Of a stretch of DNA of 62,345 bases, positions 1 through 62,345 are shown piece by piece. The notes beneath the pieces were generated by a model. That model had not been told where the DNA came from and did no database searches. It worked only from the letters and a program-made list of their open reading frames with translations. Source of the DNA: Candidatus Nomurabacteria bacterium (GTDB taxonomy: Bacteria; Patescibacteriota; Minisyncoccia; Phycocordibacterales; UBA2100); the NCBI GenBank assembly GCA_943359395.1, contig CALRHH010000005.1, positions 1-62,345 on the forward strand. The letters run 5' to 3'. Numbering within the stretch: the stretch's first letter is position 1; each line of letters starts with the position of its first letter. Made by a program: the position numbers and the translations under genes.

Positions 1-2
1 GG

Positions 3-344
3 GAGTGGTGGCGACAGTCGCTCTTGGGAAGGAAAGATGTTTCAGCTCGCACGGGAGGATTCTGTGCCGAATTGAGGGAGGGAGAAGAGCGCACTGCGTG
101 TTTCCGCGGTATCGGATATGCAGAAGCTGCTGCACTTGATTTTGACGCTGAGAAAGGTGTCGCTTTTTGTGAGCAGTATGCGACTTTTTCGGGAGGGGAC
201 GGAAGGATGTGGTGCCGTGAGGGTAATGCATGGGCGCTCTATGCAACTGGTAATCAAGGTGGAGCGGAGCACGTATGTACCCTCGGTCTAGGCAATGGAG
301 AGTCTAGCCGATGTCTTCGTGAATACCTCTTCGTTATAGAATGA
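3..344 (+). CDS. C-terminal fragment of a Cys/His-rich helical-repeat protein (gene starts left of the window)
   Basis: Frame is open from position 3 (EWWRQSLLGRKD...GGFCAELREGEERTACFRGIGY...C...C...C). It matches the C-terminal halves of paralogues at 8011 (LPAWW...RC...VCFEGAG) and 22580 (LPVWW...YC...ACYEGIG). Confidence 0.75.
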   Translation, partial: EWWRQSLLGRKDVSARTGGFCAELREGEERTACFRGIGYAEAAALDFDAEKGVAFCEQYATFSGGDGRMWCREGNAWALYATGNQGGAEHVCTLGLGNGESSRCLREYLFVIE

Positions 345-351
345 TGATGCC

Positions 352-1593
352 GTGAAAGAAATCCTACACTTTTTGCGCTTGGCATTTCGTCGCCATTTTT
401 TTCTCATTACTGTGGTGGTTGGTGGTATTGTCCTCGTGCTTATTGCCACTTTTGTGGCGATGGAATCAAAATGGTGGCAGAATAGGCAATTTTCTGCACG
501 TATTGGAGTATGCGAAGCGGAAGGGCCTCGTAAGCAGCAGTGTTTTGAGGAGCTCATCTTATCTGTCGCTCATACGGGGGGTATTGGGCAAGCGTTCGAT
601 ATTCTCGCTGAGCTCTATGCGCGCGACCGAGAATTTGCGAGCTTCTGCCACGGTAATACGCACGAGCTCGGCGCGATCGCGTACGATGATTTCAGACGAT
701 CGAAGGATTTCTCCCCTTCATCCAAGATGTCGTACTGTGGTTTTGGTTTTTACCACGGTTTCCTTGAAGCCATGCTGTTTGATAAGGGCGACCTTGGTGG
801 CGCTGAGCGGTTTTGTGATTGGCTGGACGAGAAATTTCGGGAGGAGATACAAGGCGTCTCTTTTGCTTGCTACCACGGTATCGGACACGGCGTCATCGAT
901 GGGAACGACCCGACGCGATGGGGCAATGTACAGAAATTTGTGGAGCCCGGTCTGGCGTTATGTCGCACACTCTCAGATACGGGCGACCATCGAGAGCGCT
1001 GCGCCTCTGGAGTATTTAACGCTCTTGCTCTCGCATACAGAGATCCGAAATATCGGCTCGCAAACGACACTCGTGACCCGTACGCGTTCTGTCGTACGCA
1101 AGGCGAAGTGTACCTAAGGCGGGCGTGCTATGACCAGATGAATACCTACGTAACGTGGGTGTATCCGAATTTTGCAGACGCACTCTCCGTGGCGGCGACT
1201 CGTTCGGAAGAAGCATTTCGAACCGTTGCCGTGTCGAGTGTTCCCGGTCCGATGGCACAGGAAGTTTTGGCTACCGATGCAGACATTGCGGCACTCATTA
1301 ATGTGTGTAGCACGCTCTCGACGCATTTGGCAGATATGTGCGCGCAAGGATTTGGAAGCGGGCTCATCGAATTTGGGAAACCGGGAGAAGAGTATCGCGT
1401 GGCAATCGAGGCGTGCGCACGCACGGGTGAGCGTGCCCCCGCGTGTTTCAACGCTGTCGCTCATAGCGTGATGGATCGTTTGCCGCCCAAAACTCACGAA
1501 CAGATGTGTAGGGATATTGCAGCACTCACGTCGGCGACCGCCGCTGAAGATTGTTTTGCGATTATACGCGGAAAAGAAGGACGCACCTTTTGA
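352..1593 (+). CDS. Membrane-anchored Cys/His-rich helical-repeat protein (subtype C)
   Basis: 413-aa ORF with an N-terminal TM helix and the motifs CHGNTHELG, CGFGFYHGFLE, CYHGIGHG, CASGVF. Confidence 0.85.
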   Translation: MKEILHFLRLAFRRHFFLITVVVGGIVLVLIATFVAMESKWWQNRQFSARIGVCEAEGPRKQQCFEELILSVAHTGGIGQAFDILAELYARDREFASFCHGNTHELGAIAYDDFRRSKDFSPSSKMSYCGFGFYHGFLEAMLFDKGDLGGAERFCDWLDEKFREEIQGVSFACYHGIGHGVIDGNDPTRWGNVQKFVEPGLALCRTLSDTGDHRERCASGVFNALALAYRDPKYRLANDTRDPYAFCRTQGEVYLRRACYDQMNTYVTWVYPNFADALSVAATRSEEAFRTVAVSSVPGPMAQEVLATDADIAALINVCSTLSTHLADMCAQGFGSGLIEFGKPGEEYRVAIEACARTGERAPACFNAVAHSVMDRLPPKTHEQMCRDIAALTSATAAEDCFAIIRGKEGRTF

Positions 1594-1611
1594 GCCTACC
1601 TTTGGGGATAC

Positions 1612-2622
1612 CTACGGCACGTCGGGTCGGGAGGTGTTAGGCGCGCGGGTGAAGAGCTTATCCGCCAAGTACTTGAACACCCGTCCGAATATCGGGAGAG
1701 AGAATGCGACCTCGCGCCACTGCAGTTTCTCTGGAGCGAATGGAGACGCAAGGAGGAAGAGGAGCAGGAGCCCGCTTGGGGCTGTGAAAACTGCACGCAT
1801 GGTGAGGAATGTGCCGAGATGAAAGAGAATAAGGCCAAGCCCCCAGACACGATGCAGTTGCGGACGGAACGCCACGACGAGCGCAAATGTCTGAAGCTCG
1901 AGAACACAGAGGAAGGGAAGCCATGCGAGCCACGGGTGAGAGATGATGACGTTTGCGAGCGGCACAGTCTCGTGCATAAGGTTAAGCTGTGTCGCCGCGT
2001 AGAGCGCTCCCGCGTCATGAGAAAAGGCGTTTGCCTGTCCTTGCGAGATTTGGATAACCGCATAGACGAGTTTACTTATACCCGCCATGCTGTACGTGAG
2101 GAGAAGGAATGCCTGCGCCCCCCAGAAGACGAGTGAGAACGTACGACGGGCATCCGGCGGAGGTTCGCGGGTAAGGGCGGGGAGAAATATAAGGATGAAC
2201 GATACCCAAAGCCAGTGGTCCAGTTGGTGGTTCGGAGTCCCAAAGGAGCTCATGAGGGCGTGGTATTCGAAGAATCCGACGAATGCGAGTATTCGCGCGG
2301 CACGGATATACGGAAAAAGGGATGCGAGGAGCGCGCTGAATGTCCACGTCAGGAACACTACCGTTACGGCTGTTCCATAGGGTACATACGGCGCCCAGAA
2401 AAGCGGGAATCGCGGCGCGAAACCCGCGGCTCCTTCGGCAATCATGTAATTCAAACCCTCGAGCCGCGAGAAGGCGATGAAAAATAAGAAGTAATAAAAG
2501 AAGGGGATGAGAATCTTTGCCTTTTCGAAATCTACGCCGCCTTTTACGAATCGGTCGAGCGTCGCCTCCATGCGCTCGTACGCCATCCTTGCTGCGATCG
2601 TCGGTGATATGCGCATATTCAT
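1612..2622 (-). CDS. HTTM-domain integral membrane protein (vitamin K-dependent carboxylase-like / SdpB-like)
   Basis: 336 aa with multiple TM helices. YSMAGISKL and FHLGTFLTM resemble the HTTM Y-x-x-AG-x-x-KL and FH-x-G-x-x-x-x-M motifs. ATGA overlap with the upstream gene. Confidence 0.65.
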   Translation of the reverse strand: MNMRISPTIAARMAYERMEATLDRFVKGGVDFEKAKILIPFFYYFLFFIAFSRLEGLNYMIAEGAAGFAPRFPLFWAPYVPYGTAVTVVFLTWTFSALLASLFPYIRAARILAFVGFFEYHALMSSFGTPNHQLDHWLWVSFILIFLPALTREPPPDARRTFSLVFWGAQAFLLLTYSMAGISKLVYAVIQISQGQANAFSHDAGALYAATQLNLMHETVPLANVIISHPWLAWLPFLCVLELQTFALVVAFRPQLHRVWGLGLILFHLGTFLTMRAVFTAPSGLLLLFLLASPFAPEKLQWREVAFSLPIFGRVFKYLADKLFTRAPNTSRPDVP

Positions 2623-3089
2623 TTTTCGACAAGGAACTCGGCGAGTACAGTACTCGTCGCGATACGCCCGCTTTTAAAGTACTCAAGTGTGTCGTATGAG
2701 TATGCCCGGACCACGTATGATGCTTGTCTAGCAAAGTGTGTCTCAATCTCCCCCCGTATGGCCGTTATCTGGTCGTTCCGTCTCCCAGTAATCGAATGAG
2801 CTAATCTCTCGCTAATCGTCGACAAGTCCCGCCCAGATATCCCCTCGCTCAAGAAAACATCGGGACGGCTGAGGAGAGGAAGGGGAGTTTCGAGCCGTTT
2901 CCCTTCGATAGAGACAAACATAATATCGAATCCACTTTGGACACGCGGAGGTACAGTGACGAAGAGGAACCATGAGAAAAAAGGGTACGCGTCTTCTGTC
3001 GACGTGCTTGTTATATGAGCTCCCACACCAACGAGTGCGTAGGTTACGAGGAATATTGTGACGGCTTTTTTTCCACGTTCGTAGTTCAT
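2619..3089 (-). CDS. Small membrane-anchored partner of the HTTM protein (SdpA-like by context)
   Basis: 156 aa with an N-terminal TM helix followed by YPFFSWFLFVTVP. Translationally coupled on both sides. Confidence 0.6.
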   Translation of the reverse strand: MNYERGKKAVTIFLVTYALVGVGAHITSTSTEDAYPFFSWFLFVTVPPRVQSGFDIMFVSIEGKRLETPLPLLSRPDVFLSEGISGRDLSTISERLAHSITGRRNDQITAIRGEIETHFARQASYVVRAYSYDTLEYFKSGRIATSTVLAEFLVEK

Positions 3090-4600
3090 GGCGTATCAAA
3101 TGAGGGATCATCATACGGTGACGTATGAGTTTGGTCGAGGTCGAGGCAGAGGTATCGATATAGCTCCGGCACATTCGGACAGATGCTCTTTACTTTCTCG
3201 ATCGAGTAATTTTGTCGCAGCTGTCTCAAACCCTCTCCCCAGCAAAATACACGCTCCTCAGCCGTCCTCCATGCATCCGAGTTGCAGAAGTCGAGTACCT
3301 TCTCATGCTGCTTCTCGGGTTCGCCGTGTGCGAAGAATCCTAGAAGTGAACCGCCCCAGCAGATGCGTCGGAGTCTCCCTGAGAAACTTTCTCGGCATCC
3401 ATTAATATACTGCGAATGGTCATCGGCAAGGATATCCTTTGCCATCATGACCGAAGGAACTACCCATACAACGAGCCGCTTGAGTTTCTCATCGGGGAGT
3501 TTATTCACGTAGGCGGGAAGAAGGTGAATATCCCAATTAAGAACGGTGTCCAATTTGGCGGCAAACTCTCCATAGCATGCCTTCCAGTACCTATAGGGTT
3601 GCGTCCGGCATACAGCAAATGGGTCTTTGGGGTCCATAGAAAGCCCGTACTTTTCGTCTGCCGCAAAGTTGACGGGCACGGTAAAGACGCCCGTCAGGCA
3701 GAGATTGAGGTTCCCGAAGTTGTTTCCGAACAGAAATTCACACATCTTGATGCCTGGGGCTATCATTTTCTGGAAGTTGCCCTCTGAGGATGGGTCGGGG
3801 GGATCTTCCGTGTAACCATGCCCGATGCCGTGATAGCAGTTCCACAAGCCCATGTCGCCCAACTGCTCTTTCACGCTATCGCAAAAGCGTAGCGCGTAGG
3901 CGGGATCGGGATTCTCACGCAGCAATCTCTCCATGAATCCATGGTAGAAGCCGTATCCGCAATACGTTGTTGCCACCGATATCGAGAAGTTTTTCCCGTC
4001 GCGGAATAAATCGTATCCCGCCTCGCCAATTCTATGAGCGGTCCAGTGGCATCCTCGAGGGAGCTGTCCTTTCGCAAAGGTTTCTTCAAAGAGTTTGTAG
4101 GCCGCATCGATGCCTTTCGTCTGTACAGCATTTCGTATGAGGTCGTCGAAGCACGGTCCATCGCAGTATCCGTTTACGGTGGAAGAGGGGAGTTTGCCTG
4201 TATTGCTCACTACGAATATCTGACCTTGCGATGTGACATTGAGATGGTCGTGATACCTCCAGCTGCCAGGGATAGTGAAGGTATACGTCCACGATTGCCC
4301 TGGGGGAATAGCCTCTTTCGGATCAAAAGTAGAAAGGTCTTCGTGAGTCGGGTGGGGGTCACTTGCCGGCCATATTGAGCGTGTACTACTATTTTTGAAC
4401 GTTACCGTATCACCACTGTGCACCGTGATCTCTGATGGGGAAAACCCGGCGTCGCGCAGCTCAATGGTATATGTTCGGTGTCCTAGGCTGCCGAGGAGTA
4501 GGTACGCAGCGATGCAGATAAACGTACCTGTTAAAAGTATTGCAGCAATACTCATTCGTTTGAGTACCGCTCTGTATACCTTATTAAGAAGATGATACAT
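3086..4600 (-). CDS. Cupredoxin domain fused to a Cys/His-rich helical-repeat domain (subtype C)
   Basis: TM helix, then GFSPSEITVHSGDTVTFKN...WPASDPHPTH...WTYTF...WRYHDHLN (cupredoxin fold), then CHWTAHRIG, CGYGFYHGFME, CYHGIGHG, CLTGVF. Confidence 0.8.
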   Translation of the reverse strand: MYHLLNKVYRAVLKRMSIAAILLTGTFICIAAYLLLGSLGHRTYTIELRDAGFSPSEITVHSGDTVTFKNSSTRSIWPASDPHPTHEDLSTFDPKEAIPPGQSWTYTFTIPGSWRYHDHLNVTSQGQIFVVSNTGKLPSSTVNGYCDGPCFDDLIRNAVQTKGIDAAYKLFEETFAKGQLPRGCHWTAHRIGEAGYDLFRDGKNFSISVATTYCGYGFYHGFMERLLRENPDPAYALRFCDSVKEQLGDMGLWNCYHGIGHGYTEDPPDPSSEGNFQKMIAPGIKMCEFLFGNNFGNLNLCLTGVFTVPVNFAADEKYGLSMDPKDPFAVCRTQPYRYWKACYGEFAAKLDTVLNWDIHLLPAYVNKLPDEKLKRLVVWVVPSVMMAKDILADDHSQYINGCRESFSGRLRRICWGGSLLGFFAHGEPEKQHEKVLDFCNSDAWRTAEERVFCWGEGLRQLRQNYSIEKVKSICPNVPELYRYLCLDLDQTHTSPYDDPSFDTP

Positions 4601-4602
4601 AC

Positions 4603-5589
4603 TTATAGTAATGTTTTGGGAGTAGAGAAGCTCCTACACTGACTAGCGAGAGGGCCAGGAAGTTTTGCACACATTTGTTGTCCTGCTTGCGGGTATCCAG
4701 CTGGGAAAAACCTTGATGCGGCGCCAAGTGCGCATATCGCGACTCCGTGTGAATCATGAATAAGGCCGCACAGCCTCTCCGCCTCATCGGGGCTGTGGTC
4801 GACGCTTTCTGCGACGACGGTGCCCCACCCCTGATAACAAGCGTCCTGCTCGGGTTGAGAGTCGGCCTGAGCACACATGTTGCCTATGTTCTCGAAGTCA
4901 TTTCCCAAATTATCTTTCCACCAGAGGGCAATCTCAAAGTAGCACGATGTGCGGTATTCGGCTGGTACGGTTGTGTTGCATGGCGCAAGGGGGTTCTTGG
5001 CGTCGTACGGACGCATGTCCGTGTAGGCTTCGCCACCCCTGAACATCATCGCGTTATTATATTCCATAAATAATCCGCTCGTGCAGCCGTAGAGCTCATG
5101 TGATTGCTTCGTCTCCGCGCATAGCTTCAAGGCATCGGATAGATTCTCGCGCCCCGCGTATTCCATTATGCCGTGCCCAATCCCATGTTCGCACCCAGTG
5201 CTATTTTTCCCGTATTGTTCTCTGCAGGAATCGGCAAGGACAGGAATTATGCTAGTCCCTTTATCTGATAGTACGCGTCCGAAAAAACCGTGATAGCATC
5301 CAAACGCAAAAGATTCGTCGCAAATAGCGATACCAGAGAGTCCAACTGAATCGTAGAGTAGATTTCCTATAGCGTGCGCAGCGGCATGTTGTGTACTAAA
5401 AGGGGCGTCTCTGTATTCATTGGTGAACTCTTTGTATGCCTCATTTGCACCGACCACAGAAGCGCGGTTCGTCCACTGCGTCAGATTACCTCGCGTACTC
5501 GGGGCAGTAGTGGCATCGAGTCCGAAATAGAGTGCACCAATGACTACGAGAAGGGCGAACATGACCACGGGGCGGTAGTACATAGCCAT
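4603..5589 (-). CDS. Membrane-anchored Cys/His-rich helical-repeat protein (subtype B)
   Basis: Motifs HAAAHAIG, GCYHGFFG, CEHGIGHG, CTSGLFMEYN; N-terminal TM helix. Confidence 0.85.
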   Translation of the reverse strand: MAMYYRPVVMFALLVVIGALYFGLDATTAPSTRGNLTQWTNRASVVGANEAYKEFTNEYRDAPFSTQHAAAHAIGNLLYDSVGLSGIAICDESFAFGCYHGFFGRVLSDKGTSIIPVLADSCREQYGKNSTGCEHGIGHGIMEYAGRENLSDALKLCAETKQSHELYGCTSGLFMEYNNAMMFRGGEAYTDMRPYDAKNPLAPCNTTVPAEYRTSCYFEIALWWKDNLGNDFENIGNMCAQADSQPEQDACYQGWGTVVAESVDHSPDEAERLCGLIHDSHGVAICALGAASRFFPAGYPQAGQQMCAKLPGPLASQCRSFSTPKTLL

Positions 5590-5718
5590 GCAATGGTAGC
5601 AGAAATATGAGTAAACATCGCGATTCCTAATTTGCTATAGTACCCACATGATTCATCTCCGCATGGCGCGTGTCCAGAAGGTCTACGCAAGTGCAACTCA
5701 AGAATACCAGAGCTTCAT

Positions 5719-6942
5719 ATGTCATTCGTGAGTTACGTTCGAAAGCAGGGGGTGTTTCTTCTGCCGTTGAGCGCCGTCCTCTTCGTCTCCCTTTTTGCAA
5801 TTCAGGGGATTCTCCCCGTCACATTTCAGAGTGATAGCGTGCTCGCTCAGGGTGAGGTGAGAGCTTGCAAGGAAAGTGCTACCGAGGCGGAAAAAGAACT
5901 CTGTTATGAAAAGAGCATACCGCACCTCATGGACAAAGGGCTTTCGATGGAACGAACATTTGCCGTTGTGAGGCTCATTCAGCAAATTGATGCTGGGTAC
6001 CAATCGTGTCACGTACTTGCTCACCTCATAACAGGGAAGGAGGTAGCGAAAGACCCGTCAAAGTGGAAAGATGTTGTTATCCGGTCGCCCGCCGGTATGT
6101 GTGGGAGCGGAGCCATGCACGGGGCATTCCAAGAGCGGTTTCGCGAAGACTCTTTTCCAGATGCGAATGTTGCCGAGATGCAGAGCATGCTTGCGGGCGT
6201 GTGCAATCCCCGTGACGGTTGGGAGCCAACCTACTTGGACAGGTCTTCTTGCATGCACGGACTTGGGCACTTACTCCTTTACGTGACTGCCGCAGATGTG
6301 AAGAAATCGGTGGCCTTATGCGAAGTCGTCGCGCAATTGTCAGACTACGATTTCCGCCAGACGTGTCTTGATGGGATATTCATGCAGTTGTACCAACCGC
6401 TGGAGCCTGAGGACGACGTTCTTATTCATGCAATCGCACCCGAAGCTAAGCAAACTCGGACTTTCTGCGCTCAGTTCACGGGGCTTGTCTACAATGTCTG
6501 CGTCAAAGAGAGTTGGCCTGCGGTGCCGGGGAGTTCGAATACCTCTGCGGGTTTTGAGGCACTTTGCGCACAAACAACAGACCGAAACGCGCAAATTACC
6601 TGCGCCTCAGGACTCATGTACCCTGTCATCGAGGAGCTACAGTACGATGTTCCGAAGGTGGGCGAGTTCTGCAAAGGCATTCTCGATAAAGGAATAAGAG
6701 ACATCTGTTGGGCGCGCCTCGCGTCAAAATTCGTATGGGCTGATTGGCGCAACGTTCCCACTGCGCTCAATATCTGCAGAGCCGTCGTCCCTCAAGAGTC
6801 GAAGGCGGCGTGTTGGGAGGAGCTTGAATCGTACGCAGTTCAGGGTATGCAACATAATTCCCCGCAGACGAAGGCCTTATGCGATGGAATGCCAGAGCCG
6901 TGGCGCAACAGTTGCTCGAAGCGAACGACCACGCAGCTATGA
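5719..6942 (+). CDS. Membrane-anchored Cys/His-rich helical-repeat protein (subtype A)
   Basis: Motifs CHVLAH, CGSGAMHG, CMHGLGH, CLDGIFMQLYQPLEPED. Close paralogue of 8967-10145. Confidence 0.85.
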   Translation: MSFVSYVRKQGVFLLPLSAVLFVSLFAIQGILPVTFQSDSVLAQGEVRACKESATEAEKELCYEKSIPHLMDKGLSMERTFAVVRLIQQIDAGYQSCHVLAHLITGKEVAKDPSKWKDVVIRSPAGMCGSGAMHGAFQERFREDSFPDANVAEMQSMLAGVCNPRDGWEPTYLDRSSCMHGLGHLLLYVTAADVKKSVALCEVVAQLSDYDFRQTCLDGIFMQLYQPLEPEDDVLIHAIAPEAKQTRTFCAQFTGLVYNVCVKESWPAVPGSSNTSAGFEALCAQTTDRNAQITCASGLMYPVIEELQYDVPKVGEFCKGILDKGIRDICWARLASKFVWADWRNVPTALNICRAVVPQESKAACWEELESYAVQGMQHNSPQTKALCDGMPEPWRNSCSKRTTTQL

Positions 6943-7997
6943 TTGCTACGTTATCCCGTTATCGTACTCATTTTGCTCTCGTCGGCTCACTATGTGTTAT
7001 TGCGGTAGGATTCTCAATTTTGAGCTATCTCCCAAAATCCAACCTCGGCACCTCCTCATTAGAGAGAGTGGATTCGGCAGTTGATTTTCAGAAAGAGAAA
7101 GATTATTGGCATACTCAGATAACAAGTATTGGAGGGGAGGACGCATATCGGGAAATGGTTAAGAAAGGAAATAGTATGACGGCCTCTCAGTCGCACGTAA
7201 TGGCCCATAGTTTTGGGGAGGCTCTCTTTCAAGCAAGAGGAGTGGAGGGTTTTGCCGTCTGCGGTCCCCATTTTGTGTACGGGTGTTACCATCAGTTTAT
7301 TGGCAATGCTATTGCCGCGGTGGGACTTCCTGTCGTGGAAAAGTTCAGAGCTGCTTGCGCCTCGAAACCTCGGTCCACTATCTTCCCTTGCCTGCACGGT
7401 CTTGGACATGGAATTTTGGGGTACTTAGGATATTCGTTGGAAGATTTGAAAGAGGCTCTCGCGTTGTGCGAAGCCTCCAATCTAGGAGAGGACAGGAATG
7501 GGTGTATCGACGGTGTGTTTATGGAATATAACATACATGGATTGACCGCATACAAGTCGGGAAAGATTGAGCCGAGGAAGTTCCCCGGCGAAGGCGCCTA
7601 CAGCCCTTGTTTTGATGTTAATGCACAGTATCGTGCTCAGTGCGTATATCAGTTGCCCGATTGGTGGGTCGCTGCAATACTAAGCCCCGGTGATATTGGA
7701 GGTCGATTTGCCCAGGCCGGAATCTATTGCTCCAATATGAACGATACGACACTCACCCAAGTTTGTTTCGAAGGGATCGGCCACATTGCACCGTCCCTTT
7801 CCAATCTTGATCCTGATGCCGCGGCTGCGTTGTGCGCCTCCGCAGCACCTCCTGACTACCGGGCATCGTGCTTATCCTCGGCAGCGTTGCGGTTCAAGCT
7901 GGAAGGTTTCAAAGACTACCTCGGTCTCTGCGAACGCTTCGGACTTTCGGAGGATGGCCTCGTTCGCTGTCGAAAGTTTGAAAATAAGACCTCATGA
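6939..7997 (+). CDS. Membrane-anchored Cys/His-rich helical-repeat protein (subtype B)
   Basis: Start refined to ATG 6939 (ATGA overlap). Motifs HVMAHSFG, GCYHQFIG, CLHGLGHG, CIDGVFMEYN, LPDWW. Confidence 0.85.
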   Translation: MIATLSRYRTHFALVGSLCVIAVGFSILSYLPKSNLGTSSLERVDSAVDFQKEKDYWHTQITSIGGEDAYREMVKKGNSMTASQSHVMAHSFGEALFQARGVEGFAVCGPHFVYGCYHQFIGNAIAAVGLPVVEKFRAACASKPRSTIFPCLHGLGHGILGYLGYSLEDLKEALALCEASNLGEDRNGCIDGVFMEYNIHGLTAYKSGKIEPRKFPGEGAYSPCFDVNAQYRAQCVYQLPDWWVAAILSPGDIGGRFAQAGIYCSNMNDTTLTQVCFEGIGHIAPSLSNLDPDAAAALCASAAPPDYRASCLSSAALRFKLEGFKDYLGLCERFGLSEDGLVRCRKFENKTS

Positions 7998-8010
7998 CAA
8001 TCGAACGATT

Positions 8011-8970
8011 ATGAAGAAACTAACTTCACGCGCATATGTCATAGTAGCAATCGGGATTGTTTTCGTCTGCACAATGAGTATCGTTGCGCAGAATCACTTC
8101 ACTGAATCGTCTCGACCATTCAAAACTCGCAAGATTCAGTCTCTGTATCAGGAACTCAAGCGTACGTGGGAGGATATATTTGATCGAACACCCGCAGATG
8201 CGTACGGGGAATTCATCAAGACCGCGAACACACTTCCTTATAGTGACGCTCACACTCTCGCGCATATAGTTGGGGCAATACTGTACGATCGAGAGGGGCT
8301 CGCGGGACTCTCATATTGCACGAATGATTTTGCCTTCGGTTGCTACCATGGTTTCGCAGGGAGGGTTATTGAGATAACGGGAAGCGCCGGTGTTGGGAAT
8401 TTTGCTGAGGCATGTAAAGCCCAAAAGAGCGCTACGGATTGTGAGCACGGTATTGGACACGGGCTTCTCGCATATCTGGGCGACGGCGGGTTAGTTGCCG
8501 CGCTTGAACTCTGTCCTCCCGCGGAGAGGGAAAGTGTGGGAGGCTGTTACAATGGCGTCTTTATGGAATACTTTCTCAATACGCTTCAGCGGGACGAGGG
8601 AAAGGGGATACGGCCGCCTAATTCTTCGGAGCCCGAGGGTCCGTGTAAAAGTAGTGTTCCAAGAAAATTTCAACCCGCTTGCTACTATGAATTGCCCGCG
8701 TGGTGGCGTGCATGGGAGGCAAACGGCGGAGCTCCGTACGAGAAACAATTCAAGGCTGTCGGCGAGAGGTGTGCGCTCGTCGCGGACTCAGATTTGCAGA
8801 CAGTATGTTTTGAGGGGGCGGGCGCGCAAATTGCCCCCTTCAGTAAGTATGAGATGGGACGTATTCAGAAGTTGTGTTTGCTGATGCCGGAATCGGGTCG
8901 GGCGACTTGTCTAGAAGAAGCGGTCAAGTCAGTTGCCGGATCTGAAAAAAGGAGCCCGGACGTACTATGA
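8011..8970 (+). CDS. Membrane-anchored Cys/His-rich helical-repeat protein (subtype B)
   Basis: Start refined to ATG 8011 (MKK + TM helix). Motifs HTLAHIVG, GCYHGFAG, CEHGIGHG, CYNGVFMEY, LPAWW. Confidence 0.85.
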   Translation: MKKLTSRAYVIVAIGIVFVCTMSIVAQNHFTESSRPFKTRKIQSLYQELKRTWEDIFDRTPADAYGEFIKTANTLPYSDAHTLAHIVGAILYDREGLAGLSYCTNDFAFGCYHGFAGRVIEITGSAGVGNFAEACKAQKSATDCEHGIGHGLLAYLGDGGLVAALELCPPAERESVGGCYNGVFMEYFLNTLQRDEGKGIRPPNSSEPEGPCKSSVPRKFQPACYYELPAWWRAWEANGGAPYEKQFKAVGERCALVADSDLQTVCFEGAGAQIAPFSKYEMGRIQKLCLLMPESGRATCLEEAVKSVAGSEKRSPDVL

Positions 8971-10145
8971 ACATACAGAGGATGTCAATAAGAAAAAAGT
9001 TTGTCACCGTTGCTCTTTTTGTTCTTGTGGTGTCCCTCGTTGTGTTTGCGTGGAGTTCGTTCCATGCGACGGAGGCGAAGAGGATTCTTCGCGATTGCGC
9101 ACAGGGGGGAGATCGCGCCGCGTGTTATGAAGCGGAGGTTTCAGAGCTTTATCCAAGGCTTTCGGTGCCGAATGTTTTTGAAGTCGTACGAGATATACGA
9201 AGAAGTGATGCGTCATATCAGTTTTGTCACGTACTTGCGCATAAGGTTGGCGAGCGTGTGGTCGCAGAGGACCCAGATAAGTGGATTGACGCTATCCCGC
9301 TTAATCCCTCGGACGGATTGTGTTCCAATGGGTTTATTCATGGTGTAGTCGGCGGGCGATTTCGCGCAGAGGTACTTGACGACGCTACGCTTCAAAAGCT
9401 TCTTCCCGATTTCAGGCGGGCGTGTGAACCGCGAAAAGGATGGACACCTAGTAATCTCGACCAAGCTATTTGCTACCATGGTCTCGGGCATCTTTACGAT
9501 TTCATCACCAACGCGGATTTACCAAAAGCATTAGACATCTGTACGCGTACGACTTCCCAACAGTACAGACGTGTCTGCATTGAAGGGGTTTTCATGCAGA
9601 TTTATCAGCCTCTGGAGCCAGACGATTTTCTCATGATTGAGCAAATGCCGGTGAAGCCGACCAAGGACACGGTACGGCAGTTCTGCGCGCGGTTCGGAGA
9701 TACTCCCGCATACGAAGGCGCGTGTCTGCGGGAAAGTTGGCCCCTGCACGCAGGCATGACCGATGGGACCGGCGTGGAGGCGTTTTGTTCGAATCAGCCG
9801 AACGCTGAAGAAGAAGTTGCCTGCTACGAATCTTCAACCGCCATCATCGGGCGTCTTTCCCTTGGCAATCCAGAAAAAGCAGCTTCCGCCTGTAATGAGC
9901 TTCCTGAGGGGCGGCGTAGCTTGTGTTTTGGAACAGCTGCTCAAGCCGTACTTGAAGAGAACAGGGAGGACGTATCGAAAGCGATTTCACTGTGCGTCCT
10001 GGCTGGAGATTCGATTGCGCGGGGTTGCATGATAAAGCTTGCCGAACAAGCAACATTCATTTTCGGGCAGAATGAGCGAGAAATCACGGCATTCTGTTCT
10101 GCATTGCCGACGTCTCTTCAGGGGAGTTGCACTAGTCTTGATTGA
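8967..10145 (+). CDS. Membrane-anchored Cys/His-rich helical-repeat protein (subtype A)
   Basis: Motifs CHVLAHKVG, CSNGFIHG, CYHGLGH, CIEGVFMQIYQPLEPDD. Confidence 0.85.
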   Translation: MNIQRMSIRKKFVTVALFVLVVSLVVFAWSSFHATEAKRILRDCAQGGDRAACYEAEVSELYPRLSVPNVFEVVRDIRRSDASYQFCHVLAHKVGERVVAEDPDKWIDAIPLNPSDGLCSNGFIHGVVGGRFRAEVLDDATLQKLLPDFRRACEPRKGWTPSNLDQAICYHGLGHLYDFITNADLPKALDICTRTTSQQYRRVCIEGVFMQIYQPLEPDDFLMIEQMPVKPTKDTVRQFCARFGDTPAYEGACLRESWPLHAGMTDGTGVEAFCSNQPNAEEEVACYESSTAIIGRLSLGNPEKAASACNELPEGRRSLCFGTAAQAVLEENREDVSKAISLCVLAGDSIARGCMIKLAEQATFIFGQNEREITAFCSALPTSLQGSCTSLD

Positions 10146-10229
10146 GAATATTTTCAGACTTCGCATGGGTCCATATGTTACTCTGTGTGTACAGTTGCTA
10201 GGTCGATATCGGACCAATTGCTTACATGT

Positions 10230-11366
10230 ATGACCACCTACTCTGAGATTTATGACTACCTCCCCGCTTCGTGGGTCACGGCAGTGTTCCTCTTAGCGAC
10301 GATTGGAATAATTGGGGCGGTGTTTTTTTATACCGTATCGCCAGGAGCCAACGTCATGGTCAGTCTCAGGCTTTGTAGCATACGTTCTGATCAGATAGAG
10401 AGGATTGAATGCGCGTTTTCAGTTGTACGAAGTGAACTCGTACGGAAGGGCGTGACTTCTGGAATGAATGCATTCGTCATGGCGAATAAAATGTATCAGA
10501 ACAGGCTCGACGTAGATTGTCATGCTGCCGTACATAGGGTAGGCGACATGGCTTACTATGACTTGTTTAAGAATGATCCCGAATTCAGCCATTACGAGTT
10601 CCCCCGCGAGACCACGATGTGTGGAAGAGGCTTCTACCATGGGTTTTTTGAACACTTGATTCAGGATAACCCGCGACCCGAGTTCATCGTACATACATGC
10701 AATTACTTTAAAAGCGTCGAGCAGGAGTACCTACAAAAGGTCAGCTCTACATGTTTTCATGCTGCAGGTCACGGGTTGATTCGCGCGACCGCCGAGAAGG
10801 TGCCGCGCTCAAGTTGGGGGAATCCGACCTCCTTTGTTGATCCATCTTTGCGCAGTTGCGAGCTGATGATAGGTGTTACAGAATCTGAAAAGAGGCTTTG
10901 TCAGACGGGGGTGATGAGTATTTTTATTCAGATGAATAGGTATGAGAATTACGGTTTCTCAAAAAAGACGGCTTTCGAGACATGTGATTCGCTCGTGACT
11001 TCCCAGCGGGAGACTTGCTATCGAATGTCGTCCCTCATGGTTGCGCAATTCGAAGGTGACTATAAGCGCACCTGGTCAATCTGCAACCGTGCTGCACCCG
11101 CACTTCAGCGGGCATGTATCATCTATATTCCTATTGGGCTTTTTACGAACGGTGTCAATCCCATTTCATATCAAACTGCTCTTGATTTCTGTTCTGCGGT
11201 CGCAGCAACGAATGCTCAGTATGCGAGCCTCTGTTATGAACATTTGGGATACACGCTTACTTCCGAGTATGTTGAGCCATCTTATCGTCCAGACTGTGTC
11301 CTTTTCCCCACGCAGTACAGAGATTTTTGCATTTCACCGGACCCTGATTTCTCTACCACACGATGA
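10230..11366 (+). CDS. Membrane-anchored Cys/His-rich helical-repeat protein (subtype C)
   Basis: Motifs CHAAVHRVG, CGRGFYHGFFE, CFHAAGHG, CQTGVM. The start at ATG 10230 is uncertain. Confidence 0.8.
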   Translation: MTTYSEIYDYLPASWVTAVFLLATIGIIGAVFFYTVSPGANVMVSLRLCSIRSDQIERIECAFSVVRSELVRKGVTSGMNAFVMANKMYQNRLDVDCHAAVHRVGDMAYYDLFKNDPEFSHYEFPRETTMCGRGFYHGFFEHLIQDNPRPEFIVHTCNYFKSVEQEYLQKVSSTCFHAAGHGLIRATAEKVPRSSWGNPTSFVDPSLRSCELMIGVTESEKRLCQTGVMSIFIQMNRYENYGFSKKTAFETCDSLVTSQRETCYRMSSLMVAQFEGDYKRTWSICNRAAPALQRACIIYIPIGLFTNGVNPISYQTALDFCSAVAATNAQYASLCYEHLGYTLTSEYVEPSYRPDCVLFPTQYRDFCISPDPDFSTTR

Positions 11367-11773
11367 TAATGAGTACGTCACAAAACATTCGACGCTGGGT
11401 AATCATTTCTCTTCTCACGGGGGTCCTACTGGGAGGGGCGGGCATGCTTCTGCATACCTACCTCGGAGGTGAGGTCGCTATATTCGACGCACGCACCCAA
11501 AAAAATGTCACTGTAGTACTCACAGATACCGGGTTTGTGCCACAGAACATTCGTATACTGAAGGGAGCAACAGTAACGTTTTCTACTACGCGCGAAAGTG
11601 AATTTTGGCCAGCATCAAATCCTCATCCGTCCCACTTTTTACTTACGGGATTTGATCCAAAAGCACCTATTCCGTCGGGTGACACGTGGTCTTATACCTT
11701 TCGGGACGCCGGCGTGTGGGGATATCACGACCACGTGCGATCTTACTTCGTCGGGATTGTTTATGTTGAATAG
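11363..11773 (+). CDS. Membrane-anchored cupredoxin-fold protein
   Basis: TM helix, then GFVPQNIRILKGATVTF...WPASNPHPSH...WSYTF...WGYHDHV. Paralogue of the domain in 3086-4600. Confidence 0.8.
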   Translation: MIMSTSQNIRRWVIISLLTGVLLGGAGMLLHTYLGGEVAIFDARTQKNVTVVLTDTGFVPQNIRILKGATVTFSTTRESEFWPASNPHPSHFLLTGFDPKAPIPSGDTWSYTFRDAGVWGYHDHVRSYFVGIVYVE

Positions 11774-11794
11774 CGAAAGAAGCTTTATCAACGT

Positions 11795-13477
11795 TCACTT
11801 ATTTTCGATGTAATTCAACCTCCGCATTTCGCTAATCAATGCGTCTTGGGTAATATTGTTGAGAACGGACGAAAGTGGTTTGAAGTGATTGTGGAACTCG
11901 CGCATATCGGTATCTGTAGATGTGGCGAGGAGAGAAACTGCACCTAGTTGATGGAATAAAAAAAGTGAAGGTATTGCCATGTGTGTAAGAAATAGAGCGT
12001 CCGCAGTTACGTCAAAAGGTGCCCCACTTATTGCAGTTTCTAGATCGTGTGCATTGATGTATGCAATTTGACCAACAATGCCTTCAAGTCCTGCACTCCT
12101 CTGGTTGAAAATAAGCGCGGTTTCTAGTATCTCTTGTACGTATGGTTCCGGCAGGTGCTCACTACGAGCCGCGTGAATTGCTTCTGTCAAATACGCCTTC
12201 GCACTTACATCATCGGGTGTTCCGGTTAAGAGAACATGGTTGTTTGAATTATCAATCTCAGGATATTTCCTTGCTATCGACGCCACTCGAAGGGTTGCCT
12301 GCGCGTCCGATACGTCCTCGAGTAGGTGGGGGCATACGTAAAATGTAAATGGGTTTACCTTGATGTAGCTTAGCCCATATGTGTCACGTAAAAACTGAGG
12401 TACGGGACCGCTAGAGCCGGCTGTGGGTATGAAATACATATTGTCCAAGTTGGTAAGGAGTTGAAAGTTCACTTTTACGTTTCTGGCGGCAACTAGGCTG
12501 TACGGAGGAGGGAGCGACGAGAGACACGAGCTTTTGTTGAGGCGGACGGGTGCAAATATCTTGTCGTACGTGCTTGTCGCGGCAACCGCCCGCAGAATAG
12601 AATCAATATCTGCTCGCGTCACTTTCTGAGAGAGGGATTCGCGCTTAGTGTCGTCGTCAAACTGCGTCGCAAGCAGTAGCGGGAACGAGAGGAACGGGCA
12701 GAACCACGTCATTCCTGACAGACACCAGTCGCGCTCAATAGCCCGTTGTTTCTGAGTCGTCAGTGCGGAGGAAATAGATTGCAGCGACTCGATAGTTGAG
12801 GGTACTGTTGCCGTCCCGGCAAAACTTGGTATGCGGAGTGTTTTTTTTGAGAAAGTCTTGTACATGAAAGCGTCAAGGAGTTTCTTTGAGTCGTGCATTC
12901 CTGATTCGATAACGACGTCAAACAAGCCTCTGTACGAATGGAGGTCGTTCTCTGAGCCTGATGCAATGAACTGTTTCCGGGCAGTTTCTAGATTCGCTAA
13001 GGCGTAGAGGAAATCAATGGGGTATAGTGATGTTCTCACGAGCTGCGAATCACCGGTCTCGATTTGTTGCTGTGAACTTCCCGCAGGGTAGAGAACGGTG
13101 TCCATCAATTTAGAATCCAGAGACTCTTTTTGGCGTTGAGAGATTCTATCCATTGTTTTCGCAAGAAGTGTGGTATTTGCACGTAAGAACTTTGGATCCG
13201 TTCCTTCGAGGCCCAGAAGGGGCGAGCGTTCGGCAAGTGACTTGGCATAAGCGATTCGGAGCGCTCTTAGGGCAGTAATTCCAATAATGCGCTTGTCTCC
13301 AAGGTGAACTACGCCTTTATCGACAGAATAGGTCTGAGTCCCGACGCGCACTGACTCGGTGATCCCCTGTTTCCGTAATTCTCCTGTAAAGAAAAGATAT
13401 GCGTGCAGCAAAAAGGCGATATACACACAAATAAGGATGAGGGCGGTCAGTATGCTGTATTTGAGCGGATGTTTCAT
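11795..13477 (-). CDS. Hypothetical membrane-anchored protein, family X copy 1
   Basis: 560 aa with an N-terminal TM helix. AYAKSLAERSPLLGLEGTDP and RTSLYPIDFL are shared with the next two ORFs. Confidence 0.8.
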   Translation of the reverse strand: MKHPLKYSILTALILICVYIAFLLHAYLFFTGELRKQGITESVRVGTQTYSVDKGVVHLGDKRIIGITALRALRIAYAKSLAERSPLLGLEGTDPKFLRANTTLLAKTMDRISQRQKESLDSKLMDTVLYPAGSSQQQIETGDSQLVRTSLYPIDFLYALANLETARKQFIASGSENDLHSYRGLFDVVIESGMHDSKKLLDAFMYKTFSKKTLRIPSFAGTATVPSTIESLQSISSALTTQKQRAIERDWCLSGMTWFCPFLSFPLLLATQFDDDTKRESLSQKVTRADIDSILRAVAATSTYDKIFAPVRLNKSSCLSSLPPPYSLVAARNVKVNFQLLTNLDNMYFIPTAGSSGPVPQFLRDTYGLSYIKVNPFTFYVCPHLLEDVSDAQATLRVASIARKYPEIDNSNNHVLLTGTPDDVSAKAYLTEAIHAARSEHLPEPYVQEILETALIFNQRSAGLEGIVGQIAYINAHDLETAISGAPFDVTADALFLTHMAIPSLFLFHQLGAVSLLATSTDTDMREFHNHFKPLSSVLNNITQDALISEMRRLNYIENK

Positions 13478-15105
13478 TTTCCGAGATGTAAATTCCTGAA
13501 GAACGCAAGGTCTGCGCGGATGCGCTCGCGAATCTCTGGAGATTGATAGAGGTCAGAGTAGTATGTGTATGGCTGAGAGCTTTTCGGTAAAGTATTCGGT
13601 CGGAACTCAGCGTCGCTCTGCGTGTGAGGAATACGCAGCAGAGAAGAAAATCCGCTTTTCAGGTAAAACATATTTCTCGCACTGGTGTCGAAATCTACCC
13701 CTCGCTTAGAGATGGATTGATTTTGATCTTCAAATTCAACCATGGTACCTATATATTCAACAAGTCCAGCGGTTTGGTATGAAAAACCGAGAGAGAGCTC
13801 CGTCAACTCTCTGACAGCTTCTTCATTTTCCGCAGTATGAGGAAGGTGGAAGAGAAGAGTGTTGAGATATGCAACAGCGTCCCGTTCAGATACAAGTTCG
13901 GCTGAGGAAAGGCTCGTTTTTAAGGCGGCCACGGATCTGGCAACGTCTGATTGCAAGAGGGGAGAGAAGTCGTGCGTCTTAGCGAAGCGCGCCACGTGTA
14001 GAGTTGAAATAGCTGAAGCGAAATCGGATGAGGCTGCCGGGCATTCGTAATATGCGAGCGGGTCTGTTAGTACGTACTCCACCTCGTTTTCATAAAAGTA
14101 GTGGTAAAAGAACGATTCCGCGTACGGCTTGCTCTTCACCAGTATCAGATCACCCGTATACACGGGAGCGATGTATGTCCCCAGTATCGGAGCTCCATGA
14201 GGCATGAAGAAGAATACGCGGTATGCGCGTTCATCCACGCATGAACTCTCGGAGAGTTCGACGCCCGGTCCATCTTTGATGGGGAAGCCTGCCTCCCTGT
14301 ACAAACTCTCAGTCTCCACCGGGGCACCTTTATTTTTGATGGTATTTTGCGCCACAGGTGGTATGTGAGGAGTCGCAATATCTCGTGGATCACACGCCGA
14401 TGTCTTTCCGAGTATGCAAATAGCGCGATTTCGTCGCACATGTTCCACTTCCGCAATTCTGTCGCCGAAAGATGACAGTATTCGGATAGTCGCGGTACGG
14501 TCGATAATCTTGTTTACCGTCCCGTACGGAGGCGTATCACTCGGAACAGAAGTCAAAAACGCCATGCGAAATTGCCTTAAATCGCTGCGGTATGCTTGGG
14601 AGGTCTCTATGAGTAACGTCTCGTATCTCATCGCATCATTCGCATCTCCGCTCGATATGAAATCTTTGCGCGCCTGCTCCAGGAGAGCGGCGCTTTCAAG
14701 GAAGTGTATGGGATAGAGAGCCGTTCGCATGAGATATGCGTCAACCGTATTTTTTTGCGACTTAGCAAGCTGTCGTTGTTTCTCGTGCAATGCGCGGACC
14801 GCTTGCCGCAACCTTGCTGGATCAACTCCTGGCAACCCGAATAACGGTGCACGTTCGGCCATGGTTTTCTCGTACGCAAGTTTTTGAGCAGCGAGGGTGT
14901 GCCTATCGGAAACCTCTGCACCGTTTGCGGTAACCACTCCTCCGCTGACCTCGTAGCGGAGTCCGTCGATAGTTACAGTCGTTCTGACTCCCGCGGTGGC
15001 GAGAGCCCCGGAAAAATAGTCGTGCGTGTACGGTGATTCGTCAAGCGCGGAAATTGTCGCGAGTAGTGCGGCGCACAGTAGTAGCATGGTGACCAGTCGC
15101 TTCAT
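13474..15105 (-). CDS. Hypothetical exported/membrane-anchored protein, family X copy 2
   Basis: 543 aa with a signal-like N-terminus. Motifs AYEKTMAERAPLFGLPGVDP, RTALYPIHFL, QPYTYYS. Confidence 0.8.
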   Translation of the reverse strand: MKRLVTMLLLCAALLATISALDESPYTHDYFSGALATAGVRTTVTIDGLRYEVSGGVVTANGAEVSDRHTLAAQKLAYEKTMAERAPLFGLPGVDPARLRQAVRALHEKQRQLAKSQKNTVDAYLMRTALYPIHFLESAALLEQARKDFISSGDANDAMRYETLLIETSQAYRSDLRQFRMAFLTSVPSDTPPYGTVNKIIDRTATIRILSSFGDRIAEVEHVRRNRAICILGKTSACDPRDIATPHIPPVAQNTIKNKGAPVETESLYREAGFPIKDGPGVELSESSCVDERAYRVFFFMPHGAPILGTYIAPVYTGDLILVKSKPYAESFFYHYFYENEVEYVLTDPLAYYECPAASSDFASAISTLHVARFAKTHDFSPLLQSDVARSVAALKTSLSSAELVSERDAVAYLNTLLFHLPHTAENEEAVRELTELSLGFSYQTAGLVEYIGTMVEFEDQNQSISKRGVDFDTSARNMFYLKSGFSSLLRIPHTQSDAEFRPNTLPKSSQPYTYYSDLYQSPEIRERIRADLAFFRNLHLGK

Positions 15106-16688
15106 GGCATGCTTGACGGATGTTCTGCTAAGTGTATAGAGATATAATTGCGGATGTCCTCTAGTACTTTCCCCCTCGTCTTTTCATCGGGAAGATTCGA
15201 ATAGTATATATACGGTTTCTCTGAAGTTGGTATAGAGACTGAATCAAATAGAGAAATCTTACCAACAAAAGATGGGTTGCCCGCCGCAAAGAGCGATGCG
15301 AAGCCGCTTCGTGAGAAGAACAAATTGTATGTTCGCAAGTCGGCTCCGACGCCGCCTTTCATGAGACCCATATTGGTCTGTTCTATCCACGAGATGTCAC
15401 GGAGGGTTTGATCAAAACGACTCGAATGGTTCTGTGCGGAAAGAATGTACCGAATTCCGTCGGGGTCTCCTGCACGCGCTCGATTGTTGGCTATGCGGAC
15501 TGCTTCGGATTCGTAGTAGACGCGTGATGTCGGAGAAGCCTCCCGCATGACGTCTTCGGTAAACAAAATTGCGGACAAGTCTCGCGCCTCTTCCATGCAT
15601 TCATAGTGCAAGAGTGGAGGACTCAATACGAATCTAATGCCTCGGGATTGGAGATCGTGGTAGAACGGGATGTTTCCGTATGCGCTGATATCGATGAGAC
15701 GAATGTCCCCGATGTAGGCACCTCTACGGAACGGAGGCACATCTGATGCGAGATTCGGTACCATCACATGGTAAATCGGCGGATTAGGAAAGTCGGAAGC
15801 ACAAACACTCTGAGAAAGTACTATCAGCGGTGCTGGTAGTGGTTGGTCATCAATACCCATCTTTCTATACATTGATTGAATCGAAGATGCTGTTTGAATA
15901 GAATCGTTCGAGATTGTATTCGCGATCGGTTCGGGTAACGTAGGGAGTGAGAGGTTTTGTGGATTACAGTGGGACGTGTAGCCGCGAAGGCACGTTGTAC
16001 GAGCATCAAACACCCCCATCATCTTCTTCGCACCAGTCTCAAGGTTCTGCAAAGCTGAGAGTAAAGCCTCTTTGCTCACGAGTTTCCCCGCAGCCACGTA
16101 GGGTGGGATGGAGTCAGGAACAGCTCGGATAACGCCGCGGCGAAAGTTTTGTATACCGAGAATGTATGAAGTAAATTCTTTGCGTACCGCGTCATAATAT
16201 GCCTGCTCGTGTATCGCATCTGCCGTATTAACGAACGCTATTCGCGCGGCCTCTGCACTCGCCGCTTTGCGTAGGAAATCAAGCGGGTAGAGCGAGCTCC
16301 GTATCAGATCTGCGGACGCGGCATTTTTCTGAATGTCGGCCAGTTGGTTTGCGGTTCGTCGCAACTCATCCACTGCATAATTCAGATCCGAAGGTGATGT
16401 GCCTGGTAAGGCGAACAGGGGACTCCGTTCAGCAAGTGTGCGTGCATAGGTAAGTCGTAATGCTTCAAACGCGTCCGCGTCCGAGACAGGCCCTCCTTCG
16501 AACGTGACTTCCCCTGCACGAACAGTAAGTATGCGTTCGTGGACGGTCACATCTGCGGATACATTGTGTGTACGTAGCGCCTCAGAAAAGAACCGACTCG
16601 CAGCGGATTGAGTACGGCTAAGTGTAATGGAAATCAGCGTCAAGCAAATAAGGCCGACGAGGACGAAGGGTACCGCACGCCTGCGCAT
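15102..16688 (-). CDS. Hypothetical membrane-anchored protein, family X copy 3
   Basis: 528 aa. Motifs TYARTLAERSPLFALPGTSP, RSSLYPLDFL, KPYIYYS; ATGA coupling. Confidence 0.8.
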   Translation of the reverse strand: MRRRAVPFVLVGLICLTLISITLSRTQSAASRFFSEALRTHNVSADVTVHERILTVRAGEVTFEGGPVSDADAFEALRLTYARTLAERSPLFALPGTSPSDLNYAVDELRRTANQLADIQKNAASADLIRSSLYPLDFLRKAASAEAARIAFVNTADAIHEQAYYDAVRKEFTSYILGIQNFRRGVIRAVPDSIPPYVAAGKLVSKEALLSALQNLETGAKKMMGVFDARTTCLRGYTSHCNPQNLSLPTLPEPIANTISNDSIQTASSIQSMYRKMGIDDQPLPAPLIVLSQSVCASDFPNPPIYHVMVPNLASDVPPFRRGAYIGDIRLIDISAYGNIPFYHDLQSRGIRFVLSPPLLHYECMEEARDLSAILFTEDVMREASPTSRVYYESEAVRIANNRARAGDPDGIRYILSAQNHSSRFDQTLRDISWIEQTNMGLMKGGVGADLRTYNLFFSRSGFASLFAAGNPSFVGKISLFDSVSIPTSEKPYIYYSNLPDEKTRGKVLEDIRNYISIHLAEHPSSMP

Positions 16689-16695
16689 GAGGAGT

Positions 16696-16905
16696 TTAAA
16701 AGGTACCGCCGCAGCTTACGAAATATACTTTACCGTTCTGTGCTTGTGAGGTACATGCTGATGCAAGAGTGCCGGAAGCGGACTTGGTTGAGATGCTTTG
16801 AGGGTTGAGAAGCCTGACGACAAGAGAGGCCGCAATGGACGCGCATACGATGAATGCTGCTATTATTGAAGCAATTGCGGTGGGGGAAAGTCGGGAGCGT
16901 TCCAT
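16696..16905 (-). CDS. Small membrane-anchored peptide with C-terminal C-x13-C / FVSCGG motif (peptide 1)
   Basis: 69 aa: hydrophobic helix at ~10-31, ends ACTSQAQNGKVYFVSCGGTF. TATACT lies 7 nt upstream of the ATG. Confidence 0.85.
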   Translation of the reverse strand: MERSRLSPTAIASIIAAFIVCASIAASLVVRLLNPQSISTKSASGTLASACTSQAQNGKVYFVSCGGTF

Positions 16906-16912
16906 AGAGGTA

Positions 16913-16918
16913 AGTATA
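16913..16918 (-). promoter_or_regulatory. -10 box of the leaderless peptide 1 transcript
   Basis: Minus strand reads TATACT-TACCTCT-ATG. Confidence 0.55.
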
Positions 16919-16993
16919 TCGGCCGGTGTGAGGGTGTCAATATAGAGAGAGTGGGTATAATATCTTAAATTGGAAATATAAATATAGGTGCAT

Positions 16994-17218
16994 TTAGTAG
17001 ATTCCGCCGCAGCTTACGAAAATTACGCCATCGGACTCTTCTCGTGCAATGCATGAGAGTGTTTGAGGACCTCCAGCCATAACGCCGGTAGCTTCACTAT
17101 GGAAGAATTGGCTCAGAGTGACGATACCCCCGCCTTGGTACATTCCGATACCCGCAATGCCTAGGACAGTCCCGATTGCGAAGAACCCGACATAGCGTAG
17201 TTTCGAATATAACCTCAT
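16994..17218 (-). CDS. Small membrane-anchored peptide with C-terminal C-x13-C / FVSCGG motif (peptide 2)
   Basis: Start refined to ATG 17218 (74 aa, MRLYSKLRYVGFFAIGTVLGIAGIG...), ends SCIAREESDGVIFVSCGGIY. TATACT lies 7 nt upstream. Confidence 0.85.
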   Translation of the reverse strand: MRLYSKLRYVGFFAIGTVLGIAGIGMYQGGGIVTLSQFFHSEATGVMAGGPQTLSCIAREESDGVIFVSCGGIY

Positions 17219-17225
17219 TGCATAC

Positions 17226-17231
17226 AGTATA
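17226..17231 (-). promoter_or_regulatory. -10 box of the leaderless peptide 2 transcript
   Basis: Minus strand reads TATACT-GTATGCA-ATG. Confidence 0.55.
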
Positions 17232-17294
17232 CCGTATTGATTTTGACTGCACCATCTCCCCTTGTGGGTGCATAACCTAGACTTGGGTGCGGCG

Positions 17295-18554
17295 TTACTC
17301 TCGGTGAATACGCTTCGTTTTTGCGCTGACGGTCGGATGGAACGCTTCACAGGTTAGTTCAGCATAGCGCCCATCGGCAACTCCGTCTGCGTACGTCATT
17401 TCAGGGGATACTCGTATCAGCTTGGCTATACGTCTAGCCAGTTCATGGAGCGGGATTTCCCTCCGTAGCTCTACGCGAAGCAGTGGGGTGAGGAGTGGTC
17501 CGTTTCGACCTGCTTTTTCTGGGCAGTGAATTTCGAACCGGTCGGATACATCCTCTGGCATGGTTCGAAGCGCCCGCTCGATTTCATCTGCACGCAGGAG
17601 TCCTCCTGGAATCTTAAGAAAGTCCAACTCAGTGCGTCCAAGAACTGTGAAGGACCATAAGCCGTGAGGGCAATTCTCTTCAACTACTCGGACGGTATCG
17701 CCGATGCGAAAACGAACGAGGGGGAAGGCGGACGGTTCACCGGGGTATGCGGTGATAGCCAAATCACCCTCCGCATCCGACTTCGGTTCCACTAGGGCGC
17801 CCGTCTCAGGATCTACGAGCTCCAGGTAGTGAGTTTTTTTCTGGTGGTACACGGCGAGCGGTTCGTCTCCCGTCATTGGACGACACGGCATGCCAATGTG
17901 TGCGTCCTCGACCTCGCTCGAATTATACGATTGGATGATGGTGGCGTGGGGAAATGTCTCCCGCATATATTCGAATTGCGCTCGCGTACACATCTCACCC
18001 GTCACCTCAAGGAGACGTATTTTGTTCGCGCAGCCGAATCGCTTCATCTCCTCGCCTATTGCGGTGATATGAAAAATAAATACCGACATTCCATCTATCC
18101 CGGCGGCCTTTGCCAATTGGACAGACGCCGAGGGGTTCGCGGGGTCATACGCGATGATGCGGGGTAGGCAGCCATGCTCCTTTTGAAACATTGCGTGCCA
18201 GTGCGGCATCATCGGAGTCGTGAAAGCCATGAATGCGTTTTTGAAATTGTGGTAGTGGAGACGGTAATCCATTTCGCGGACGTGTGTACGGGGAGAGAAA
18301 AGAACTCCTTTCCCGCTCGTTCCCGAAGACACTCGCAGGTGGTCAACTTCTGAAAGCGGGATGAAACTCCGTTCTGCGAGTGATTTCGCCAATAGGTCGG
18401 CCTTGGTAAGGAAGGGAAGGGCGGACCATTCTTCTTTAGACTGAATGTGAAGTGGTGAATCTTCGGGACGCAGGCCGTATAGATTCCTGTAGAATTTGCT
18501 ACGCGCTTCTCCGGTCACGTACGTCACAATTTCGGCCGCATCTTTGAATTGCAT
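17295..18554 (-). CDS. PaaK/phenylacetate-CoA ligase-like adenylate-forming enzyme
   Basis: ANL motifs LPFLTK, SSGTSGK, YNSSEVE, PLVRFRIGD, GRTELDFLKIPGG and C-terminal KTKR. Start ATG 18554 has TAGTAT 7 nt upstream. Confidence 0.85.
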   Translation of the reverse strand: MQFKDAAEIVTYVTGEARSKFYRNLYGLRPEDSPLHIQSKEEWSALPFLTKADLLAKSLAERSFIPLSEVDHLRVSSGTSGKGVLFSPRTHVREMDYRLHYHNFKNAFMAFTTPMMPHWHAMFQKEHGCLPRIIAYDPANPSASVQLAKAAGIDGMSVFIFHITAIGEEMKRFGCANKIRLLEVTGEMCTRAQFEYMRETFPHATIIQSYNSSEVEDAHIGMPCRPMTGDEPLAVYHQKKTHYLELVDPETGALVEPKSDAEGDLAITAYPGEPSAFPLVRFRIGDTVRVVEENCPHGLWSFTVLGRTELDFLKIPGGLLRADEIERALRTMPEDVSDRFEIHCPEKAGRNGPLLTPLLRVELRREIPLHELARRIAKLIRVSPEMTYADGVADGRYAELTCEAFHPTVSAKTKRIHRE

Positions 18555-18607
18555 CACGAATATACTATCACGATCACAATCTGTACGGGTTTCCGATTCC
18601 TGCAGCA

Positions 18608-19882
18608 CTACGAACTATCGCGTATCATTCTTTTCCGTTTGCCGCGGTAGATAGGCTTATACGCGTCGCAGAAGATTGGAAGGTACATGCCACGTTCAAT
18701 TCCTTCTGCATACGTAAAAGCCGCTCCAACGCGAGTACATCGCTCAATTTCTCTGGCCAGCTTTTCAAAGTCGACCACGTTTGGAGCCTCAAGGAGGAGT
18801 GTAATGCCAATTTTTATAGCCCCCTCGTGTTCGACCTCCTTGAAATGAAGTTCAAACATGTCACTCACCCCCTCTCCGAGGTTGCGAAGTACACGCTCAA
18901 TCTCCTCCGCGCGCAGGATGCCCCCGGGGATTTTTATGAAATCCATTTCTACGCGTCCTGGCATGGTAAATGACCATGTACCGTGAGTGGGGCATGTGTC
19001 TTGGAATACGCGCGCCATATCTCCTGTTCTGTATCGAACTAATGGTGAAACAGCCTGTTTGGGAGGTCTTGTGGTGTCGGCAGTAATGACAATCTCCCCC
19101 TCGGTCTCGGGTTGTATTTTGAGCAATTCACGCGTGTCAGGATTAATCAGCTCGATGTAGTAGCCTTCGCGTGGGTGGTGCACTTCAAGTGGTTCTGCGT
19201 CTGATAGCGGGCGGCATGGGTAGGTGATGGGGGGATTCTCGACCTCGGTTGCTCCATAAAAAGATACGACAATTGCGTTGGGAAATATGCGTTTGGCATA
19301 ATTATACAGAGAGCGGGAACACGATTCGCCCGCGAGCTCGATAAATCGAATATCCGCTCCTATGCCGAGTCGCTCCGCTTCCGGGCCTATAAGAGCCAGG
19401 TGCCCGGTAAAGATGAAAAGAGAATCTACACCTGCGAGACGAGCAAGCTCTACCGAGGTTCGAGCTCGCCGAGGGTCGAACACGATGAGCTTTGGACTTA
19501 CGCTGTGTTGGTCAAGGAATTTCTCGTGCTGGTGATGAATTGGCATTGAGCAAAGCGCTGGCCGCGTAAAGGTATGGAATTTTGTCCGATATTCGTAACC
19601 GTCGAGTCGTACCCACGGGCTGAAATGCGGTGGTCTACCGGATGTTCCTGAAGATGCGTGGATTGAATTAATATCGCCCCACTCAATGAAAATCCGCTCC
19701 TCGATAGGGATGTTTTGCAGGATTGCTTTACTAATAAAGGGGAGAGATTGCCACGAGTTCCAGTCAGTAATGCGGAGCGGGCCAGAATGTGCATCTATCC
19801 CGTAGTGTCTCCTGTACAGTGGAGGAGTATCCTTTGCTGTTACTCGCTCCACGAGAGCTGAGAGGTCGTCAAAAGTACTCAT
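18608..19882 (-). CDS. PaaK/phenylacetate-CoA ligase-like adenylate-forming enzyme
   Basis: Motifs SSGTSGRP, YGATEVE, PLVRYRTGD, GRVEMDFIKIPGG, GKRKR. Start 19882 overlaps the upstream stop (ATGA). Confidence 0.85.
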   Translation of the reverse strand: MSTFDDLSALVERVTAKDTPPLYRRHYGIDAHSGPLRITDWNSWQSLPFISKAILQNIPIEERIFIEWGDINSIHASSGTSGRPPHFSPWVRLDGYEYRTKFHTFTRPALCSMPIHHQHEKFLDQHSVSPKLIVFDPRRARTSVELARLAGVDSLFIFTGHLALIGPEAERLGIGADIRFIELAGESCSRSLYNYAKRIFPNAIVVSFYGATEVENPPITYPCRPLSDAEPLEVHHPREGYYIELINPDTRELLKIQPETEGEIVITADTTRPPKQAVSPLVRYRTGDMARVFQDTCPTHGTWSFTMPGRVEMDFIKIPGGILRAEEIERVLRNLGEGVSDMFELHFKEVEHEGAIKIGITLLLEAPNVVDFEKLAREIERCTRVGAAFTYAEGIERGMYLPIFCDAYKPIYRGKRKRMIRDSS

Positions 19883-20577
19883 ACGGTTTGTGTGTATGTG
19901 AGCTCTCCGCACGCGCACAGTTCGCCTCCCGTAATCGGCGGAGCCTTGAGTTCGAACGAAGGTATCCCACCTCGCGGTAAGGTTTCAATGTTCCCCGTCA
20001 CCGGTTCGTATCGGTTTCCCTTTGTTATGTGAAAACGCGGGATGCCTGAGGTTTCCACCATGAGCATTGGGCATTGTGACAGTATGGGCAGACCGGGGAA
20101 GAGATGAACCTCCTGCGCAACCTTGCAGTCCGAGAGCAAGGCGGGGATATTCCAGATGTCTTCTGCACGATGGATAACAATCCATTTTTGGGGAAGCTTG
20201 CCATTTTCTTTTTGAACACAGTCAGCAAACGTTGATGCATCTCGTTGCTCGGTTACCACCGTGTCCATACCCCCGAGTTGGAGTGCCGAAACGCCGACAG
20301 GTATATTTTCAGGATCATTTAGAAAAATTGGAGCACGCGCAGCCCTACATGCGTACCAGAGGGGAACTTCGAGTTGCCAAAATAAGGGCAAACGCATCAT
20401 GACTCCGTGAGGCTTAAGTTCAAAAAGTGCTTGAGCGCAAGAATCCCAACGCCATTGTGGGTGAATGGGGAAGCCTGCCAAACCTGCATCTTCGGCTTCG
20501 AATGAGGTTGGAACAATTCGGCACGGTACAGACTTTAGAGCATCTTGGATTGCCTGGATTTGTTTGGATGCAATCAT
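19879..20577 (-). CDS. Degenerate/truncated PaaK-like partner protein
   Basis: ~232 aa with IVPTSF, GVMMRLPLFWQLE, QEVHLFPGLPIL and C-terminal CACG. No SSGT P-loop. TGC-TAGTAT lies upstream of ATG 20577. Confidence 0.7.
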   Translation of the reverse strand: MIASKQIQAIQDALKSVPCRIVPTSFEAEDAGLAGFPIHPQWRWDSCAQALFELKPHGVMMRLPLFWQLEVPLWYACRAARAPIFLNDPENIPVGVSALQLGGMDTVVTEQRDASTFADCVQKENGKLPQKWIVIHRAEDIWNIPALLSDCKVAQEVHLFPGLPILSQCPMLMVETSGIPRFHITKGNRYEPVTGNIETLPRGGIPSFELKAPPITGGELCACGELTYTQTV

Positions 20578-20668
20578 ATGTATGAATACTAGCAAAAACT
20601 AACCTCCTTCGTTACTGTCATGCTACATGAGAGTAGGTTTGTTGATGAAAATACGTAATTTAGAAGTC

Positions 20669-20696
20669 TTGACGCGAAAGTACTAGATGCTAGAGT
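20669..20696 (+). promoter_or_regulatory. sigma70-type promoter of the dctP-like gene
   Basis: TTGACG (20669)-N16-TG-c-TAGAGT (20691), with the ATG at 20704. Confidence 0.55.
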
Positions 20697-20703
20697 TTAT
20701 CCA

Positions 20704-21741
20704 ATGACAAGCGTTGGCGTATCGGCATGGATTAAGCCTGCAATTTTCTCCCTCGTCATTATTGGTAGTGTGCTTTTCGCCTACCAATATGTTCCGGCAT
20801 CAAAGTCGCCATCGCAGGTTCAGCATGTCCGCTGGCTTATTTCACATCAGCCGACAGACGTTTTCACTCGGGCCGTGCAGGTGTTTTCTCGAGAGCTTTC
20901 AAGGCTTTCCGATGGGCGTCTCATTTTGGATATAGTAACTCCAGAGGAGCTTGGATATGCTGATACCGGTGATATTCCGAATGCCGACGTATTGAGGTAT
21001 CTAAACGACGGTCGTGTAGAGCTTGCCACTACCTACACTGTCGGTTTGGGTCAAGACGACCCCGCCTTATGGAGTTTAAATCTACCATTCCGTTTCTCCG
21101 ATTACGCTTCAGCTGGTCAAATATTGGATGGCGCTAGTGGTATGCAGTTGCTCGACACCGTTGAATCAACAACCGATACGCACGCTCTCGCATTCACTAT
21201 GAGCGGCGGATTCCGCGTCATCGCCTCAAAATCTCCCCTAGAGAACCTGGCTGCTTTTAAAGGTAAGCGCATTGCAACGTCCGGAGGGCCAGTCGCTCAG
21301 GCGACTCTCACGGCACTTGGCGCCATACCGGTACCGACAGATCTAGAAAGCGCAGCGCGAAGTATCGATGAGCGCTCTGTTGACGCCGTGGAGACGACCT
21401 ACAGTCGACTTTCGGCGGTACTTGGTTCGAATAATCAATATACGAAGAACATCGCGGAGACATACCACAGCCTTTTCTTGACGGTGATTCTCGCCAGCGA
21501 TTCTTTCTATACCTCGCTTTCGGTTGGTGATCAAAAATCTTTGCGTGAAGCAGCTCTTGTCGCAGCGCAAGTAGAAAGAGAAGATTCCGTATCGCTCGGT
21601 GAGCAGACCAAAGCCTCTTTGGAGGCACGAGGCTCCGCCATATCTACGTTTACCACACAGGACAGACAGGCGATGCGAGACGCGACGCGAAAGGTTTATA
21701 GTGAATTTGAATCCACATACGGAACGCAGTTTTCGAGGTAG
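20704..21741 (+). CDS. dctP: TRAP transporter substrate-binding protein (DctP family), membrane anchored
   Basis: Recognisable DctP segments: ELSRLSDGRLILDI, LNLPFRF, GGFRVI, FKGKRIATSG, VDAVE. Confidence 0.75.
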   Translation: MTSVGVSAWIKPAIFSLVIIGSVLFAYQYVPASKSPSQVQHVRWLISHQPTDVFTRAVQVFSRELSRLSDGRLILDIVTPEELGYADTGDIPNADVLRYLNDGRVELATTYTVGLGQDDPALWSLNLPFRFSDYASAGQILDGASGMQLLDTVESTTDTHALAFTMSGGFRVIASKSPLENLAAFKGKRIATSGGPVAQATLTALGAIPVPTDLESAARSIDERSVDAVETTYSRLSAVLGSNNQYTKNIAETYHSLFLTVILASDSFYTSLSVGDQKSLREAALVAAQVEREDSVSLGEQTKASLEARGSAISTFTTQDRQAMRDATRKVYSEFESTYGTQFSR

Positions 21742-21747
21742 TGTTCT

Positions 21748-22455
21748 CTATAGCGTTGGACTCGCGACCACATCCTGACCGCATTCGCACCTTCGGATTC
21801 TCTTTATCGTGAATGGAAGTGGATAGTCTCGCAGTGGAACAGGAATATCGGCGCACGATGAAACGGTATTTGATTCTTCGTGCCACGTAAAGTCTGGGTG
21901 GACATGAAATAACGCCGTATCCAGTGAATGCAATACGTTGCATTGCACGAGGATGGGAACACCGGGAAATAGGTGTACTTCCTGTGCCCCGACGTCTCCC
22001 GCAATGTGGGGGAGAGGAGTGGAAGGAAGGATTGCTCGGTGTATGATAATCCACGAACGAGGCTTTGGTGCAGATTTCTCAGCAAGGAAACTTGAAAACG
22101 CGTCTGCGTCTTCCGTGTCAGTTACAACGCAATCTATACGCGCGGTACGGATTGCCTCGGCAGCGAGCGGCATATTACCACGGTCGCTTACGAAGATAAA
22201 CGAACCGGAGTTTTTGCACGCATTGAAGAGCGGAATTTCTAGTTGCCAGAAGAGTGGCAACCGCATCATTACTCCCGTAGATTTGAATGAGATAAGGGAT
22301 TGCTCACACGACGTCCATTTCCAGTCGAGCGGTATTGGGAAACCGCGCAGAATCGGGTCGTTTGGATTAAACGAAGTCGGAACAATCTTGTTGGAGGGTG
22401 ATTTATTTTCAGCAAAGAATTTTTCCAATCTCGCTATCAGTTCAGGGTGCGTCAT
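21748..22455 (-). CDS. Degenerate/truncated PaaK-like partner protein
   Basis: True start is ATG 22455 (TGC-TATACT 6 nt upstream). Motifs IVPTSF, GVMMRLPLFWQLE, QEVHLFPGVPIL, CECG. The upstream part of the ORF-track call is shadow. Confidence 0.75.
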   Translation of the reverse strand: MTHPELIARLEKFFAENKSPSNKIVPTSFNPNDPILRGFPIPLDWKWTSCEQSLISFKSTGVMMRLPLFWQLEIPLFNACKNSGSFIFVSDRGNMPLAAEAIRTARIDCVVTDTEDADAFSSFLAEKSAPKPRSWIIIHRAILPSTPLPHIAGDVGAQEVHLFPGVPILVQCNVLHSLDTALFHVHPDFTWHEESNTVSSCADIPVPLRDYPLPFTIKRIRRCECGQDVVASPTL

Positions 22456-22579
22456 CGGGAGAGTATAGCAAATGGAATGTTCGTTGATTGCGCGTGTGAA
22501 CGGAACACAGGTATACTTGACACAATGCGATGTCGTTCCGGCCGCCAGTTTGGCGCGGGAGGTGACGCATATATTGGAT

Positions 22580-23659
22580 ATGCTCCGTATATTGAAGCGA
22601 ACCAGTATGGCGCTGTATATCGGCGGTGTTGTTCTCGTAGGCGCGCTCGTCTTGCTGTTGTGGCTGTCTCGTTCCCCGCAATCACCGTATTTGAAAGAAG
22701 GCGGTGTCGATTTCAAGCTTGCAACGATGTATTGGACGGGAAAAATTAACGCGTTTGGGTACGAGCGGGCGTATGCGGAATATAAAAAGTCCGGCGATGC
22801 TTTACCGATAAAAATATCCCATGTGCTGGCGCACGCTTTCGGTGAGGCTTTGTACAATACAAGGGGTTCTAGCGGAATTGCTTTGTGCACAGAAGATTAT
22901 TTCGGTGGCTGCATTCACCAAGTCGTCGGCTCGGCTATCCTTAAGCAGGGAATTGGAGTTGTGCAAGAGATGAATAAGGCGTGCCAAGGTGACCGCACGG
23001 GAGACACTCCCTGTTTGCATAGCATCGGCCACGGGCTTGTGGGATATTTTGGATACGATGTCCTTGCTCTCAAACAATCTCTCTCGGTGTGTGCTTCTCT
23101 GCAACAAGAACGTCGGGGAGGCTGTGCCGAGGGTGCAATAATGGAGTACAACATACGATTTCTTACCGACAGCGGACCGGACGGGCAACCTGCTTCTCGC
23201 CCGGTCACCACTGAGACCGTTCTCGGTCCCTGTGCGGAGCTTGGCGATACCGCTCAAAATTCATGTTATTACGAGTTGCCAGTCTGGTGGTGGTGGAGTG
23301 CTCAGGGCGACACGGCCGCGGAACACGAATTGTTCTCTCGCATGGGTGGCTATTGCGACGAGGTTTCTGATGTCTTCAAGAGGCGAGCTTGCTACGAAGG
23401 TATCGGTCATATGGCCGCTGTATCCGCAAACCTTCGTCAAGATACGTCGTATGAATTTTGTAAGAAAGCGAGCAACGATTCTCTGCACAGACTTTTTTGT
23501 GTCACGGGTATCGTCACGCGTCTGAGAATGGGGCAAGCGGATGGGTTTGCCCTCATGTGTCGCAATCCTGATTTCTCCCCCGAAGCTGTTCGTTATTGCA
23601 CGACGCAATCAAGGACCGACTTCGGTCTCATCGACAAGCTTCCTATACCCGTTATGTAA
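22580..23659 (+). CDS. Membrane-anchored Cys/His-rich helical-repeat protein (subtype B)
   Basis: Motifs HVLAHAFG, GCIHQVVG, CLHSIGHG, CAEGAIMEYN, LPVWW, ACYEGIG. Start is 22580 or 22607. Confidence 0.85.
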   Translation: MLRILKRTSMALYIGGVVLVGALVLLLWLSRSPQSPYLKEGGVDFKLATMYWTGKINAFGYERAYAEYKKSGDALPIKISHVLAHAFGEALYNTRGSSGIALCTEDYFGGCIHQVVGSAILKQGIGVVQEMNKACQGDRTGDTPCLHSIGHGLVGYFGYDVLALKQSLSVCASLQQERRGGCAEGAIMEYNIRFLTDSGPDGQPASRPVTTETVLGPCAELGDTAQNSCYYELPVWWWWSAQGDTAAEHELFSRMGGYCDEVSDVFKRRACYEGIGHMAAVSANLRQDTSYEFCKKASNDSLHRLFCVTGIVTRLRMGQADGFALMCRNPDFSPEAVRYCTTQSRTDFGLIDKLPIPVM

Positions 23660-23663
23660 CGAT

Positions 23664-26447
23664 ATGGATCATATCCGAGGATGGAAGTCGTCAGGCGTAT
23701 TTCAGAAAGTCTTTGAGCCTATTTCTTTACTCATTGCTCTACAGGCTGGATTTGTCATTGTCGGAATTACCCGCTGGGGGTTCAATGTTACGTGGGCAGA
23801 CGTGGCGTTGGCGCTTTTTGCCACTGTCGGCACTGAGTTCCTCCTGACGCGGTCAGTCTATTTTCCAAGAGGTGTGATTGCCAGCGCGCTTGGTATTGCG
23901 ATTTTCTTTCGAGCATCGAATCCTCTGTATTTTGCCGTAGCCGGGTGTGTAGCCGTTCTATCGAGACGCCTGATCCGGACATCAAAGAGGGGGCAGTTAT
24001 TCAACGCTTCCAATGCTACCATTTTGTTGCTTGTTCTGTTATTCCCAGCGTCAACAACGACTGAATTTACGCAGTGGGGTGGCAATGTGTACGAATATCT
24101 TCTCATTGACGCCGCGATTTTGTTCGTTGCGTATAGGTCGGGGGTACTAGTTACGACCGCCTCGTTTTTAAGTTCGTACTTTGTATTGCTGCTAGGACTT
24201 TTGTCATTCTACCCAGACTTCGTTTCGGTGCATCATTACGGCCTCCTCGGTCCGTCACTGATTTTATTTGCATCGTTCATGATTACGGATCCGAAGACTT
24301 CTCCGGGGATATTTCGTGAACGCGTCATTCACGGTATATCGATTGCTCTGCTCCTGTTTGCGCTCGAAATAGCGGGTGTACGGTACTCGATTTTCTTGGC
24401 TGCTTTTCTCGTAACACTTGTAAACGTACTCTCGCGATCAGAATTCATGATGTTTGCTCGTCGCATTCCCATAGTTGGACACTATTCGAACGCACTCTCA
24501 TTCATGGTCGCGTTCACGGCGTTGCTCATTGCCGTCCTTCAGACGTTCCCGGGAGCCGCTGTGATGCAGGGATTCCGCGTATCGCCAGATTTCCTTTTGC
24601 GTGGGATTGAAAGCCCCCGCATCTTGCAATGTAACCTGGAGCAGACTCTTCAGCCCTCACGTGCAGCGAAGTTTGCGCCATATATGTACACCTCAGGAGC
24701 TGCGTGGAGTGATTATGACGGTGATGGATACGACGATTTGTTTGTCTCGAACCTCGCAGGGCCGAGCATCCTCTATCACAATAACGGAGACGGCACATTT
24801 TCGGATGTGACCAGCGCGGTCGGGCTTCCGGGCAAGAGTTCCGCCAGCGCAGTATTCGCCGACTATGATAACGACGGGCGGCTTGACCTTTTTGTCGCAT
24901 ATGTTCCGAGTTACGCCGCGTTCAATCGCTCTCCTTTGCAGCATGCTCAAGATGAATCACAAGCATTTCGCGTCTATCGCAATAATAGAAACGGCATGTT
25001 CTCCGATGTAACGGACAGTTTGGGACTTGGGGGTACGATAGTGCGTAACTACACGGGCGCAGCATTCTCATTTGGCGATTACAATAATGACGGAAGGCTC
25101 GATATTGTGTTTGTGACCGGCGGACTTGTGTATCCGGTTGCAAAAACAAACCCAGCGATGTTGAAGTCGCTGTTCGACCCCCGGTTCGACGACGTAACCC
25201 GCTTGGTATGTGACGCAGAGGAGATTCTGTCTATCTATAAGTCGTTCGGCACTCGTGCGTACGGTACGGTATCCGATGTGGAGCGGTTTGTGCACGCGGG
25301 AGGCTGTCTTGTTTTGAACGACTCCCTTCAGTTGGTATCTTTTAGCGAACTTCGATTACCGCTACCACACTTCGGCAGCCCCGTTGACGCCCTCTGGCTC
25401 ATGCCGGGGTCGATGCATCTTTTCGAAAATAAGGGTGGGCGCACATTCGTTGAACACACGGAGTTTGAACAACAGGTGTTAGGTGTTAATCGTTCCTATA
25501 CATACGATATCCGTCACCTTACACATCCTTACGATTATGTTTCGCGCCATTTCTTCCAACCGATTTCCTTGGATTATGACAGGGACGGGATCCAGGACGT
25601 GTTTATCACGAGTGGTTGGGGAGGCAATCTGCTCTTGAAAAACCTAGGTGATTTTAAGTTCAAAGACGTCACTACGCAGACGGGGGTTGACTATGCGGGT
25701 AGTGGCATGGGAGTAGATGTTGGAGACCTCGATGGCGACGGGGCACCGGATATTGTTACGACCAACGTGCTGCGTGACTATCTCTTCATGTCGACTGGGA
25801 GCGGAGCGTACACCCTCTCGAATCAGTCACTCGCGGCACAAGGGCTCGGGTGGGGTGTTTCTTTTCTTGATTATGATCTCGACGGACAGCAGGATATATT
25901 CATCGCTAACGGCGATGTGCCACGAATCGTGGCAAGAACGGACGGTTCTTTGAGTCGCACGCTGTACCGCACGGACCGCTTGTACCGGAATAACGGCAAT
26001 GGTACGTTCACCGACGTCACATGGGGTGCATTCTGTCCCGATTCTCAAAGTGGCAGAGCTGTTGCGGTCTCGGACTTCGACAATAACGGCACGCCCGATG
26101 TATTCGTTGGTAATATCCTGCTCGCTGGTAGCGGGACGAGCCCCGATATTCTCTATGTAAATACTACGAAGGCGTCCTATATTAAGGTGCGGTTGCAAGG
26201 GACAAAGAGTAATTCGTACGGCGTTGGAGCGGAGGTATCAGTAATTGCTGGGACCTCTACTCAGGTAAAGTCGGTTTTGGCCGGGAGCAGTTTCTATTCA
26301 CAGAATAGTCCGCGTCTTGTGTTTGGGCTCGGATCACTTTCGTCCGACATTCCTATTCAGGTCATCGTCCGGTGGCCGTCAGGGAAAAAGACAATTCTGC
26401 AAAATGCAAAAATGAATACTGAGGTAATTATACGCGAGACGATATAA
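23664..26447 (+). CDS. Fusion of an RnfD/NqrB-like (UnbU-like) membrane domain with FG-GAP/VCBS repeats and a C-terminal ASPIC/UnbV-type domain
   Basis: The N-terminal ~300 aa are polytopic, with FNASN and FMITDPKTSP. These are followed by repeated DYDGDGYDDLFV / DYDNDGRLDLFV / DLDGDGAPDIV / DFDNNGTPDVFV and a C-terminal IKVRLQG...GVGAEV...SFYSQ...FGLG. Confidence 0.75.
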   Translation: MDHIRGWKSSGVFQKVFEPISLLIALQAGFVIVGITRWGFNVTWADVALALFATVGTEFLLTRSVYFPRGVIASALGIAIFFRASNPLYFAVAGCVAVLSRRLIRTSKRGQLFNASNATILLLVLLFPASTTTEFTQWGGNVYEYLLIDAAILFVAYRSGVLVTTASFLSSYFVLLLGLLSFYPDFVSVHHYGLLGPSLILFASFMITDPKTSPGIFRERVIHGISIALLLFALEIAGVRYSIFLAAFLVTLVNVLSRSEFMMFARRIPIVGHYSNALSFMVAFTALLIAVLQTFPGAAVMQGFRVSPDFLLRGIESPRILQCNLEQTLQPSRAAKFAPYMYTSGAAWSDYDGDGYDDLFVSNLAGPSILYHNNGDGTFSDVTSAVGLPGKSSASAVFADYDNDGRLDLFVAYVPSYAAFNRSPLQHAQDESQAFRVYRNNRNGMFSDVTDSLGLGGTIVRNYTGAAFSFGDYNNDGRLDIVFVTGGLVYPVAKTNPAMLKSLFDPRFDDVTRLVCDAEEILSIYKSFGTRAYGTVSDVERFVHAGGCLVLNDSLQLVSFSELRLPLPHFGSPVDALWLMPGSMHLFENKGGRTFVEHTEFEQQVLGVNRSYTYDIRHLTHPYDYVSRHFFQPISLDYDRDGIQDVFITSGWGGNLLLKNLGDFKFKDVTTQTGVDYAGSGMGVDVGDLDGDGAPDIVTTNVLRDYLFMSTGSGAYTLSNQSLAAQGLGWGVSFLDYDLDGQQDIFIANGDVPRIVARTDGSLSRTLYRTDRLYRNNGNGTFTDVTWGAFCPDSQSGRAVAVSDFDNNGTPDVFVGNILLAGSGTSPDILYVNTTKASYIKVRLQGTKSNSYGVGAEVSVIAGTSTQVKSVLAGSSFYSQNSPRLVFGLGSLSSDIPIQVIVRWPSGKKTILQNAKMNTEVIIRETI

Positions 26448-26477
26448 CGCGGGTGATGTGCTTAGGTGGAGTTTGCT

Positions 26478-27755
26478 TCAGTGGGCAATCATGCGTTTGC
26501 TTTTCGTTGGCGATTGAGTGCTTGTGATGGGAAGACAGGTAAGTGGTAGGTAGATGCCGTCCTCAACACCTTCCGAGTACGTCCGAAAAGGACCGACACG
26601 TAGTTCTTGTGCTATACGCTCAGCAAGTCGATTAAGAACTTCAGGTGAGTTTTGATCACGTGGTTCAACGTATAATATAACCTCGACCTTCTGACCTTCT
26701 GAACTGGGACGAAGGTATCTGTGAAGTTCGAATCGATCGGTAATCTCTCCGTTGAACACCCTCAGTACTCGTTCTGTTTCGTCCGCACGCAACATACCTC
26801 CCGGTATCTTGATAAAGTCAATCGATACGCGTCCTATCAGGGTAAACTGAAGTTGATTATGGGCGGCGCACTTTTCGGGCAGTATTCTGACGATATCGCC
26901 AGTTCGGTATCGTATGAGAGGAGTCGCACGCGGCTTTGGTGAGCAGGACGTAATAACAAGTTCTCCCTCGGTTCCCGGCTCGTACGGTAGTACGATCTCT
27001 TGTTCCGAGTCAATAATCTCATGATAGTGAGAGGGCTTAGTGTGGTACACAGAAAGAGGTTCTTCGCCGGTAATGGCTCGACAGGGAATACCAACCGGCT
27101 TGTCTTCAATCTCCGCGGCACCAAATTGCGGAATAATGGTGGCGTTTGGGAATGTTCGTTTTATAAAATCGAAGAGTGAGCGCGTACAGGATTCTCCGCA
27201 CATTTCTATTAGTCGAATTTGTTCAGCAATGCCTTCCTGTATCATTAGTTTTCCTATGAGTGGTACATGGAACGCAAATGTCGAGATAGCGTCGACTCCC
27301 GCGATTCGTGCAAGACGGACAGAGGCCGCAGCATGAATTGGATCAAATGCTATTACCCGCGGGGCATACCCTAAGGATATTTGTAGGTCTTCGTGCCAAT
27401 GAGGCATACAGGGGACGTTGGATGCGAGAATCGGATTCTCGAAAGAGTGATACTGAAGTCGGTATTCAAGACCGCTTGGGATGGAGCGCAGTATAAACGG
27501 CGGCGTCTTCCCGCTTGTGCCTGACGACGTGCGTATATCTTCGACGTCGGTATTTGATGCAAAAAATCGATTCGCGACAGGAGTTTCAGTTAAGAGGTCT
27601 TTCGTTACAAGCGGGAGCTTTATCCACTCATGCCATCCTGCCAGATGCAAGGCGGGTTCTCCATCGCGCATACCGTAGAGCGTGCGGTACATATTCGGCG
27701 CATCCGGGGCGGTGCATTCCGCGATGAGTTCTCTGAGCCTCTCAAGATCATTCAT
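26478..27755 (-). CDS. PaaK/phenylacetate-CoA ligase-like adenylate-forming enzyme
   Basis: Start refined to ATG 27755, overlapping the upstream stop. Motifs LPLVTKD, TSSGTSGK, FGAAEIE, PLIRYRTGD, GRVSIDFIKIPGG, KSKR. Confidence 0.85.
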   Translation of the reverse strand: MNDLERLRELIAECTAPDAPNMYRTLYGMRDGEPALHLAGWHEWIKLPLVTKDLLTETPVANRFFASNTDVEDIRTSSGTSGKTPPFILRSIPSGLEYRLQYHSFENPILASNVPCMPHWHEDLQISLGYAPRVIAFDPIHAAASVRLARIAGVDAISTFAFHVPLIGKLMIQEGIAEQIRLIEMCGESCTRSLFDFIKRTFPNATIIPQFGAAEIEDKPVGIPCRAITGEEPLSVYHTKPSHYHEIIDSEQEIVLPYEPGTEGELVITSCSPKPRATPLIRYRTGDIVRILPEKCAAHNQLQFTLIGRVSIDFIKIPGGMLRADETERVLRVFNGEITDRFELHRYLRPSSEGQKVEVILYVEPRDQNSPEVLNRLAERIAQELRVGPFRTYSEGVEDGIYLPLTCLPITSTQSPTKSKRMIAH

Positions 27756-28557
27756 GGAAATATTCAATTTCGGCCTTTCCGCATACACATACTCCTTGTT
27801 CGATTGCGACGAATGGAAGTCGGTATCTGATGAATGGCAGGGGGTCATCCCCCGCGCTCGTGATGAGCGTTCTATCTGATTTGAATACCCACGTATAAGA
27901 GTCTGATGCATGAAAAGTCTTTGCGCGTCTTTCAATAAGTGACCCGCATTGTTCCAGAATAGGGACACCAGGGAAGACATGCACCTCTTGGGCGACCTTC
28001 GTCCCTGTTGAGAATTCAGGGGGAATGTGTTGCGGAACTGCATCGACACTATGTACGAATACCCACGAGCGTGGGATGTTCCGTTGTTTTGTCGAAAGAT
28101 ACGATAGAACTGCTTGGCAATCTTGAGTTGTCGTTATGATTGTATCGATGGTGAGAGAATCAATCGCCAGCGAATTGACGGGAGTATTGGATATATCTGC
28201 CACGAAAAACAGAAGACCCGAATCACGACATACTCGATACGTTGCTGACTCCATCTGCCAAAAGAGGGGTAAGAGCATCATGACAGCTCGACTTTCTAAT
28301 ACCTTGAGGTAGAGTCGCAGAGATTGCCACTCGCTCTGCAAGGGGCGCGGAAATGCGGTTAGTGACGGATCGAGCGGGTTGAACGAAGCAGGCACCAGTC
28401 TGAAGGGGGACTTCGAGATGTTTTTTTCGGCTCTCTGTAGCAGATGCAACAGTGCCTCGTGCGAAGTCTCATCTCCATAAGGAGTGGGTTCAATCTCAAA
28501 TCTTGCGTAGGCCTCCTCGGGGCTTTGTTTGAATGTGTGTGTACGAGGTGTGGTCAT
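27748..28557 (-). CDS. Degenerate/truncated PaaK-like partner protein
   Basis: Motifs LVPASF, AVMMLLPLFWQME, QEVHVFPGVPILEQC, PFIRYRL, CVCG. Confidence 0.75.
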   Translation of the reverse strand: MTTPRTHTFKQSPEEAYARFEIEPTPYGDETSHEALLHLLQRAEKNISKSPFRLVPASFNPLDPSLTAFPRPLQSEWQSLRLYLKVLESRAVMMLLPLFWQMESATYRVCRDSGLLFFVADISNTPVNSLAIDSLTIDTIITTTQDCQAVLSYLSTKQRNIPRSWVFVHSVDAVPQHIPPEFSTGTKVAQEVHVFPGVPILEQCGSLIERRAKTFHASDSYTWVFKSDRTLITSAGDDPLPFIRYRLPFVAIEQGVCVCGKAEIEYFHE

Positions 28558-28644
28558 AGAAGTAAAAAAGCGTATATCGAGTATATACGAGATGTAAAGC
28601 AGGGGGAATTGATTCTTTTATGAGTTGTTGCTACAATTTGGGCA

Positions 28645-28872
28645 TTGGAGAATATGAAAAAATTGCATACATTCGTTCTCTATTCGACCGGTCTCGCCCT
28701 ATCATTCTTAGGCGTATATATTTCTAAGGAATTTGTTGCAACACCCGACAGGGGTGTGGTTGCGAAGGCGTCTGCTCAGTGTGTAGACCAATCTGCCACT
28801 ACGAATGTAGAAGTATCGCAGGGAAATGAGAACCAGCTGCTTTTCGTTAGCTGCGGTGGCTTTATCCAATAA
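28645..28872 (+). CDS. Small membrane-anchored peptide with C-terminal C-x23-C / FVSCGG motif (peptide 3)
   Basis: 75 aa (TTG start, or ATG 28654) with a hydrophobic N-terminus, ending QLLFVSCGGFIQ. TGC-TACAAT lies 7 nt upstream of the TTG. Confidence 0.85.
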   Translation: MENMKKLHTFVLYSTGLALSFLGVYISKEFVATPDRGVVAKASAQCVDQSATTNVEVSQGNENQLLFVSCGGFIQ

Positions 28873-28927
28873 ACCCGAAAAGAAGGAAGAATAGTAAACT
28901 CCACTCCCTTGGTCTATAGTCTCTGGT

Positions 28928-30034
28928 ATGCTCGACCGTGCTGGGTACAGTTTGATAGCCGAGAAAACATTCAGTGATTTTAGATCGGCTCCTCCTGCAA
29001 AAGAAGATGCGTGGCGCTATTGTGTCCGCGTCACGTCAGGAACGACGGGAGGGCAGCTCATTGGTGCGGTACTACAATACCAAGCCGAATCCGTTAAGCG
29101 TTTTTCCCAACTCCGCGCTCCTGTTCTTTGTTTGGGTGCCTCGGCAACACGACTTGCGTACAATTTGCAGGCGAGACACGGAATGCCGGCGGAGTCTCGG
29201 TCGCTTGTATTGGATGGTGCGGATTTAAACTCAGAACTGAAAGTTGTATTAGCTCAATACGCTCCGGACAGCATCTTGGGCTTTGTTTCATTTGTTGTAC
29301 GTGTTGCGGAATATATCGACAGAGAAACAGCATTGGGTGTAAGAGCCATTATCTTGAGTGGGGAGTGCACCACAGAGGCGATGGAGAGTCTCTTGCGGGA
29401 CACATTTCCTAACGCGAGAATCACGAGCAGATATATTGCTCTAGAAGTCGGGCGTATTTCTGAGGTTTCGTGTGGATTCCAACCCCCCAATCACTACCAT
29501 CCTTATAAGGGCGTGAAGGTTGAAATAGACTCGCCTGATGAAAGTGGCGTAGGGAGTATTTTAGTGTCACCAAGTACCCGACCGGAGGTTATTCAATACC
29601 AGCTCGGGGATGTGGGAAGGCTGAAGAGCGAGCCCTGTCCTTGTGGAGCAACCGAGATTCTTGAGATAATGGGGCGTAACGGACGGGATTACGTAAAGCT
29701 CGCAGGTGCAATCGTGAGGAGGGAGGAGTGCGACCGCGTAATGCTGAGCGTCGCGCTGTTCGACGACTACCGATTAGACACCTCCCACGTAATTCTCGAT
29801 GGTAAGCTGCGGGGAAAGCTCCACTTGCGTGTATATCGAAAAGATGGACAACGGAGTCCTGATTTGGGGGCACGAATAGAGAAGGAATTTTCTCGACAGC
29901 TGTACCTCTCGCCCTCGCGGACGCTTGCCGAGCTTGTCAGAACGGGTGATTTTGTCCCGCTTTCCGTAACGTTTGCTGATGCGCCTTTTCCTATCAAAAA
30001 TAAAGAAATAAAAATCCTAATGGTCGACGCATAG
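28928..30034 (+). CDS. PaaK/phenylacetate-CoA ligase-like adenylate-forming enzyme (divergent)
   Basis: Motifs VTSGTTG, SGE, YIALEVG, YQLGDVG...EPCPCG...IMGR..DYVKLAG. TATAGT lies 7 nt before the ATG. Confidence 0.8.
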   Translation: MLDRAGYSLIAEKTFSDFRSAPPAKEDAWRYCVRVTSGTTGGQLIGAVLQYQAESVKRFSQLRAPVLCLGASATRLAYNLQARHGMPAESRSLVLDGADLNSELKVVLAQYAPDSILGFVSFVVRVAEYIDRETALGVRAIILSGECTTEAMESLLRDTFPNARITSRYIALEVGRISEVSCGFQPPNHYHPYKGVKVEIDSPDESGVGSILVSPSTRPEVIQYQLGDVGRLKSEPCPCGATEILEIMGRNGRDYVKLAGAIVRREECDRVMLSVALFDDYRLDTSHVILDGKLRGKLHLRVYRKDGQRSPDLGARIEKEFSRQLYLSPSRTLAELVRTGDFVPLSVTFADAPFPIKNKEIKILMVDA

Positions 30035-30036
30035 CT

Positions 30037-30801
30037 ATGAACGATACTCTTCACGAATCATTGCGCGTCTTGATAAACGAAGTTGGCTCGAACCAATTGG
30101 CTGACATCTACCATACCGTGTGGGGTGAGAGGCGAGCGCTCGATGTGCTCCCCGTTATTTCCCGCGATGAATTATTTGGTTCCCCACTTGCTAGTCGTCG
30201 ATACAAGTCTGCTAGTTCACTGGTAAAGATATTCCATGTCGGAGAGAAAACTTTCCTATCGGAATGGGCGTATGAAGATGTCGCCCGAGAGCAGTTCGGC
30301 ACCGAGACGAAGCGTCCGATGGTGTACTTGTCCGATAATGCCGAAAGTATAGAAAAGTCCATGTGGTGCTATGAGAGAGGAATGGTGCCTCTGATAGGGG
30401 AAGTACATAATCCCGCAGCGGCCGTAGCCATGGCAAAAAAGTACCAAATTGATTCGCTTATTACCGACGAATTGTCGTTGGAGCGATTCCGTCCTTTTTT
30501 TGGCGATTGTCCTTACACCTTGACTTCTATTTCAATTATTGGGCCGCAATTTACCATTGCGCGCATCCAGTGGGTTCTTCCCTACGCAAAAGAAGTTCGT
30601 CTTGTCCTCACTCTTCCAGAAACGGGGGCATTTGCTCGGGCAAAGCTGGAGGTGAATCCAGTTTTTTCACCGCTTCCTAGGTGCGATATTGAGACTGTCG
30701 GTGAGACGTTGGTCCTCACGAAACAAGACTCACTTGTCACACCGATTATTCGATACGATACGGCCATCTCATCAAAATCTGTCCGCATCCAGAACGCGTA
30801 G
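30037..30801 (+). CDS. Degenerate PaaK-like protein (second type)
   Basis: 254 aa with LPVISRDEL near the N-terminus and PIIRYDT near the C-terminus, but no SSGT P-loop. Lies directly after the ligase. Confidence 0.55.
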   Translation: MNDTLHESLRVLINEVGSNQLADIYHTVWGERRALDVLPVISRDELFGSPLASRRYKSASSLVKIFHVGEKTFLSEWAYEDVAREQFGTETKRPMVYLSDNAESIEKSMWCYERGMVPLIGEVHNPAAAVAMAKKYQIDSLITDELSLERFRPFFGDCPYTLTSISIIGPQFTIARIQWVLPYAKEVRLVLTLPETGAFARAKLEVNPVFSPLPRCDIETVGETLVLTKQDSLVTPIIRYDTAISSKSVRIQNA

Positions 30802-30804
30802 TCC

Positions 30805-31569
30805 CTAGGGTTCTCGACGTACGCTGTAGTGTGAAAAGAAGACCCGCTCAGTCAGTGAGATTGCACCAAAGATGAGCACGCCCCCCGCAATCAACACGAG
30901 GAGGGCTCCAAACATTTCAGCGGTACGGAAGTAGTAGTAGTTTGTAAGTATGAGATGCCCGAGACCGGCATTTGAGCTTACAAACTCCGCGGCAACGGCA
31001 CCTGCAATTGAGGTTGCAAGCGCCGCTTTTATTCCGGCAAAAAAGTAGGGAACAGCATTTGGAATCTGGAGCTTGAGAAGTACTTGAAATCGGGTAGCAG
31101 ACAACGAGCGCATGAGTTCGCGAGCGCCGCCGCTCACTTCGTCGAATCCTTTCATGAGGTTTATAACGGTAAAAAATGTTGAAACGACAGCGGCAGTCGC
31201 TGCTTTTGCAAGGAATCCATTACCCAGCCAGAGGAGTAGAAAAGGAGCGACGGCGATAATCGGCGCTATTCTCGTCGCAACCAAGTATGGGTAGAGGGTG
31301 CGTCGGGTGATAGGCCAGAGTTGAAATGAAATTGAAAGCAGCGTGCCTCCAACAATGCACAAAGCAAATCCCGTCAAAGCTTCTGAAAACGTGATTCCGG
31401 CATCGTAAAGGAGTGTCGGGTAGGAATTGCTTATTGACGCGAGTACACTCTGCGGTGAGGGGAGGAGATAGGAGGGGATTGAAAATACGCGAACAATAAA
31501 AGCCCAGAGGGCAATCCCTACGAAAGGAGCGATTATCGCGGGAAGAAATTGTTTTAGGATTGTGTTCAT
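30805..31569 (-). CDS. ABC transporter permease (NitT/TauT family)
   Basis: YLLPSP, six TM helices, EAA-like ELMRSLSATRFQVLLKLQIP, AEFVSSNAGLG. Confidence 0.9.
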   Translation of the reverse strand: MNTILKQFLPAIIAPFVGIALWAFIVRVFSIPSYLLPSPQSVLASISNSYPTLLYDAGITFSEALTGFALCIVGGTLLSISFQLWPITRRTLYPYLVATRIAPIIAVAPFLLLWLGNGFLAKAATAAVVSTFFTVINLMKGFDEVSGGARELMRSLSATRFQVLLKLQIPNAVPYFFAGIKAALATSIAGAVAAEFVSSNAGLGHLILTNYYYFRTAEMFGALLVLIAGGVLIFGAISLTERVFFSHYSVRREP

Positions 31570-32303
31570 ACAATCGTGGCGCGTATCTTCCGGCGCAAAG
31601 AATTAAAATGTTCCGAGTACCGTACATCCGAGGTCCTCTCTCGAGGTAAGTCAATAGTAAATTCTTCTTTTACCTCGCCAGGTCTTCCCGAGAGTACGAT
31701 CACGCGGTCGCTCAGAAAAACAGCTTCGTCTATATTGTGGGTGACGAATACGACGTTCTTCACGGTCGTCTCTTTGTTTTTCCATAACTGGAGAAGTTCG
31801 TCGTTGAGGCGTTCGCGTGTGATTTCGTCGAGGCTAGCAAAGGGCTCATCAAGGAGTAGTGTCGTTGGCTCAGAAATAAGTGCTCGCGCAATAGCCACCC
31901 TCTGTTGCATGCCACCAGAAAGCTCAGAAGGGTAACTGTCCTCGAAACCATCCAATCCGAGCTTCTTTAAAAGTTCTGGAATACCAGCCTCTTTTTGAAG
32001 CGAACACCCCTGAATTTCAAGTGGTAAACGCACGTTCTCTCTCGCCGTTCGCCATCGCATAAGTATTGGATCTTGAAACACAAACGAGAACGAGCTAGGT
32101 CCATTGTCCGTGGATACAGTTCGCGAGCCGGAAGTGGGGTTGATAAGACCGCCGATTATTTTTAGAAGAGTACTTTTCCCACAGCCCGAAGGTCCAACGA
32201 TAGAAACAAACTCATTTCCAGCGATCTCCATGGTGATACCCTGAAGGGCCGTTGCGCTTTTTTCCCCGTAATAAACTTTTGTGACATCGTCTAGTCTGAT
32301 CAT
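31566..32303 (-). CDS. ABC transporter ATP-binding protein (NitT/TauT family)
   Basis: Walker A GPSGCGKST, signature LSGGMQQR, Walker B LLLDEPF, VTH. Confidence 0.95.
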   Translation of the reverse strand: MIRLDDVTKVYYGEKSATALQGITMEIAGNEFVSIVGPSGCGKSTLLKIIGGLINPTSGSRTVSTDNGPSSFSFVFQDPILMRWRTARENVRLPLEIQGCSLQKEAGIPELLKKLGLDGFEDSYPSELSGGMQQRVAIARALISEPTTLLLDEPFASLDEITRERLNDELLQLWKNKETTVKNVVFVTHNIDEAVFLSDRVIVLSGRPGEVKEEFTIDLPRERTSDVRYSEHFNSLRRKIRATIV

Positions 32304-32346
32304 GTTGCTTTTAGGGACAATGTACCGAGTTTCTGGGACGAATGCG

Positions 32347-33351
32347 TTATATCTTCAGAAACTGATTCGTATACACATCTTGCAGGTTGAGCGGCTTTGC
32401 CATGAGTCCCTGCTCCAAGAGTGTGTCTTGCATTGTTTGCCACTTTGCTTCGTCCATCCAGCCCAGTGTTTCTCCGTCGGTATTCGGTAAGACGTACGCG
32501 GCCCGCGTTTTCAGCGCTTCAAGTTCAGCTTCTTTGTCGACCGTTCCCTGCATCTCCGCTGCCACCATATCAACCGCTTCCTCAGGATAATCAAACGCAT
32601 ACTTCCATCCCCGCAGTGTTGCCCGAATGTATTTTTGCACCGTATCAGGATGTTCTTCGATAAAACGGTCGGTAGTGAAGATGGTGTACCCGTAGGAGTC
32701 TATTCCGTATTCAAACGGATACAGTGCGTTGATTTCTATGCCATCCTTCTTGCCCGCTGCTTTTGCAAATATAAAGTCGGATATAAAACCAGGCTGAACG
32801 TCTACGGCACCACTAAATAAGGACGCAATGGCAGGATTCTTTTTGACCTCCGTGATCGTTGATGTCGCAAGACGCTCTTTCCGTACGAGTGCGCGATAAA
32901 CGACTTCCAGCGGCCTGCCGTAGGAAACAGCCACCGTCTTTCCCTCGAAGTCTTTCGGGCTGGAAATGCCGCTGCTCTTTTTAGAAAAGAACACATACGG
33001 GCTCTTGCGATCCAAAATCGCGACAGCCTTTATCGGAATGTCGTTTTGTCTCGCGAGCAATATGGATTCTGCGCCGCTTTCGACTCCGAAATCGGCTGCA
33101 CCTGACGTTACGAGTACTATAGAGGGAAAGTCGGGACCGCCTGGCTTGTTCGTCACGTCGAGACCTTCCTCTGCGTAGAATCCTTTCTTTTGCGCTACGA
33201 AAAAACCAGCTTGATTTGCGTTAACCAGCCAACCGAGTTGCACCGTTACTTTTGTGAGCGTTAACGGCTGGGTAGGTTTGAATGCATCCGCAACATATGC
33301 GACGACGACAATGAAGACGAGAAACACGAGAAAGATAAGTATCTTTTTCAT
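32347..33351 (-). CDS. ABC transporter substrate-binding protein (NMT1/THI5-like)
   Basis: QLGWLVNANQAGFFVAQKKGFYAEEGLDV, SPKDFEGKTV, FIEEHPDTV..RATLRGW. Start refined to MKKIL (33351). Confidence 0.85.
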   Translation of the reverse strand: MKKILIFLVFLVFIVVVAYVADAFKPTQPLTLTKVTVQLGWLVNANQAGFFVAQKKGFYAEEGLDVTNKPGGPDFPSIVLVTSGAADFGVESGAESILLARQNDIPIKAVAILDRKSPYVFFSKKSSGISSPKDFEGKTVAVSYGRPLEVVYRALVRKERLATSTITEVKKNPAIASLFSGAVDVQPGFISDFIFAKAAGKKDGIEINALYPFEYGIDSYGYTIFTTDRFIEEHPDTVQKYIRATLRGWKYAFDYPEEAVDMVAAEMQGTVDKEAELEALKTRAAYVLPNTDGETLGWMDEAKWQTMQDTLLEQGLMAKPLNLQDVYTNQFLKI

Positions 33352-33435
33352 ACATGCATATTCGTAAGGCTCGTAAAGCCGCCGCATTATAGCAATTGAC
33401 CAGGTCGGTACAACAGAGTGATACAATGCGCCCAA

Positions 33436-34818
33436 ATGAAGTCGCCAGATTCTTTTCAGGAGTTCCATCAACTAGCGGTACGGGACCCGTTGTGTGCTGC
33501 GGAGGGTATGGATATTGAACGGGCCGTACAGGGCCTCAATGAGATTCAACGCGCCATTGCCGAGGTAGAGCGTGAATCATGTGAGGGTAGTTTTTTGCGG
33601 AAACTTTTTATTGCGCGGTATCCGATAGCTCGGCATGTACTGCCGCTGCCGTTCCTTTGGAGTTTTGTTGATAGCGAGCGTGTACGAAGAGAGTACCTCG
33701 CTGATTCATCCGAAGAATCAGCACGAAAGCTCGCGCTCTCTTGGCGGGAATCTTCTCGGGTCCTCGAGAAATGCGCGAGGCGTTACATGAATCTCCATAG
33801 GACCTTCAGAGCGTTAGAGAACGTGGGGAACAGCGATGTGTTCGAGGACCGCTTCGGTAATTCATCTTCTTCGGCGTACATTCATAATTCAGTTGCTTCT
33901 TTAGTGCGCAATGCGATGACGTTACGAGGTGAGGCGGACCGGCGTTTTCGACTACTCTCTGGCGGAAGTAGCACCAAAGAGCCGCCGGCAGTCTCTCGTG
34001 AGACTCCCGTGCTCTTAGCGCACGAAGTCGACCTCTCTCCTGAGTCAGCCCGTGTTCATGCCCTTGAACGCTTGTATGGGACGCCGTTTCGGCATGTTGA
34101 TATTTTGGAGTCATACGGACCCTTTCGGTACAATCTTCGAAATTTTGAAGGAGTTACTACGCCGCACGACTTCACGCTCTATGTTACACGTAACAAGAAA
34201 ACGGGTCGCATTGGTATGGAAGTGTCGCGGGTGGATGCCTTTGTGTTTTATGAACTTACCGAGAGGCACAATTTTCATTTCAATGACATTTCAATGGCGA
34301 ACTACAGGTCGCTCATAGAACGTGGAATATCGTATTGGTACGAATCGTCCACGCATCTCTACACGATGCGTGACCAGCGATACTGGATGGATATCGCCAC
34401 CATCGTTGATTTGAAAAGACGGCCTGAATTGAATCGAAATTACCTCCTCACACAACGTTCCTCAATGTTCGATTTGCTGACTGACGTCTTTATACGACAC
34501 ACTCAATTCAATATCGGCTATGCGCGGCGGCGGAAATCGAACGGAACGGCGAGTACATACTCGCCGTATCGCGGACTCTTGAACCACAGCTATCCAAGTC
34601 TCTATTACCTCACGTTCAACAAAAGTGTGTGGCGTTTGCCTGAGGAGCCGCAGTTTATCGGTGATGGAAGAGTAAGTACGGAAGGAAGGCCGTATCGACC
34701 GAGTGCCGAGGTCTTGCCGACTTTAGTGTCGGGTGCACTCGAACAAGTAATGCAGGGTTCTCGCATACGCGAAGCGTACGAGCGAGAAAGGGGGATGGTT
34801 CCAATGGACGAGTACTAG
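33436..34818 (+). CDS. Hypothetical protein, divergent family X copy 4 (no TM anchor)
   Basis: RDPLCAAEGMD aligns with RSPLLGLEGTD; LPLPFL...ERVRREYL aligns with LYPIDFL...ETARKQFI; C-terminal PSLYY...RPY. Confidence 0.6.
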   Translation: MKSPDSFQEFHQLAVRDPLCAAEGMDIERAVQGLNEIQRAIAEVERESCEGSFLRKLFIARYPIARHVLPLPFLWSFVDSERVRREYLADSSEESARKLALSWRESSRVLEKCARRYMNLHRTFRALENVGNSDVFEDRFGNSSSSAYIHNSVASLVRNAMTLRGEADRRFRLLSGGSSTKEPPAVSRETPVLLAHEVDLSPESARVHALERLYGTPFRHVDILESYGPFRYNLRNFEGVTTPHDFTLYVTRNKKTGRIGMEVSRVDAFVFYELTERHNFHFNDISMANYRSLIERGISYWYESSTHLYTMRDQRYWMDIATIVDLKRRPELNRNYLLTQRSSMFDLLTDVFIRHTQFNIGYARRRKSNGTASTYSPYRGLLNHSYPSLYYLTFNKSVWRLPEEPQFIGDGRVSTEGRPYRPSAEVLPTLVSGALEQVMQGSRIREAYERERGMVPMDEY

Positions 34819-34994
34819 AAGAAATCGCCGCAGTTTGCAAAATATATTTCCTTCTGGTCTTTTATCGCTGTGTTTCCTGCGGGGTTCAGCTGCGTTTGTC
34901 GAGGTGCTCGGCGCGAAAAACTTGAGTATATATGAATAACCGAGAACACGATCCCTCCCAATACGTACATGAGAGTCTGAGAAATCCAGCTCAT
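34815..34994 (-). CDS. Small membrane-anchored peptide with C-terminal IYFANCGDFF motif (peptide 4; absent from the ORF track)
   Basis: Hand translation gives 59 aa: MSWISQTLMYVLGGIVFSVIHIYSSFSRRAPRQTQLNPAGNTAIKDQKEIYFANCGDFF*. TATACT (35002-35007) lies 7 nt upstream of the ATG. Confidence 0.7.
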   Translation of the reverse strand: MSWISQTLMYVLGGIVFSVIHIYSSFSRRAPRQTQLNPAGNTAIKDQKEIYFANCGDFF

Positions 34995-35079
34995 AACGGT
35001 AAGTATAGTGTCTCGACGCGTACCTGCAAACTTGAGCGTTCAGCTCTGGCAGATTATTTTTTCGACATAGAACCATAAA

Positions 35080-35108
35080 TTGACGTCTGGCATGGCAATG
35101 AATATAGT
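35080..35108 (+). promoter_or_regulatory. sigma70-type promoter of the first SSS gene
   Basis: TTGACG-N17-TATAGT. Confidence 0.6.
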
Positions 35109-35181
35109 GGCGGCTGGTCCTTTGAAATGGCCAACATCTTCAACAATGCTGCCAAAAGCGGCAGAGAAAGGGAAGTGAACT

Positions 35182-36648
35182 ATGACAACGGTCTTGTACT
35201 TTGCCTCAATCGGGGCATTTGCAACGTTTCTACTCTGGCTGCTATTCGGCTGGAGGCACGATCTCGATGCTCGGCTCGTCGCCAAGCGTCAAATTCCGTT
35301 CGAAGTTGTCGGCACGTGGATGGCAGTTGCCTTCACGTGGGGGACGACGTATCTCTATACGGCATCGCTCACATACAGCCAGGGCATCGTCGGCTTCAGT
35401 GTGTTTGCCTTCGGCAACACCCTCGGGCTTATCTTGCCGTACTGGATTGCTGGGCGCATGCGGACCCCCGAAAAGAAGTATTCGTGGCCCGAAGCGATGG
35501 GCGAATGGTATGGATGGGGGGCCGGCAAGTGCAGCGCGGTGTTCAGTATGTTGGTGCAGGTGCTCTACGCGCTTTCGCTCCAATTCATCGTGGTGACGCT
35601 TGTGTTGACGAAAATCGTGGGCGTCAGTCCGGACGTCGCTATCGCTTCTTCGGCGAGTCTCATGCTCGTCATGATGGCGCTCGGCGGCATCCGCTCGTCC
35701 TTCACGCTCGATATCTTGAAGGCGGGCATGATGTCTGCACTGATTCTCTACATCGCTCCGCACACGATTGATCATGCGGGCGGCATCAGTGCGGTTATAG
35801 GCGGGTTGTCTGGCGTTGTCGGCGTACCCGCTGCGAAAGAGTCGATGACTGTGTTTCTCCTCACCTCAGGAGTGCCTATCATCGTGTCTCTCGTTACTGC
35901 AGGCGCTATCGACCAAGCGCTGTACCAGCGGTACTTCTCGGCGAAGCCGGGACCGCGACGTGCAACCGTATTCTTTATGGTGGTCGGGGTAAGCCTGTTC
36001 GTGCTGAACATGGTGGCGTCGGGTGCACTCGGTGCGCTCGCCGCGAATCCTCTGCTCGGTGTCGAAATCGCTAAAGGTCAAGAAGGAATCGCGGGCTTCA
36101 TCGCGATTCAAAAGTTCGCACCTGAAGTCGCGAACTTCTTCATCTTGACCGTCGTCGTCTCGTTCTTCGCGAGCGGTGACACGGCACTCAACGCGTCGAC
36201 TGGCGTCTTCATCAAGGAGATCGTGCAGCCGATGTGGCCGAAGGCGTCAGACTATACGCTGCGTGTGGTTCAGGTCGTTGCCGCGGCGGTCTTCATCATC
36301 CCAGCGGCGTATGTTGCGCACATCGGGACGAGCATGTTGTTCATGGTAGCCATTGTGGGCGTGTTCCGCTCCCCGTTCTTGTTCCCGACTCTTTATGGGG
36401 CATTGGCGGGGAAGGTACGCGCTCAGAATGTACTCGGCATCATCGCGATTGCGATGGTTGTGGGCGTCGGTCTCTTCACAACCGGCAAATATTGCTCACT
36501 GCCAAAGCAGTCGTGCGAACTCCCGCTGATGGGAGCCGAGGGCTACATGTTCGTTGGCTCGCTGGCAGGCTGGATAATTACGGGCCTGTATTTCACTGTG
36601 GTGTGGTGGAAGCATCGTACGCCACAGGGTGCAGTACAGCGCTCGTAG
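35182..36648 (+). CDS. Sodium:solute symporter family protein
   Basis: 488 aa with ~13 TM helices; motifs GGIRSSFTLD, DQALYQRYFS, ASGDTALNA. Confidence 0.8.
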   Translation: MTTVLYFASIGAFATFLLWLLFGWRHDLDARLVAKRQIPFEVVGTWMAVAFTWGTTYLYTASLTYSQGIVGFSVFAFGNTLGLILPYWIAGRMRTPEKKYSWPEAMGEWYGWGAGKCSAVFSMLVQVLYALSLQFIVVTLVLTKIVGVSPDVAIASSASLMLVMMALGGIRSSFTLDILKAGMMSALILYIAPHTIDHAGGISAVIGGLSGVVGVPAAKESMTVFLLTSGVPIIVSLVTAGAIDQALYQRYFSAKPGPRRATVFFMVVGVSLFVLNMVASGALGALAANPLLGVEIAKGQEGIAGFIAIQKFAPEVANFFILTVVVSFFASGDTALNASTGVFIKEIVQPMWPKASDYTLRVVQVVAAAVFIIPAAYVAHIGTSMLFMVAIVGVFRSPFLFPTLYGALAGKVRAQNVLGIIAIAMVVGVGLFTTGKYCSLPKQSCELPLMGAEGYMFVGSLAGWIITGLYFTVVWWKHRTPQGAVQRS

Positions 36649-36679
36649 TTCGTAAGAAACGGCCAAATCAAGAAATATG

Positions 36680-36712
36680 CAGGGCGCGGCCATCTCGGTC
36701 GCGCCCTGTTCT
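36680..36712 (+). terminator. Hairpin / possible terminator after SSS gene 1
   Basis: CAGGGCGCGGCC-ATCTC-GGTCGCGCCCTG followed by TTCT (short U tail). Confidence 0.45.
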
Positions 36713-36754
36713 ACTACACACACGTAGACGTGGGGTGTGGTATAACGTACGCAC

Positions 36755-38233
36755 ATGATTACCGCTCTCTACTTTGTCGGGGTGAGCGTTTTTACACTCG
36801 CACTATTTTACGTTCTGTTTCGCCGAAGCGGAGGTTTGGATGCGCAGCTCGTAGCCAATCGTCGGATTCCCAGTCAGTATGTCGGGATTTGGATGGCTAT
36901 CGCTTTCACGTGGGGGGCGACCTTTTTTTACGCGGGGCAACTTGCGTATACAGCAGGTTGGCTCGGGCTGACTTTTTACCTATTGGGCAATGGAGGAGGC
37001 CTCGCCTTGGCTTTCTATCTCGCGCCAAAGATTCCGGTTCCCGAGGAAAAATATTCCATTTCCGAGGCAATGAAGGAGCGCTTCAGTAATAAAACCGGGT
37101 GGGTTTACTCAATTGGCATCGTGGGCATTCAAGGGGGGTACGCGCTTACGCTGCAATTTCTCGCCGCCGCCGCTCTCCTTAGCTTTACGATGCAGGCGGA
37201 TAAGACATACACCGTTCTCGCCGCCGCCGCTGCGATGATTGTCCCCGTGATTATCGGCGGTATTCGCTCGTCCGTAGTGCTCGACCTCATCAAAGGCTCG
37301 ATGATGATAGTGCTTATAGCGGTTCTCGCCCCCCTCGCTATTTGGAAGGCGGGTGGATTCCAAGCGGTTCTGGAAGGGTTAGGGGGATACGTTGCGCCAG
37401 GACTTGCATCGTCTGCCTCGACATCGGCTTGGGTATTTGCAATTACAATCGGAATCCCGCTCGTAGTCTCGCTTATTTCTGCGGGAGTAATCGACCAGTC
37501 CCTGTTTCAGAGGTACTTCTCTGTAAATGAGAGAGGTGGAAGAAGACTAGGTTGGCCGCTCGTTGCGGGGTTAGCATTCTTCGTTTTCAACATTCTTGCG
37601 GCCGCATCGCTTGGATTTCTCGCGGCAAACCCTTCACTCGGTATTCATGTGGAGACCGCTCGAATCGCTGGTTTTGCGGCAATCGACGCGCTCGTCCCAA
37701 CTGCGGCCGTATTTTTTACTATCACCGTTATCGCAGCCTTCGTCGCGAGCGGGGACACTGCGCTCAACGCTTCGAGTAGTGTTTGGGCGATGGACGTTTA
37801 TAAAAAATGGTGGCGGATTGATGCAACCGAACGGCAAGTAATGCTCGTACAACGTCTCGCGATGATTGTCTTCATTCTCATCGCGGCTGCGATTGCTCTC
37901 ACAGGGGTGGATATGTTGACGCTTACCATCGCCGTGGGCGTCTTCCGTTCTGCGTTGTTCATTCCGACCGTCGTTGCGTTCGTTGTGGATAAGAAAATAA
38001 TTCCTGATGTATTTGTGGGAATTCTTTTTGCCATGATTGTAAGCCTCGTTCTATATGGGACAGGGAAATACTGCGGGAGCGCTGCAGATGCTTGTCAGTC
38101 ACTCCCACTTTTCTCCGCGAAATGGTACGAGTTCTCAGGAGCGCTTTCGGGGTGGATTATCACAGGGGTGTACTGTCTCCGGATATGGTTGAAGAACCGC
38201 ACGGTAATTGCATATCCACCCCAGTATTCATAA
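36755..38233 (+). CDS. Sodium:solute symporter family protein (tandem paralogue)
   Basis: 492 aa; motifs GGIRSSVVLD, DQSLFQRYFS, ASGDTALNA. Confidence 0.8.
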   Translation: MITALYFVGVSVFTLALFYVLFRRSGGLDAQLVANRRIPSQYVGIWMAIAFTWGATFFYAGQLAYTAGWLGLTFYLLGNGGGLALAFYLAPKIPVPEEKYSISEAMKERFSNKTGWVYSIGIVGIQGGYALTLQFLAAAALLSFTMQADKTYTVLAAAAAMIVPVIIGGIRSSVVLDLIKGSMMIVLIAVLAPLAIWKAGGFQAVLEGLGGYVAPGLASSASTSAWVFAITIGIPLVVSLISAGVIDQSLFQRYFSVNERGGRRLGWPLVAGLAFFVFNILAAASLGFLAANPSLGIHVETARIAGFAAIDALVPTAAVFFTITVIAAFVASGDTALNASSSVWAMDVYKKWWRIDATERQVMLVQRLAMIVFILIAAAIALTGVDMLTLTIAVGVFRSALFIPTVVAFVVDKKIIPDVFVGILFAMIVSLVLYGTGKYCGSAADACQSLPLFSAKWYEFSGALSGWIITGVYCLRIWLKNRTVIAYPPQYS

Positions 38234-38293
38234 TCGATTCAAACGGTCTACGGTGCGTGAGGCGGGCCCATGAGCACAAGCCTTTTTGTTTCT

Positions 38294-38321
38294 TTGACCA
38301 ATGGGTATATGTCGGTATAGT
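38294..38321 (+). promoter_or_regulatory. sigma70-type promoter of the tctC-like gene
   Basis: TTGACC-N16-TATAGT, with SD AAGGAG 6 nt before ATG 38394. Confidence 0.55.
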
Positions 38322-38393
38322 GCGAACGGAACATCGATTCCGAAAAGGCTGGAGCATACCGCTCCCGCCGCCTCACGCTCAAAGGAGCATACG

Positions 38394-39392
38394 ATGAATT
38401 GGACTTTGAAAGCATGCGCATCCCTTCTCGCCTTCGCCTTGGCGAGCGGGTCTGCATCCGTCGCGAAAGCAGAATTTCCCGACGGCGTCATCACGATTAT
38501 CTTCCCATTCTCGGCGGGTTCCGGCGGCGACGTCGGACTTCGCATCTACGCCGAAGCGCTGAGCAGAAAGCTTGGTCAGCCTGTGATTGTCCAGAATAAA
38601 CCCGGCGGAAATAGCGCGATTGCCGCCGCTGAAGCACTTGCGGCACAACGCGACGGCTACACGCTCACGGTGCTCACGTCGGCAAACGCTATCGCATACG
38701 CCGACATGCGCGCACAGAAGAAAAAACTCAGCTATTCAATCGACGACTTCGCTCCACTGAGCGGCTTTGCCGAATTCTTCAACGTCATCGCCGTACCAGC
38801 GGATTCACCGTTCAAGACGCTCGGCGACTTGCTGAGCTATGCAAAAACGAACCCCTGCACGCTGAACATTGGAACGACCACCTACAATTCCGCGAATAAT
38901 CTTGTCGCGAAGTTGTTGGCGCACGACGCGGGCGTGAAGTACACCATCGTCACGCACACGAAGACCAGTGAGCTCACCACAAACACAATGCAGGGACGCG
39001 TTCATGCGGGCATCCAGCTTTATGCGGTGTTCGAAGGTCAGTTTCAAGCTGGCACACTGCGTCCGCTTGCGGTCGTGACGGCGAAGCGTTCGGCGTATCT
39101 TCCGAACGTGCCGTCGGTCGCGGAAACGGTTCCGAACTACGCGGTTCCGTCGTGGATGGCTCTCTACGTTCCTAAAGGCGTTCCAAAGGACCGTGTGGAG
39201 CTGCTCGGAAAAGCCTCACGAGCCGTGCTGACGGATATCTCCGTAACTGCACGTCTCAAGGAAATCGGCTTCGAGTCTCTGGCCACACAACCCGAAGAGC
39301 AAGATTCGCTCATGCGCGGTGAAATGAAGAAATGGGACAGTTTCTTTACCGAACGTGCGGGAAATCAGGAAAAGGTTTGCAGCGGCATGTGA
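38394..39392 (+). CDS. Tripartite tricarboxylate transporter substrate-binding protein (TctC/Bug family)
   Basis: Signal peptide ending AKA; FP...ITIIFPFSAGSGGD, GQPVIVQNKPGG, DGYTL, LRPLAV, PNVPSVAE, W.ALYVPKGVP. Confidence 0.85.
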   Translation: MNWTLKACASLLAFALASGSASVAKAEFPDGVITIIFPFSAGSGGDVGLRIYAEALSRKLGQPVIVQNKPGGNSAIAAAEALAAQRDGYTLTVLTSANAIAYADMRAQKKKLSYSIDDFAPLSGFAEFFNVIAVPADSPFKTLGDLLSYAKTNPCTLNIGTTTYNSANNLVAKLLAHDAGVKYTIVTHTKTSELTTNTMQGRVHAGIQLYAVFEGQFQAGTLRPLAVVTAKRSAYLPNVPSVAETVPNYAVPSWMALYVPKGVPKDRVELLGKASRAVLTDISVTARLKEIGFESLATQPEEQDSLMRGEMKKWDSFFTERAGNQEKVCSGM

Positions 39393-39414
39393 CCTTGCCG
39401 GATTTCGACTTCGT

Positions 39415-39445
39415 AGTCCCCGCGGGAAACCGCGGGGACTTTTTT
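39415..39445 (+). terminator. Rho-independent terminator
   Basis: AGTCCCCGCGG-GAAA-CCGCGGGGACT followed by TTTTT. Confidence 0.85.
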
Positions 39446-39542
39446 AAATGCTTTTATTGCGGTGTCGGTGAGCACGTGGCATAGTCCCGACAGGAGCACG
39501 GTCTTTTTGTCATCAACCAGAATGGAAGTGGAAGGAAATCAG

Positions 39543-40943
39543 ATGTCAGAACGCATAAAGATTGAATTCGACGGTCCGGACAGTGTCCGAATCGACGGCA
39601 TATCAAATGCCACCGAGACGACCGTTGACTTTGAACGGCATCTCGGTGTGGTTGACGAAGCCCTCGCACGGAATTTCCGTGTCAACGGGCGTCTCTTCGC
39701 CGCAGGTCGCGGTGACGAGAATTGCGTCCGAGTGCGCATGCTCGATGCGTCGGGTCTCGTGGAAAAAGAATTTCTCGACCTCGTCGTCGCGTTTGGTGCC
39801 GGCGGTCCGGGTACTCATCCCGGCATCGCTCGGCTAGTCGCACAGCAAATGACGGAGGGAACGCCGCCGGTCGCCGGGAACGTGATGCATCCGCTTCTGA
39901 TGCCCACTCTCCTGGCACTTCGGAAGATTTCCGACATGCCCAATGCTCGTGTTTTCTTCTGCAACGATAGTACCGTTGCCACGAGTGTGGCGATGCGTCT
40001 TGCCCTGTGGCGTCATGTGAAGAAACGGGGACGTATGCTCAGTGCAACTGACTCCGCATGGGCTGATTCCTGTATTGTTGTCGCCGAGCGCGGATACCAC
40101 GGCTCGTGCGACCTCTCCCGCGCGGTGCTAGGGGAGGTGGCCACGAGCAACTTCGGCCCCCTGCCGGACACGGTTCTGAAAGTACCGTTCGGCAATATCG
40201 CTGCACTCCGTACCTTATTCGAAGTGCAGGGCGACGTGATTGCTGGTGTCTTGCTCGAGCCTGTGCAAGGTGCCGCCGGGTGCGTCGCGCCGCCGGAAGG
40301 GTATCTCCGCGAAGTTGCGGAGCTCTGTCGGGACCACGATGTCGTATTCATCGCTGACGAAGTCAAAAGTGGTTTCGGCCGTCTCGGACAATTCTTCTAC
40401 AGTCCGAGCGTCGGCGCTGCGCCGGATCTCATCTGTTCCGGTAAGAGTGCGGGCGGTGGAGTCTTGCCCCTCTCATTCGTCATCGGCAAGCCCGATCTCA
40501 TGGAGGGCTTTGAACAGACAGCGTGGGGTGTGACGTGGAGCGCATCGCCGGCTCAGTGCGTTGCGTTGTTGGCTTGGATTAAGAAACTAAGCGACAAGAG
40601 CCCGGACTCACCAAGCCTCTTGAGTGAGGTTCGCAGAAAGTCACTGTTGCTTGAGAACACACTTGATTCTCTCAAGCGAAAGTTTCCCAAGCAAGTGGTT
40701 GGATGCGATGGCGTTGGCCTCATGCGATCCATCGAGACAGTTTTCGACGGACGCGCATTGGCCGACGCACTCTTGCTTCAAGGAGTCTACACGACACCGA
40801 TTGTCCATCCGGACGTTGTGGTAAGTCAGAAAAGGCGCGTCTATATTGCCCCCGCTTTGACCATCCGCGACGACCAGATTCGACAAATCGGGACTGCGTT
40901 TGGCGACGCAATCGCAGTTCTTTCTCAGACACAAAACGGATAA
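39543..40943 (+). CDS. Class III PLP-dependent aminotransferase (ornithine/acetylornithine-AT-like, divergent)
   Basis: Motifs GYHGS, EPVQGAAG, FIADEVKSGFGRLG, PDLICSGKSAGGG (PLP Lys). Start ATG 39543 follows GGAAGG. Confidence 0.8.
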   Translation: MSERIKIEFDGPDSVRIDGISNATETTVDFERHLGVVDEALARNFRVNGRLFAAGRGDENCVRVRMLDASGLVEKEFLDLVVAFGAGGPGTHPGIARLVAQQMTEGTPPVAGNVMHPLLMPTLLALRKISDMPNARVFFCNDSTVATSVAMRLALWRHVKKRGRMLSATDSAWADSCIVVAERGYHGSCDLSRAVLGEVATSNFGPLPDTVLKVPFGNIAALRTLFEVQGDVIAGVLLEPVQGAAGCVAPPEGYLREVAELCRDHDVVFIADEVKSGFGRLGQFFYSPSVGAAPDLICSGKSAGGGVLPLSFVIGKPDLMEGFEQTAWGVTWSASPAQCVALLAWIKKLSDKSPDSPSLLSEVRRKSLLLENTLDSLKRKFPKQVVGCDGVGLMRSIETVFDGRALADALLLQGVYTTPIVHPDVVVSQKRRVYIAPALTIRDDQIRQIGTAFGDAIAVLSQTQNG

Positions 40944-40982
40944 TTGTTGCGCCACAAGAGGCTCGCACGGTTGTTCGGAATT

Positions 40983-41011
40983 GGGCGCGGCCGCAAAGCC
41001 GCGCCCCTTTT
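40983..41011 (+). terminator. Rho-independent terminator
   Basis: GGGCGCGGC-CGCAAA-GCCGCGCCC followed by CTTTTCTTATTTTT. Confidence 0.75.
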
Positions 41012-41054
41012 CTTATTTTTTATACAGGACTCGTGAGATAGAGCCAATCTCTCG

Positions 41055-41501
41055 TTAGAGTGGGTTGCCGTATAAAATCAGCTTGGAACGAAACTCCCCA
41101 GATATCTTGTTTGTCACGTCGATTGCTACACGCGTCCCGGGGGTAATGTCAGCTAATGTCCCGCGCGATAGTGCAGAGAGAGAAGTGAAAACTGGAGCCC
41201 CGACTGGCTCAAGATCTTGGCGGGCGATGTATGCTTCGTCCTCGACGAGAACATTCACATCTAGATACTTGTTGCCGAAATTATCTCTCAGAGAAACAAC
41301 CATGCTCTTTTTCGTTGTATCAACGGATTTGGCGGTTCCATAAATGAACCGTGAAGAGGCAATCTCTGCGGTCCGCACACTCTTGTCCAGTTGACGAAGC
41401 GCGAAGTGTTGCACAGAAAGGAGGTACAGGCACATTCCGACAAACATCGCACATGCTGCTGATAGGACAAGAGTAGTAAAGATGGGTAAACGCGAGCTCA
41501 T
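41055..41501 (-). CDS. Hypothetical membrane-anchored protein (possible OB/DUF5666-like beta domain)
   Basis: TM helix followed by a beta-rich domain: GTAKSVD...LADITPGTRVAIDV. Confidence 0.55.
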   Translation of the reverse strand: MSSRLPIFTTLVLSAACAMFVGMCLYLLSVQHFALRQLDKSVRTAEIASSRFIYGTAKSVDTTKKSMVVSLRDNFGNKYLDVNVLVEDEAYIARQDLEPVGAPVFTSLSALSRGTLADITPGTRVAIDVTNKISGEFRSKLILYGNPL

Positions 41502-41878
41502 AGCACAACGGGGTCCTTCCTTAGTAAGGTGTTCAGGAAGGAGAAGTGGAGTAAGCCAGGTGAACGGACGATTGATGCGCTCACGTAGTCACCTATCTGT
41601 AACTGAGAAACTTGTGCGGAATCATCGATCTTTCCGTAATATGACACGATGCGTTCAAAGCTATGAATATCTCTTGTCTCGAGCGTCATGTATCCGTCGG
41701 TCGATAACGTGCGTATAGTGCCGTTCATTCGAACAACCCCGTGCGCTATTTGAGAGGTTTTAAATACTGAGGCGCTCGCGTCGAGAGCCGCGACGAGGGG
41801 GCGTGTTGTGCCATATCCGAGAGCAACACCAATAACCAATCCTCCGCAGACGACCGAATACAGAGCGAGACGCTTCAT
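41498..41878 (-). CDS. Hypothetical membrane-anchored protein (possible OB/DUF5666-like beta domain)
   Basis: Start refined to MKRLAL; GTIRTL...SQLQIGDYVSASI; coupled to the next gene. Confidence 0.55.
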   Translation of the reverse strand: MKRLALYSVVCGGLVIGVALGYGTTRPLVAALDASASVFKTSQIAHGVVRMNGTIRTLSTDGYMTLETRDIHSFERIVSYYGKIDDSAQVSQLQIGDYVSASIVRSPGLLHFSFLNTLLRKDPVVL

Positions 41879-41959
41879 AATACTGCTCAGTATACCTTGT
41901 ATATACACACCGTGCTGAGCTATGGGGATTGCGGATGATACACTCTCAACGTGAGTGCT

Positions 41960-43792
41960 ATGCAACGAATTATATCCTCAATTGCACCGTATTTTCTTCC
42001 TCTCCTTCTTCCCGTTCTCCCGTTTGTAGGCATCATGACGCCGGGAGGGGAGACCTTTTGGGGGGGCATTTTTTCAGCGGCAACAGTAGGCATCGCATGT
42101 ATTCTCACAGGTCTCGTAGTGATATTTGGGTTTCGAAGCGGAAGGGGATTGTTTTCGATGGCCGCGCTGCTCGGCGTGCCGTTACTTGTGGCGGGAACTG
42201 TTTCGGCGGTTAGTACGGAAAGTTCCATCACGCTCGCGGGTTTTCTCGGACAGGGATTTGAGTTCGGTAGCTGGGGCTCACTTGCTCTCATTACTCTAAC
42301 GATTGCCCTCTGCGTGTATGCAACTCGAGGTGTGGCGCCCGCGTTTTTGGCAACAATTTCTCTCGTTTCCGTCCTAGTCTCCCTGTGCGCAATACTTCTA
42401 TGGTTCGGTGTGTCTTTGTTTGTGCCTCTGACCACACTCGCACCTCTCGCGTCTTTCTTCTTGTGCGCCGCGTCGATTACAGCGGCAGTACTTTTTGATT
42501 CGGGGAGAAGGTATCGGGTAGCCTATGCCTCAGCTTCCGCTCTCTCGTTTATTGGTTTTTTCGTTTTCTTTAATCCATGGGCTGCGTATGTTGGCATTGG
42601 GGTAGTTCTTGTAAATATTGTGTATTCTCTCCACCCCGAAGAAGGGCCGTCTCTGACTACATTTCCGTTCGCGACCGCTGTTGTGGGGACGGCGCTCTCT
42701 TTGTCGAATGTCTTCGGTTTTACGGCGCCGCAAGTTGTAGTTCCTCTCGACATCCGTCCTTCGCTTACCGCAACAGAATACATTACTGGACCTGAGTACC
42801 TTTTTTCATTTCGTACGACTCTTCTCGGAACAGGACCAGGCTCACTATCGTACGCATGGAACTTGTATCGGCCCGTGGAGTTTAACGCGGATTCAAGGTG
42901 GTACGTGACGCCCGATTCAACCTTCAGTACCGCAACGACTCTTGCCATCGAGGTAGGAATACTCGGTTTCTTCGGCTTTCTTTTGTTGCCTCTGGTAGTG
43001 CTTTTCAAGTCGGTCTCGGTGAGCTCACCCTCGGCCGGCGTGCTTAAAGCTCTTCGCTCGCTCGCTCTGTTTTTATTCGGATCGGCACTCTTTTATTCAA
43101 TAGACTTGTCGTTGTTGCTCATCGGAGTTGCTGCGGTCGGGTTGTCTTTCTCGGAGGAATATGCAGAACCCTATGTTGAACCACTGAGTAGGGGACGCCG
43201 TCGGGTGCTCCTACTGGTCGCGGCTGTCGTGATGTGTGTGGGATTCTCCTTGACTCTCGTGGCCTCGCTTCAAGGAAGCGGGGCGTATTATGCGACACGG
43301 GGGCAAGTCGTGCTTGACGAAGGCAATCCAGATGACGCATCAATCCTTTTTGATAAAGCGGTTGCCGTATGGCCCGCGGCGTCCTATTTGCGCGGCACCT
43401 CTATTTCTTATGCCCGTAAACTTTTCGGTCGTCTTGAGAGTGGAGTAATCGTTTCTGATGCCGTTGCTGCACGAGCGGACGCTGACAAGGCGGTTGCCTT
43501 TGCCAAGCGAGCAACAAACGCGGATGATAGAGATTATGCCCTCTGGCTTTACAAGGGCTCACTCTATACTGCCCTTGTCCAGATGGAGTACCCTGATGCC
43601 AGTGAAAGCGCTCGAATGTCTCTCAATCGCGCGCAGACACTCGCGCCGAATCGACCAGATATTCCATACATGCAAGCACTTCTCAACATAGCGCTGGGAA
43701 ATTCACAGCTTGCGCGTGAAGACATACAAAAAGCACTCAATTTAAAGCCAAACTATAAAGACGCCCTCGACTTACTACAGTCCCTCAGGTAA
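41960..43792 (+). CDS. O-antigen ligase-like polytopic membrane protein with C-terminal TPR repeats
   Basis: ~12 TM helices, LLGTGPGSLSYAW loop, E.GILG, C-terminal TPR-like helices (RAQTLAPNRPD, KALNLKPNY). Confidence 0.65.
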   Translation: MQRIISSIAPYFLPLLLPVLPFVGIMTPGGETFWGGIFSAATVGIACILTGLVVIFGFRSGRGLFSMAALLGVPLLVAGTVSAVSTESSITLAGFLGQGFEFGSWGSLALITLTIALCVYATRGVAPAFLATISLVSVLVSLCAILLWFGVSLFVPLTTLAPLASFFLCAASITAAVLFDSGRRYRVAYASASALSFIGFFVFFNPWAAYVGIGVVLVNIVYSLHPEEGPSLTTFPFATAVVGTALSLSNVFGFTAPQVVVPLDIRPSLTATEYITGPEYLFSFRTTLLGTGPGSLSYAWNLYRPVEFNADSRWYVTPDSTFSTATTLAIEVGILGFFGFLLLPLVVLFKSVSVSSPSAGVLKALRSLALFLFGSALFYSIDLSLLLIGVAAVGLSFSEEYAEPYVEPLSRGRRRVLLLVAAVVMCVGFSLTLVASLQGSGAYYATRGQVVLDEGNPDDASILFDKAVAVWPAASYLRGTSISYARKLFGRLESGVIVSDAVAARADADKAVAFAKRATNADDRDYALWLYKGSLYTALVQMEYPDASESARMSLNRAQTLAPNRPDIPYMQALLNIALGNSQLAREDIQKALNLKPNYKDALDLLQSLR

Positions 43793-43894
43793 TTGCTGGG
43801 GCAGCATTCTATCCCCAGATTCAGTGGCGCACGCTTTCTGTCTTGCCACTGTGGTAAAATGCTCGTATAGCTGTAAACAGGGCTAGCTTGTCGC

Positions 43895-45076
43895 ATGTCT
43901 TTATCGAATTTCATTCAGTATCATAACGCGGTTCCCATCGCACTCGGAGTCATATTTCTCGGTGCGGGGGCTACTTTTGCTGCGACTAATCCAGAAGCCA
44001 TATATTCAGCTCAGCAGACGGTAGTTTCTATCGACAACACCTATATTGCCAATAGAGACATATCCAATTACTCGCCGCAGGTACAAATAGTAAACGTGAC
44101 GGAAGATGCTGATAATTATTACGTCGCCTATAGGTTCACAACCATCGATATTCAAAACAGTGTTTGGCAAGATGTCGTGAAGTCCGAAATCATGAAAGTA
44201 TCCAAAGCGGACTTGGGAGAGTACCGCGACCTCGGCGTATACGTAACTCAGCAGCTCAAACAAATTGTGGATAGGGAAATAGAACGCCTCACGACAACTC
44301 AAGAGATAGAGCGGCGGAACGTTACGCAAAAAACAGTGGCGACAGCATACGGCGGCCTTGTCGGTAAGTTCCTAGATACAAATACCGAAACGTTACCTGG
44401 ATATACTCCAGTCGTTACCCCGCCTCCACCTCCCGTACAGGTAGCAGCCGCAGTTGTTTCTGAAACTCCACTTCCTACGAATGAGCCAGCTACGAGCGGT
44501 TCTGCTACCACGACTGAAACGCAGGTCTCCATTCCGCCGCCTTCCGACGCGACTTCCACTCCCATAGGTCCGACACTACAAGTTTTGGGTGATAATCCCG
44601 CGCGCGTAGCGGTGGGTTCGACGTACTCCGACCTTGGCGCGTCAATAACAGGTCCATCAACTCAAGATTTGGAATTGAGCATCCGCGTCTATATAAACGG
44701 TAATCAAACGACCTCCGTCGTGCTTGATACGAGCGTTGCTCGGGTATGGACTGTCCGTTACGCAGCAACAAATGCGGCGGGAATTACCTCTTCCATCGAG
44801 CGGCAGGTGATAATTTTTGAACCGACTTCTCCCGTTTCTCCCAACACAGTCCCCGGAACAACTACTTCTGCCACTACAACGCCCGCAACGACAACCCCTT
44901 CTGCCGCTCCTGTTCCCGTAACGACAACTACCGCACCAGTGATTTCCCCTCCGGCTCCCACACCAACTGAGCCCTTAGTTCCGGCTGCAACCACTACCTC
45001 GGAAACTACGCCAGAACCAACTCCAACCCCAGAGACAGCACCTCCACCTCCGGCCGAAACTCCCGCTGCTCAGTAG
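43895..45076 (+). CDS. Surface protein with a DUF5011-like Ig domain and a Pro/Thr-rich tail
   Basis: N-terminal TM helix; PTLQVLGDNPARVAVGSTYSDLGA...VRYAATNAAG...RQVII; low-complexity P/T/A/E C-terminus. Confidence 0.7.
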   Translation: MSLSNFIQYHNAVPIALGVIFLGAGATFAATNPEAIYSAQQTVVSIDNTYIANRDISNYSPQVQIVNVTEDADNYYVAYRFTTIDIQNSVWQDVVKSEIMKVSKADLGEYRDLGVYVTQQLKQIVDREIERLTTTQEIERRNVTQKTVATAYGGLVGKFLDTNTETLPGYTPVVTPPPPPVQVAAAVVSETPLPTNEPATSGSATTTETQVSIPPPSDATSTPIGPTLQVLGDNPARVAVGSTYSDLGASITGPSTQDLELSIRVYINGNQTTSVVLDTSVARVWTVRYAATNAAGITSSIERQVIIFEPTSPVSPNTVPGTTTSATTTPATTTPSAAPVPVTTTTAPVISPPAPTPTEPLVPAATTTSETTPEPTPTPETAPPPPAETPAAQ

Positions 45077-45157
45077 CGGAATCTTCGGAGCAATGTCCAA
45101 GTATGTGGGGATAAGGGCACTGCAGACGAAGAAGAAAGAAGTGATAGAATCATGCCC

Positions 45158-46171
45158 ATGATACGAGTGGCAATAAACGGGTTTGGGAGAATCGGTCGGG
45201 GTTTTTTTCGGGCAGCGTATGAGCATAGTGAGTTTGAAGTGGTCGCAATCAACGACCTCGCTTCAGCAGAAAACCTCGCGTACCTTCTAAAATACGACAC
45301 GGTCTACGGACGAGCAAAATTTCCTGTTGCGGCAGCTCCAAATGCTCTTGTCGTCAATGGTAAAACTATTTCCATCATTGCTGAAAAAGAACCGATGAAA
45401 TTGCCGTGGAAAGATATGCAAATAGATATCGTTGTCGAATCGACAGGTTTCTTTGCTGATGCGGAGAAAGCGAGGGCGCATATAGAGGCGGGTGCCAAGC
45501 ACGTCGTCATCACGGCCCCCGGAAAAGGCGAAGGTGTCGACACAATACTCATTGGTGCCAATGAAGAAAAATTCGCTACATGCGGTGCCATTACTTCAAA
45601 CGCTTCATGTACGACCAATGCAGCAAGCCCCATCATCGGGATTCTCGACGAGGCAGTCGGTATTGAGCGTGCCATTCTCAACACCACTCACGGATATACG
45701 GCAAGTCAAAGTCTTGTAGACGGCGGCAAGGCGAAAGATATGCGCGAGCAGCGAGCCGCTGCACAAAATATGGTGCCGACTTCGACGGGAGCTGCGAAAG
45801 CTACGGCACTCGCGTATCCTCAACTCAAGGGGAAATTTGACGGCATCTCAGTACGTGTGCCGGTTCCCTCTGGTTCTATCGTAGACATAACATTTGTGTC
45901 CAAGCGACCAACTACTCCAGAAGAAGTAAACGACGCGCTCCGCACGGCCGCTACGACTGATCGTTGGAAGAGTGTCTTTTCAGTCACTGAGGAGCCGCTT
46001 GTGTCGTCGGATATTCTCGGACTTCCGTACGGAGCGATAGCCGACCTCGGGATGACACGCGTGGTAGATAGTACCCTCGTGAAGGTCTTGGCGTGGTACG
46101 ACAACGAAATGGGGTATACACATACATTGATAGAACACGTATTGAGGGTAGCCGCTCACATCAAGAAGTAG
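45158..46171 (+). CDS. gap: Type I glyceraldehyde-3-phosphate dehydrogenase
   Basis: VAINGFGRIGR, SNASCTTN, WYDNE. Confidence 0.97.
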   Translation: MIRVAINGFGRIGRGFFRAAYEHSEFEVVAINDLASAENLAYLLKYDTVYGRAKFPVAAAPNALVVNGKTISIIAEKEPMKLPWKDMQIDIVVESTGFFADAEKARAHIEAGAKHVVITAPGKGEGVDTILIGANEEKFATCGAITSNASCTTNAASPIIGILDEAVGIERAILNTTHGYTASQSLVDGGKAKDMREQRAAAQNMVPTSTGAAKATALAYPQLKGKFDGISVRVPVPSGSIVDITFVSKRPTTPEEVNDALRTAATTDRWKSVFSVTEEPLVSSDILGLPYGAIADLGMTRVVDSTLVKVLAWYDNEMGYTHTLIEHVLRVAAHIKK

Positions 46172-46173
46172 AC

Positions 46174-46653
46174 ATGAAGGTATATTTTGCTTCTGACCAT
46201 GGAGGTTTTCCCTTGAAAGAGGTCTTGAAGCCGTATGTACAGTCACTTGGCTACGAAATCGAAGACATGGGCGCATATACCCTCGACATGAATGATGACT
46301 ACCCGGTTTTTGTACAGGCAGCGGCCCGCAAAGTCTCGGAGGACCCTACGGGAAGTCGCGGCATTGTCATCGGAGGGTCGGGGCAAGGCGAAGCATTTGC
46401 GGCGAATCGCATTAAAGGGGTGCGCGCAGTTGTCTATTACGGAGAACCTGCGAGGAAACAAACCGATGCGGACGGCAAGCAGCTTGATATGATTACTTCT
46501 ACCAGGGAACACAATGACTCCAATGTCCTTTCGCTCGCGGGGCGCTTTCTTACGGAAGAAGAAGCGAAAGAAGCCGTGCGAAGATGGCTTGTGACACCGC
46601 ATGGCGGCTCGGAGCGGCATGCCCGCCGGCACCGGATGCTCGACGGAAAATAG
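46174..46653 (+). CDS. rpiB: Ribose-5-phosphate isomerase B family
   Basis: ASDHGG, DDYP, GGSGQGE, ANR.KGVRA, HNDSNVL, RHARR. Confidence 0.9.
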   Translation: MKVYFASDHGGFPLKEVLKPYVQSLGYEIEDMGAYTLDMNDDYPVFVQAAARKVSEDPTGSRGIVIGGSGQGEAFAANRIKGVRAVVYYGEPARKQTDADGKQLDMITSTREHNDSNVLSLAGRFLTEEEAKEAVRRWLVTPHGGSERHARRHRMLDGK

Positions 46654-46722
46654 GACTCTGTCGCCTAAGGTATCCCCAAAAGCGCCGTATACAGTTAAGG
46701 CTGAAAGGCGTATACTGCCCCG

Positions 46723-46914
46723 ATGGGTGACTTACGTTTTGATAGCGAGAGAGATGAGTTTAGTCGTCCCGAAAGTCCAAAGACCGATTTGACGGGTATG
46801 CTTATCACGTGGGGTCTCGTTTCGAACAGACAACAGGCCGAGTACGTAATGATAGGACTTGCAGTTGTTATTGCGTTGATAGCGTTCTTTGTGTACCGTA
46901 GTTCGACTGGTTGA
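46723..46914 (+). CDS. Small hypothetical membrane protein
   Basis: 63 aa with a C-terminal TM helix; TATACT lies 6 nt before the ATG. Confidence 0.6.
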   Translation: MGDLRFDSERDEFSRPESPKTDLTGMLITWGLVSNRQQAEYVMIGLAVVIALIAFFVYRSSTG

Positions 46915-46966
46915 AATAGAGGAGCAGTGTGTACTGCTGTAACACATTAATTTGCGACTTACGTAT

Positions 46967-47437
46967 ATGAATGAGCAGAAAAGGATGGTACGCGAGAGGG
47001 GATTCACTCTTATCGAATTGCTCGTCGTTATCGCTATCATCGGGCTTTTGTCATCGGTTATTCTTGCGTCACTGAACGGCGCTCGAAATAAAGGAGCTGA
47101 TGCCGCAATCAAGTCTCAGTTAAAAAGCGTCCAATCACAGGCTGAGCTTGTGTACGACGATGCGGTACCGAATAGCTATGAGGGTGTTTGCGAGGATGCG
47201 AATATCGTAAAACAGGTCACAGGAGCCAAGAACTCCGGTGGAGCAACGACAGTTAGTTTTTTGGACTCTACCGCTTCTGTGCACGATACAACAGCCGTGT
47301 GTCATGATTCCGCTGACGCATACGCCGTCGAGGTTCCCCTCAAGACAACCAACACGTCTTCATACTGTATTGATAGTGATGGTACGGCTGAAATTACGAC
47401 ATCAGTACTCTCCGCCAATACATACGTCTGCCCGTAG
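46967..47437 (+). CDS. Type IV pilin / prepilin
   Basis: Class III signal GFTLIELLVVIAIIGLLSS; ARNKGADA; YCIDSDG. Confidence 0.92.
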   Translation: MNEQKRMVRERGFTLIELLVVIAIIGLLSSVILASLNGARNKGADAAIKSQLKSVQSQAELVYDDAVPNSYEGVCEDANIVKQVTGAKNSGGATTVSFLDSTASVHDTTAVCHDSADAYAVEVPLKTTNTSSYCIDSDGTAEITTSVLSANTYVCP

Positions 47438-47461
47438 AAACCGCGCACCATAAGAATGTAC

Positions 47462-47495
47462 AAAACCCCGCAATCGACGGGGGATTTTGTTTTTT
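47462..47495 (+). terminator. Rho-independent terminator after the pilin gene
   Basis: AAAACCCCG-CAATCGA-CGGGGGATTTT followed by GTTTTTT. Confidence 0.6.
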
Positions 47496-47507
47496 GCCGG
47501 TGGTACA

Positions 47508-47566
47508 CCCCGTGAGATAGAGAATTCGAGCCCTCTGCAATACGTGAATGTAATTATCTCACGGGG
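47508..47566. mobile_element. MITE-like inverted-repeat element, copy 1
   Basis: CCCCGTGAGATA...TATCTCACGGGG, 59 bp, flanked by TACA/TATA. The right flank is TATACT, 6 nt before the rpe ATG. Confidence 0.65.
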
Positions 47567-47578
47567 TATACTGTCCGC

Positions 47579-48268
47579 ATGATTGAGATAATACCCACGT
47601 GTGTTCCACGCGATGCCAGTGACCTTGCCGCTGGGGTAGAAGCCGCAAGTTCTTTTGCAACAGCCATACACATTGATATTGATGACGGTATTTTTGCTCC
47701 AATTACGACATGGCCATATATCAAACAGGGTGAGTTTGCGTCTTTCGACCTTTCGCCGGCGGAAGGGATTTTTTCCGAATTACATCTTATGGTTGAGGAG
47801 CCCAAAGAGATTGGCAATGCATTTGCACGGGCAGGCGCACGACGTATTGTCGGACACGTTGAAGGTTTTGCAGACGGGAATGAAGTGCGGGACGCCCTGA
47901 GCGCCTGGAGAAGAGCGGGGGCTTCCGAGGTGGGACTCGGTCTTCTTTTGCGGACGCCGTTTGAGGTAATCGCCCCGCATGTTTCTGAGTGCGATGTGGT
48001 GCACCTTATGTCCATTGCAACAATCGGGACGCAGGGAATCCCGTATGAGTCAAGTGCGCCCGCACGCATTGCGGAATTTCACCGACTGTTTCCCGGCGTC
48101 ATGATATCCGTTGACGGAGGTGTATCGGAAAATAATATTGCGGACTTGGTACGTGCGGGAGCGAGGCGCTTTGGAGTCGGTGCGGCAATTTCAAAAGCAC
48201 CAAATCCGAAAACAGCATACGAACATTTAAAATCTACGGCAGAAAATGCGCTAGACCCCGTGAGATAG
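47579..48268 (+). CDS. rpe: Ribulose-phosphate 3-epimerase
   Basis: IHIDIDDGIF, ELHLMV, LMSI..IG.QG, SVDGGV, GVGAAI. Confidence 0.88.
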   Translation: MIEIIPTCVPRDASDLAAGVEAASSFATAIHIDIDDGIFAPITTWPYIKQGEFASFDLSPAEGIFSELHLMVEEPKEIGNAFARAGARRIVGHVEGFADGNEVRDALSAWRRAGASEVGLGLLLRTPFEVIAPHVSECDVVHLMSIATIGTQGIPYESSAPARIAEFHRLFPGVMISVDGGVSENNIADLVRAGARRFGVGAAISKAPNPKTAYEHLKSTAENALDPVR

Positions 48269-48314
48269 TTACTTTCACGCAATACAACAGAATCGAACTT
48301 GTTATCTCATGGGG
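48256..48314. mobile_element. MITE-like inverted-repeat element, copy 2
   Basis: CCCCGTGAGATA...TATCTCATGGGG, 59 bp, flanked by a TAGA/TAGA direct repeat. Supplies the rpe stop. The right flank is TAGAAT, 6 nt before the transketolase ATG. Confidence 0.7.
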
Positions 48315-48326
48315 TAGAATAGGACA

Positions 48327-49190
48327 ATGGAACTACTGACTGACGAAGAGATACGCGAGCTGAGGTGTCATGCGCGTGATATCCGCACGACTATCGTTGA
48401 AATGCTCGCCGAGGCGAAGTCGGGACACACGTCGGGGCCTCTCGGTATGGCTGATATTTTCGCGGCACTCTATTTTCGCGTGCTGCATCATGACCCGAAG
48501 AATCCCGACTTACCGGAACGAGACCGGCTCATACTTTCCAACGGCCACATCGTCCCCGTGCGGTATGCGGCGATGGCGCACGCGGGTTACTTTCCGGTAG
48601 AAGAATGTCTCACGTTGCGCAAATTCGGAAGTCGTCTGCAGGGACATCCGGAGCGCGACATGCTCCCCGGGATGGAGACGACGTCGGGGCCGCTGGGCTC
48701 TGGGTTATCGCAATCTTGTGGCTATGCGTACGCTGCGCGCATGGATGGGAAGACCTTCCGCATTTTCTGCGCGATGTCTGATGGAGAACAAGAAGAGGGA
48801 AATACGTGGGAAGCGGTCATGTTTGCAGGTAAGTATCGCCTGAACAATCTGACCGCAATCATGGACCGCAACAACATACAGATAGACGGCAACACCGAAG
48901 ATATCATGCCGCTTGAGCCGATACGGGATAAATACGAGGCGTTTAATTGGCATGTTATTGAAGTGGACGGACACAACATTCCGCAATTCATCGCTGCATG
49001 CGACGAAGCAAAGGCTGTCCGCGAAAAACCGACGCTCATTCTTGCGCACACTATCCCAGGCAAGGGAATCCCTACGATTGAAAATGATTACCGCTGGCAC
49101 GGCAATCCCCCAGGAAAAGGTCCGGTTGATAAAATTCCCGCCGATAAACAGAAGCAGGTTTTTTTGGATGAAATCAAGGCCTCACAGTAG
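48327..49190 (+). CDS. Transketolase, N-terminal (TPP-binding) subunit
   Basis: SGHTSG, DRLILSNGH, SRLQGHP, GPLGSG, SDGEQEEGNTWEA, HTIPGKG. Confidence 0.93.
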   Translation: MELLTDEEIRELRCHARDIRTTIVEMLAEAKSGHTSGPLGMADIFAALYFRVLHHDPKNPDLPERDRLILSNGHIVPVRYAAMAHAGYFPVEECLTLRKFGSRLQGHPERDMLPGMETTSGPLGSGLSQSCGYAYAARMDGKTFRIFCAMSDGEQEEGNTWEAVMFAGKYRLNNLTAIMDRNNIQIDGNTEDIMPLEPIRDKYEAFNWHVIEVDGHNIPQFIAACDEAKAVREKPTLILAHTIPGKGIPTIENDYRWHGNPPGKGPVDKIPADKQKQVFLDEIKASQ

Positions 49191-49191
49191 T

Positions 49192-49617
49192 ATGCAATCA
49201 CGCGACGTAGGCGCAAGTTTTTTCATCAAGCTCGAGCGCGGGGAGGAGGTCATCGCGACGCTGACGGATTTTTGCACGCGCCGCGGCATGCGGGCCGGAG
49301 TATTTCAGGGAATCGGTGCAGTGGAGCGGATACAAATTGGGTACTATGACCTAGGCAAAAGAGAGTACTTCTTCCGCAGAGAGGAGGGTGTATTTGAAGT
49401 GGCAAGTATGCAGGGTAATGTGGCGCTCGTGGAAGAAAAGCCGTTTATCCACGCGCATGCGGTACTTTCGCGCTGCGATGAATCCCTTGAATGCATCGGT
49501 GCGCACATCAAGGAAGCTTACGTTGCTGTTACCTTGGAGATTCACATGACGCCGCTCGAAGCATCGCTTTCTCGTAAGCTGGACGACTCTATTGGACTTA
49601 AATTGCTCAACATATGA
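49192..49617 (+). CDS. DUF296 / PPC-domain protein
   Basis: IKLERGEEVI, GIGA, EVASMQGN, FIHAHAVL, GAH, T.EI. Confidence 0.85.
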   Translation: MQSRDVGASFFIKLERGEEVIATLTDFCTRRGMRAGVFQGIGAVERIQIGYYDLGKREYFFRREEGVFEVASMQGNVALVEEKPFIHAHAVLSRCDESLECIGAHIKEAYVAVTLEIHMTPLEASLSRKLDDSIGLKLLNI

Positions 49618-50615
49618 TTAATCCTGAAGCAAAATTGGCCGGAAATATCTTCGATAAACCCGCAATGGCGAGCACGCGCGAGGGTTTCGGCAAGGGTGTG
49701 GTCGAGGCGGGGCAGACCGACGAACGCGTCGTCGTCCTCACCGCCGACCTCGCGGAATCTACGCAGGCGCATCACTTTCAGAAAGCTTTTCCTGAGCGTT
49801 TTATCCAGTGTGGCGTCGCAGAGCAAAACATGGCGACGGTTGCGGCAGGCATGGCTCTGTACGGGAAGATTCCCTTCTTCACTTCTTATGCCGCATTCAG
49901 TCCCGGGAGAAATTGGGAGCAGATACGCACCACTATTGGTATCAACAACGTTCCCGCCGTTGTTTGCGGAATGCATGCGGGCGTTTCGGTGGGGCCCGAT
50001 GGAGCCACGCACCAAGCGCTTGAAGACATCGCGCTCATGCGCTCCATCCCACATTTTACGGTCATTTCCGCATGCGATTCAGAAGAAGGTCGAAAGGCTA
50101 CTATCGCTGCGGCAAAATTGGGAAGTCCCGTGTATCTGCGGTGGGGCCGTGACAAATCACCCGTAATGACGACGTCTGATACGCCGTTCGAGATAGGGAA
50201 GGCAAACGTTGTCTGGCAAGCACGGCAAGGCGAGGCCTTGCCGTGTGTGGCGATTTTTGCCACAGGCCACCTTCTTTATCAGGCGCTCGTCGCGGCGCGG
50301 CAGCTCGAAGGGGAAGGCGTAGCCGTCACGGTCACCAATGTGCACACAATTAAACCCCTCGACAAAGAGACCATACTCCGCGAGGCTCGTGCCGCAGGAG
50401 CTGTCGTCACTGTAGAAGAGCACCAGATCGCAGGAGGGTTCGGCGGAGCAATAGCAGAACTTCTTGCGCAAGAATGCCCGCTTCCGATTGAATTTATTGG
50501 CGTGCACGACAAATTCGGTCAGTCAGGCGAGCCAAAGGAACTCATCGAGCACTACGGCATGGGTGCCTCGCACATCGTGGCGGCGGTAGAGAAGGTCGCA
50601 GCACGAAAAAAATAG
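49614..50615 (+). CDS. Transketolase, C-terminal subunit
   Basis: GVAEQNM, GPDGATHQALED, VTVEEHQ..GG.G, DKFGQSG. Confidence 0.93.
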   Translation: MINPEAKLAGNIFDKPAMASTREGFGKGVVEAGQTDERVVVLTADLAESTQAHHFQKAFPERFIQCGVAEQNMATVAAGMALYGKIPFFTSYAAFSPGRNWEQIRTTIGINNVPAVVCGMHAGVSVGPDGATHQALEDIALMRSIPHFTVISACDSEEGRKATIAAAKLGSPVYLRWGRDKSPVMTTSDTPFEIGKANVVWQARQGEALPCVAIFATGHLLYQALVAARQLEGEGVAVTVTNVHTIKPLDKETILREARAAGAVVTVEEHQIAGGFGGAIAELLAQECPLPIEFIGVHDKFGQSGEPKELIEHYGMGASHIVAAVEKVAARKK

Positions 50616-50632
50616 TCGCGAGGAGTTTAGTT

Positions 50633-51616
50633 CTAGAGTTGCGTCGTTTGAAAGTCAGCGGGGCGTTTCGCGTACCACTCCTCTATCTCCGCACGCGTGA
50701 GAAGTTTGGTTTGAGCGCCGACGCCTTGTACGACAGATGCTGCGTTGATAACGCCGCGCAAGAGTGCTTCGCCCGCGGGCATTCCCGAGTGAATGAAAGC
50801 GACCGTAGTCGAGGCGGTAGCATCGCCCGCTCCTGTGCGTGAGACTGGAGGTGCGGGGTCTGGATACATTGGCACATGCCAGGCTCCTTTTTCATCGAGA
50901 ATGTTCGAACCGTTTGGACCGTCGGTGACGACCACGGTCTTTGGTCCAAGTATTCGCAGCCCCTCCATAAGTTTTTTAATATCATTCTCCTGTGTTTTCA
51001 GTATTGTTTGTGCCTCTTCTTTGTTGCAGAAGAATATTTCAGTGACAGCGTAGACGTCTTTGAGTGCCTCTGCACCGAGTTTTATCTGGAATGTTCCGGG
51101 CTGGAAGGCGAGTTTAGTCTCGGGATGCTCGGCACAATATGTCGCAACCTCATGATGGAATTCTTTCGCACTTTCGCCAAGAGAAGTGAGGTAGATGTAC
51201 CGGGGAGGCTCTGAGAATTTTGGAAGGGCGTACTTAAACGGTACCTGCTTTACTAGAATCGTGCGTTCCGCACCGTACATTAGGACGTAATGATAGTTGG
51301 TCGGGAGTCCTTTTTGTGTCTCAACGTATTCATCCGATACGCCATTACTTTTAAGGGTTTCGCGGCAGTGTACGCCATTCTCGTCGTCACCAACTCGCGC
51401 AATGAGTGCCGACGAGAGTCCGATGCGGTGGGCGGAAACGGCAGCATTGGCAGCATTGCCCACCGCGCGCACCTCCGTCATTTCTTCGAAGGGGACCTTG
51501 TCTGCGAAGCGTACGCACAGCTCGCGCGTACCGTGATTCATGTGTTCTTCTGCATCTTTCAATCTGATAAAAGCGTCGGTAGTAATGTCGCCAATGGCAA
51601 CGAAGTCATATTTCAT
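50633..51616 (-). CDS. PfkB-family carbohydrate kinase
   Basis: GNAANAAV, RVGDDENG, N.EEA, VTDGPNG, RTGAGDA. Confidence 0.9.
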   Translation of the reverse strand: MKYDFVAIGDITTDAFIRLKDAEEHMNHGTRELCVRFADKVPFEEMTEVRAVGNAANAAVSAHRIGLSSALIARVGDDENGVHCRETLKSNGVSDEYVETQKGLPTNYHYVLMYGAERTILVKQVPFKYALPKFSEPPRYIYLTSLGESAKEFHHEVATYCAEHPETKLAFQPGTFQIKLGAEALKDVYAVTEIFFCNKEEAQTILKTQENDIKKLMEGLRILGPKTVVVTDGPNGSNILDEKGAWHVPMYPDPAPPVSRTGAGDATASTTVAFIHSGMPAGEALLRGVINAASVVQGVGAQTKLLTRAEIEEWYAKRPADFQTTQL

Positions 51617-51727
51617 GTGATTTTGCGAAATCATGCCGCGTCACGTCTTTTGAAACGCGGACATTCGTCACTCATTGTAGCACGACATCGAGTTGCGCTA
51701 TGGGGAAAAATCCGTATACTGCTGCCC

Positions 51728-52387
51728 ATGTTAGCGCTTGATGTCAAAGCCCGCGTTGAAAACGAATCAGCAGATACGCTCCGCAAAAATGGCGCGGTGC
51801 CGGCTGTTTTTTACGGTCCCAAGGAGGAGACGACGGCGATTTCAGTTGATGCGCGTAAGCTCGCTTCCGTATGGCGCGAGGCGGGGGAGACGACCATCGT
51901 CACCTTGAAAGGCCTCGGCGAGGACAAGGATACACTCATTCATGACGCGCAATTTCACCCCGTAAATGGCCAGCTTTTGCACGCGGACTTCTACGTGCTT
52001 GAGAAGGGCAAGAAAATCAAGATAAGTGTGCCGCTTGAATTTGCGGGAGTCGCCCCAGCCGAAAAGTCTGGGCATATCATCGTCAAGGCGCTTCATGAGG
52101 TAGAGATTGAAGTTGCTGCTGCGGAGCTTCCTCACCACCTCGTTGTCGACCTTACGACGCTCATTGCTGTCGGTGACCACATTACTGCTGCACAAATAAA
52201 ACTCCCGCCGAGCGCAACGCTCGTCACACACGCCGAGGAAATCGTCGCGTCCGTCACGGAATTCAAGGAAGAGGTTGTGGAGGTTACACCGGCACCTGAG
52301 ACCATCATAACGACCGAAAAAGTGGCGGAAGCTGGGGAGAGCGAAGGTGAAGCCGCACCCACAAAAGGGGAAAAGTCCGAGAAGTAA
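51728..52387 (+). CDS. rplY: 50S ribosomal protein L25 / general stress protein Ctc
   Basis: VPAVFYG, Q.HPV....HADFY, VPLEF.G, LP..L.VD; TATACT lies 7 nt before the ATG. Confidence 0.93.
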   Translation: MLALDVKARVENESADTLRKNGAVPAVFYGPKEETTAISVDARKLASVWREAGETTIVTLKGLGEDKDTLIHDAQFHPVNGQLLHADFYVLEKGKKIKISVPLEFAGVAPAEKSGHIIVKALHEVEIEVAAAELPHHLVVDLTTLIAVGDHITAAQIKLPPSATLVTHAEEIVASVTEFKEEVVEVTPAPETIITTEKVAEAGESEGEAAPTKGEKSEK

Positions 52388-52413
52388 ATTTGGTATACTC
52401 TGTGTATACGTGT

Positions 52414-53772
52414 ATGCGCTCTCATAGAGCAGTTTTTTTTGTCGCGATTCTCTTGACCTCAGGAGGTTTTTTAGTACCTCAACACGCGTACACTCAAACG
52501 AGTCAAGTAACGAATCAGGAGGAGCGAACCGCTCTTCAAGCGCAGCTCGATCAAATAGAAAAAGACATTGCAAACAATCAGGGGACACTTGGCACTCTGC
52601 AGCAGCAGCGCACCACGCTCGAGCGTGATATCGCGATTCTTGATAATAAGATACGGACCGCTCAACTTAACATCAAACAGAGCGACCTTACCCTTTCTCA
52701 ACTCAAGGGAAATATCACGGAAAAGCAGAAGTCAATCGCGCAGGTAGATGCAAAAGTTTCTCGAAGCGAGGAGTCTCTAGCCCAGCTGTTACGTCGCACA
52801 CGTGAAATCGATGATGTTTCCCTTACGCAGCTTGCTCTGGGTGAGAGCCTCGAGGACTTTTTTCAGGATGTAGATGATTTTCAGTCGATACAGAAGGCTC
52901 TCGGGGAATCGTTTGTCGAGATGGCTGCTCTGCGGGAAGACCTCGCGGGCCACAAGGCGGCGCTCGAGGACAAGGAGGACCAGGCGAAGAAGGTGCGGCA
53001 AGTACAGGTACTCGCGAAGCAAGCGGTTCTTGAGGACGAGAAGAAAAAACAATCAATACTCTCCGCTACCAAAGGACAAGAGAAGACCTACCAGCAGTTG
53101 ATTGCGGAGAAAAAGCTGAAGGCGAGTGCCATTCGCGCAGCACTGTTCGGCTTGCGTGACTCAGGCGCAATTCCTTTCGGGACGGCATACCAGTACGCAA
53201 AGGAAGCCTCGGAGCAGACGGGAGTTCGTCCTGCTGTTATACTCGGAGTTCTTAGACAGGAGACGAACCTGGGAGAGAATGTGGGATTGTGCCTGCTCAC
53301 CAATTCTCCCGATAAAGGTGATGGAAAAGGAAAAAACACAGGTCGGGCATTTAATCAGGTTATGAAGGGTTCTCGCGACGTTGACCCATTTATGCAAATT
53401 ACGAGTGAGCTCGGGCTCGACCCGTTTGCGCAGGTCGTTTCGTGTCCACAGTCGAGTGGCTACGGAGGTGCAATGGGACCTGCGCAATTCATTCCTTCCA
53501 CATGGATGCTCTACCAGGACAGACTTGCGAAAATGACCGGACAGAATCCTCCCGACCCGTGGAGCGCGCGTACCGCTATATTTGCGACCGCGCTCCTTAT
53601 GGCCGACAACGGCGCGGACAATGGCACGCGCGCATCGGAGCGTCTAGCCGCCCTCCGCTACTTTGCCGGTTGGGCTTATGCCACCAAACCTGCCTATGCT
53701 TTCTACGGGAGCGGCGTTATGGGGTACGCGGACCAGTATCAGGCCGACATCGATATTCTTGAGGGGAAATAA
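52414..53772 (+). CDS. Coiled-coil + lytic murein transglycosylase (SLT-like) protein
   Basis: Signal/TM segment, long coiled coil, GVLRQET..G, GAMGPAQFIPSTW, AALRYFAG. Confidence 0.8.
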   Translation: MRSHRAVFFVAILLTSGGFLVPQHAYTQTSQVTNQEERTALQAQLDQIEKDIANNQGTLGTLQQQRTTLERDIAILDNKIRTAQLNIKQSDLTLSQLKGNITEKQKSIAQVDAKVSRSEESLAQLLRRTREIDDVSLTQLALGESLEDFFQDVDDFQSIQKALGESFVEMAALREDLAGHKAALEDKEDQAKKVRQVQVLAKQAVLEDEKKKQSILSATKGQEKTYQQLIAEKKLKASAIRAALFGLRDSGAIPFGTAYQYAKEASEQTGVRPAVILGVLRQETNLGENVGLCLLTNSPDKGDGKGKNTGRAFNQVMKGSRDVDPFMQITSELGLDPFAQVVSCPQSSGYGGAMGPAQFIPSTWMLYQDRLAKMTGQNPPDPWSARTAIFATALLMADNGADNGTRASERLAALRYFAGWAYATKPAYAFYGSGVMGYADQYQADIDILEGK

Positions 53773-53922
53773 AAAGCATATGAGTGTCGCAAACCGAAAG
53801 GCCGCTACTGCGGCACTGCTGTTTGTAGCCAATCGCTTCGCTCTTGATTGAGCACAATCACCTACCGGGTGGACAAACAGGGAGCTTGTTAATTTGGCTC
53901 GAATTCTGTATAGTGTGCCGAC

Positions 53923-54192
53923 ATGAAAAAAAACCTTCATCCAGATTCATACCGACAGGTTATCTTCGAGGATTCCACCTCGGGGAAGCGTTTTTTGATT
54001 GGCTCTACCATAGATACGCAAAAGACCGACAAGTGGGATGATGGCAAAGAATATCCTGTCTTTCAGGTTGAAATATCAAGCGCATCACACCCTTTTTACA
54101 CAGGCACGGCCAAGACTATCGACACTGCAGGACGCGTAGATAAGTTCAAGAAGCGTGCGGCATCTACGAAGGTGAAGAGAACAAAGAAATAA
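53923..54192 (+). CDS. rpmE: 50S ribosomal protein L31 (type B, Zn-free)
   Basis: [31 protein letters not shown]; no Cys. Confidence 0.95.
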
Positions 54193-54198
54193 CGGCAC

Positions 54199-54238
54199 AT
54201 AACGCCGAAGCCCCGCGCATGCGGGGCTTCGGCGTTAT
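54199..54238. repeat. Perfect 18-bp palindromic hairpin between rpmE and prfA
   Basis: ATAACGCCGAAGCCCCGC-GCAT-GCGGGGCTTCGGCGTTAT. Confidence 0.9.
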
Positions 54239-54248
54239 ACTTATAACT

Positions 54249-55235
54249 ATGGCAGACAAAAAGGAAATAAACCTCGAGGAATACGCGAATGACCATCGTG
54301 TCTCTTATCTTATTGCCGAATGGAATCGCCTCTCGCAAGGAGAAAAGGATGCGGAAGAATTGATGGAAGTTGACCCCGCCATGAAAGAACTAGCGGAGAA
54401 AGAGCTCAACGAGATTGAAAGTCAGAAGAACGTGCTTATGAAGCAAATAGAGGCAATTGTGGGCGGCGACAACGAACGCGAATGGCCGAATGAAGTCGTT
54501 GTCGAGGTGCGTGCCGGCGTCGGGGGCGATGAAGCCGCGCTTTTCGCGGAAGAACTTGCGGCTATGTATGTGAAGTATGCTGAGATAAAGGGATGGAGTT
54601 CGAAGGCTCTCGACGAATCGCGTAATTCACTGGGGGGGTACAAGGAAGCGCAATTTGAAATAAAGGGGGCGAACGTATATCGCAAGTTACAATATGAAAC
54701 GGGGGTGCATCGCGTGCAGCGTGTCCCTGCCACAGAGAAAGCGGGACGCATCCATACCTCAACGGCTTCGGTCGCTATCCTTCCTATATACAAACGGACC
54801 AAGATAGAGATAAATCCTTCAGACCTTGAAATAGAGACATCGCGCTCAGGCGGCGCAGGGGGGCAGAACGTAAATAAGGTGGAGACGGCCGTGCGCATCG
54901 TCCACATACCGACGGGCATCGACGTGAAATGCACGTCCGAGCGCTCTCAAGCGCAGAATAAGGAAAAAGCCATGACGTTGCTTATAAGCCGTATCCAACA
55001 ACAGCAGGATGAGCGTGAGGCGCGTGAGCGGGCGGCGGACCGCAAAGCGCAGGTGGGGACGGGAGACCGGTCGGAGAAAATACGCACTTACAATTTTCCC
55101 CAGGACCGCGTAACCGACCACCGCATCAAAGAATCATGGTCAAACGTACCGAAGATTATGGCAGGGGGTATCGAGCCAATCCTCGAAGCGCTCGCGAAGG
55201 TCGAGGAGGGCAGCGAGGTTGCGACCAGCGCGTGA
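54249..55235 (+). CDS. prfA: Peptide chain release factor 1
   Basis: [24 protein letters not shown] (PxT), [25 protein letters not shown]. Confidence 0.96.
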
Positions 55236-55256
55236 ATTTGCTAGTATCTCCCGCAC

Positions 55257-55994
55257 ATGACAACCGCAGACATCAAGACGCTTTTTGAGGCAGGTGCGCA
55301 TTTCGGCTATCTCCGAGCGCGCCGCCATCCCACGGCTTCCCCCTATCTATTTGGCACAAAAGACCGAACCGATATTTTCGACCTCGAAGAGACGACCAAG
55401 CGCCTCGATGCGGCCTGTGCGTTCATTACGTCAGTCGTAGCGGCTGGCAAACAAGTCGTTTTCATCGGAGGTAAGCACGAGGCTATGGGCGTTGTGAAAG
55501 ACGTCGCAGAACGCGTTGGCGCACCGTACGTCGCGGGCCGGTGGATTGGAGGCACACTCACAAATTTCAAGAATATCCGGAAGCGCATTGACCGTCTCGA
55601 GCAACTCATGAGCGAGCGTGCGAGCGGTGCCTTGGAGAAATACACGAAGCGCGAACGCCTCATGATTGACCGCGAGATTACAGAACTTCTCGGACGTTTT
55701 GGTGGTCTCGTGAAAATGACTGACCTTCCTGCGGCGCTTTTCATCGTCGACACGCGTCACGAAGACACAGCAGTGCAGGAGGCCAACCAACTTAAAATCC
55801 CCGTAGTCGGACTCTCGAGTTCTGACTGTGATTTCTCACTCACACAGTATCCAATTCCTGGAAACGACACGTCCATTCGTTCGATTGCTCTCGTCGCAAA
55901 TGCGATTGGAGAAGCTTACGCAGAGGGTAAATCTGCAGCCGCAGTCGCAAAAAGTGTTCCAACGAACGGAAAGACAACGACGGAAGGGAAGTAA
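55257..55994 (+). CDS. rpsB: 30S ribosomal protein S2
   Basis: LFEAGAHFG, RWIGGTLTN, PGND.SIRSI. Confidence 0.97.
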   Translation: MTTADIKTLFEAGAHFGYLRARRHPTASPYLFGTKDRTDIFDLEETTKRLDAACAFITSVVAAGKQVVFIGGKHEAMGVVKDVAERVGAPYVAGRWIGGTLTNFKNIRKRIDRLEQLMSERASGALEKYTKRERLMIDREITELLGRFGGLVKMTDLPAALFIVDTRHEDTAVQEANQLKIPVVGLSSSDCDFSLTQYPIPGNDTSIRSIALVANAIGEAYAEGKSAAAVAKSVPTNGKTTTEGK

Positions 55995-56021
55995 TCCCTT
56001 CGGCAGAATTTATACGGTATA

Positions 56022-56085
56022 CCCCGTTAGATAGTCATTTCCTTTTACATTACTCAGAACATTCGGATTTTATTATCTAACAGGG
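56022..56085. mobile_element. MITE-like inverted-repeat element, copy 3
   Basis: CCCCGTTAGATA...TATCTAACAGGG, 64 bp, flanked by TATA/TATA. The right flank is TATACT, upstream of tsf. Confidence 0.65.
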
Positions 56086-56108
56086 TATACTGAGAGAGAA
56101 TTTTTTGT

Positions 56109-56690
56109 ATGGCAACAACGGAAGAAATAAAAGAGCTTCGCGACCAGACGGGGGTCGCGATTATGCAATGCAAGAAGGCGCTTGAGGAAGCAGGCGGGGA
56201 TATTGAGAAGGCGAAAGTTATACTCCGCAAAATCAGCTCCGCCATCGCCGCAAAAAAATCAGAGCGTGCGCTCGGCGCAGGCATCGCTGCCGCGTATACT
56301 CACGCGGGGGGTGCGGTCGTGGCGGCAGTCGTGCTCGGCTGTGAGACGGACTTCGTCTCTAAAAACGAGGAGTTTTCGAAACTTGCCTACGATATCGCGA
56401 TGCATATTGCCGCGATGGGTCCACAATTTACGTCGAGAGACGATATCAAAGAGAGCGATTTAAAGGCCGCACGGGAGGTTTTTGCTGAAGAAGCCGCCAA
56501 AGTTCCCGAAGCAGCGCGTGCGAAAGCAATTGAGGGGAAAGTAGACAGTTATCTGCGCGAACGCGTTCTCCTCGAGCAACCGTATGTAAAAGATTCCAGC
56601 GTCACTATCGGTCAGCTTATCGACTCTGCAATGCAAAAGTTCGGCGAGAAGATAGTAGTCGTGCGTTTCGAGCGGCTCTCCGTCAAATAG
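56109..56690 (+). CDS. tsf: Elongation factor Ts (short form)
   Basis: IKELRDQTG...CKKALEEAGGD, CETDFV, LLEQP.VKD, GEKIVVVRF. Confidence 0.95.
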   Translation: MATTEEIKELRDQTGVAIMQCKKALEEAGGDIEKAKVILRKISSAIAAKKSERALGAGIAAAYTHAGGAVVAAVVLGCETDFVSKNEEFSKLAYDIAMHIAAMGPQFTSRDDIKESDLKAAREVFAEEAAKVPEAARAKAIEGKVDSYLRERVLLEQPYVKDSSVTIGQLIDSAMQKFGEKIVVVRFERLSVK

Positions 56691-56693
56691 TGT

Positions 56694-57101
56694 ATGACGT
56701 TTTCAATCGTCGTTTTTTCCGTTTCGCTTTTATCCATCGTCCTCTTGTTTTCTCTCAAGCATTTTGAAATACGACGTGAGCGTGTCTTTTTTGCTGAGTG
56801 GAGGCAGAAGGCAGACGTCCGTGCCCTCCAACTCAAGGAATTGCTCGATGCTGCGCGCTTAGATCTTTCCAAGATTCCTCCTGAAGCAGTGCGTTTGTCA
56901 CGCATCGGTATCCACCAGCTTGCTCTCGGGTTCGCTGCTTTTGCGCGCCGGACGGAGAGGTATGCGCACCAAGTAGCGGATCTTGTGTCCTACAAGCATC
57001 GTTTTGAGAAGCGGGATACGCGTTCGGAGTTCTTGAAGAAGGTAGCGGAGCACAAGAGTGGGGGCGCGGGCGGCTCCGGTGACTCCACCACGGAACTTTA
57101 G
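56694..57101 (+). CDS. Hypothetical membrane-anchored protein
   Basis: 135 aa with an N-terminal TM helix, directly after tsf. Confidence 0.6.
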   Translation: MTFSIVVFSVSLLSIVLLFSLKHFEIRRERVFFAEWRQKADVRALQLKELLDAARLDLSKIPPEAVRLSRIGIHQLALGFAAFARRTERYAHQVADLVSYKHRFEKRDTRSEFLKKVAEHKSGGAGGSGDSTTEL

Positions 57102-57195
57102 GTTTGTATCTTGGTAAACGCGTATCACCACTGCTGTATGTAGTGTCGATGCGTACGTTTGCTGCGCGAGGTTCCGGGTGGAGTCACCGGAGCCG
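57071..57195. ncRNA. Candidate structured RNA (6S-like architecture)
   Basis: A 25-bp closing stem (CGGCTCCGGTGACTCCACC-a-CGGAAC / GTTCCG-GGTGGAGTCACCGGAGCCG) encloses a bubble and an apical stem-loop. Confidence 0.4.
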
Positions 57196-57201
57196 TCTCG
57201 C

Positions 57202-57230
57202 TTGAAGAAAAGGCTTAAAAAAGGCACAAT
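57202..57230 (+). promoter_or_regulatory. sigma70-type promoter of tRNA-Thr
   Basis: TTGAAG-N17-CACAAT, 11 nt before the tRNA. Confidence 0.45.
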
Positions 57231-57241
57231 GCCTGTGTCCC

Positions 57242-57314
57242 GCCGCCTTAGCTCAGTTGGTAGAGCAACACTTTTGTAAAGTGAAGGTCCCCAGTTCGAA
57301 TCTGGGAGGCGGCT
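57242..57314 (+). tRNA. tRNA-Thr (TGT)
   Basis: Acceptor stem GCCGCCT/AGGCGGC, D arm GCTCAGTTGGTAGAGC, anticodon loop TT-TGT-AA, T arm CCCAG-TTCGAAT-CTGGG. CCA is not encoded. Confidence 0.95.
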
Positions 57315-57351
57315 CAAGTTTCCATATTTCCAATACGTCCACTTCGTCCCT

Positions 57352-58908
57352 ATGAACACAAAAGACACATATTGGTATTTGCACATCGGCCGTGCGAGCG
57401 ACCTTACCGGGCGTGACCGTATCACATACAGGCTCTTTGAAATGCTGCCTGGAATTCTTTCGCTCGCCACGCTTCTTTTGTTTGTCGCGCTCTCTTTCAA
57501 GCGTCCCGTGTGGGCAGCGTACCTCACCATCATCTTCTCTATCTACTGGCTCCTGAAGACCATCTACCTGTCGGCGCATTTGAGGCATAACTTTAAGCGC
57601 GTGCGACATAATTTGAGCATCGATTGGAACGAACGTCTCAAGAATCTATCACATCAAGACATCACCCATCTCGTCATCTTTCCTTTTTACACGGAAGGAT
57701 ATGAGGTCGTCGCCGAGAGCGTGCGCGGTCTCCTAGGTTCAAAGTATGACCACAAGCGCATCGCAGTCGTTATAGCTGCGGAGGAGCGGGCTGGTAAGGA
57801 ACAACGTACTGTCGCCGACCGCATCGCGGCGGATTTCTCGAGTCACTTCGGAGCTCTTATAGTGACCGAACACCCAGCGGACCTCGCGGGAGAGTTGCCA
57901 GGGAAAGGCTCAAATATCTCATATGCCGCAGAAGAGGCCCGCGTTCGAATCTTGGATTCGCAGAATATCCCTTACGAGAAAACTATCGTTTCGGCATTCG
58001 ATATCGATACGGTCGTCTACCCGCACTATTTTAGCTGTCTTACGTGGCATTTTTTGACGTCGGAGAGGCCTGAGCGCACCTCGTTCCAGCCCATCCCACT
58101 TTACAACAACAACATCTGGGATGCTCCGATGCTCTCTCGTGTCATTGCGTATTCGAGCTCGTTTTGGCAAATGATTCAGCAGGAGCGACCTGAACGTCTT
58201 GCAACTTTTTCTTCCCATGCGATTCCTTTCAAGCCGTTGCGAGAGGTGGGATACTGGCAAAAAAATGTCGTCTCTGAAGACTCTCGCATTTTTTGGAATC
58301 TCTTTGTGCGATACGACGGCGATTACGACGTCATCCCAATGGCGTATCCAGTTTCAATGGACGCGAATGTCGCATCGAATTTTTGGGGTACAGCCAAGAA
58401 TATTTACCTCCAACACCGTCGGTGGACCTACGGAGCAGAAAATATTCCCTACATCCTCTTTGCTTTCATGAAAAATCCCCGAATGCCCTTCGGAAAAAAG
58501 GTACGCGCGGCGTCCGTACAAATTGAAGGTTTCTGGTCGCTTACGACGAACCCACTTGTTCTCTTTGCCGTAGGGTGGCTGCCGCTCATTGTCGGCGGGC
58601 GTGCATTCAATGCCACCGTTCTCTCGTACAATCTGCCGCTCGTCGCAAAAGGATTCCTCACCGCGTCGCTTTTTGGGCTCCTTGTGTCTGCGGCGATAGC
58701 TATGCAATTGGTTCCTGAGCGGCCCCGCGAAAAGACTCGTTTCCACAGTGCCATGCATTTTCTCCAGTGGATACTGGTTCCCATGACCATGGTTGTGTTC
58801 AGTGCCATACCGGGACTCGATGCGCAAATGCGCCTCATGTTTGGGCGCTACTTGGGTTTCTGGGTGACGCCGAAGTCGAGAAAAATAGGGGCCCCGGATT
58901 CTTTGTGA
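57352..58908 (+). CDS. Glycosyltransferase family 2 (membrane-bound)
   Basis: PGKGSN, SAFDID, SEDSRIF, QHRRW, flanking TM helices. Confidence 0.85.
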   Translation: MNTKDTYWYLHIGRASDLTGRDRITYRLFEMLPGILSLATLLLFVALSFKRPVWAAYLTIIFSIYWLLKTIYLSAHLRHNFKRVRHNLSIDWNERLKNLSHQDITHLVIFPFYTEGYEVVAESVRGLLGSKYDHKRIAVVIAAEERAGKEQRTVADRIAADFSSHFGALIVTEHPADLAGELPGKGSNISYAAEEARVRILDSQNIPYEKTIVSAFDIDTVVYPHYFSCLTWHFLTSERPERTSFQPIPLYNNNIWDAPMLSRVIAYSSSFWQMIQQERPERLATFSSHAIPFKPLREVGYWQKNVVSEDSRIFWNLFVRYDGDYDVIPMAYPVSMDANVASNFWGTAKNIYLQHRRWTYGAENIPYILFAFMKNPRMPFGKKVRAASVQIEGFWSLTTNPLVLFAVGWLPLIVGGRAFNATVLSYNLPLVAKGFLTASLFGLLVSAAIAMQLVPERPREKTRFHSAMHFLQWILVPMTMVVFSAIPGLDAQMRLMFGRYLGFWVTPKSRKIGAPDSL

Positions 58909-58918
58909 TGGGAGTATA

Positions 58919-58979
58919 CCCCATGAGATAGTGAATTTTAGAAATTGTACTGTGATTGGGGGTGAGGTATCTCACGGGG
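58919..58979. mobile_element. MITE-like inverted-repeat element, copy 4
   Basis: CCCCATGAGATA...TATCTCACGGGG, 61 bp, flanked by TATA/TATA. TATACT lies 7 nt before ATG 58993. Confidence 0.7.
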
Positions 58980-58992
58980 TATACTTGTCCGC

Positions 58993-59844
58993 ATGCAACC
59001 GATGACCAAACGCCGTCGCCGCCTTTACCTCTACGGACTCGTTGCCGTTTTTGTTCTCTGTCTCCCGATTGTGATGTCGTATGCCAACGGGTATCGATTC
59101 AAGAACGGGGTTGGGTTCGTGCGCACGGGGAGTGTCATTATTTCTGTTTCGAAAAGTGATGCGTTACTTTCTCTCAGTGGAGTAGAAGTAGGCGCGTCAG
59201 GTTTTCTTCGTCATAATTTTTATATAGATAACCTTGCGCCCGGCGCGTATCAGGTATCGGTAACGCGCGAGGGGGATCATCCGTGGCACCGCACACTTAT
59301 TGTAGAAGAGGAGCTCGTGACAGACGCTCAGGCATTTCTTGTGCCCATCGCGATTACATCAGTGAAACTAGTTGACGCCTCAAAGGTGGCGTCTTCGACT
59401 ATAGCCACATCGTCAGAAGCTACCCCTCGCATCACGTACGAAGCGTATCAAAAGGCGTTTCTTCCCACGAGCGCAACTTCAACGCTCCCCAGCGCGTCCC
59501 ATAAGCCGGCCAGTGAGATCGTCGTGTTGAGAAACGGAGATGTTTTAGTGCAATGGACAGACGCGGGTGTTCTCCCACCGAGTCGGTTTTGTCGCGGACC
59601 GTCTCTCTGTGGAGTTGAGATTCCCATTGAGGTTGGTAAGCAAAACTCAATAAACGCTGAGTTCTTCGGCGGAGGCATCGTATACACGACGAAAGAAGGC
59701 GGGATTTTTCTCGGCGAGATAGACGTGAGGCCCGAGCCCGTGTCTGTCCAGCTGTACCCTGTGCGCGGGGCGGACTTCCGAATCATTGATGGACACCTCA
59801 TCGTAAAGGACGGAAATACTCTCTACGAGATAACGGAGCTCTAG
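58993..59844 (+). CDS. PEGA-domain protein
   Basis: TM helix; YANGYRF...TGSVII...NLAPGAYQVSVTREG..PW. Confidence 0.7.
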   Translation: MQPMTKRRRRLYLYGLVAVFVLCLPIVMSYANGYRFKNGVGFVRTGSVIISVSKSDALLSLSGVEVGASGFLRHNFYIDNLAPGAYQVSVTREGDHPWHRTLIVEEELVTDAQAFLVPIAITSVKLVDASKVASSTIATSSEATPRITYEAYQKAFLPTSATSTLPSASHKPASEIVVLRNGDVLVQWTDAGVLPPSRFCRGPSLCGVEIPIEVGKQNSINAEFFGGGIVYTTKEGGIFLGEIDVRPEPVSVQLYPVRGADFRIIDGHLIVKDGNTLYEITEL

Positions 59845-59853
59845 TGCGATATA

Positions 59854-59914
59854 CCCCGTGAGATAAGGACTTTCACCTATGAAACTAAAGTCCTGACTTT
59901 TCTATCTCACGGGG
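59854..59914. mobile_element. MITE-like inverted-repeat element, copy 5
   Basis: CCCCGTGAGATA...TATCTCACGGGG, 61 bp, flanked by TATA/TATA. TATACT lies 7 nt before the pheS ATG. Confidence 0.7.
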
Positions 59915-59927
59915 TATACTAGCCGCT

Positions 59928-60683
59928 ATGAAGCCCGGTTTACCCAGAGCAGAGTCGAGAGGCAGCATTCATCCCATATCGTCCCTCATCCGCGAGGCCA
60001 ACCGCATCTTTTTTGACATGGGGTTTACGTTCGCCGAAGGACCCCTGCTCGAGGACGAATGGCACAACTTCGACGCACTCAATGTGCCCAAAGACCACCC
60101 CGCGCGTGACATGCAGGATACGTTTTTTATTAAGGATGAGCCTGGTTATGTACTGCGTACGCACACTTCTCCCGTACAGGTGCGATACATGGAAGAGCAG
60201 GTAAAAAGGGGTATTCAGCCACCTTACCGTGTCATAGTGCCAGGCAAAGTGTTTCGCAATGAAGCCACCGACATAACACATGAAGCAGAATTTTTCCAAA
60301 TAGAAGGATTGGCGGTGGGTGAGGATATATCACTCGCGAATCTCAAAGGCACACTAGAGAGATTTTTTAGAGAATTATTCAAGGGTGTTTCCGTCGAAAT
60401 CCGTTTTCGTCCGAGCTTCTTTCCTTTTACCGAGCCATCGGTTGAAGTCGACATGCGTCTCGTGGGCGAGAGCGCTCCGCCAAAATTGCGCGATAAATGG
60501 ATAGAGATGATGGGTGCAGGCATGGTGCATCCGAGCGTTCTGAAGAATGCCGGAATAGATAGCGAGAAATACCGTGGATTCGCATTTGGCATGGGGCTCG
60601 ACCGCTTGGCGATTATTCGTTGGGGCATAGATGATATCCGTCTCATGCACTCCGCCGATTTGCGATTCATAAACCAATTCTAA
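59928..60683 (+). CDS. pheS: Phenylalanine-tRNA ligase alpha subunit (lacks the N-terminal coiled coil)
   Basis: GSIHP, NFDALN.PKDHPARDMQDTF, LRTHTS, PGKVFR, FPFTEPS, GFAFGMGLDR. Confidence 0.95.
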   Translation: MKPGLPRAESRGSIHPISSLIREANRIFFDMGFTFAEGPLLEDEWHNFDALNVPKDHPARDMQDTFFIKDEPGYVLRTHTSPVQVRYMEEQVKRGIQPPYRVIVPGKVFRNEATDITHEAEFFQIEGLAVGEDISLANLKGTLERFFRELFKGVSVEIRFRPSFFPFTEPSVEVDMRLVGESAPPKLRDKWIEMMGAGMVHPSVLKNAGIDSEKYRGFAFGMGLDRLAIIRWGIDDIRLMHSADLRFINQF

Positions 60684-60685
60684 CC

Positions 60686-62345
60686 ATGAAAATCTCACGC
60701 GAATGGCTCCAGACATATTTTGAGAAACCTCTGCCTACGGCGGGGCAGTTAGGTGATGCGCTCACGTTCCATGCATTTGAAATTGAAAGTATCGAAGGGG
60801 ATATTCTTGATGTGAAAGTGACACCGAATCGCGGACACGATTGCCTTTCGTATCGCGGGATTGCCAAAGAAGTATCAGCGATTTTGAATTTCCCACTCGT
60901 GCCGTATCCGTACGGCATACAGGATATCAACCTCGAACCAAAAACCGATGCGGTCTCGGTCTCGGTACAGAGAACCGACCTCTGTGGTCGCTATATCGCA
61001 GGCTACATCCGGAGCGTAAAAGTCGGGCCGTCTCCTGGGTGGCTGCGCTCCGCCCTCGAGTCGGTAGGACAGCGTTCAATAAATAATGTCGTCGACGCGA
61101 CGAACTATGTGATGTTCAGCATCGGCCAGCCGCTCCATGCGTTTGATGCAGGTAAACTTTCTGCTGAAAACGGGACATACGCAATTACTGTCCGCGGCGC
61201 ACGAGGAGGGGAGAAAATGCTCGCGCTTGATGATAAGGAATATTCTTTGAACGAAAGCATGCTTGTCATTTCAGACGCGAATACGGATGTGGCAATAGGT
61301 ATTGCTGGTGTGAAAGGCGGAAAACCATCCGGCGTCGACGAAAAGACGGTCGATATTATCATCGAAGCAGCGAATTTTGACGGTGTGAGTACTCGCAAGA
61401 CCGCACAGGCATTGAAACTGCGCACCGACGCTTCACAACGTTTCGAGCAAGTCATTTCGCCGGAACTCGCTGCGTATGGAATGCGCACCGCAGCCGACCT
61501 CATCGTCAAGCTCGCGGGCGGGGAAGTACAGGGTTTTGTCGACGAATACCCGCGATCTCAGGGAAAGTGGACAGTCTCCGTTTCGCTCAAAAAGATAAAC
61601 GACACTTTAGGGACGAAGCTCGGTGCGTCCGATGTTGCGGACGTCTTCAAACGTCTTGATTTTTCGTTTGAGGTGAACGGTGGGAATTTTGCCGTCACGC
61701 CACCCTTCGAGCGGCTTGACCTCGTGATACCAGAGGATTTGGTAGAAGAGGTGGGGCGCATTATCGGTTACGACCAAATCCCCACGACCAAGTTGGTGGC
61801 GTTTCCAAGGAAGCCCGATGTCAACCAAAATTTCTTTGCGAGTGAACGTGTTCGCACGGAGCTTACAGCAAAGGGGTATTCTGAAGTTTTTACGAGTGTT
61901 TTTACTGAGAAAGGAGAGCGTCTTGTCGCCAACAAGGTAGACGGTGTACGCCCGTACCTTCGAGCCAGTTTGGCTGATGGACTAAGAGACGCCCTTGAGA
62001 AGAATTCGCGCAACAAAGACCTCCTAGGACTCAAGGATGTCCGGCTATTCGAAATAGGGACGGTATGGGAAGGCGGCGCGGAGCGCATTATGCTTGGCAC
62101 CGCGAATAAGGGAGGTGTAAAAGAAGTGCCGCTCGAAGCAGAAGAAGTTTCCGCATATGAGGCTTTGCCACTTTCAACCACTGAGCGTTTTCAGCCATTT
62201 TCGCGCTACCCATTCATCGTGCGCGACATCGCGCTCTGGACGCCTTCAGGCACAGAGCCAGAAGAGGTGCTTGCCGTCATTCGTGCAGAGGCGGGCGAGC
62301 TTCTGGTACGGAGCGAACTCTTCGATAGGTTTGAAAAGGGTGAGA
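60686..62345 (+). CDS. pheT: Phenylalanine-tRNA ligase beta subunit (runs off the window; lacks the B2 OB-fold)
   Basis: MKISREWL..., VTPNRGHDCLS.RGIAKE, NNVVDATNY, IEAANF, DL..EV.RI.GY, YPFIVRDIA. Not in the ORF track because there is no stop in the window. Confidence 0.93.
   Translation, partial: MKISREWLQTYFEKPLPTAGQLGDALTFHAFEIESIEGDILDVKVTPNRGHDCLSYRGIAKEVSAILNFPLVPYPYGIQDINLEPKTDAVSVSVQRTDLCGRYIAGYIRSVKVGPSPGWLRSALESVGQRSINNVVDATNYVMFSIGQPLHAFDAGKLSAENGTYAITVRGARGGEKMLALDDKEYSLNESMLVISDANTDVAIGIAGVKGGKPSGVDEKTVDIIIEAANFDGVSTRKTAQALKLRTDASQRFEQVISPELAAYGMRTAADLIVKLAGGEVQGFVDEYPRSQGKWTVSVSLKKINDTLGTKLGASDVADVFKRLDFSFEVNGGNFAVTPPFERLDLVIPEDLVEEVGRIIGYDQIPTTKLVAFPRKPDVNQNFFASERVRTELTAKGYSEVFTSVFTEKGERLVANKVDGVRPYLRASLADGLRDALEKNSRNKDLLGLKDVRLFEIGTVWEGGAERIMLGTANKGGVKEVPLEAEEVSAYEALPLSTTERFQPFSRYPFIVRDIALWTPSGTEPEEVLAVIRAEAGELLVRSELFDRFEKGE

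Follow-up and report, generated by a model that had tools for sequence, protein, structure and literature searches.

On the minus strand of positions 34815 to 34994, a functional gene is very probably encoded whose predicted product, designated pep4, is a single-pass membrane peptide of 59 aa. Judged by its sequence, pep4 branches off, with a single cysteine, from a so far undescribed family of peptides that are encoded beside dedicated ATP-dependent ligases in uncultured lake bacteria. The gene lies in a stretch of 62,345 nt from Candidatus Nomurabacteria, the whole of which is called the window below. Translation, positional orthologues, a frame-specific coding signature and a family profile match characterize it as a leaderless small membrane peptide gene (MSWISQTLMYVLGGIVFSVIHIYSSFSRRAPRQTQLNPAGNTAIKDQKEIYFANCGDFF). 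An earlier note had derived the 59-aa product by hand and regarded it as a fourth motif peptide missed by the ORF track. The translation agrees exactly with this product, the ORF listing reports the frame as well, and conservation in five related loci bears out the fourth motif peptide as real.

The pep4 stop codon TAG (34815-34817, minus strand) shares the palindrome CTAG with the TAG of the plus-strand gene at 33436-34818 (X4, see below), and the proposed overlap of both stops is correct. The peptide terminates with IYFANCGDFF-stop. Codons K48 to F59 form the C-terminal motif (KEIYFANCGDFF; 34818-34853, minus strand), which was delimited by conservation and hhalign and includes the invariant F52, C55 and G56. 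As had been noticed, pep4 carries the motif cysteine alone: C55 is its sole cysteine and is conserved in 6/6 orthologues. At the N-terminus, hydropathy and flank charges predict a transmembrane segment comprising approximately residues 4-24 (34923-34985, minus strand). The Kyte-Doolittle mean over residues 4-20 is 1.79, and the helix is flanked by no K/R on its N-terminal and three on its C-terminal side. A six-frame scan for F-x-x-C-G-x(1-5)-stop yielded exactly four ORFs in the window: 16696-16905(-), 16994-17218(-), 28654-28872(+) and 34815-34994(-), i.e. pep1 to pep4. A tighter pattern, devised post hoc with the data in view, is expected 0.0025 times per window. Since chance alone would produce the loose pattern 1.6 times per window, the case for pep4 is built on comparative evidence.

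The exact product of pep4 is absent from the records of called genes in which it was looked up, and the same holds true for pep1. Homologue searches recovered other called products of the window (P0001, P0002, P0009), pep4 not among them. A search with an alignment of all four peptides detected relatives of pep1 and pep3, none of pep4, and a search with a pep4 alignment returned nothing beyond the three copies already known. The pep4 relatives were reached solely via the neighbouring gene X4. In three loci (P0022-24) the orthologues were called independently by gene finders, in 3/6 they were skipped. The sequencing runs that contain the window sequence comprise only DNA runs from a lake-water metagenome; contigs from three such runs match the window with 0 variants. 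The sole metagenome match of the pep4 alignment (L011) proved to be a membrane-anchored true cytochrome c with YFANCGSCH, and the shared KEIYFANCG was dismissed as a chance resemblance. pep4 itself lacks the CXXCH of class I c-type cytochromes: it ends with CGDFF-stop, has no second Cys or His and matches no Pfam cytochrome. A 117-aa frame on the same strand (34723-35076) was rejected as a gene, being disrupted in L005 and L010; the two alternative sense frames have pN/pS values of 1.05 and 1.28. Nothing usable came from Pfam, NCBIfam and PADLOC scans that covered the peptides as well as the neighbouring proteins X, X4, Z and W. An Rfam scan found no match, and tandem repeats were not detected.

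Five related metagenomic loci contain, at the same place, an ORF that encodes 52-63 aa and carries the C-terminal motif IYF[AV][NGS]CG (59 aa in L001, 63 aa in both L002 and L003, 61 aa in L005, 52 aa in L010). X4 is 38-75% identical across these loci. Each orthologue is located directly 3' of X4 and convergent with it, at a stop distance of -4 to +9 nt. Disruption or lack of conservation in close relatives had been named as the observation that would count against the gene; the ORF is intact in all five loci, and the changes within its motif are synonymous-biased. For the last 13 codons in the four closest loci, pS amounts to 0.35-0.88 and pN to 0-0.03, whereas the entire ORF has a pS of 0.50-0.88 and a pN of 0.28-0.39. 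From K48 to F59, the proteins of L001 to L003 are identical save the last residue, with 2-5 synonymous changes per pair. A pN/pS ratio of 0.48 was obtained for the pep4 frame. Four of the remaining frames yielded 1.05-1.40, and the fifth, an antisense frame whose third positions coincide with those of the pep4 frame, yielded 0.58. This means, the coding signature is confined to the pep4 reading frame, and the motif is under strong purifying selection at the protein level. The consensus end can be written as K/D-E/D-I-Y-F-A/V-N/G/S-C-G-D/G/E-F-aromatic/Leu, followed by the stop codon or by one more residue. Length class, N-terminal hydrophobic helix and the position of the motif at the extreme C-terminus are kept in the related genomes.

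The middle part of pep4 evolves fast. With a leave-one-out HMM of the orthologues, the N-terminal part of pep4 scores 37.9 bits, and the N-terminal match is weak for L005 (4.3 bits) and L010 (9.6 bits). The L010 peptide adjoins a group-A ligase, the position that pep2 has in the window, and its orthology to pep4 is therefore positional and partial. A pep4-type ORF is missing beside X4 in L004, where X4 is 64% identical, as well as in L006, L007/L008 and L009. Thus, pep4 is not obligatory for X4. Upstream of pep4, the gene content varies: the window and L002 have an SSF transporter gene, L001 and L003 have TctC, and L005 has a radical SAM gene.

A sigma-70-type promoter is predicted whose -10 box precedes the pep4 ATG by 6-7 nt. 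In the window, promoter scan, conservation and genome-wide pattern agree on the box TATACT (35002-35007, minus strand), which is separated from the ATG by 7 nt (TACCGTT). The promoter scan (9/12 matches) also detected a -35-like hexamer TTTGCA (35025-35030, minus strand) with a 17-nt spacer to the -10 box. All six loci have a -10 box at a distance of 6-7 nt from the ATG, with TATACT in four and TGnTAAAAT or TGnTACAAT in two. TTTGCA recurs at equal spacing in L003, and L002 has TTTGAA at a slightly different one. A Shine-Dalgarno sequence at usable distance was found in none of the six loci; the GGAG of L002 is only 1-2 nt away from the ATG. A significant terminator was not detected in the pep4/X4 region. 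In the earlier note, 10 nt common to the upstream regions of pep4 and pep1 had been highlighted. The match exists: TATACTTACC has exactly two copies in the window, at 34998-35007(-) and 16909-16918(-), in both cases separated by 3 nt from the start codon (ATG) of a motif peptide. It is not a peptide-specific element, as its core is the genome-wide leaderless -10 box. At up to one mismatch, the 10-mer has four matches versus 1.4 expected, a number that 6/100 shuffles reach and that is not significant alone. By comparison, TATACT-N7-ATG was observed eight times in the window with 0.15 expected, and 11/11 sites of the type TATACT-N6/7-ATG open ORFs of at least 59 aa, compared to a baseline of 35% of ATGs that open ORFs of at least 50 aa. 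Therefore, the shared 10-mer supports a leaderless start at 34994 and not a peptide-specific regulation.

A published signature of bacterial leaderless genes is a TANNNT box about 10 nt (7-12 nt) ahead of their start codon (PMC3160421), and pep4 displays such a box and no Shine-Dalgarno sequence. Its mRNA would thus be leaderless, start at or next to A34994 and be translated independently of a Shine-Dalgarno sequence. Leaderless small proteins that annotation had missed are described for mycobacteria (PMC4633059); like these, pep4 is a short ORF at the presumed 5' end of its transcript. Leaderless small genes, including TA-led genes (PMC3160421), share with pep4 the -10 box about 7 nt upstream and the lack of a Shine-Dalgarno sequence. 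Gene finders under-call such genes. Two differences to the mycobacterial small proteins are the lineage, here Candidatus Nomurabacteria, and the membership of pep4 in a specific enzyme-linked family.

The peptide family comprises 49 matches, about 47 of them peptides of 60-87 aa (clusters at 50% identity). Members of the main family have an N-terminal membrane helix and the C-terminus ..F[VI]SCGG[ITF][FY]. No Pfam or NCBIfam model exists for the family, and literature searches (FVSCGG; PaaK + RiPP; PaaK-type C-terminal activation) retrieved no description of such a system. pep4 aligns to the profile of pep1-3 (hhalign 96%, E 3.9e-9) and scores 16.9 bits against an HMM devoid of any pep4-class sequence. 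It shares the extreme C-terminal [IVL][YF]F[VIA][SNGT]CG followed by 3-4 residues and the stop codon, and it falls into the family range of 52-87 aa with one N-terminal helix (59 aa, hydrophobic residues 4-20). The genomic neighbourhood corresponds, too: PaaK-like ligases, Z and an X-family protein are nearby, with X4 abutting pep4 and Z and the ligase LIGc 6-8 kb away. We infer that pep4 is a divergent paralogue of this unannotated, ligase-associated peptide family.

Apart from NCGD, which departs from the SCGG consensus, pep4 and its orthologues differ from the main family in two respects. A second cysteine 13-24, mostly 14, residues before the motif cysteine is present in 48/48 main-family members and in 0/6 of the pep4 class, so pep4 represents a separate subclass. 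The former suggestion that the motif cysteine rather than a disulfide is the invariant element holds insofar as F, C and G are the sole family-wide invariants. It has to be qualified for the main family: Because 48/48 of its members keep the second cysteine, the upstream cysteine is dispensable in the pep4 subclass only. The other difference concerns charge. On the N- and C-terminal flanks of the helix, the pep4 class has on average 0.83 and 2.83 K/R and the main family 2.08 and 1.35, i.e. an N-minus-C difference of -2.0 versus +0.73. The net charge of the tail is +2.3 in the pep4 class and -1.4 in the main family; the charge comparison gave p = 3e-4 (Mann-Whitney), whereby the topology comparison is a hydropathy/charge heuristic and the sequences are phylogenetically non-independent. 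The basic N-terminus and acidic tail of the main family, which predict an N-in/C-out topology, are not found in the pep4 class. Its charge pattern predicts a membrane orientation opposite to that of the main family.

X4 (33436-34818, plus strand) encodes a 460-aa protein that is convergent with pep4 and, according to homologues, hhalign and an AF2 model, cytoplasmic, anchor-less and Cys-poor. The earlier note had taken it for a divergent copy of family X. This kinship is genuine but remote: With three X sequences, hhalign yielded 73%, and with ten it yielded 96.1% (E 3.4e-9) over 387 columns, while BLASTP did not link X4 to X. Proteins of family X (524-562 aa) have an N-terminal anchor and four invariant cysteines in 10/10 cases, in contrast to 0/13 X4 homologue clusters with an anchor and 0/13 with a conserved cysteine. 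By these profile comparisons, X4 constitutes a distinct anchor-less subfamily and a true remote homologue of family X. The AF2 model of X4 (pLDDT 82, pTM 0.86) had no Foldseek match in the PDB at E <= 0.001. Sequence searches of the PDB with X4 and Z returned nothing, and modelling of Z, for which three paralogues were used, gave a pLDDT of 38 and no usable model.

X4 is the last gene of an operon that begins with pep3 (28654-28872, plus strand; 72 aa, ending with ...LLFVSCGGFIQ). pep3 is followed by LIGs (28928-30034, plus strand), a short PaaK-like adenylate-forming ligase of 368 aa (hhalign to LIG 99.8%; PDB matches to phenylacetate-CoA ligase and AjiA1), and by W (30037-30801, plus strand). 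The latter is a 254-aa degenerate paralogue of the N-terminal ligase region that has no P-loop and aligns to LIG residues 13-168 (hhalign 90%, E 1.6e-6). An ABC transporter composed of permease, ATPase and NMT1/THI5-like binding protein (30805-33471, minus strand; Pfam) separates W from X4 in three loci, the window itself, L001 and L003. It is absent in L002, L005 and L007, where LIGs is contiguous with W and X4. Divergent from pep3, Z (27748-28557) and LIGc (26478 to about 27767), assigned by paralogy and orthogroups, are located on the minus strand (26478-28557). A first cluster at 11795-20595, also on the minus strand, has the order Z - LIG - LIG - pep2 (16994-17218) - pep1 (16696-16905) - X - X - X, which is repeated in L012 and L013. 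L010 has the gene order Z - ligase - peptide. It had been claimed that pep4 links the peptides to family X independently of the ligases. This does not hold, since X4 closes a conserved peptide/short-ligase/W/X4 operon and the L010 peptide directly follows Z and a ligase. Including pep4, the window contains four ligases and four peptides. Ligase orthogroup A occurs with CGGIY, B with CGGTF, and C in the CGGFIQ/pep4 cluster. This covariation of subtypes suggests that ligases and peptides may form cognate pairs.

Among known systems, the AgrD precursors of the autoinducing peptides (AIPs) of Firmicutes are small ribosomal peptides with an N-terminal membrane helix. The active part of an AIP has its functional cysteine at the fifth position from the end (C-x4), and a thiolactone joins this residue to the C-terminal carboxylate. 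AgrD is processed by the membrane peptidase AgrB, which cleaves off the C-terminal tail without consuming ATP. pep4 is likewise helix-anchored and has the C-x4 spacing at its end; a thiolactone is putative in its case. In contrast to AgrD, the motif is the genetically encoded C-terminus, and the neighbours are ATP-dependent PaaK-like ligases. An AgrB-like domain was not detected among the scanned neighbours, and pep4 does not qualify as an AgrD-type precursor. A conserved C-terminal end, Gly-Gly nearby and an adjacent adenylating enzyme are also features of microcin C MccA-MccB, ThiS/MoaD and ubiquitin-like systems (reviewed in PMC12250964 and PMC12596934). The enzymes that activate the C-terminal carboxylate in these systems are E1/ThiF-like, whereas the ligases described here belong to the ANL/PaaK superfamily. 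Furthermore, GG is followed here by 2-3 residues, pep4 has G-D instead, and the peptides carry a membrane helix in place of a beta-grasp fold. Neither a C-terminal GG or GGQ/E nor an E1/ThiF or PafA enzyme, the hallmarks of ubiquitin-like, ThiS/MoaD and Pup-type systems, was found; pep4 ends with CGDFF.

The best sequence matches of the cluster ligases are PaaK-type phenylacetate-CoA ligases, AjiA1 and BagE/FevW (NCBIfam; PDB 9s3l, 4r1l, 6wuq). AjiA1 and BagE/FevW are CoA-independent relatives of the PaaK type, and the cluster ligases resemble both. They score far below the family cut-offs (50 bits versus 300-700), their genes fall into peptide-matched orthogroups, and one of them is N-terminally truncated and accompanied by W. 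Adenylate-forming enzymes convert a carboxylate into acyl-AMP, which is subsequently transferred to a thiol, hydroxyl or amine (PMC6594144).

In a tentative working model, the C-terminal motif would most likely be the functional end of the peptides. The pep4 motif would be recognized by an X-type domain, X4, and by one of the cognate PaaK-like adenylate-forming ligases of the cluster, which would spend ATP on activating the C-terminal carboxylate or, alternatively, on acylating the invariant cysteine. Main-family peptides would consist of a basic N-terminus, one membrane helix and an acidic tail with a cysteine about 14 residues before the motif. According to the positive-inside rule, pep4 would be the cytoplasm-facing version that has lost the second cysteine and has a basic tail. 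Its partner X4 would correspond to the exported proteins of family X, but without their anchor and their four cysteines. A more far-reaching reading postulates an undescribed ribosomal-peptide system with one dedicated PaaK-like (ANL) ligase per peptide subtype. These ligases would activate the C-terminus of anchored peptides with ATP, and the activated end would be captured by the invariant cysteine four residues before it as an AIP-like five-residue thiolactone, made by a ligase in place of a peptidase, or passed to another acceptor, X-family proteins being the partner; pep4/X4 would be the cytoplasm-facing, disulfide-free duplicate of an extracytoplasmic peptide/X pair. This far-reaching reading is speculative and rather unlikely.

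A quite serious possibility, if still an improbable one, is that pep4 exists as a small membrane protein without being an enzyme substrate, and acts as a detached anchor or regulator for X4 or as a decoy that competes with pep3 for the machinery they share. In the anchor variant, X4, which unlike the family X proteins has no N-terminal anchor of its own, would be kept at the inner side of the membrane through its binding to the tail of pep4. The loss of the anchor in X4, compared to anchors in 10/10 X proteins, agrees with this proposal, as do the basic, Cys-poor tail, the NCGD deviation and the preservation of the X4-pep4 adjacency while the gene upstream of pep4 varies. It is, however, not easily reconciled with the finding that the best-conserved part of pep4 is the very motif common to ligase-linked peptides, with the precursor-like position of the L010 peptide directly after Z and a ligase, or with X4 genes devoid of pep4 in four loci. 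A type-I-toxin-like hydrophobic peptide, curbed by antisense convergent transcription from the X4 operon, is highly unlikely. pep4 is small, leaderless and has a single helix, and with overlapping stops that leave no room for a terminator, its entire mRNA would be complementary to X4 read-through. But it is the hydrophilic C-terminal motif of ligase-linked peptides and not the helix that is conserved, PADLOC and Pfam revealed no toxin matches, and the L010 peptide is co-oriented with Z and the ligase.

Two further explanations deny pep4 a function. Decay of a paralogue into a functionless relic of a motif peptide would explain why the otherwise universal second cysteine and the second glycine of the motif are lacking, why several X4 loci have no ORF and why gene callers omit it in 3/6 loci. 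This is strongly disfavoured and very improbable, as the ORF is intact in six loci despite saturated synonymous sites, motif pN (0-0.03) is far below pS (0.35-0.88), the positions of start codon and -10 box are conserved, and the coding signature is frame-specific. Hardly credible at all is a chance frame in an intergenic or terminator region whose conservation is owed to the X4 3' end or to a non-coding RNA. The expected 1.6 occurrences of the loose motif per window, the overlap with the X4 stop and other same-strand frames that are open in some loci fit this idea. Yet the overlap comprises just 4 nt, the alternative frames, with pN/pS values of 1.05-1.40, do not stay open in L005 and L010, neither an Rfam match nor a significant terminator was found, and non-coding conservation would not be expected to produce a match to an independent family HMM.

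With pep4 read as a functional small gene, a 59-codon gene overlooked by gene callers emerges as real and under selection, and an unannotated family of about 47 peptide clusters (50% identity) is exposed. In this lineage, the TATACT-N7-ATG rule can help to re-annotate small genes and the starts of genes. Together with the Cys-free and anchor-less X4, pep4 provides a natural control for the remainder of the family: The pair indicates that the F-x-x-C-G end and not the Cys-Cys pair may be the core of the system, and it points to X-type domains as partners of the motif. If the ligases act on the peptide C-terminus or the cysteine, modified ribosomal peptides would arise here by an enzymatic route that is new, and this in little-studied, uncultured bacteria.

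Pep4 is an ORF of 59 codons on the minus strand of the window (34815-34994). Its translation matches the 59 residues stated in an earlier note exactly, and it is included in the ORF listing. Pep4 converges with X4, a 460 aa gene (33436-34818, plus strand), and, as had been noted, the stop codons overlap: both are TAG and share the palindrome CTAG. A six-frame scan of the window for F-x-x-C-G-x(1-5)-stop yielded exactly four ORFs: pep1 (16696-16905, minus strand, ...VYFVSCGGTF), pep2 (16994-17218, minus strand, ...VIFVSCGGIY), pep3 (28654-28872, plus strand, ...LLFVSCGGFIQ) and pep4 itself (...IYFANCGDFF). In first-order Markov simulations, this loose pattern occurs 1.6 times per window by chance, a tighter one 0.0025 times. 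The tighter pattern was defined post hoc. The motif alone is thus suggestive, but not proof. Pep2 (P0002), pep3 (P0001) and X4 (P0009) are on record as called genes, but neither pep4 nor pep1 is. Five pep1 orthologues elsewhere are called (P0004-P0008). Gene calling on the window contig seems to overlook small leaderless genes systematically.

For an unbiased test, relatives were sought via the neighbour X4 and not via the peptide. The genome collection provided locus L001, from a record labelled Candidatus Nomurabacteria MAG, and the protein database 13 X4 clusters at 37-100% identity, for eight of which the contigs were examined. In five related loci, an ORF of pep4 architecture directly follows X4 on the opposite strand. 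Compared with the window (X4 identity 100%, 59 aa, C-terminus ...KEIYFANCGDFF, gap to the X4 stop -4 nt), these are L001 (72%, 59 aa, ...KEIYFANCGDFY, +5 nt), L002 (75%, 63 aa, ...KEIYFANCGDFY, +5 nt), L003 (74%, 63 aa, ...KEIYFANCGDFY, +1 nt), L005 (48%, 61 aa, ...DDIYFAGCGGFLP, +9 nt) and L010 (38%, 52 aa, ...DDIYFVSCGEFL, -4 nt). Called as a gene in L003, L005 and L010, the ORF is missing from the calls of the window and from the L002 gene table. Position, the lack of the upstream Cys and the DDIYF motif suggest that the L005 and L010 peptides are orthologous to pep4, to which their N-terminal parts are only weakly similar. The X4 flanks of L004, L006, L007/L008 and L009 contain no pep4-type ORF.

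Among the window and L001-L003, pS over the whole pep4 ORF is near saturation (0.50-0.88) and pN is 0.28-0.39. Over the last 13 codons, pN drops to 0-0.03 versus a pS of 0.35-0.88, and the motif codons carry silent exchanges such as TAT/TAC, TTT/TTC, GCA/GCG, ATA/ATC/ATT and TGC/TGT. Within a single alignment, pN/pS is 0.48 in the pep4 frame versus 1.05-1.40 in four other frames; the antisense frame whose third positions coincide with those of pep4 has, as expected, 0.58. A longer alternative frame (34723-35076, minus strand) was considered as the gene and rejected, as it is broken in L005 and L010. An Rfam search of the region returned no match. The proposal that pep4 is a real gene is upheld by an ORF kept at the same position in five related loci and by mostly synonymous change in the motif: judged from these alignments, the ORF encodes a protein and is kept by selection.

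On the minus strand, a promoter scan revealed TTTGCA-17 nt-TATACT, separated from the pep4 ATG by 7 nt (TACCGTT) that contain no Shine-Dalgarno sequence. The position of the -10 box is kept in all orthologous loci, with TATACT 6-7 nt before the ATG in L001, L002 and L003 and, at the same distance, the extended -10 boxes TGcTAAAAT and TGcTACAAT in L005 and L010. The earlier note had pointed to 10 nt shared by the upstream regions of pep4 and pep1. TATACTTACC indeed occurs exactly twice (34998-35007 and 16909-16918, both minus strand), each time separated by 3 nt from the start codon of a motif peptide, but it is not peptide-specific. TATACT-N7-ATG is present 8 times in the window versus 0.15 expected, and each of the 11 TATACT-N6/7-ATG sites is followed by a reading frame of 59 aa or more, compared with 50 aa or more for only 35% of all ATGs. 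Pep1, pep2 and several long genes start at such sites. As this arrangement is genome-wide, the 10-mer consists of the common -10 hexamer and four bases that agree by coincidence. A published signature of bacterial leaderless genes is TANNNT some 10 nt ahead of the start codon (PMC3160421). The 10-mer thus supports a leaderless start of pep4 at 34994. The pep3 start differs in having a GGAG sequence and, at a distance of 16 nt, a TGcTACAAT box upstream. Further TATACT-N6/7-ATG sites are located at 22525, 46723, 51728, 54249, 47579, 58993 and 59928 (plus strand) and at 22455 (minus strand). Two open unannotated small ORFs, one of 74 aa from 22525, overlapping a 395 aa ORF in another frame, and one of 63 aa from 46723; those at 51728, 54249 and 22455 suggest shorter true starts for long ORFs.

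None of the four window peptides has a match in Pfam or NCBIfam. Among 1.84 billion representative proteins, a profile of these peptides and their first matches found 49 (E <= 0.001), about 47 of them peptides of 60-87 aa. Their common plan starts with a basic N-terminus, followed by a single hydrophobic helix, a linker, "..A-C-[TV]-P..", some ten residues and a C-terminal motif, which in the main, ligase-associated family reads [DE][IV][YF]F[VI]SCGG[ITF][FY]. Pep4 aligns to the pep1-3 profile with 96% probability (E 3.9e-9, C-terminal 18 columns) and scores 16.9 bits against an HMM of 49 family members (48 representatives and pep1 of the window) devoid of any pep4-class sequence. By these profile scores, pep4 belongs to the family, but it forms a subclass of its own. 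While 48/48 main-family members have the upstream Cys (spacing 13-24, mostly 14), 0/6 do in the pep4 class, in which the position of the second motif Gly is occupied by D, G or E. Pep4-class peptides are shorter (median 60 versus 72 aa), their K/R count of the N flank minus that of the C flank is -2.0 versus +0.73 and the net charge of the tail +2.3 versus -1.4. This charge reversal is significant in a Mann-Whitney test (p = 3e-4), in which the sequences are non-independent. The positive-inside rule, a heuristic, predicts from it a cytoplasmic pep4 tail and outward-facing tails in the main family. Further pep3-type peptides are encoded in L012 (1093-1398, minus strand, ...MLFISCGGFLE) and L013 (922-1143, minus strand, ...FLD). 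Their contigs also carry pep1 and pep2 clusters, so that relatives, too, have at least three peptide subtypes per genome.

BLASTP did not connect X4 with the three family X paralogues of the first peptide cluster, and a profile of these three gave 73%. After addition of seven X proteins from L012 and L013, the value increased to 96.1% (E 3.4e-9, 387 columns), which bears out the view of X4 as a divergent family X copy. X4 is, to judge from this alignment, a true remote homologue of a different kind: 10/10 X proteins carry a hydrophobic anchor at the N-terminus as well as four invariant Cys, and 13/13 X4 sequences lack both. The AF2 model of X4 is confident (pLDDT 82, pTM 0.86) but matches no PDB fold at E <= 0.001, and the modelled fold may be new. 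Exported, Cys-bearing X is found with two-Cys, acidic-tailed peptides, and cytoplasmic, Cys-free X4 with the one-Cys, basic-tailed pep4. We read this parallel as evidence for X-type domains being the partner of the C-terminal motif. In the distant locus L009, a Z-family gene (6344-7060, minus strand) instead of a peptide converges with X4 and overlaps its 3' end by 16 nt, which points to an ancestral convergent Z/ligase/peptide operon, still visible in L010.

The cluster ligases are remote members of the PaaK/ANL type of adenylate-forming enzymes. L002 and L005 encode, one after the other, a pep3-type peptide, a short ligase (368 aa), W (254 aa) and X4; L007 has the four genes side by side as well, with W preceding the short ligase. 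Between W and X4, the window (30805-33471, minus strand), L001 and L003 carry an inserted ABC transporter on the opposite strand, which consists of permease, ATPase and an NMT1/THI5-like binding protein and is absent in L002, L005 and L007. The short ligase corresponds to residues 82-427 of the long ones (99.8%), and W is a degenerate copy of the N-terminal 170 ligase residues (90%, hhalign) that has lost the SSGTSG P-loop. W (30037-30801, plus strand) always accompanies the N-terminally truncated ligase. In L010, the pep4-like peptide directly follows Z and a group-A ligase. Consequently, and contrary to what had been supposed, the link between pep4 and X4 is not independent of the ligases: X4 ends a peptide/short-ligase/W operon. 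Between the two peptide clusters of the window lies a gene for an FG-GAP/ASPIC protein whose membrane domain has eight helices (23541-26447, plus strand); in L005 (3936-7624), an FG-GAP/ASPIC protein preceded by a radical SAM gene adjoins the pep4 orthologue. About ten paralogous genes of 330-500 aa without Pfam match, one with a cupredoxin-like domain, make up a large expansion next to the first peptide cluster (352-11366 and 22472-23659), and an L002 member is located between pep3 and the short ligase.

With pep4 included, the window encodes four ligases and four peptides, and long-ligase orthogroups track the C-terminal peptide subtype. Group A (17295-18608, minus strand; copies in L010, L012, L013) is located beside ...CGGIY peptides, group B (18608-19918, minus strand; copies in L012, L013) occurs with ...CGGTF peptides and group C (26478 to about 27767, minus strand; L002) in the pep3/pep4 cluster (CGGFIQ/pep4). 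In L012, Z, ligase A, IY peptide and X are physically apart from Z, ligase B, TF peptide and three X genes. Cognate ligase-peptide pairs are therefore likely. Because the subtypes differ in their last two or three residues and adenylate-forming enzymes are described as activating carboxylates (PMC6594144), the simplest chemistry would be that the ligase activates the C-terminal carboxylate of the peptide or acylates the invariant Cys.

A peptide held at the membrane, with a Cys five residues away from its C-terminus, is likewise known from AgrD/AIP thiolactones, but no AgrB was found among the neighbours scanned, pep4 has no cleaved tail, and the enzymes need ATP. The proposed C-terminal adenylation resembles MccB, ThiF and E1 systems; however, the ligase fold is another one and pep4 lacks GG. 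The single metagenome match to the pep4 motif (L011; 1872-2372, plus strand) is a true, membrane-anchored cytochrome c (YFANCGSCH). It has two things in common with pep4, the 9-mer KEIYFANCG, which is located at its CxxCH haem site, and the layout of N-terminal helix, linker and motif. As pep4 has no CXXCH site, we judge the resemblance to be coincidental, though the likeness to the start of a haem site is curious. Defence-system models gave no match. Sequence matches came from DNA runs of a lake-water metagenome only, with no RNA run among them. In the literature searched, neither the motif nor PaaK-type enzymes with ribosomal precursor peptides were found described.

The pep4 finding is real, and the earlier note read it correctly in the main. 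Newly recognised is a single-Cys, probably leaderless variant of a ligase-associated peptide family not described so far; this variant is coupled to an anchor-less family X homologue and probably faces the cytoplasm.

Follow-up and report, generated by a model that had tools for sequence, protein, structure and literature searches.

Correia elements (CREE or NEMIS) of Neisseria are MITEs with inverted-repeat ends, TA-rich targets, and hairpins in transcripts. Their termini, together with the duplication, make or restore -10-like boxes beside genes. They are 100-155 bp long, have conserved interiors, and are found in one genus. We know of no cognate enzyme for them. In the stretch of DNA that we analyzed (62,345 nt from a Candidatus Nomurabacteria bacterium, hereafter the window), there are five elements that resemble Correia elements in their inverted-repeat ends, in their TA-rich targets, and in the restoration of a -10 box by duplication. 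Unlike Correia elements, they are ~60 bp long, their interiors are unrelated, and their family is found in many phyla and has a candidate enzyme gene with the same ends: these arms bound a 266-294-bp element at more than 200 loci, and its sole ORF encodes a GIY-YIG nuclease of 80-90 amino acids. The arms bound this element elsewhere, and its subtype in CPR genomes has TATA flanks; we therefore think it likely that the five elements in the window belong to a family with terminal inverted repeats (TIRs), of which the element with the GIY-YIG ORF is the full-length form and they themselves are non-autonomous, MITE-like copies.

The family also resembles the REP/REPIN sequences and their RAYT (TnpA-REP) genes. 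In both, a spacer of lower conservation separates two short conserved sequences in inverted orientation, which form a hairpin; conservation is limited to the arms; non-coding copies are many and dispersed; and repeats also flank the gene that presumably mobilises them (a REPtron-like layout). But the protein here is a GIY-YIG nuclease and not an HUH (Y1) transposase, and there is a clear 4-bp target duplication. Also, RAYTs are single-copy and vertically inherited, whereas the gene-carrying unit here is multicopy, at many loci, and found across phyla. We rejected membership in the REP/REPIN-RAYT system because of the enclosed gene and because the 12-nt arm is not self-complementary and has no GTAG or CGTC tag.

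MITEs that derive from insertion sequences with DDE transposases are likewise small and non-coding, with TIRs, a duplication of fixed length, and a longer gene-carrying relative with the same ends. However, the partner gene here does not encode a DDE, HUH, serine, or tyrosine transposase. Also, the cores in the window show no similarity to the interiors of the full-length elements and are not recognisable as deletion derivatives of them. At about 280 bp, the gene-carrying form falls below the smallest insertion sequence known to us (about 600-700 bp). GIY-YIG homing endonuclease genes, such as those for I-TevI and the Seg proteins, share the catalytic domain, the selfish behaviour, and the recurrence at one site in conserved genes. 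But homing endonucleases have long DNA-binding domains, no TIRs, and no miniature derivatives, and they spread only between homologous alleles, while the insertions here are at many non-homologous sites and have a 4-bp duplication. IS200/IS605 elements and PATEs also have hairpin-forming ends, insertion sites that are defined by a tetranucleotide, and tiny non-autonomous derivatives; however, IS200/IS605 elements have neither TIRs nor a duplication, and no gene for a Y1 HUH enzyme like theirs is associated with this family. Finally, piggyBac-type ends have a TTAA duplication and CCC...GGG termini. The likeness to our elements (a 4-bp T-N-N-A duplication and termini that run from CCC to AGATA) is superficial and is only a lead; there is no DDE or DDD transposase here and the protein is unrelated.

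The window contains five pairs of 12-nt arms with the consensus CCCCRTKAGATA / TATCTMAYRGGG, and the arms of a pair are 35-40 nt apart (35, 35, 40, 37, and 37 nt in copies 1-5). The elements are non-coding and are 59-64 bp in total, with 12-nt arms at 0-1 mismatch; no strand is assigned to them. All of the genes downstream of them are on the forward strand. Copy 1 has arms at 47508-47519 and 47555-47566 (CCCCGTGAGATA / TATCTCACGGGG) and lies between a terminator-like hairpin (47466-47482) and rpe. Its flanks do not match (TACA at 47504-47507 and TATA at 47567-47570). Its right flank begins the hexamer TATACT (47567-47572), which is followed after 6 nt by the ATG of rpe (PF00834) at 47579 (promoter 47567-47581). 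Copy 2 has arms at 48256-48267 and 48303-48314 (CCCCGTGAGATA / TATCTCATGGGG) between direct duplications of TAGA (48252-48255 and 48315-48318). The hexamer is TAGAAT (48315-48320), 6 nt before the ATG at 48327 of the N-terminal half of transketolase (PF00456; promoter 48315-48329). The last two bases of copy 2's left arm, at its inner end, are part of the stop codon of rpe (TAG, 48266-48268), so the last residues of Rpe (DPVR) are encoded by the element.

Copy 3 has T-type arms at 56022-56033 and 56074-56085 (CCCCGTTAGATA / TATCTAACAGGG), which differ from each other at one position, and TATA is duplicated at 56018-56021 and 56086-56089. TATACT (56086-56091) is 17 nt from the ATG at 56109 of the gene for EF-Ts (PF00889; promoter 56086-56111). 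Copy 4 has arms at 58919-58930 and 58968-58979 (CCCCATGAGATA / TATCTCACGGGG) and a duplication of TATA (58915-58918 and 58980-58983); its target is the palindrome AGTATACT. TATACT (58980-58985) is 7 nt from the ATG at 58993 (promoter 58980-58995) of a gene for a hypothetical protein of 283 amino acids, some of whose homologues have a PEGA domain. Copy 5 has perfect arms at 59854-59865 and 59903-59914 (CCCCGTGAGATA / TATCTCACGGGG), and TATA is duplicated at 59850-59853 and 59915-59918. TATACT (59915-59920) is 7 nt from the ATG of pheS at 59928 (PF01409; promoter 59915-59930).

These ten arms, nine of which are perfect, are the only matches to the 12-mer in the 62 kb at 0-1 mismatch. An exact 12-mer with fourfold degeneracy is expected to occur ~0.03 times in the window. 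With up to two mismatches there are 24 matches, while 11.1 are expected and none of 100 shuffles reach 24. An inverted-repeat finder placed three of the five elements among its best pairs. Among the Rfam covariance models at gathering score, the sole match in the window was to tRNA-Thr, with none to the elements. A sequence-only reading of the window had reported the five elements with their 4-bp flanks, a -10 box at the right flank of each, and an ATG 6-7 nt downstream of four of them, and our analysis confirmed all of this.

All five copies have the -10 box directly next to the right arm. The promoter of rpe has a leaderless-type geometry. A -10-only, leaderless style is general across the window, and canonical -35/-10 promoters are not enriched (7 found versus 9.7 expected). 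In this lineage, the TATACT target is 6-8 nt upstream of leaderless start codons. A complete hexamer is rebuilt downstream of the element, and its spacing to the ATG is unchanged. The sequence-only reading had proposed that the element replaces the -35 region. The DNA upstream is indeed displaced, by ~65 bp, but we looked for a -35 in both the filled and the empty promoters and saw none, so there was probably nothing to replace. The proximity to start codons extends beyond the window: an ORF starts within 30 nt of an arm for 22 of the 29 copies in CPR genomes, versus 20 of 76 copies elsewhere, and most of the CPR copies near ORF starts have the hexamer plus 6-8 nt. The association with promoters is specific to the CPR type.

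The source bacterium is Kaiserbacteria-like, and in related Kaiserbacteria the insertion sites of three copies (3, 4, and 5) are present in exact empty form. At copy 5, the window has ctctagtgcgaTATA, the element, and TATACTagccgctATG, while one relative (L132) has ctctagtgcgaTATACTgccgctATG; another (L130) has ctctagTATACTgagcggctATG. The empty site for copy 4 is cttgggAGTATACTgttccgcATGcaacc in L130. The orthologous sites for copy 3 are tttatacgtTATACTgagagagaaatttttcatATG in L130, cggTATAATcacgaag (and then ATG) in L132, and aaggTACACTtttactgtATG in L040. Arms with at most one mismatch are absent from all four of the 20-kb syntenic loci from Kaiserbacteria (L130-L133). There is also a reciprocal case. 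The promoter of the gene for ribosomal protein L25 is an unoccupied target in the window (51715-51730, forward strand; TATACT at 51715-51720, 7 nt, then ATG), and it is filled in L040, which has ggaatccgTATA, an element (CCCCGTGAGATA, 39 nt, TATCTCACGGGG), and TATACTctcgcgcATG. These comparisons show that the window copies with a comparable sister site (copies 3, 4, and 5) are insertions. Each insertion comprises the element plus 4 bp (TATA, or TAGA in copy 2), which duplicates the first four bases of the existing -10 hexamer. The target-site duplication is at T-A-N-A, and the preferred target is (AG)TATA(CT).

Since TATA is its own reverse complement, the flanks in the window, taken alone, could be an extension of the inverted repeat instead of a duplication. 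What establishes a true 4-bp duplication is the empty sites in relatives and the identical flank pairs that are not palindromic, and only these. TAGA is not palindromic, so the flanks of copy 2 are a true direct repeat. Elsewhere, the non-palindromic identical pairs include TACA (twice), CTGG, CAAG, CTTG, and TCAA, and TGAA/TGAA flanks the element at a YhcG site. Outside the CPR, most flanks are inverted (TTYA..TRAA, 46 cases) and not direct, which a simple staggered-cut model does not predict. In the low-depth contigs that represent the source population, no presence/absence polymorphism was seen. Both empty sites in relatives and a duplication pattern across more copies had been proposed as checks on mobility, and both were found.

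When the five cores were compared by global alignment, their similarity was within the null range. The earlier statement that the cores share no visible similarity is correct in this overall sense, but copies 1 (flipped), 2, and 5 have in common a block of ~10 nt, GTGAA(A/T)GT(A/C)(A/C)n, that adjoins one arm. (In copy 1, the block is GTGAATGTAAt and adjoins the right arm.) This subterminal block is found at 6 of 250 element ends, versus 1.0 expected. The core of copy 5 has an 8-bp hairpin of its own. Unrelated cores are atypical for MITEs that arise from recent bursts or by internal deletion.

Arms of this kind are present in at least 15 phyla, and the short form is found at 118 or more genome loci from about 15 phyla. 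The lengths between arms across the family are 2, 5-8, 26, 34-42, 70, 92-96, and 261 nt, and ~250-290 nt when the ORF is present. Position 7 of the arm co-varies within elements (T/T in 56, G/G in 63, and mixed in 6; p = 8e-28), and one lineage has a compensated variant, GCCC..GGGC. Arms are also found within coding regions and an RNA gene. The short copies are at many unrelated sites, with duplications.

The sequence-only reading had suggested a search for an autonomous insertion sequence with matching termini; the full-length form has those termini and carries a gene. The arms flank the gene in every GIY-YIG locus of the family that we examined (L025, L119-L129, the approximately 100 elements that are intact in a set of at least 120 metagenome loci, and L254-L264 from CPR genomes). 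The CPR subtype encodes a protein of 80 amino acids, and the element has TATA/TATACT flanks. This protein has 1,498 homologues at E ≤ 1e-12; those that are named are from Lloydbacteria, Zambryskibacteria, Parcubacteria, and Minisyncoccia. One Parcubacteria MAG holds both a full-length copy and a 59-bp copy (L057; P0213). The protein, the arm type, and the flanks co-vary: 80 amino acids with TATA in the CPR, and 85-90 amino acids with TTYA/TRAA in the other subtypes. The protein of the major subtype has a conserved C-terminus (YLTG) that the right arm encodes, and its stop codon comes from the flank.

The protein is a member of the GIY-YIG nuclease superfamily by profile, motif residues, and fold, and it resembles UPF0213 and Slx1. 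It matches PF01541 with E = 1.2e-17 (64 bits, versus a cut-off of 22.6). The invariant residues are Y5, Y14-x-G16, R24, H28, and E60, which, judged by eye, we take as the GIY, YIG, Arg, His, and Glu positions. The AlphaFold model has a pLDDT of 92.9. In fold, the model is closest to UPF0213 (1ZG2) and Slx1 (7CQ2, 7CQ3, and 4XM5), with TMq of 0.58-0.67, and then to I-TevI. A sequence profile also matched 1ZG2 (2.9e-9). As a sequence-specific transposase, a catalytic domain of 80 residues with no evident DNA-binding domain would be unusual. Many full-length copies occupy the same position in homologous genes; these are integron-type integrases (26 loci), YhcG, and the P3 helix of RNase P RNA. 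Recurrence at identical sites looks more like homing than like transposition.

The sequence-only reading was right that there is no transposase in the window. The GIY-YIG gene is also absent from the window and from the syntenic loci, and no full-length element at 80% identity or above was found in contigs of the source metagenomes. We infer that the window copies were probably moved in trans by the GIY-YIG nuclease, which would be supplied by a full-length copy elsewhere in the genome or the community. The nuclease would recognise both arms, perhaps as a hairpin or cruciform. This would suit a structure-specific enzyme like Slx1, and it would explain why the arms are conserved and the core is not. 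It would cut at the outer edge of the arms and make a 4-bp stagger in the target. Since a -35 element is lacking in these promoters, restoring the -10 box would make an insertion close to neutral for the host, and so copies in promoters would survive while copies in coding DNA would be lost. The cores would be free to drift or to be replaced. As for whether the elements are MITEs, they are short and non-coding with TIRs, they have a fixed 4-bp duplication and empty sites, and a relative with the same termini carries a gene. Shared internal sequence, which is usual for MITEs but not strictly defining, does not go beyond the ~10-nt block in three of the five copies.

Another enzyme, encoded by the host or otherwise, might instead move a hairpin element whose loop has been colonised by the GIY-YIG ORF, as a passenger and a selfish gene like those for homing endonucleases. 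GIY-YIG genes are classic homing endonucleases, the full-length copies do recur at identical sites of homologous genes, and no GIY-YIG gene is near the window copies. Also, core sizes between the same arms vary from 2 to ~290 nt, so the loop could hold anything. Yet among the loci of the family, the arms never enclose any other type of ORF. The fusion of the major-subtype ORF to the end of the element implies a long co-evolution of protein and terminus, the co-variation of protein, arm, and flank also argues against a passenger, and in the gene tables that we read (non-systematically), we noticed no transposase-like gene that recurs beside the elements. We consider a passenger ORF to be unlikely. 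An explanation that adds to ours and does not exclude it is that the transposed elements are now kept for a host function, either at promoters, as insulators or upstream elements, or at operon junctions, as RNA hairpins by which read-through transcripts are terminated or processed. All five copies fold as strong hairpins (z = -3.2 to -9.6), and four are at gene-gene junctions within a run of co-oriented genes. Nine of the ten arms are perfect while the cores have diverged, and two paralogous genes in L025 keep identical arms although their flanks and cores are about 75% identical. But every copy came from a search for intact arms, so this conservation carries an ascertainment bias. Furthermore, the sister genomes lack the elements and yet express these genes, and the mismatches in the arms of copy 3 and the flanks of copy 1 are as expected for decay. 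A role for the host seems quite improbable.

Another possibility from the sequence-only reading is that a global regulator or nucleoid-associated protein uses the arm pairs as operators. In its favour, the arms are strongly symmetric and the right arm abuts the -10 box in five of five copies. We reject this possibility, and give it very little credence, because the same promoters in sister Kaiserbacteria lack the sites, differing by the exact insertion only, and because the arms bound a gene-carrying element in unrelated phyla. The set of promoters also varies between relatives, the spacing of the arms is not fixed (2 to about 290 nt), and arms are found in coding regions and an RNA gene and enclose a nuclease gene. 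Units like those of CRISPR or integron attC sites, with conserved termini around acquired DNA, would account for spacer-sized cores of 35-40 nt that are mostly unrelated, and full-length copies are often inside integron-integrase-like genes. However, the repeats are inverted and not direct, they do not form arrays, and the arms lack attC core sites (RYYYAAC / GTTRRRY). Core length varies across the family, and the neighbours are housekeeping genes in conserved synteny and not cassettes. We rejected these units, which we find scarcely credible, on account of the inverted, unarrayed repeats and their different termini. In contrast, the empty sites, the target duplications, and the gene-carrying relative support the proposal of the sequence-only reading that the element is mobile, non-autonomous, and directed to TAnA in -10 boxes. 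The third proposal of that reading, termini that capture variable DNA, may also hold.

A larger claim could equally well prove right or wrong: that the ~280-bp elements are autonomous DNA transposons with an 80-90-residue GIY-YIG nuclease as their sole protein, that they act via a hairpin or cruciform of their 12-16-nt ends, and that they seeded the ~60-bp derivatives across phyla. If so, they would add a new transposase chemistry to the classes DDE, HUH, serine, tyrosine, and Cas1, and an autonomous ~280-bp element would be, as far as we know, the smallest self-mobilising element in cellular genomes. Its ~60-bp derivatives would lodge in the -10 boxes of CPR bacteria, while in other hosts the family would also sit inside functional genes, such as those for RNase P RNA, integron integrases, and YhcG.

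The family of ~280-bp GIY-YIG mobile elements is apparently undescribed, and we found no published description of it. UPF0213/COG2827-type "GIY-YIG nuclease family proteins" are often mis-annotated as excinuclease ABC subunit C. Metagenome assemblies also break at these elements, which give rise to gene ends that are spurious or altered, such as the arm-encoded C-terminus of Rpe, so knowing them improves the annotation of genomes from the CPR and other uncultivated organisms. Our results link this UPF0213/COG2827 type, a very common, uncharacterised family of small proteins, to the lifestyle of a selfish element, which gives it a testable function. If the nuclease is the mobilising enzyme, then it would be a new class of transposase, and the 280-bp element would be a minimal mobile unit that is easily reconstituted. 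For the organism, the elements illustrate a simple route by which a mobile element can enter the core promoters of essential genes in a reduced genome. The element targets the -10 box, which the duplication then rebuilds, and it can thus settle there without killing its host.

The five elements lie at 47508-47566, 48256-48314, 56022-56085, 58919-58979 and 59854-59914 (copies 1 to 5), and the arms, hexamers and start codons described in the sequence-only reading were all found there. The left arm of each copy is CCCC(G/A)T(G/T)AGATA and the right arm is its reverse complement; the arms are separated by cores of 35, 35, 40, 37, and 37 nt, respectively. In the 62-kb window, the only matches to these 12-mers with zero or one mismatches are the ten arms themselves. 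Allowing two mismatches raises the number of matches to 24, where 11.1 are expected, and this number was never reached in 100 shuffles. A repeat finder placed three of the five arm pairs among the best inverted repeats of the window. All five copies fold into strong single-stranded hairpins (z = -3.2 to -9.6), and a search of the entire window against Rfam at the gathering threshold found no family over the elements. Directly 3' of the right arm is a hexamer, TATACT in four copies and TAGAAT in copy 2. At a distance of 6, 6, 17, 7, and 7 nt from it, respectively, comes an ATG, which is the start codon of rpe (copy 1), the N-terminal half of a split transketolase (copy 2), EF-Ts (copy 3), a hypothetical protein with some PEGA-domain homologs (copy 4), and pheS (copy 5).

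In the window, a TATACT- or TAGAAT-like hexamer also lies 6-9 nt ahead of the ATG of many other genes, where there is no inverted repeat. Examples of these leaderless-type promoters, with TATACT-, TAGAAT-, or TATAGT-like hexamers, are at 16905-16930 (minus strand), 28910-28930, 46705-46725, 51715-51730, and 53905-53925. Many genes with such hexamers have neither a Shine-Dalgarno sequence nor a -35 box, and promoters with a -35 box as well as a -10 box are not enriched in the window (7 versus 9.7 expected). Given the hexamers elsewhere and the unenriched pairs, a -10 box just before a leaderless start is the normal promoter style here. This suggests that genes of this genome are, as a rule, transcribed into leaderless mRNAs from -10-only promoters, and the elements are an addition to that style. 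The window is 51% G+C and originates from lake-water metagenomes; the closest named homologs of the hypothetical protein are from Candidatus Kaiserbacteria. The window also contains a perfect 19-nt inverted repeat (CGGCTCCGGTGACTCCACC at 57071-57089 and GGTGGAGTCACCGGAGCCG at 57177-57195, with 87 nt between its arms), which spans the end of the ORF at 56694-57101, lies just 5' of a tRNA-Thr (57242-57315), and is unrelated to the arms of the elements. After the L31 gene comes a hairpin (54199-54238) with a perfect stem of 18 bp and a loop of 4 nt, and the ATG of the release-factor gene (54219) lies in its loop region.

Related genomes contain empty sites. In a scan of one genome per species, we found a syntenic contig (L040) with ~70% identity to the window over 48.8-57.3 kb. 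The L25 promoter is empty in the window (aaatccgTATACTgctgcccATG) and filled in L040, which has ggaatccgTATA, an element (CCCCGTGAGATA, 39 nt, and TATCTCACGGGG), and then TATACTctcgcgcATG. The EF-Ts promoter shows the reverse: the window has copy 3 and L040 has the empty site aaggTACACTtttactgtATG. Through proteins homologous to the hypothetical one (amino-acid identities of 77%, 66%, and 63%), we also obtained four 20-kb syntenic loci from Kaiserbacteria, and none of the four contains the arms at up to one mismatch. These loci end ~200 bp short of copies 1 and 2, and the comparison covers copies 3, 4, and 5. For copy 5, the window has ctctagtgcgaTATA, the element, and TATACTagccgctATG, while the empty site in the relative L132 is ctctagtgcgaTATACTgccgctATG. 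For copy 4, gggAGTATA, the element, and TATACTtgtccgcATG correspond to gggAGTATACTgttccgcATG in another relative, L130. For copy 3, tttatacggTATA, the element, and TATACTgagagag correspond to tttatacgtTATACTgagagag in L130. At each of these sites, the insertion is the element plus four bases. Since several successive outgroups are empty, the parsimonious reading is a gain in the window's lineage.

Because TATA is palindromic, a duplication and an extension of the repeat look the same from the window alone. Identical flanks that are not palindromic were found at copy 2 (TAGA/TAGA) and elsewhere (TACA/TACA, CTGG/CTGG, CAAG/CAAG, CTTG/CTTG, and TCAA/TCAA); with the empty sites, these establish that the 4-bp duplication is real. 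The AG that lies 5' of copy 4 is host sequence, since the target was the palindrome AGTATACT. The copies in the window are insertions that duplicate 4 bp at T-A-N-A, where a pre-existing -10 hexamer begins; the duplication restores the hexamer and leaves the distance to the ATG unchanged. These results support and extend the main proposal of the sequence-only reading, a mobile element at TAnA in promoters, for which a search for empty alleles in related genomes had been one of the suggested checks; these exist for copies 3, 4, and 5. In the low-depth contigs of three lake-water runs, we found no joints at the elements that would indicate excision or empty alleles.

All five copies lie within 12.4 kb (47508-59914) of the window, each upstream of a plus-strand gene. 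Under uniform placement, such clustering has P ~0.007, and it could reflect either local hopping or a region that is dense in good targets. At copy 2, the stop codon of rpe (48266-48268) shares bases with the left arm at its inner end, and the last four residues of Rpe (DPVR) are encoded by the element. We infer that the empty site gcgcTAGAAT would give an Rpe that ends in ALE, where the present protein ends in ALDPVR. Insertions of this family can alter the ends of genes.

Searching with a degenerate arm pair and a gap of 25-55 nt, we found the short form (the ~60-bp non-coding element) at 118 or more genome loci. The hosts include Kaiserbacteria, Paceibacterota, Saccharibacteria, Moranbacteria, Doudnabacteria, Cloacimonadota, Bacteroidota, Ignavibacteriales, Calditrichia, KSB1, Stahlbacteria, Planctomycetota, Verrucomicrobiota, Nitrospinota, Gemmatimonadota, and Acidobacteriota. 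Among the matches listed, the core is mostly 34-42 nt, and ~85% of the copies have T-N-N-A on both sides. The flanks differ between hosts: they are TATA/TATA in CPR, and most copies in other phyla have TTYA to the left and TRAA to the right. The two arms co-vary at position 7 (T/T in 56 copies, G/G in 63, and mixed in 6; p = 8e-28). Other spacings between arms are 2, 5-8, 26, 70, 92-96, and 261 nt. Arms 2-8 nt apart form near-perfect palindromes, as in L004 (6912-6940), L026 (4791-4820), L086 (1412-1442), and L103 (7543-7574); on a contig from the source lake, one such closely spaced palindrome is followed by TATAAT, 7 nt, and an ATG. An ORF starts within 30 nt of 22 of 29 CPR-type copies, as compared to 20 of 76 copies from other phyla. 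For CPR-type copies, the nearby ORF start is on whichever side has TATACT. Two loci (L002 and L094) have leaderless genes facing both sides, which is expected if AGTATACT serves two divergent promoters.

The cores had been described as sharing no visible similarity with each other. By global alignment this holds: the window's five cores are unrelated to each other and to all others, and among 128 cores, 90 are singletons and 38 fall into 16 related groups, which are orthologs or paralogs (such as L013 and L062). At a scale of ~10 nt it does not hold: a block, GTGAA(A/T)GT(A/C)(A/C)n, lies beside one arm in copies 1 (47545-47554, in the opposite orientation), 2 (48268-48280), and 5 (59866-59878), and a further copy from this lake has it too. 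The block of copies 1 and 2 includes a TAA one base from the arm, which is the position of the stop codon in the full-length CPR-type elements. This shared block hints at common descent, with the remaining core turning over afterwards. At another short-form locus, L025, a 56-bp element occurs at the same codon of two paralogous AlbA_2-type genes (674-729 and 5238-5293). The arms are identical, the flanks and cores are ~75% identical, and the reading frame stays open to either side of the element. These features suggest that the element is older than the gene duplication and that the split gene is tolerated.

In L025, the same arms also enclose 274 nt that encode an 84-amino-acid GIY-YIG protein. 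This protein has 475 homologs at E ≤ 1e-10, with 70-86% identity across phyla, and at every homolog locus that we fetched (L119/L120, L121-L126, and L129), the arms lie exactly around the gene; L121-L126 have the compensated arm variant GCCC...GGGC. Scanning metagenomes for G-type arms around a conserved TGGGG yielded at least 120 loci, ~100 of which have an intact ORF of 80-90 amino acids within a full-length element of 266-294 bp. In the major subtype, the right arm (TAT CTC ACG GGG) encodes the conserved C-terminus YLTG, and the stop codon is the TAA or TGA of the flank, which accounts for the TRAA right flank. The arm-encoded C-terminus implies a long co-evolution of protein and terminus. 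The second subtype has TATA flanks and an 80-amino-acid protein that ends immediately ahead of the right arm. At E ≤ 1e-12 this protein has 1498 homologs, and the names given by the sources are all CPR (Lloydbacteria, Zambryskibacteria, Parcubacteria, and Minisyncoccia). In genomes, it reads aactcTATA, CCCCGTGAGATA, 10 nt, the ORF from ATG to TAA, a, TATCTCATGGGG, and TATACT. One Parcubacteria MAG contains both a full-length and a 59-bp copy. A one-gene element has the same termini, and the subtype of its protein agrees with the flank type found in the lineage. The sequence-only reading had proposed a search for an autonomous IS with the same termini; an element with these termini and a gene of its own exists outside the window. 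The window itself contains no GIY-YIG gene, and in the low-depth contigs of the three lake-water runs we found no full-length CPR-type element and only further short copies, with cores of 2, 32, ~34, and 70 nt.

The element protein matches PF01541 in Pfam. By eye, its invariant residues Y5, Y14, G16, R24, H28, and E60 correspond to the GIY, YIG, Arg, His, and Glu positions. Among solved structures, the uncharacterized UPF0213 proteins 1ZG2 and 1YWL are closest to it, as is Slx1, a structure-specific nuclease. A profile search at E ≤ 1e-10 found 3421 clusters, formed at 50% identity. The protein is a genuine GIY-YIG domain.

Full-length copies are often found at a single site within homologous genes, a pattern that resembles homing. 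In several CPR genomes (L259-L264 at ~2479-2756, L163, L211, L212, and L219), a full-length element takes the place of the P3 hairpin of RNase P RNA. At these loci, the GGGG of the right arm runs straight into AGGAAAGTCCG, and the downstream match to RF00010 (53 bits, E = 3e-15) is under the gathering score; the arms may be an extended P3 helix. In 26 loci (such as L134, L143, L144, L149, L152, L173, L175, and L178), genes for integron-integrase-like tyrosine recombinases are interrupted by the full-length element at VQELLGHS|DVxTTMIYTHV, and taking out the element together with 4 or 5 nt gives back ORFs of 340-366 amino acids. The flanks have many synonymous differences among loci, which implies either selection on the split genes or repeated hits at the site. 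YhcG/DUF1016 (PD-(D/E)XK) genes have recurrent insertions at one codon position, G(K/Q)MN(F/L/M)YL: L129, L155, and L225 share the codon, the flanks of L215 and L233 group with those of L129 and L225, and L192 has a similar motif. The left 4-mer at this codon repeats the target directly (TGAA) or is its reverse complement (TTCA), and both TGAA/TGAA and TTCA/TGAA occur. Full-length elements (L119-L129 and L025) are often in or beside genes of defense type, among them those for RhuM, GmrSD, type I restriction subunits, YhcG, and AlbA_2/HATPase_c_4 proteins; such neighborhoods may simply be ones that tolerate insertions.

Several other readings were considered. The sequence-only reading had also offered paired operators, which the empty sites at the same promoters in syntenic Kaiserbacteria loci rule out. 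At some loci a right arm, 4-5 nt, and a left arm follow each other, as in a CRISPR-like or palindromic array, but most copies are solitary. Flanks such as gcccaaTTCA..TGAAttgggc raised the idea of insertion into the loops of pre-existing hairpins, but the repeat extends beyond the 4-mer in just 8 of 130 copies, all from one subfamily. A palindromic target of 8 bp (TTYA|TRAA) that is not duplicated was rejected, since the reading frames of the hosts are restored only if the element and 4 nt are removed (L129, L025, L155, and L225). If the cores were remnants of the full-length element after internal deletion, they should resemble it, and their similarity is not above chance. A kinship with piggyBac or IS1380, suggested by their ends, would be tentative, and no DDE protein is present.

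Among known systems, REPIN/RAYT has the closest architecture, with inverted conserved arms, a variable spacer, and a gene that is itself flanked by the repeats. The elements do not belong to REPIN/RAYT, however: their enzyme is of another kind, neither arm is a palindromic unit, there is a duplication, and the gene unit is multicopy. The Correia elements of Neisseria are alike in their effect on promoters. The structural definition of a MITE fits, except that the interiors are not shared. The GIY-YIG superfamily, to which the protein belongs, has known representatives in homing endonucleases, UvrC, Slx1, and Penelope retroelements. We know of no description of it as the gene of a bacterial element with terminal inverted repeats, nor did we find one in the searchable open-access literature; searches of open-access papers by arm sequence and by topic returned no account of these arms or of an arm-flanked GIY-YIG element.

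We propose that the GIY-YIG nuclease acts in trans, recognizing the arms and catalyzing movement. A Slx1-like enzyme might act on a hairpin or cruciform formed by the arms. This would bring together the ends of a 60-bp unit that is too short for duplex bending, would explain why the arms alone are conserved, and would leave the loop free to be 2 nt or a whole gene. Since the promoters lack a -35 element, swapping the upstream DNA should be nearly cost-free, and the promoter insertions may be the copies that survived, which fits their excess near ORF starts in CPR. Outside CPR, the two flanking 4-mers are usually inverted copies instead of direct ones; we speculate that such copies could arise if, in a stem extended by T-N-N-A/T-N-N-A, the two mismatches at the center were corrected. 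Among L001-L118 as listed, TTYA/TTYA flanks (11 copies, plus three TCAA/TCAA) greatly outnumber the mirror TRAA/TRAA (1 copy), contrary to what is expected of random contig orientation.

In kind, the elements are ordinary: small non-autonomous mobile DNA. Three features are unusual: the -10 box itself is the target, the interiors are unrelated, and the partner is likely a 280-bp, one-gene GIY-YIG element that is spread across phyla. We consider the chances that the finding marks a new class of transposon to be about even.
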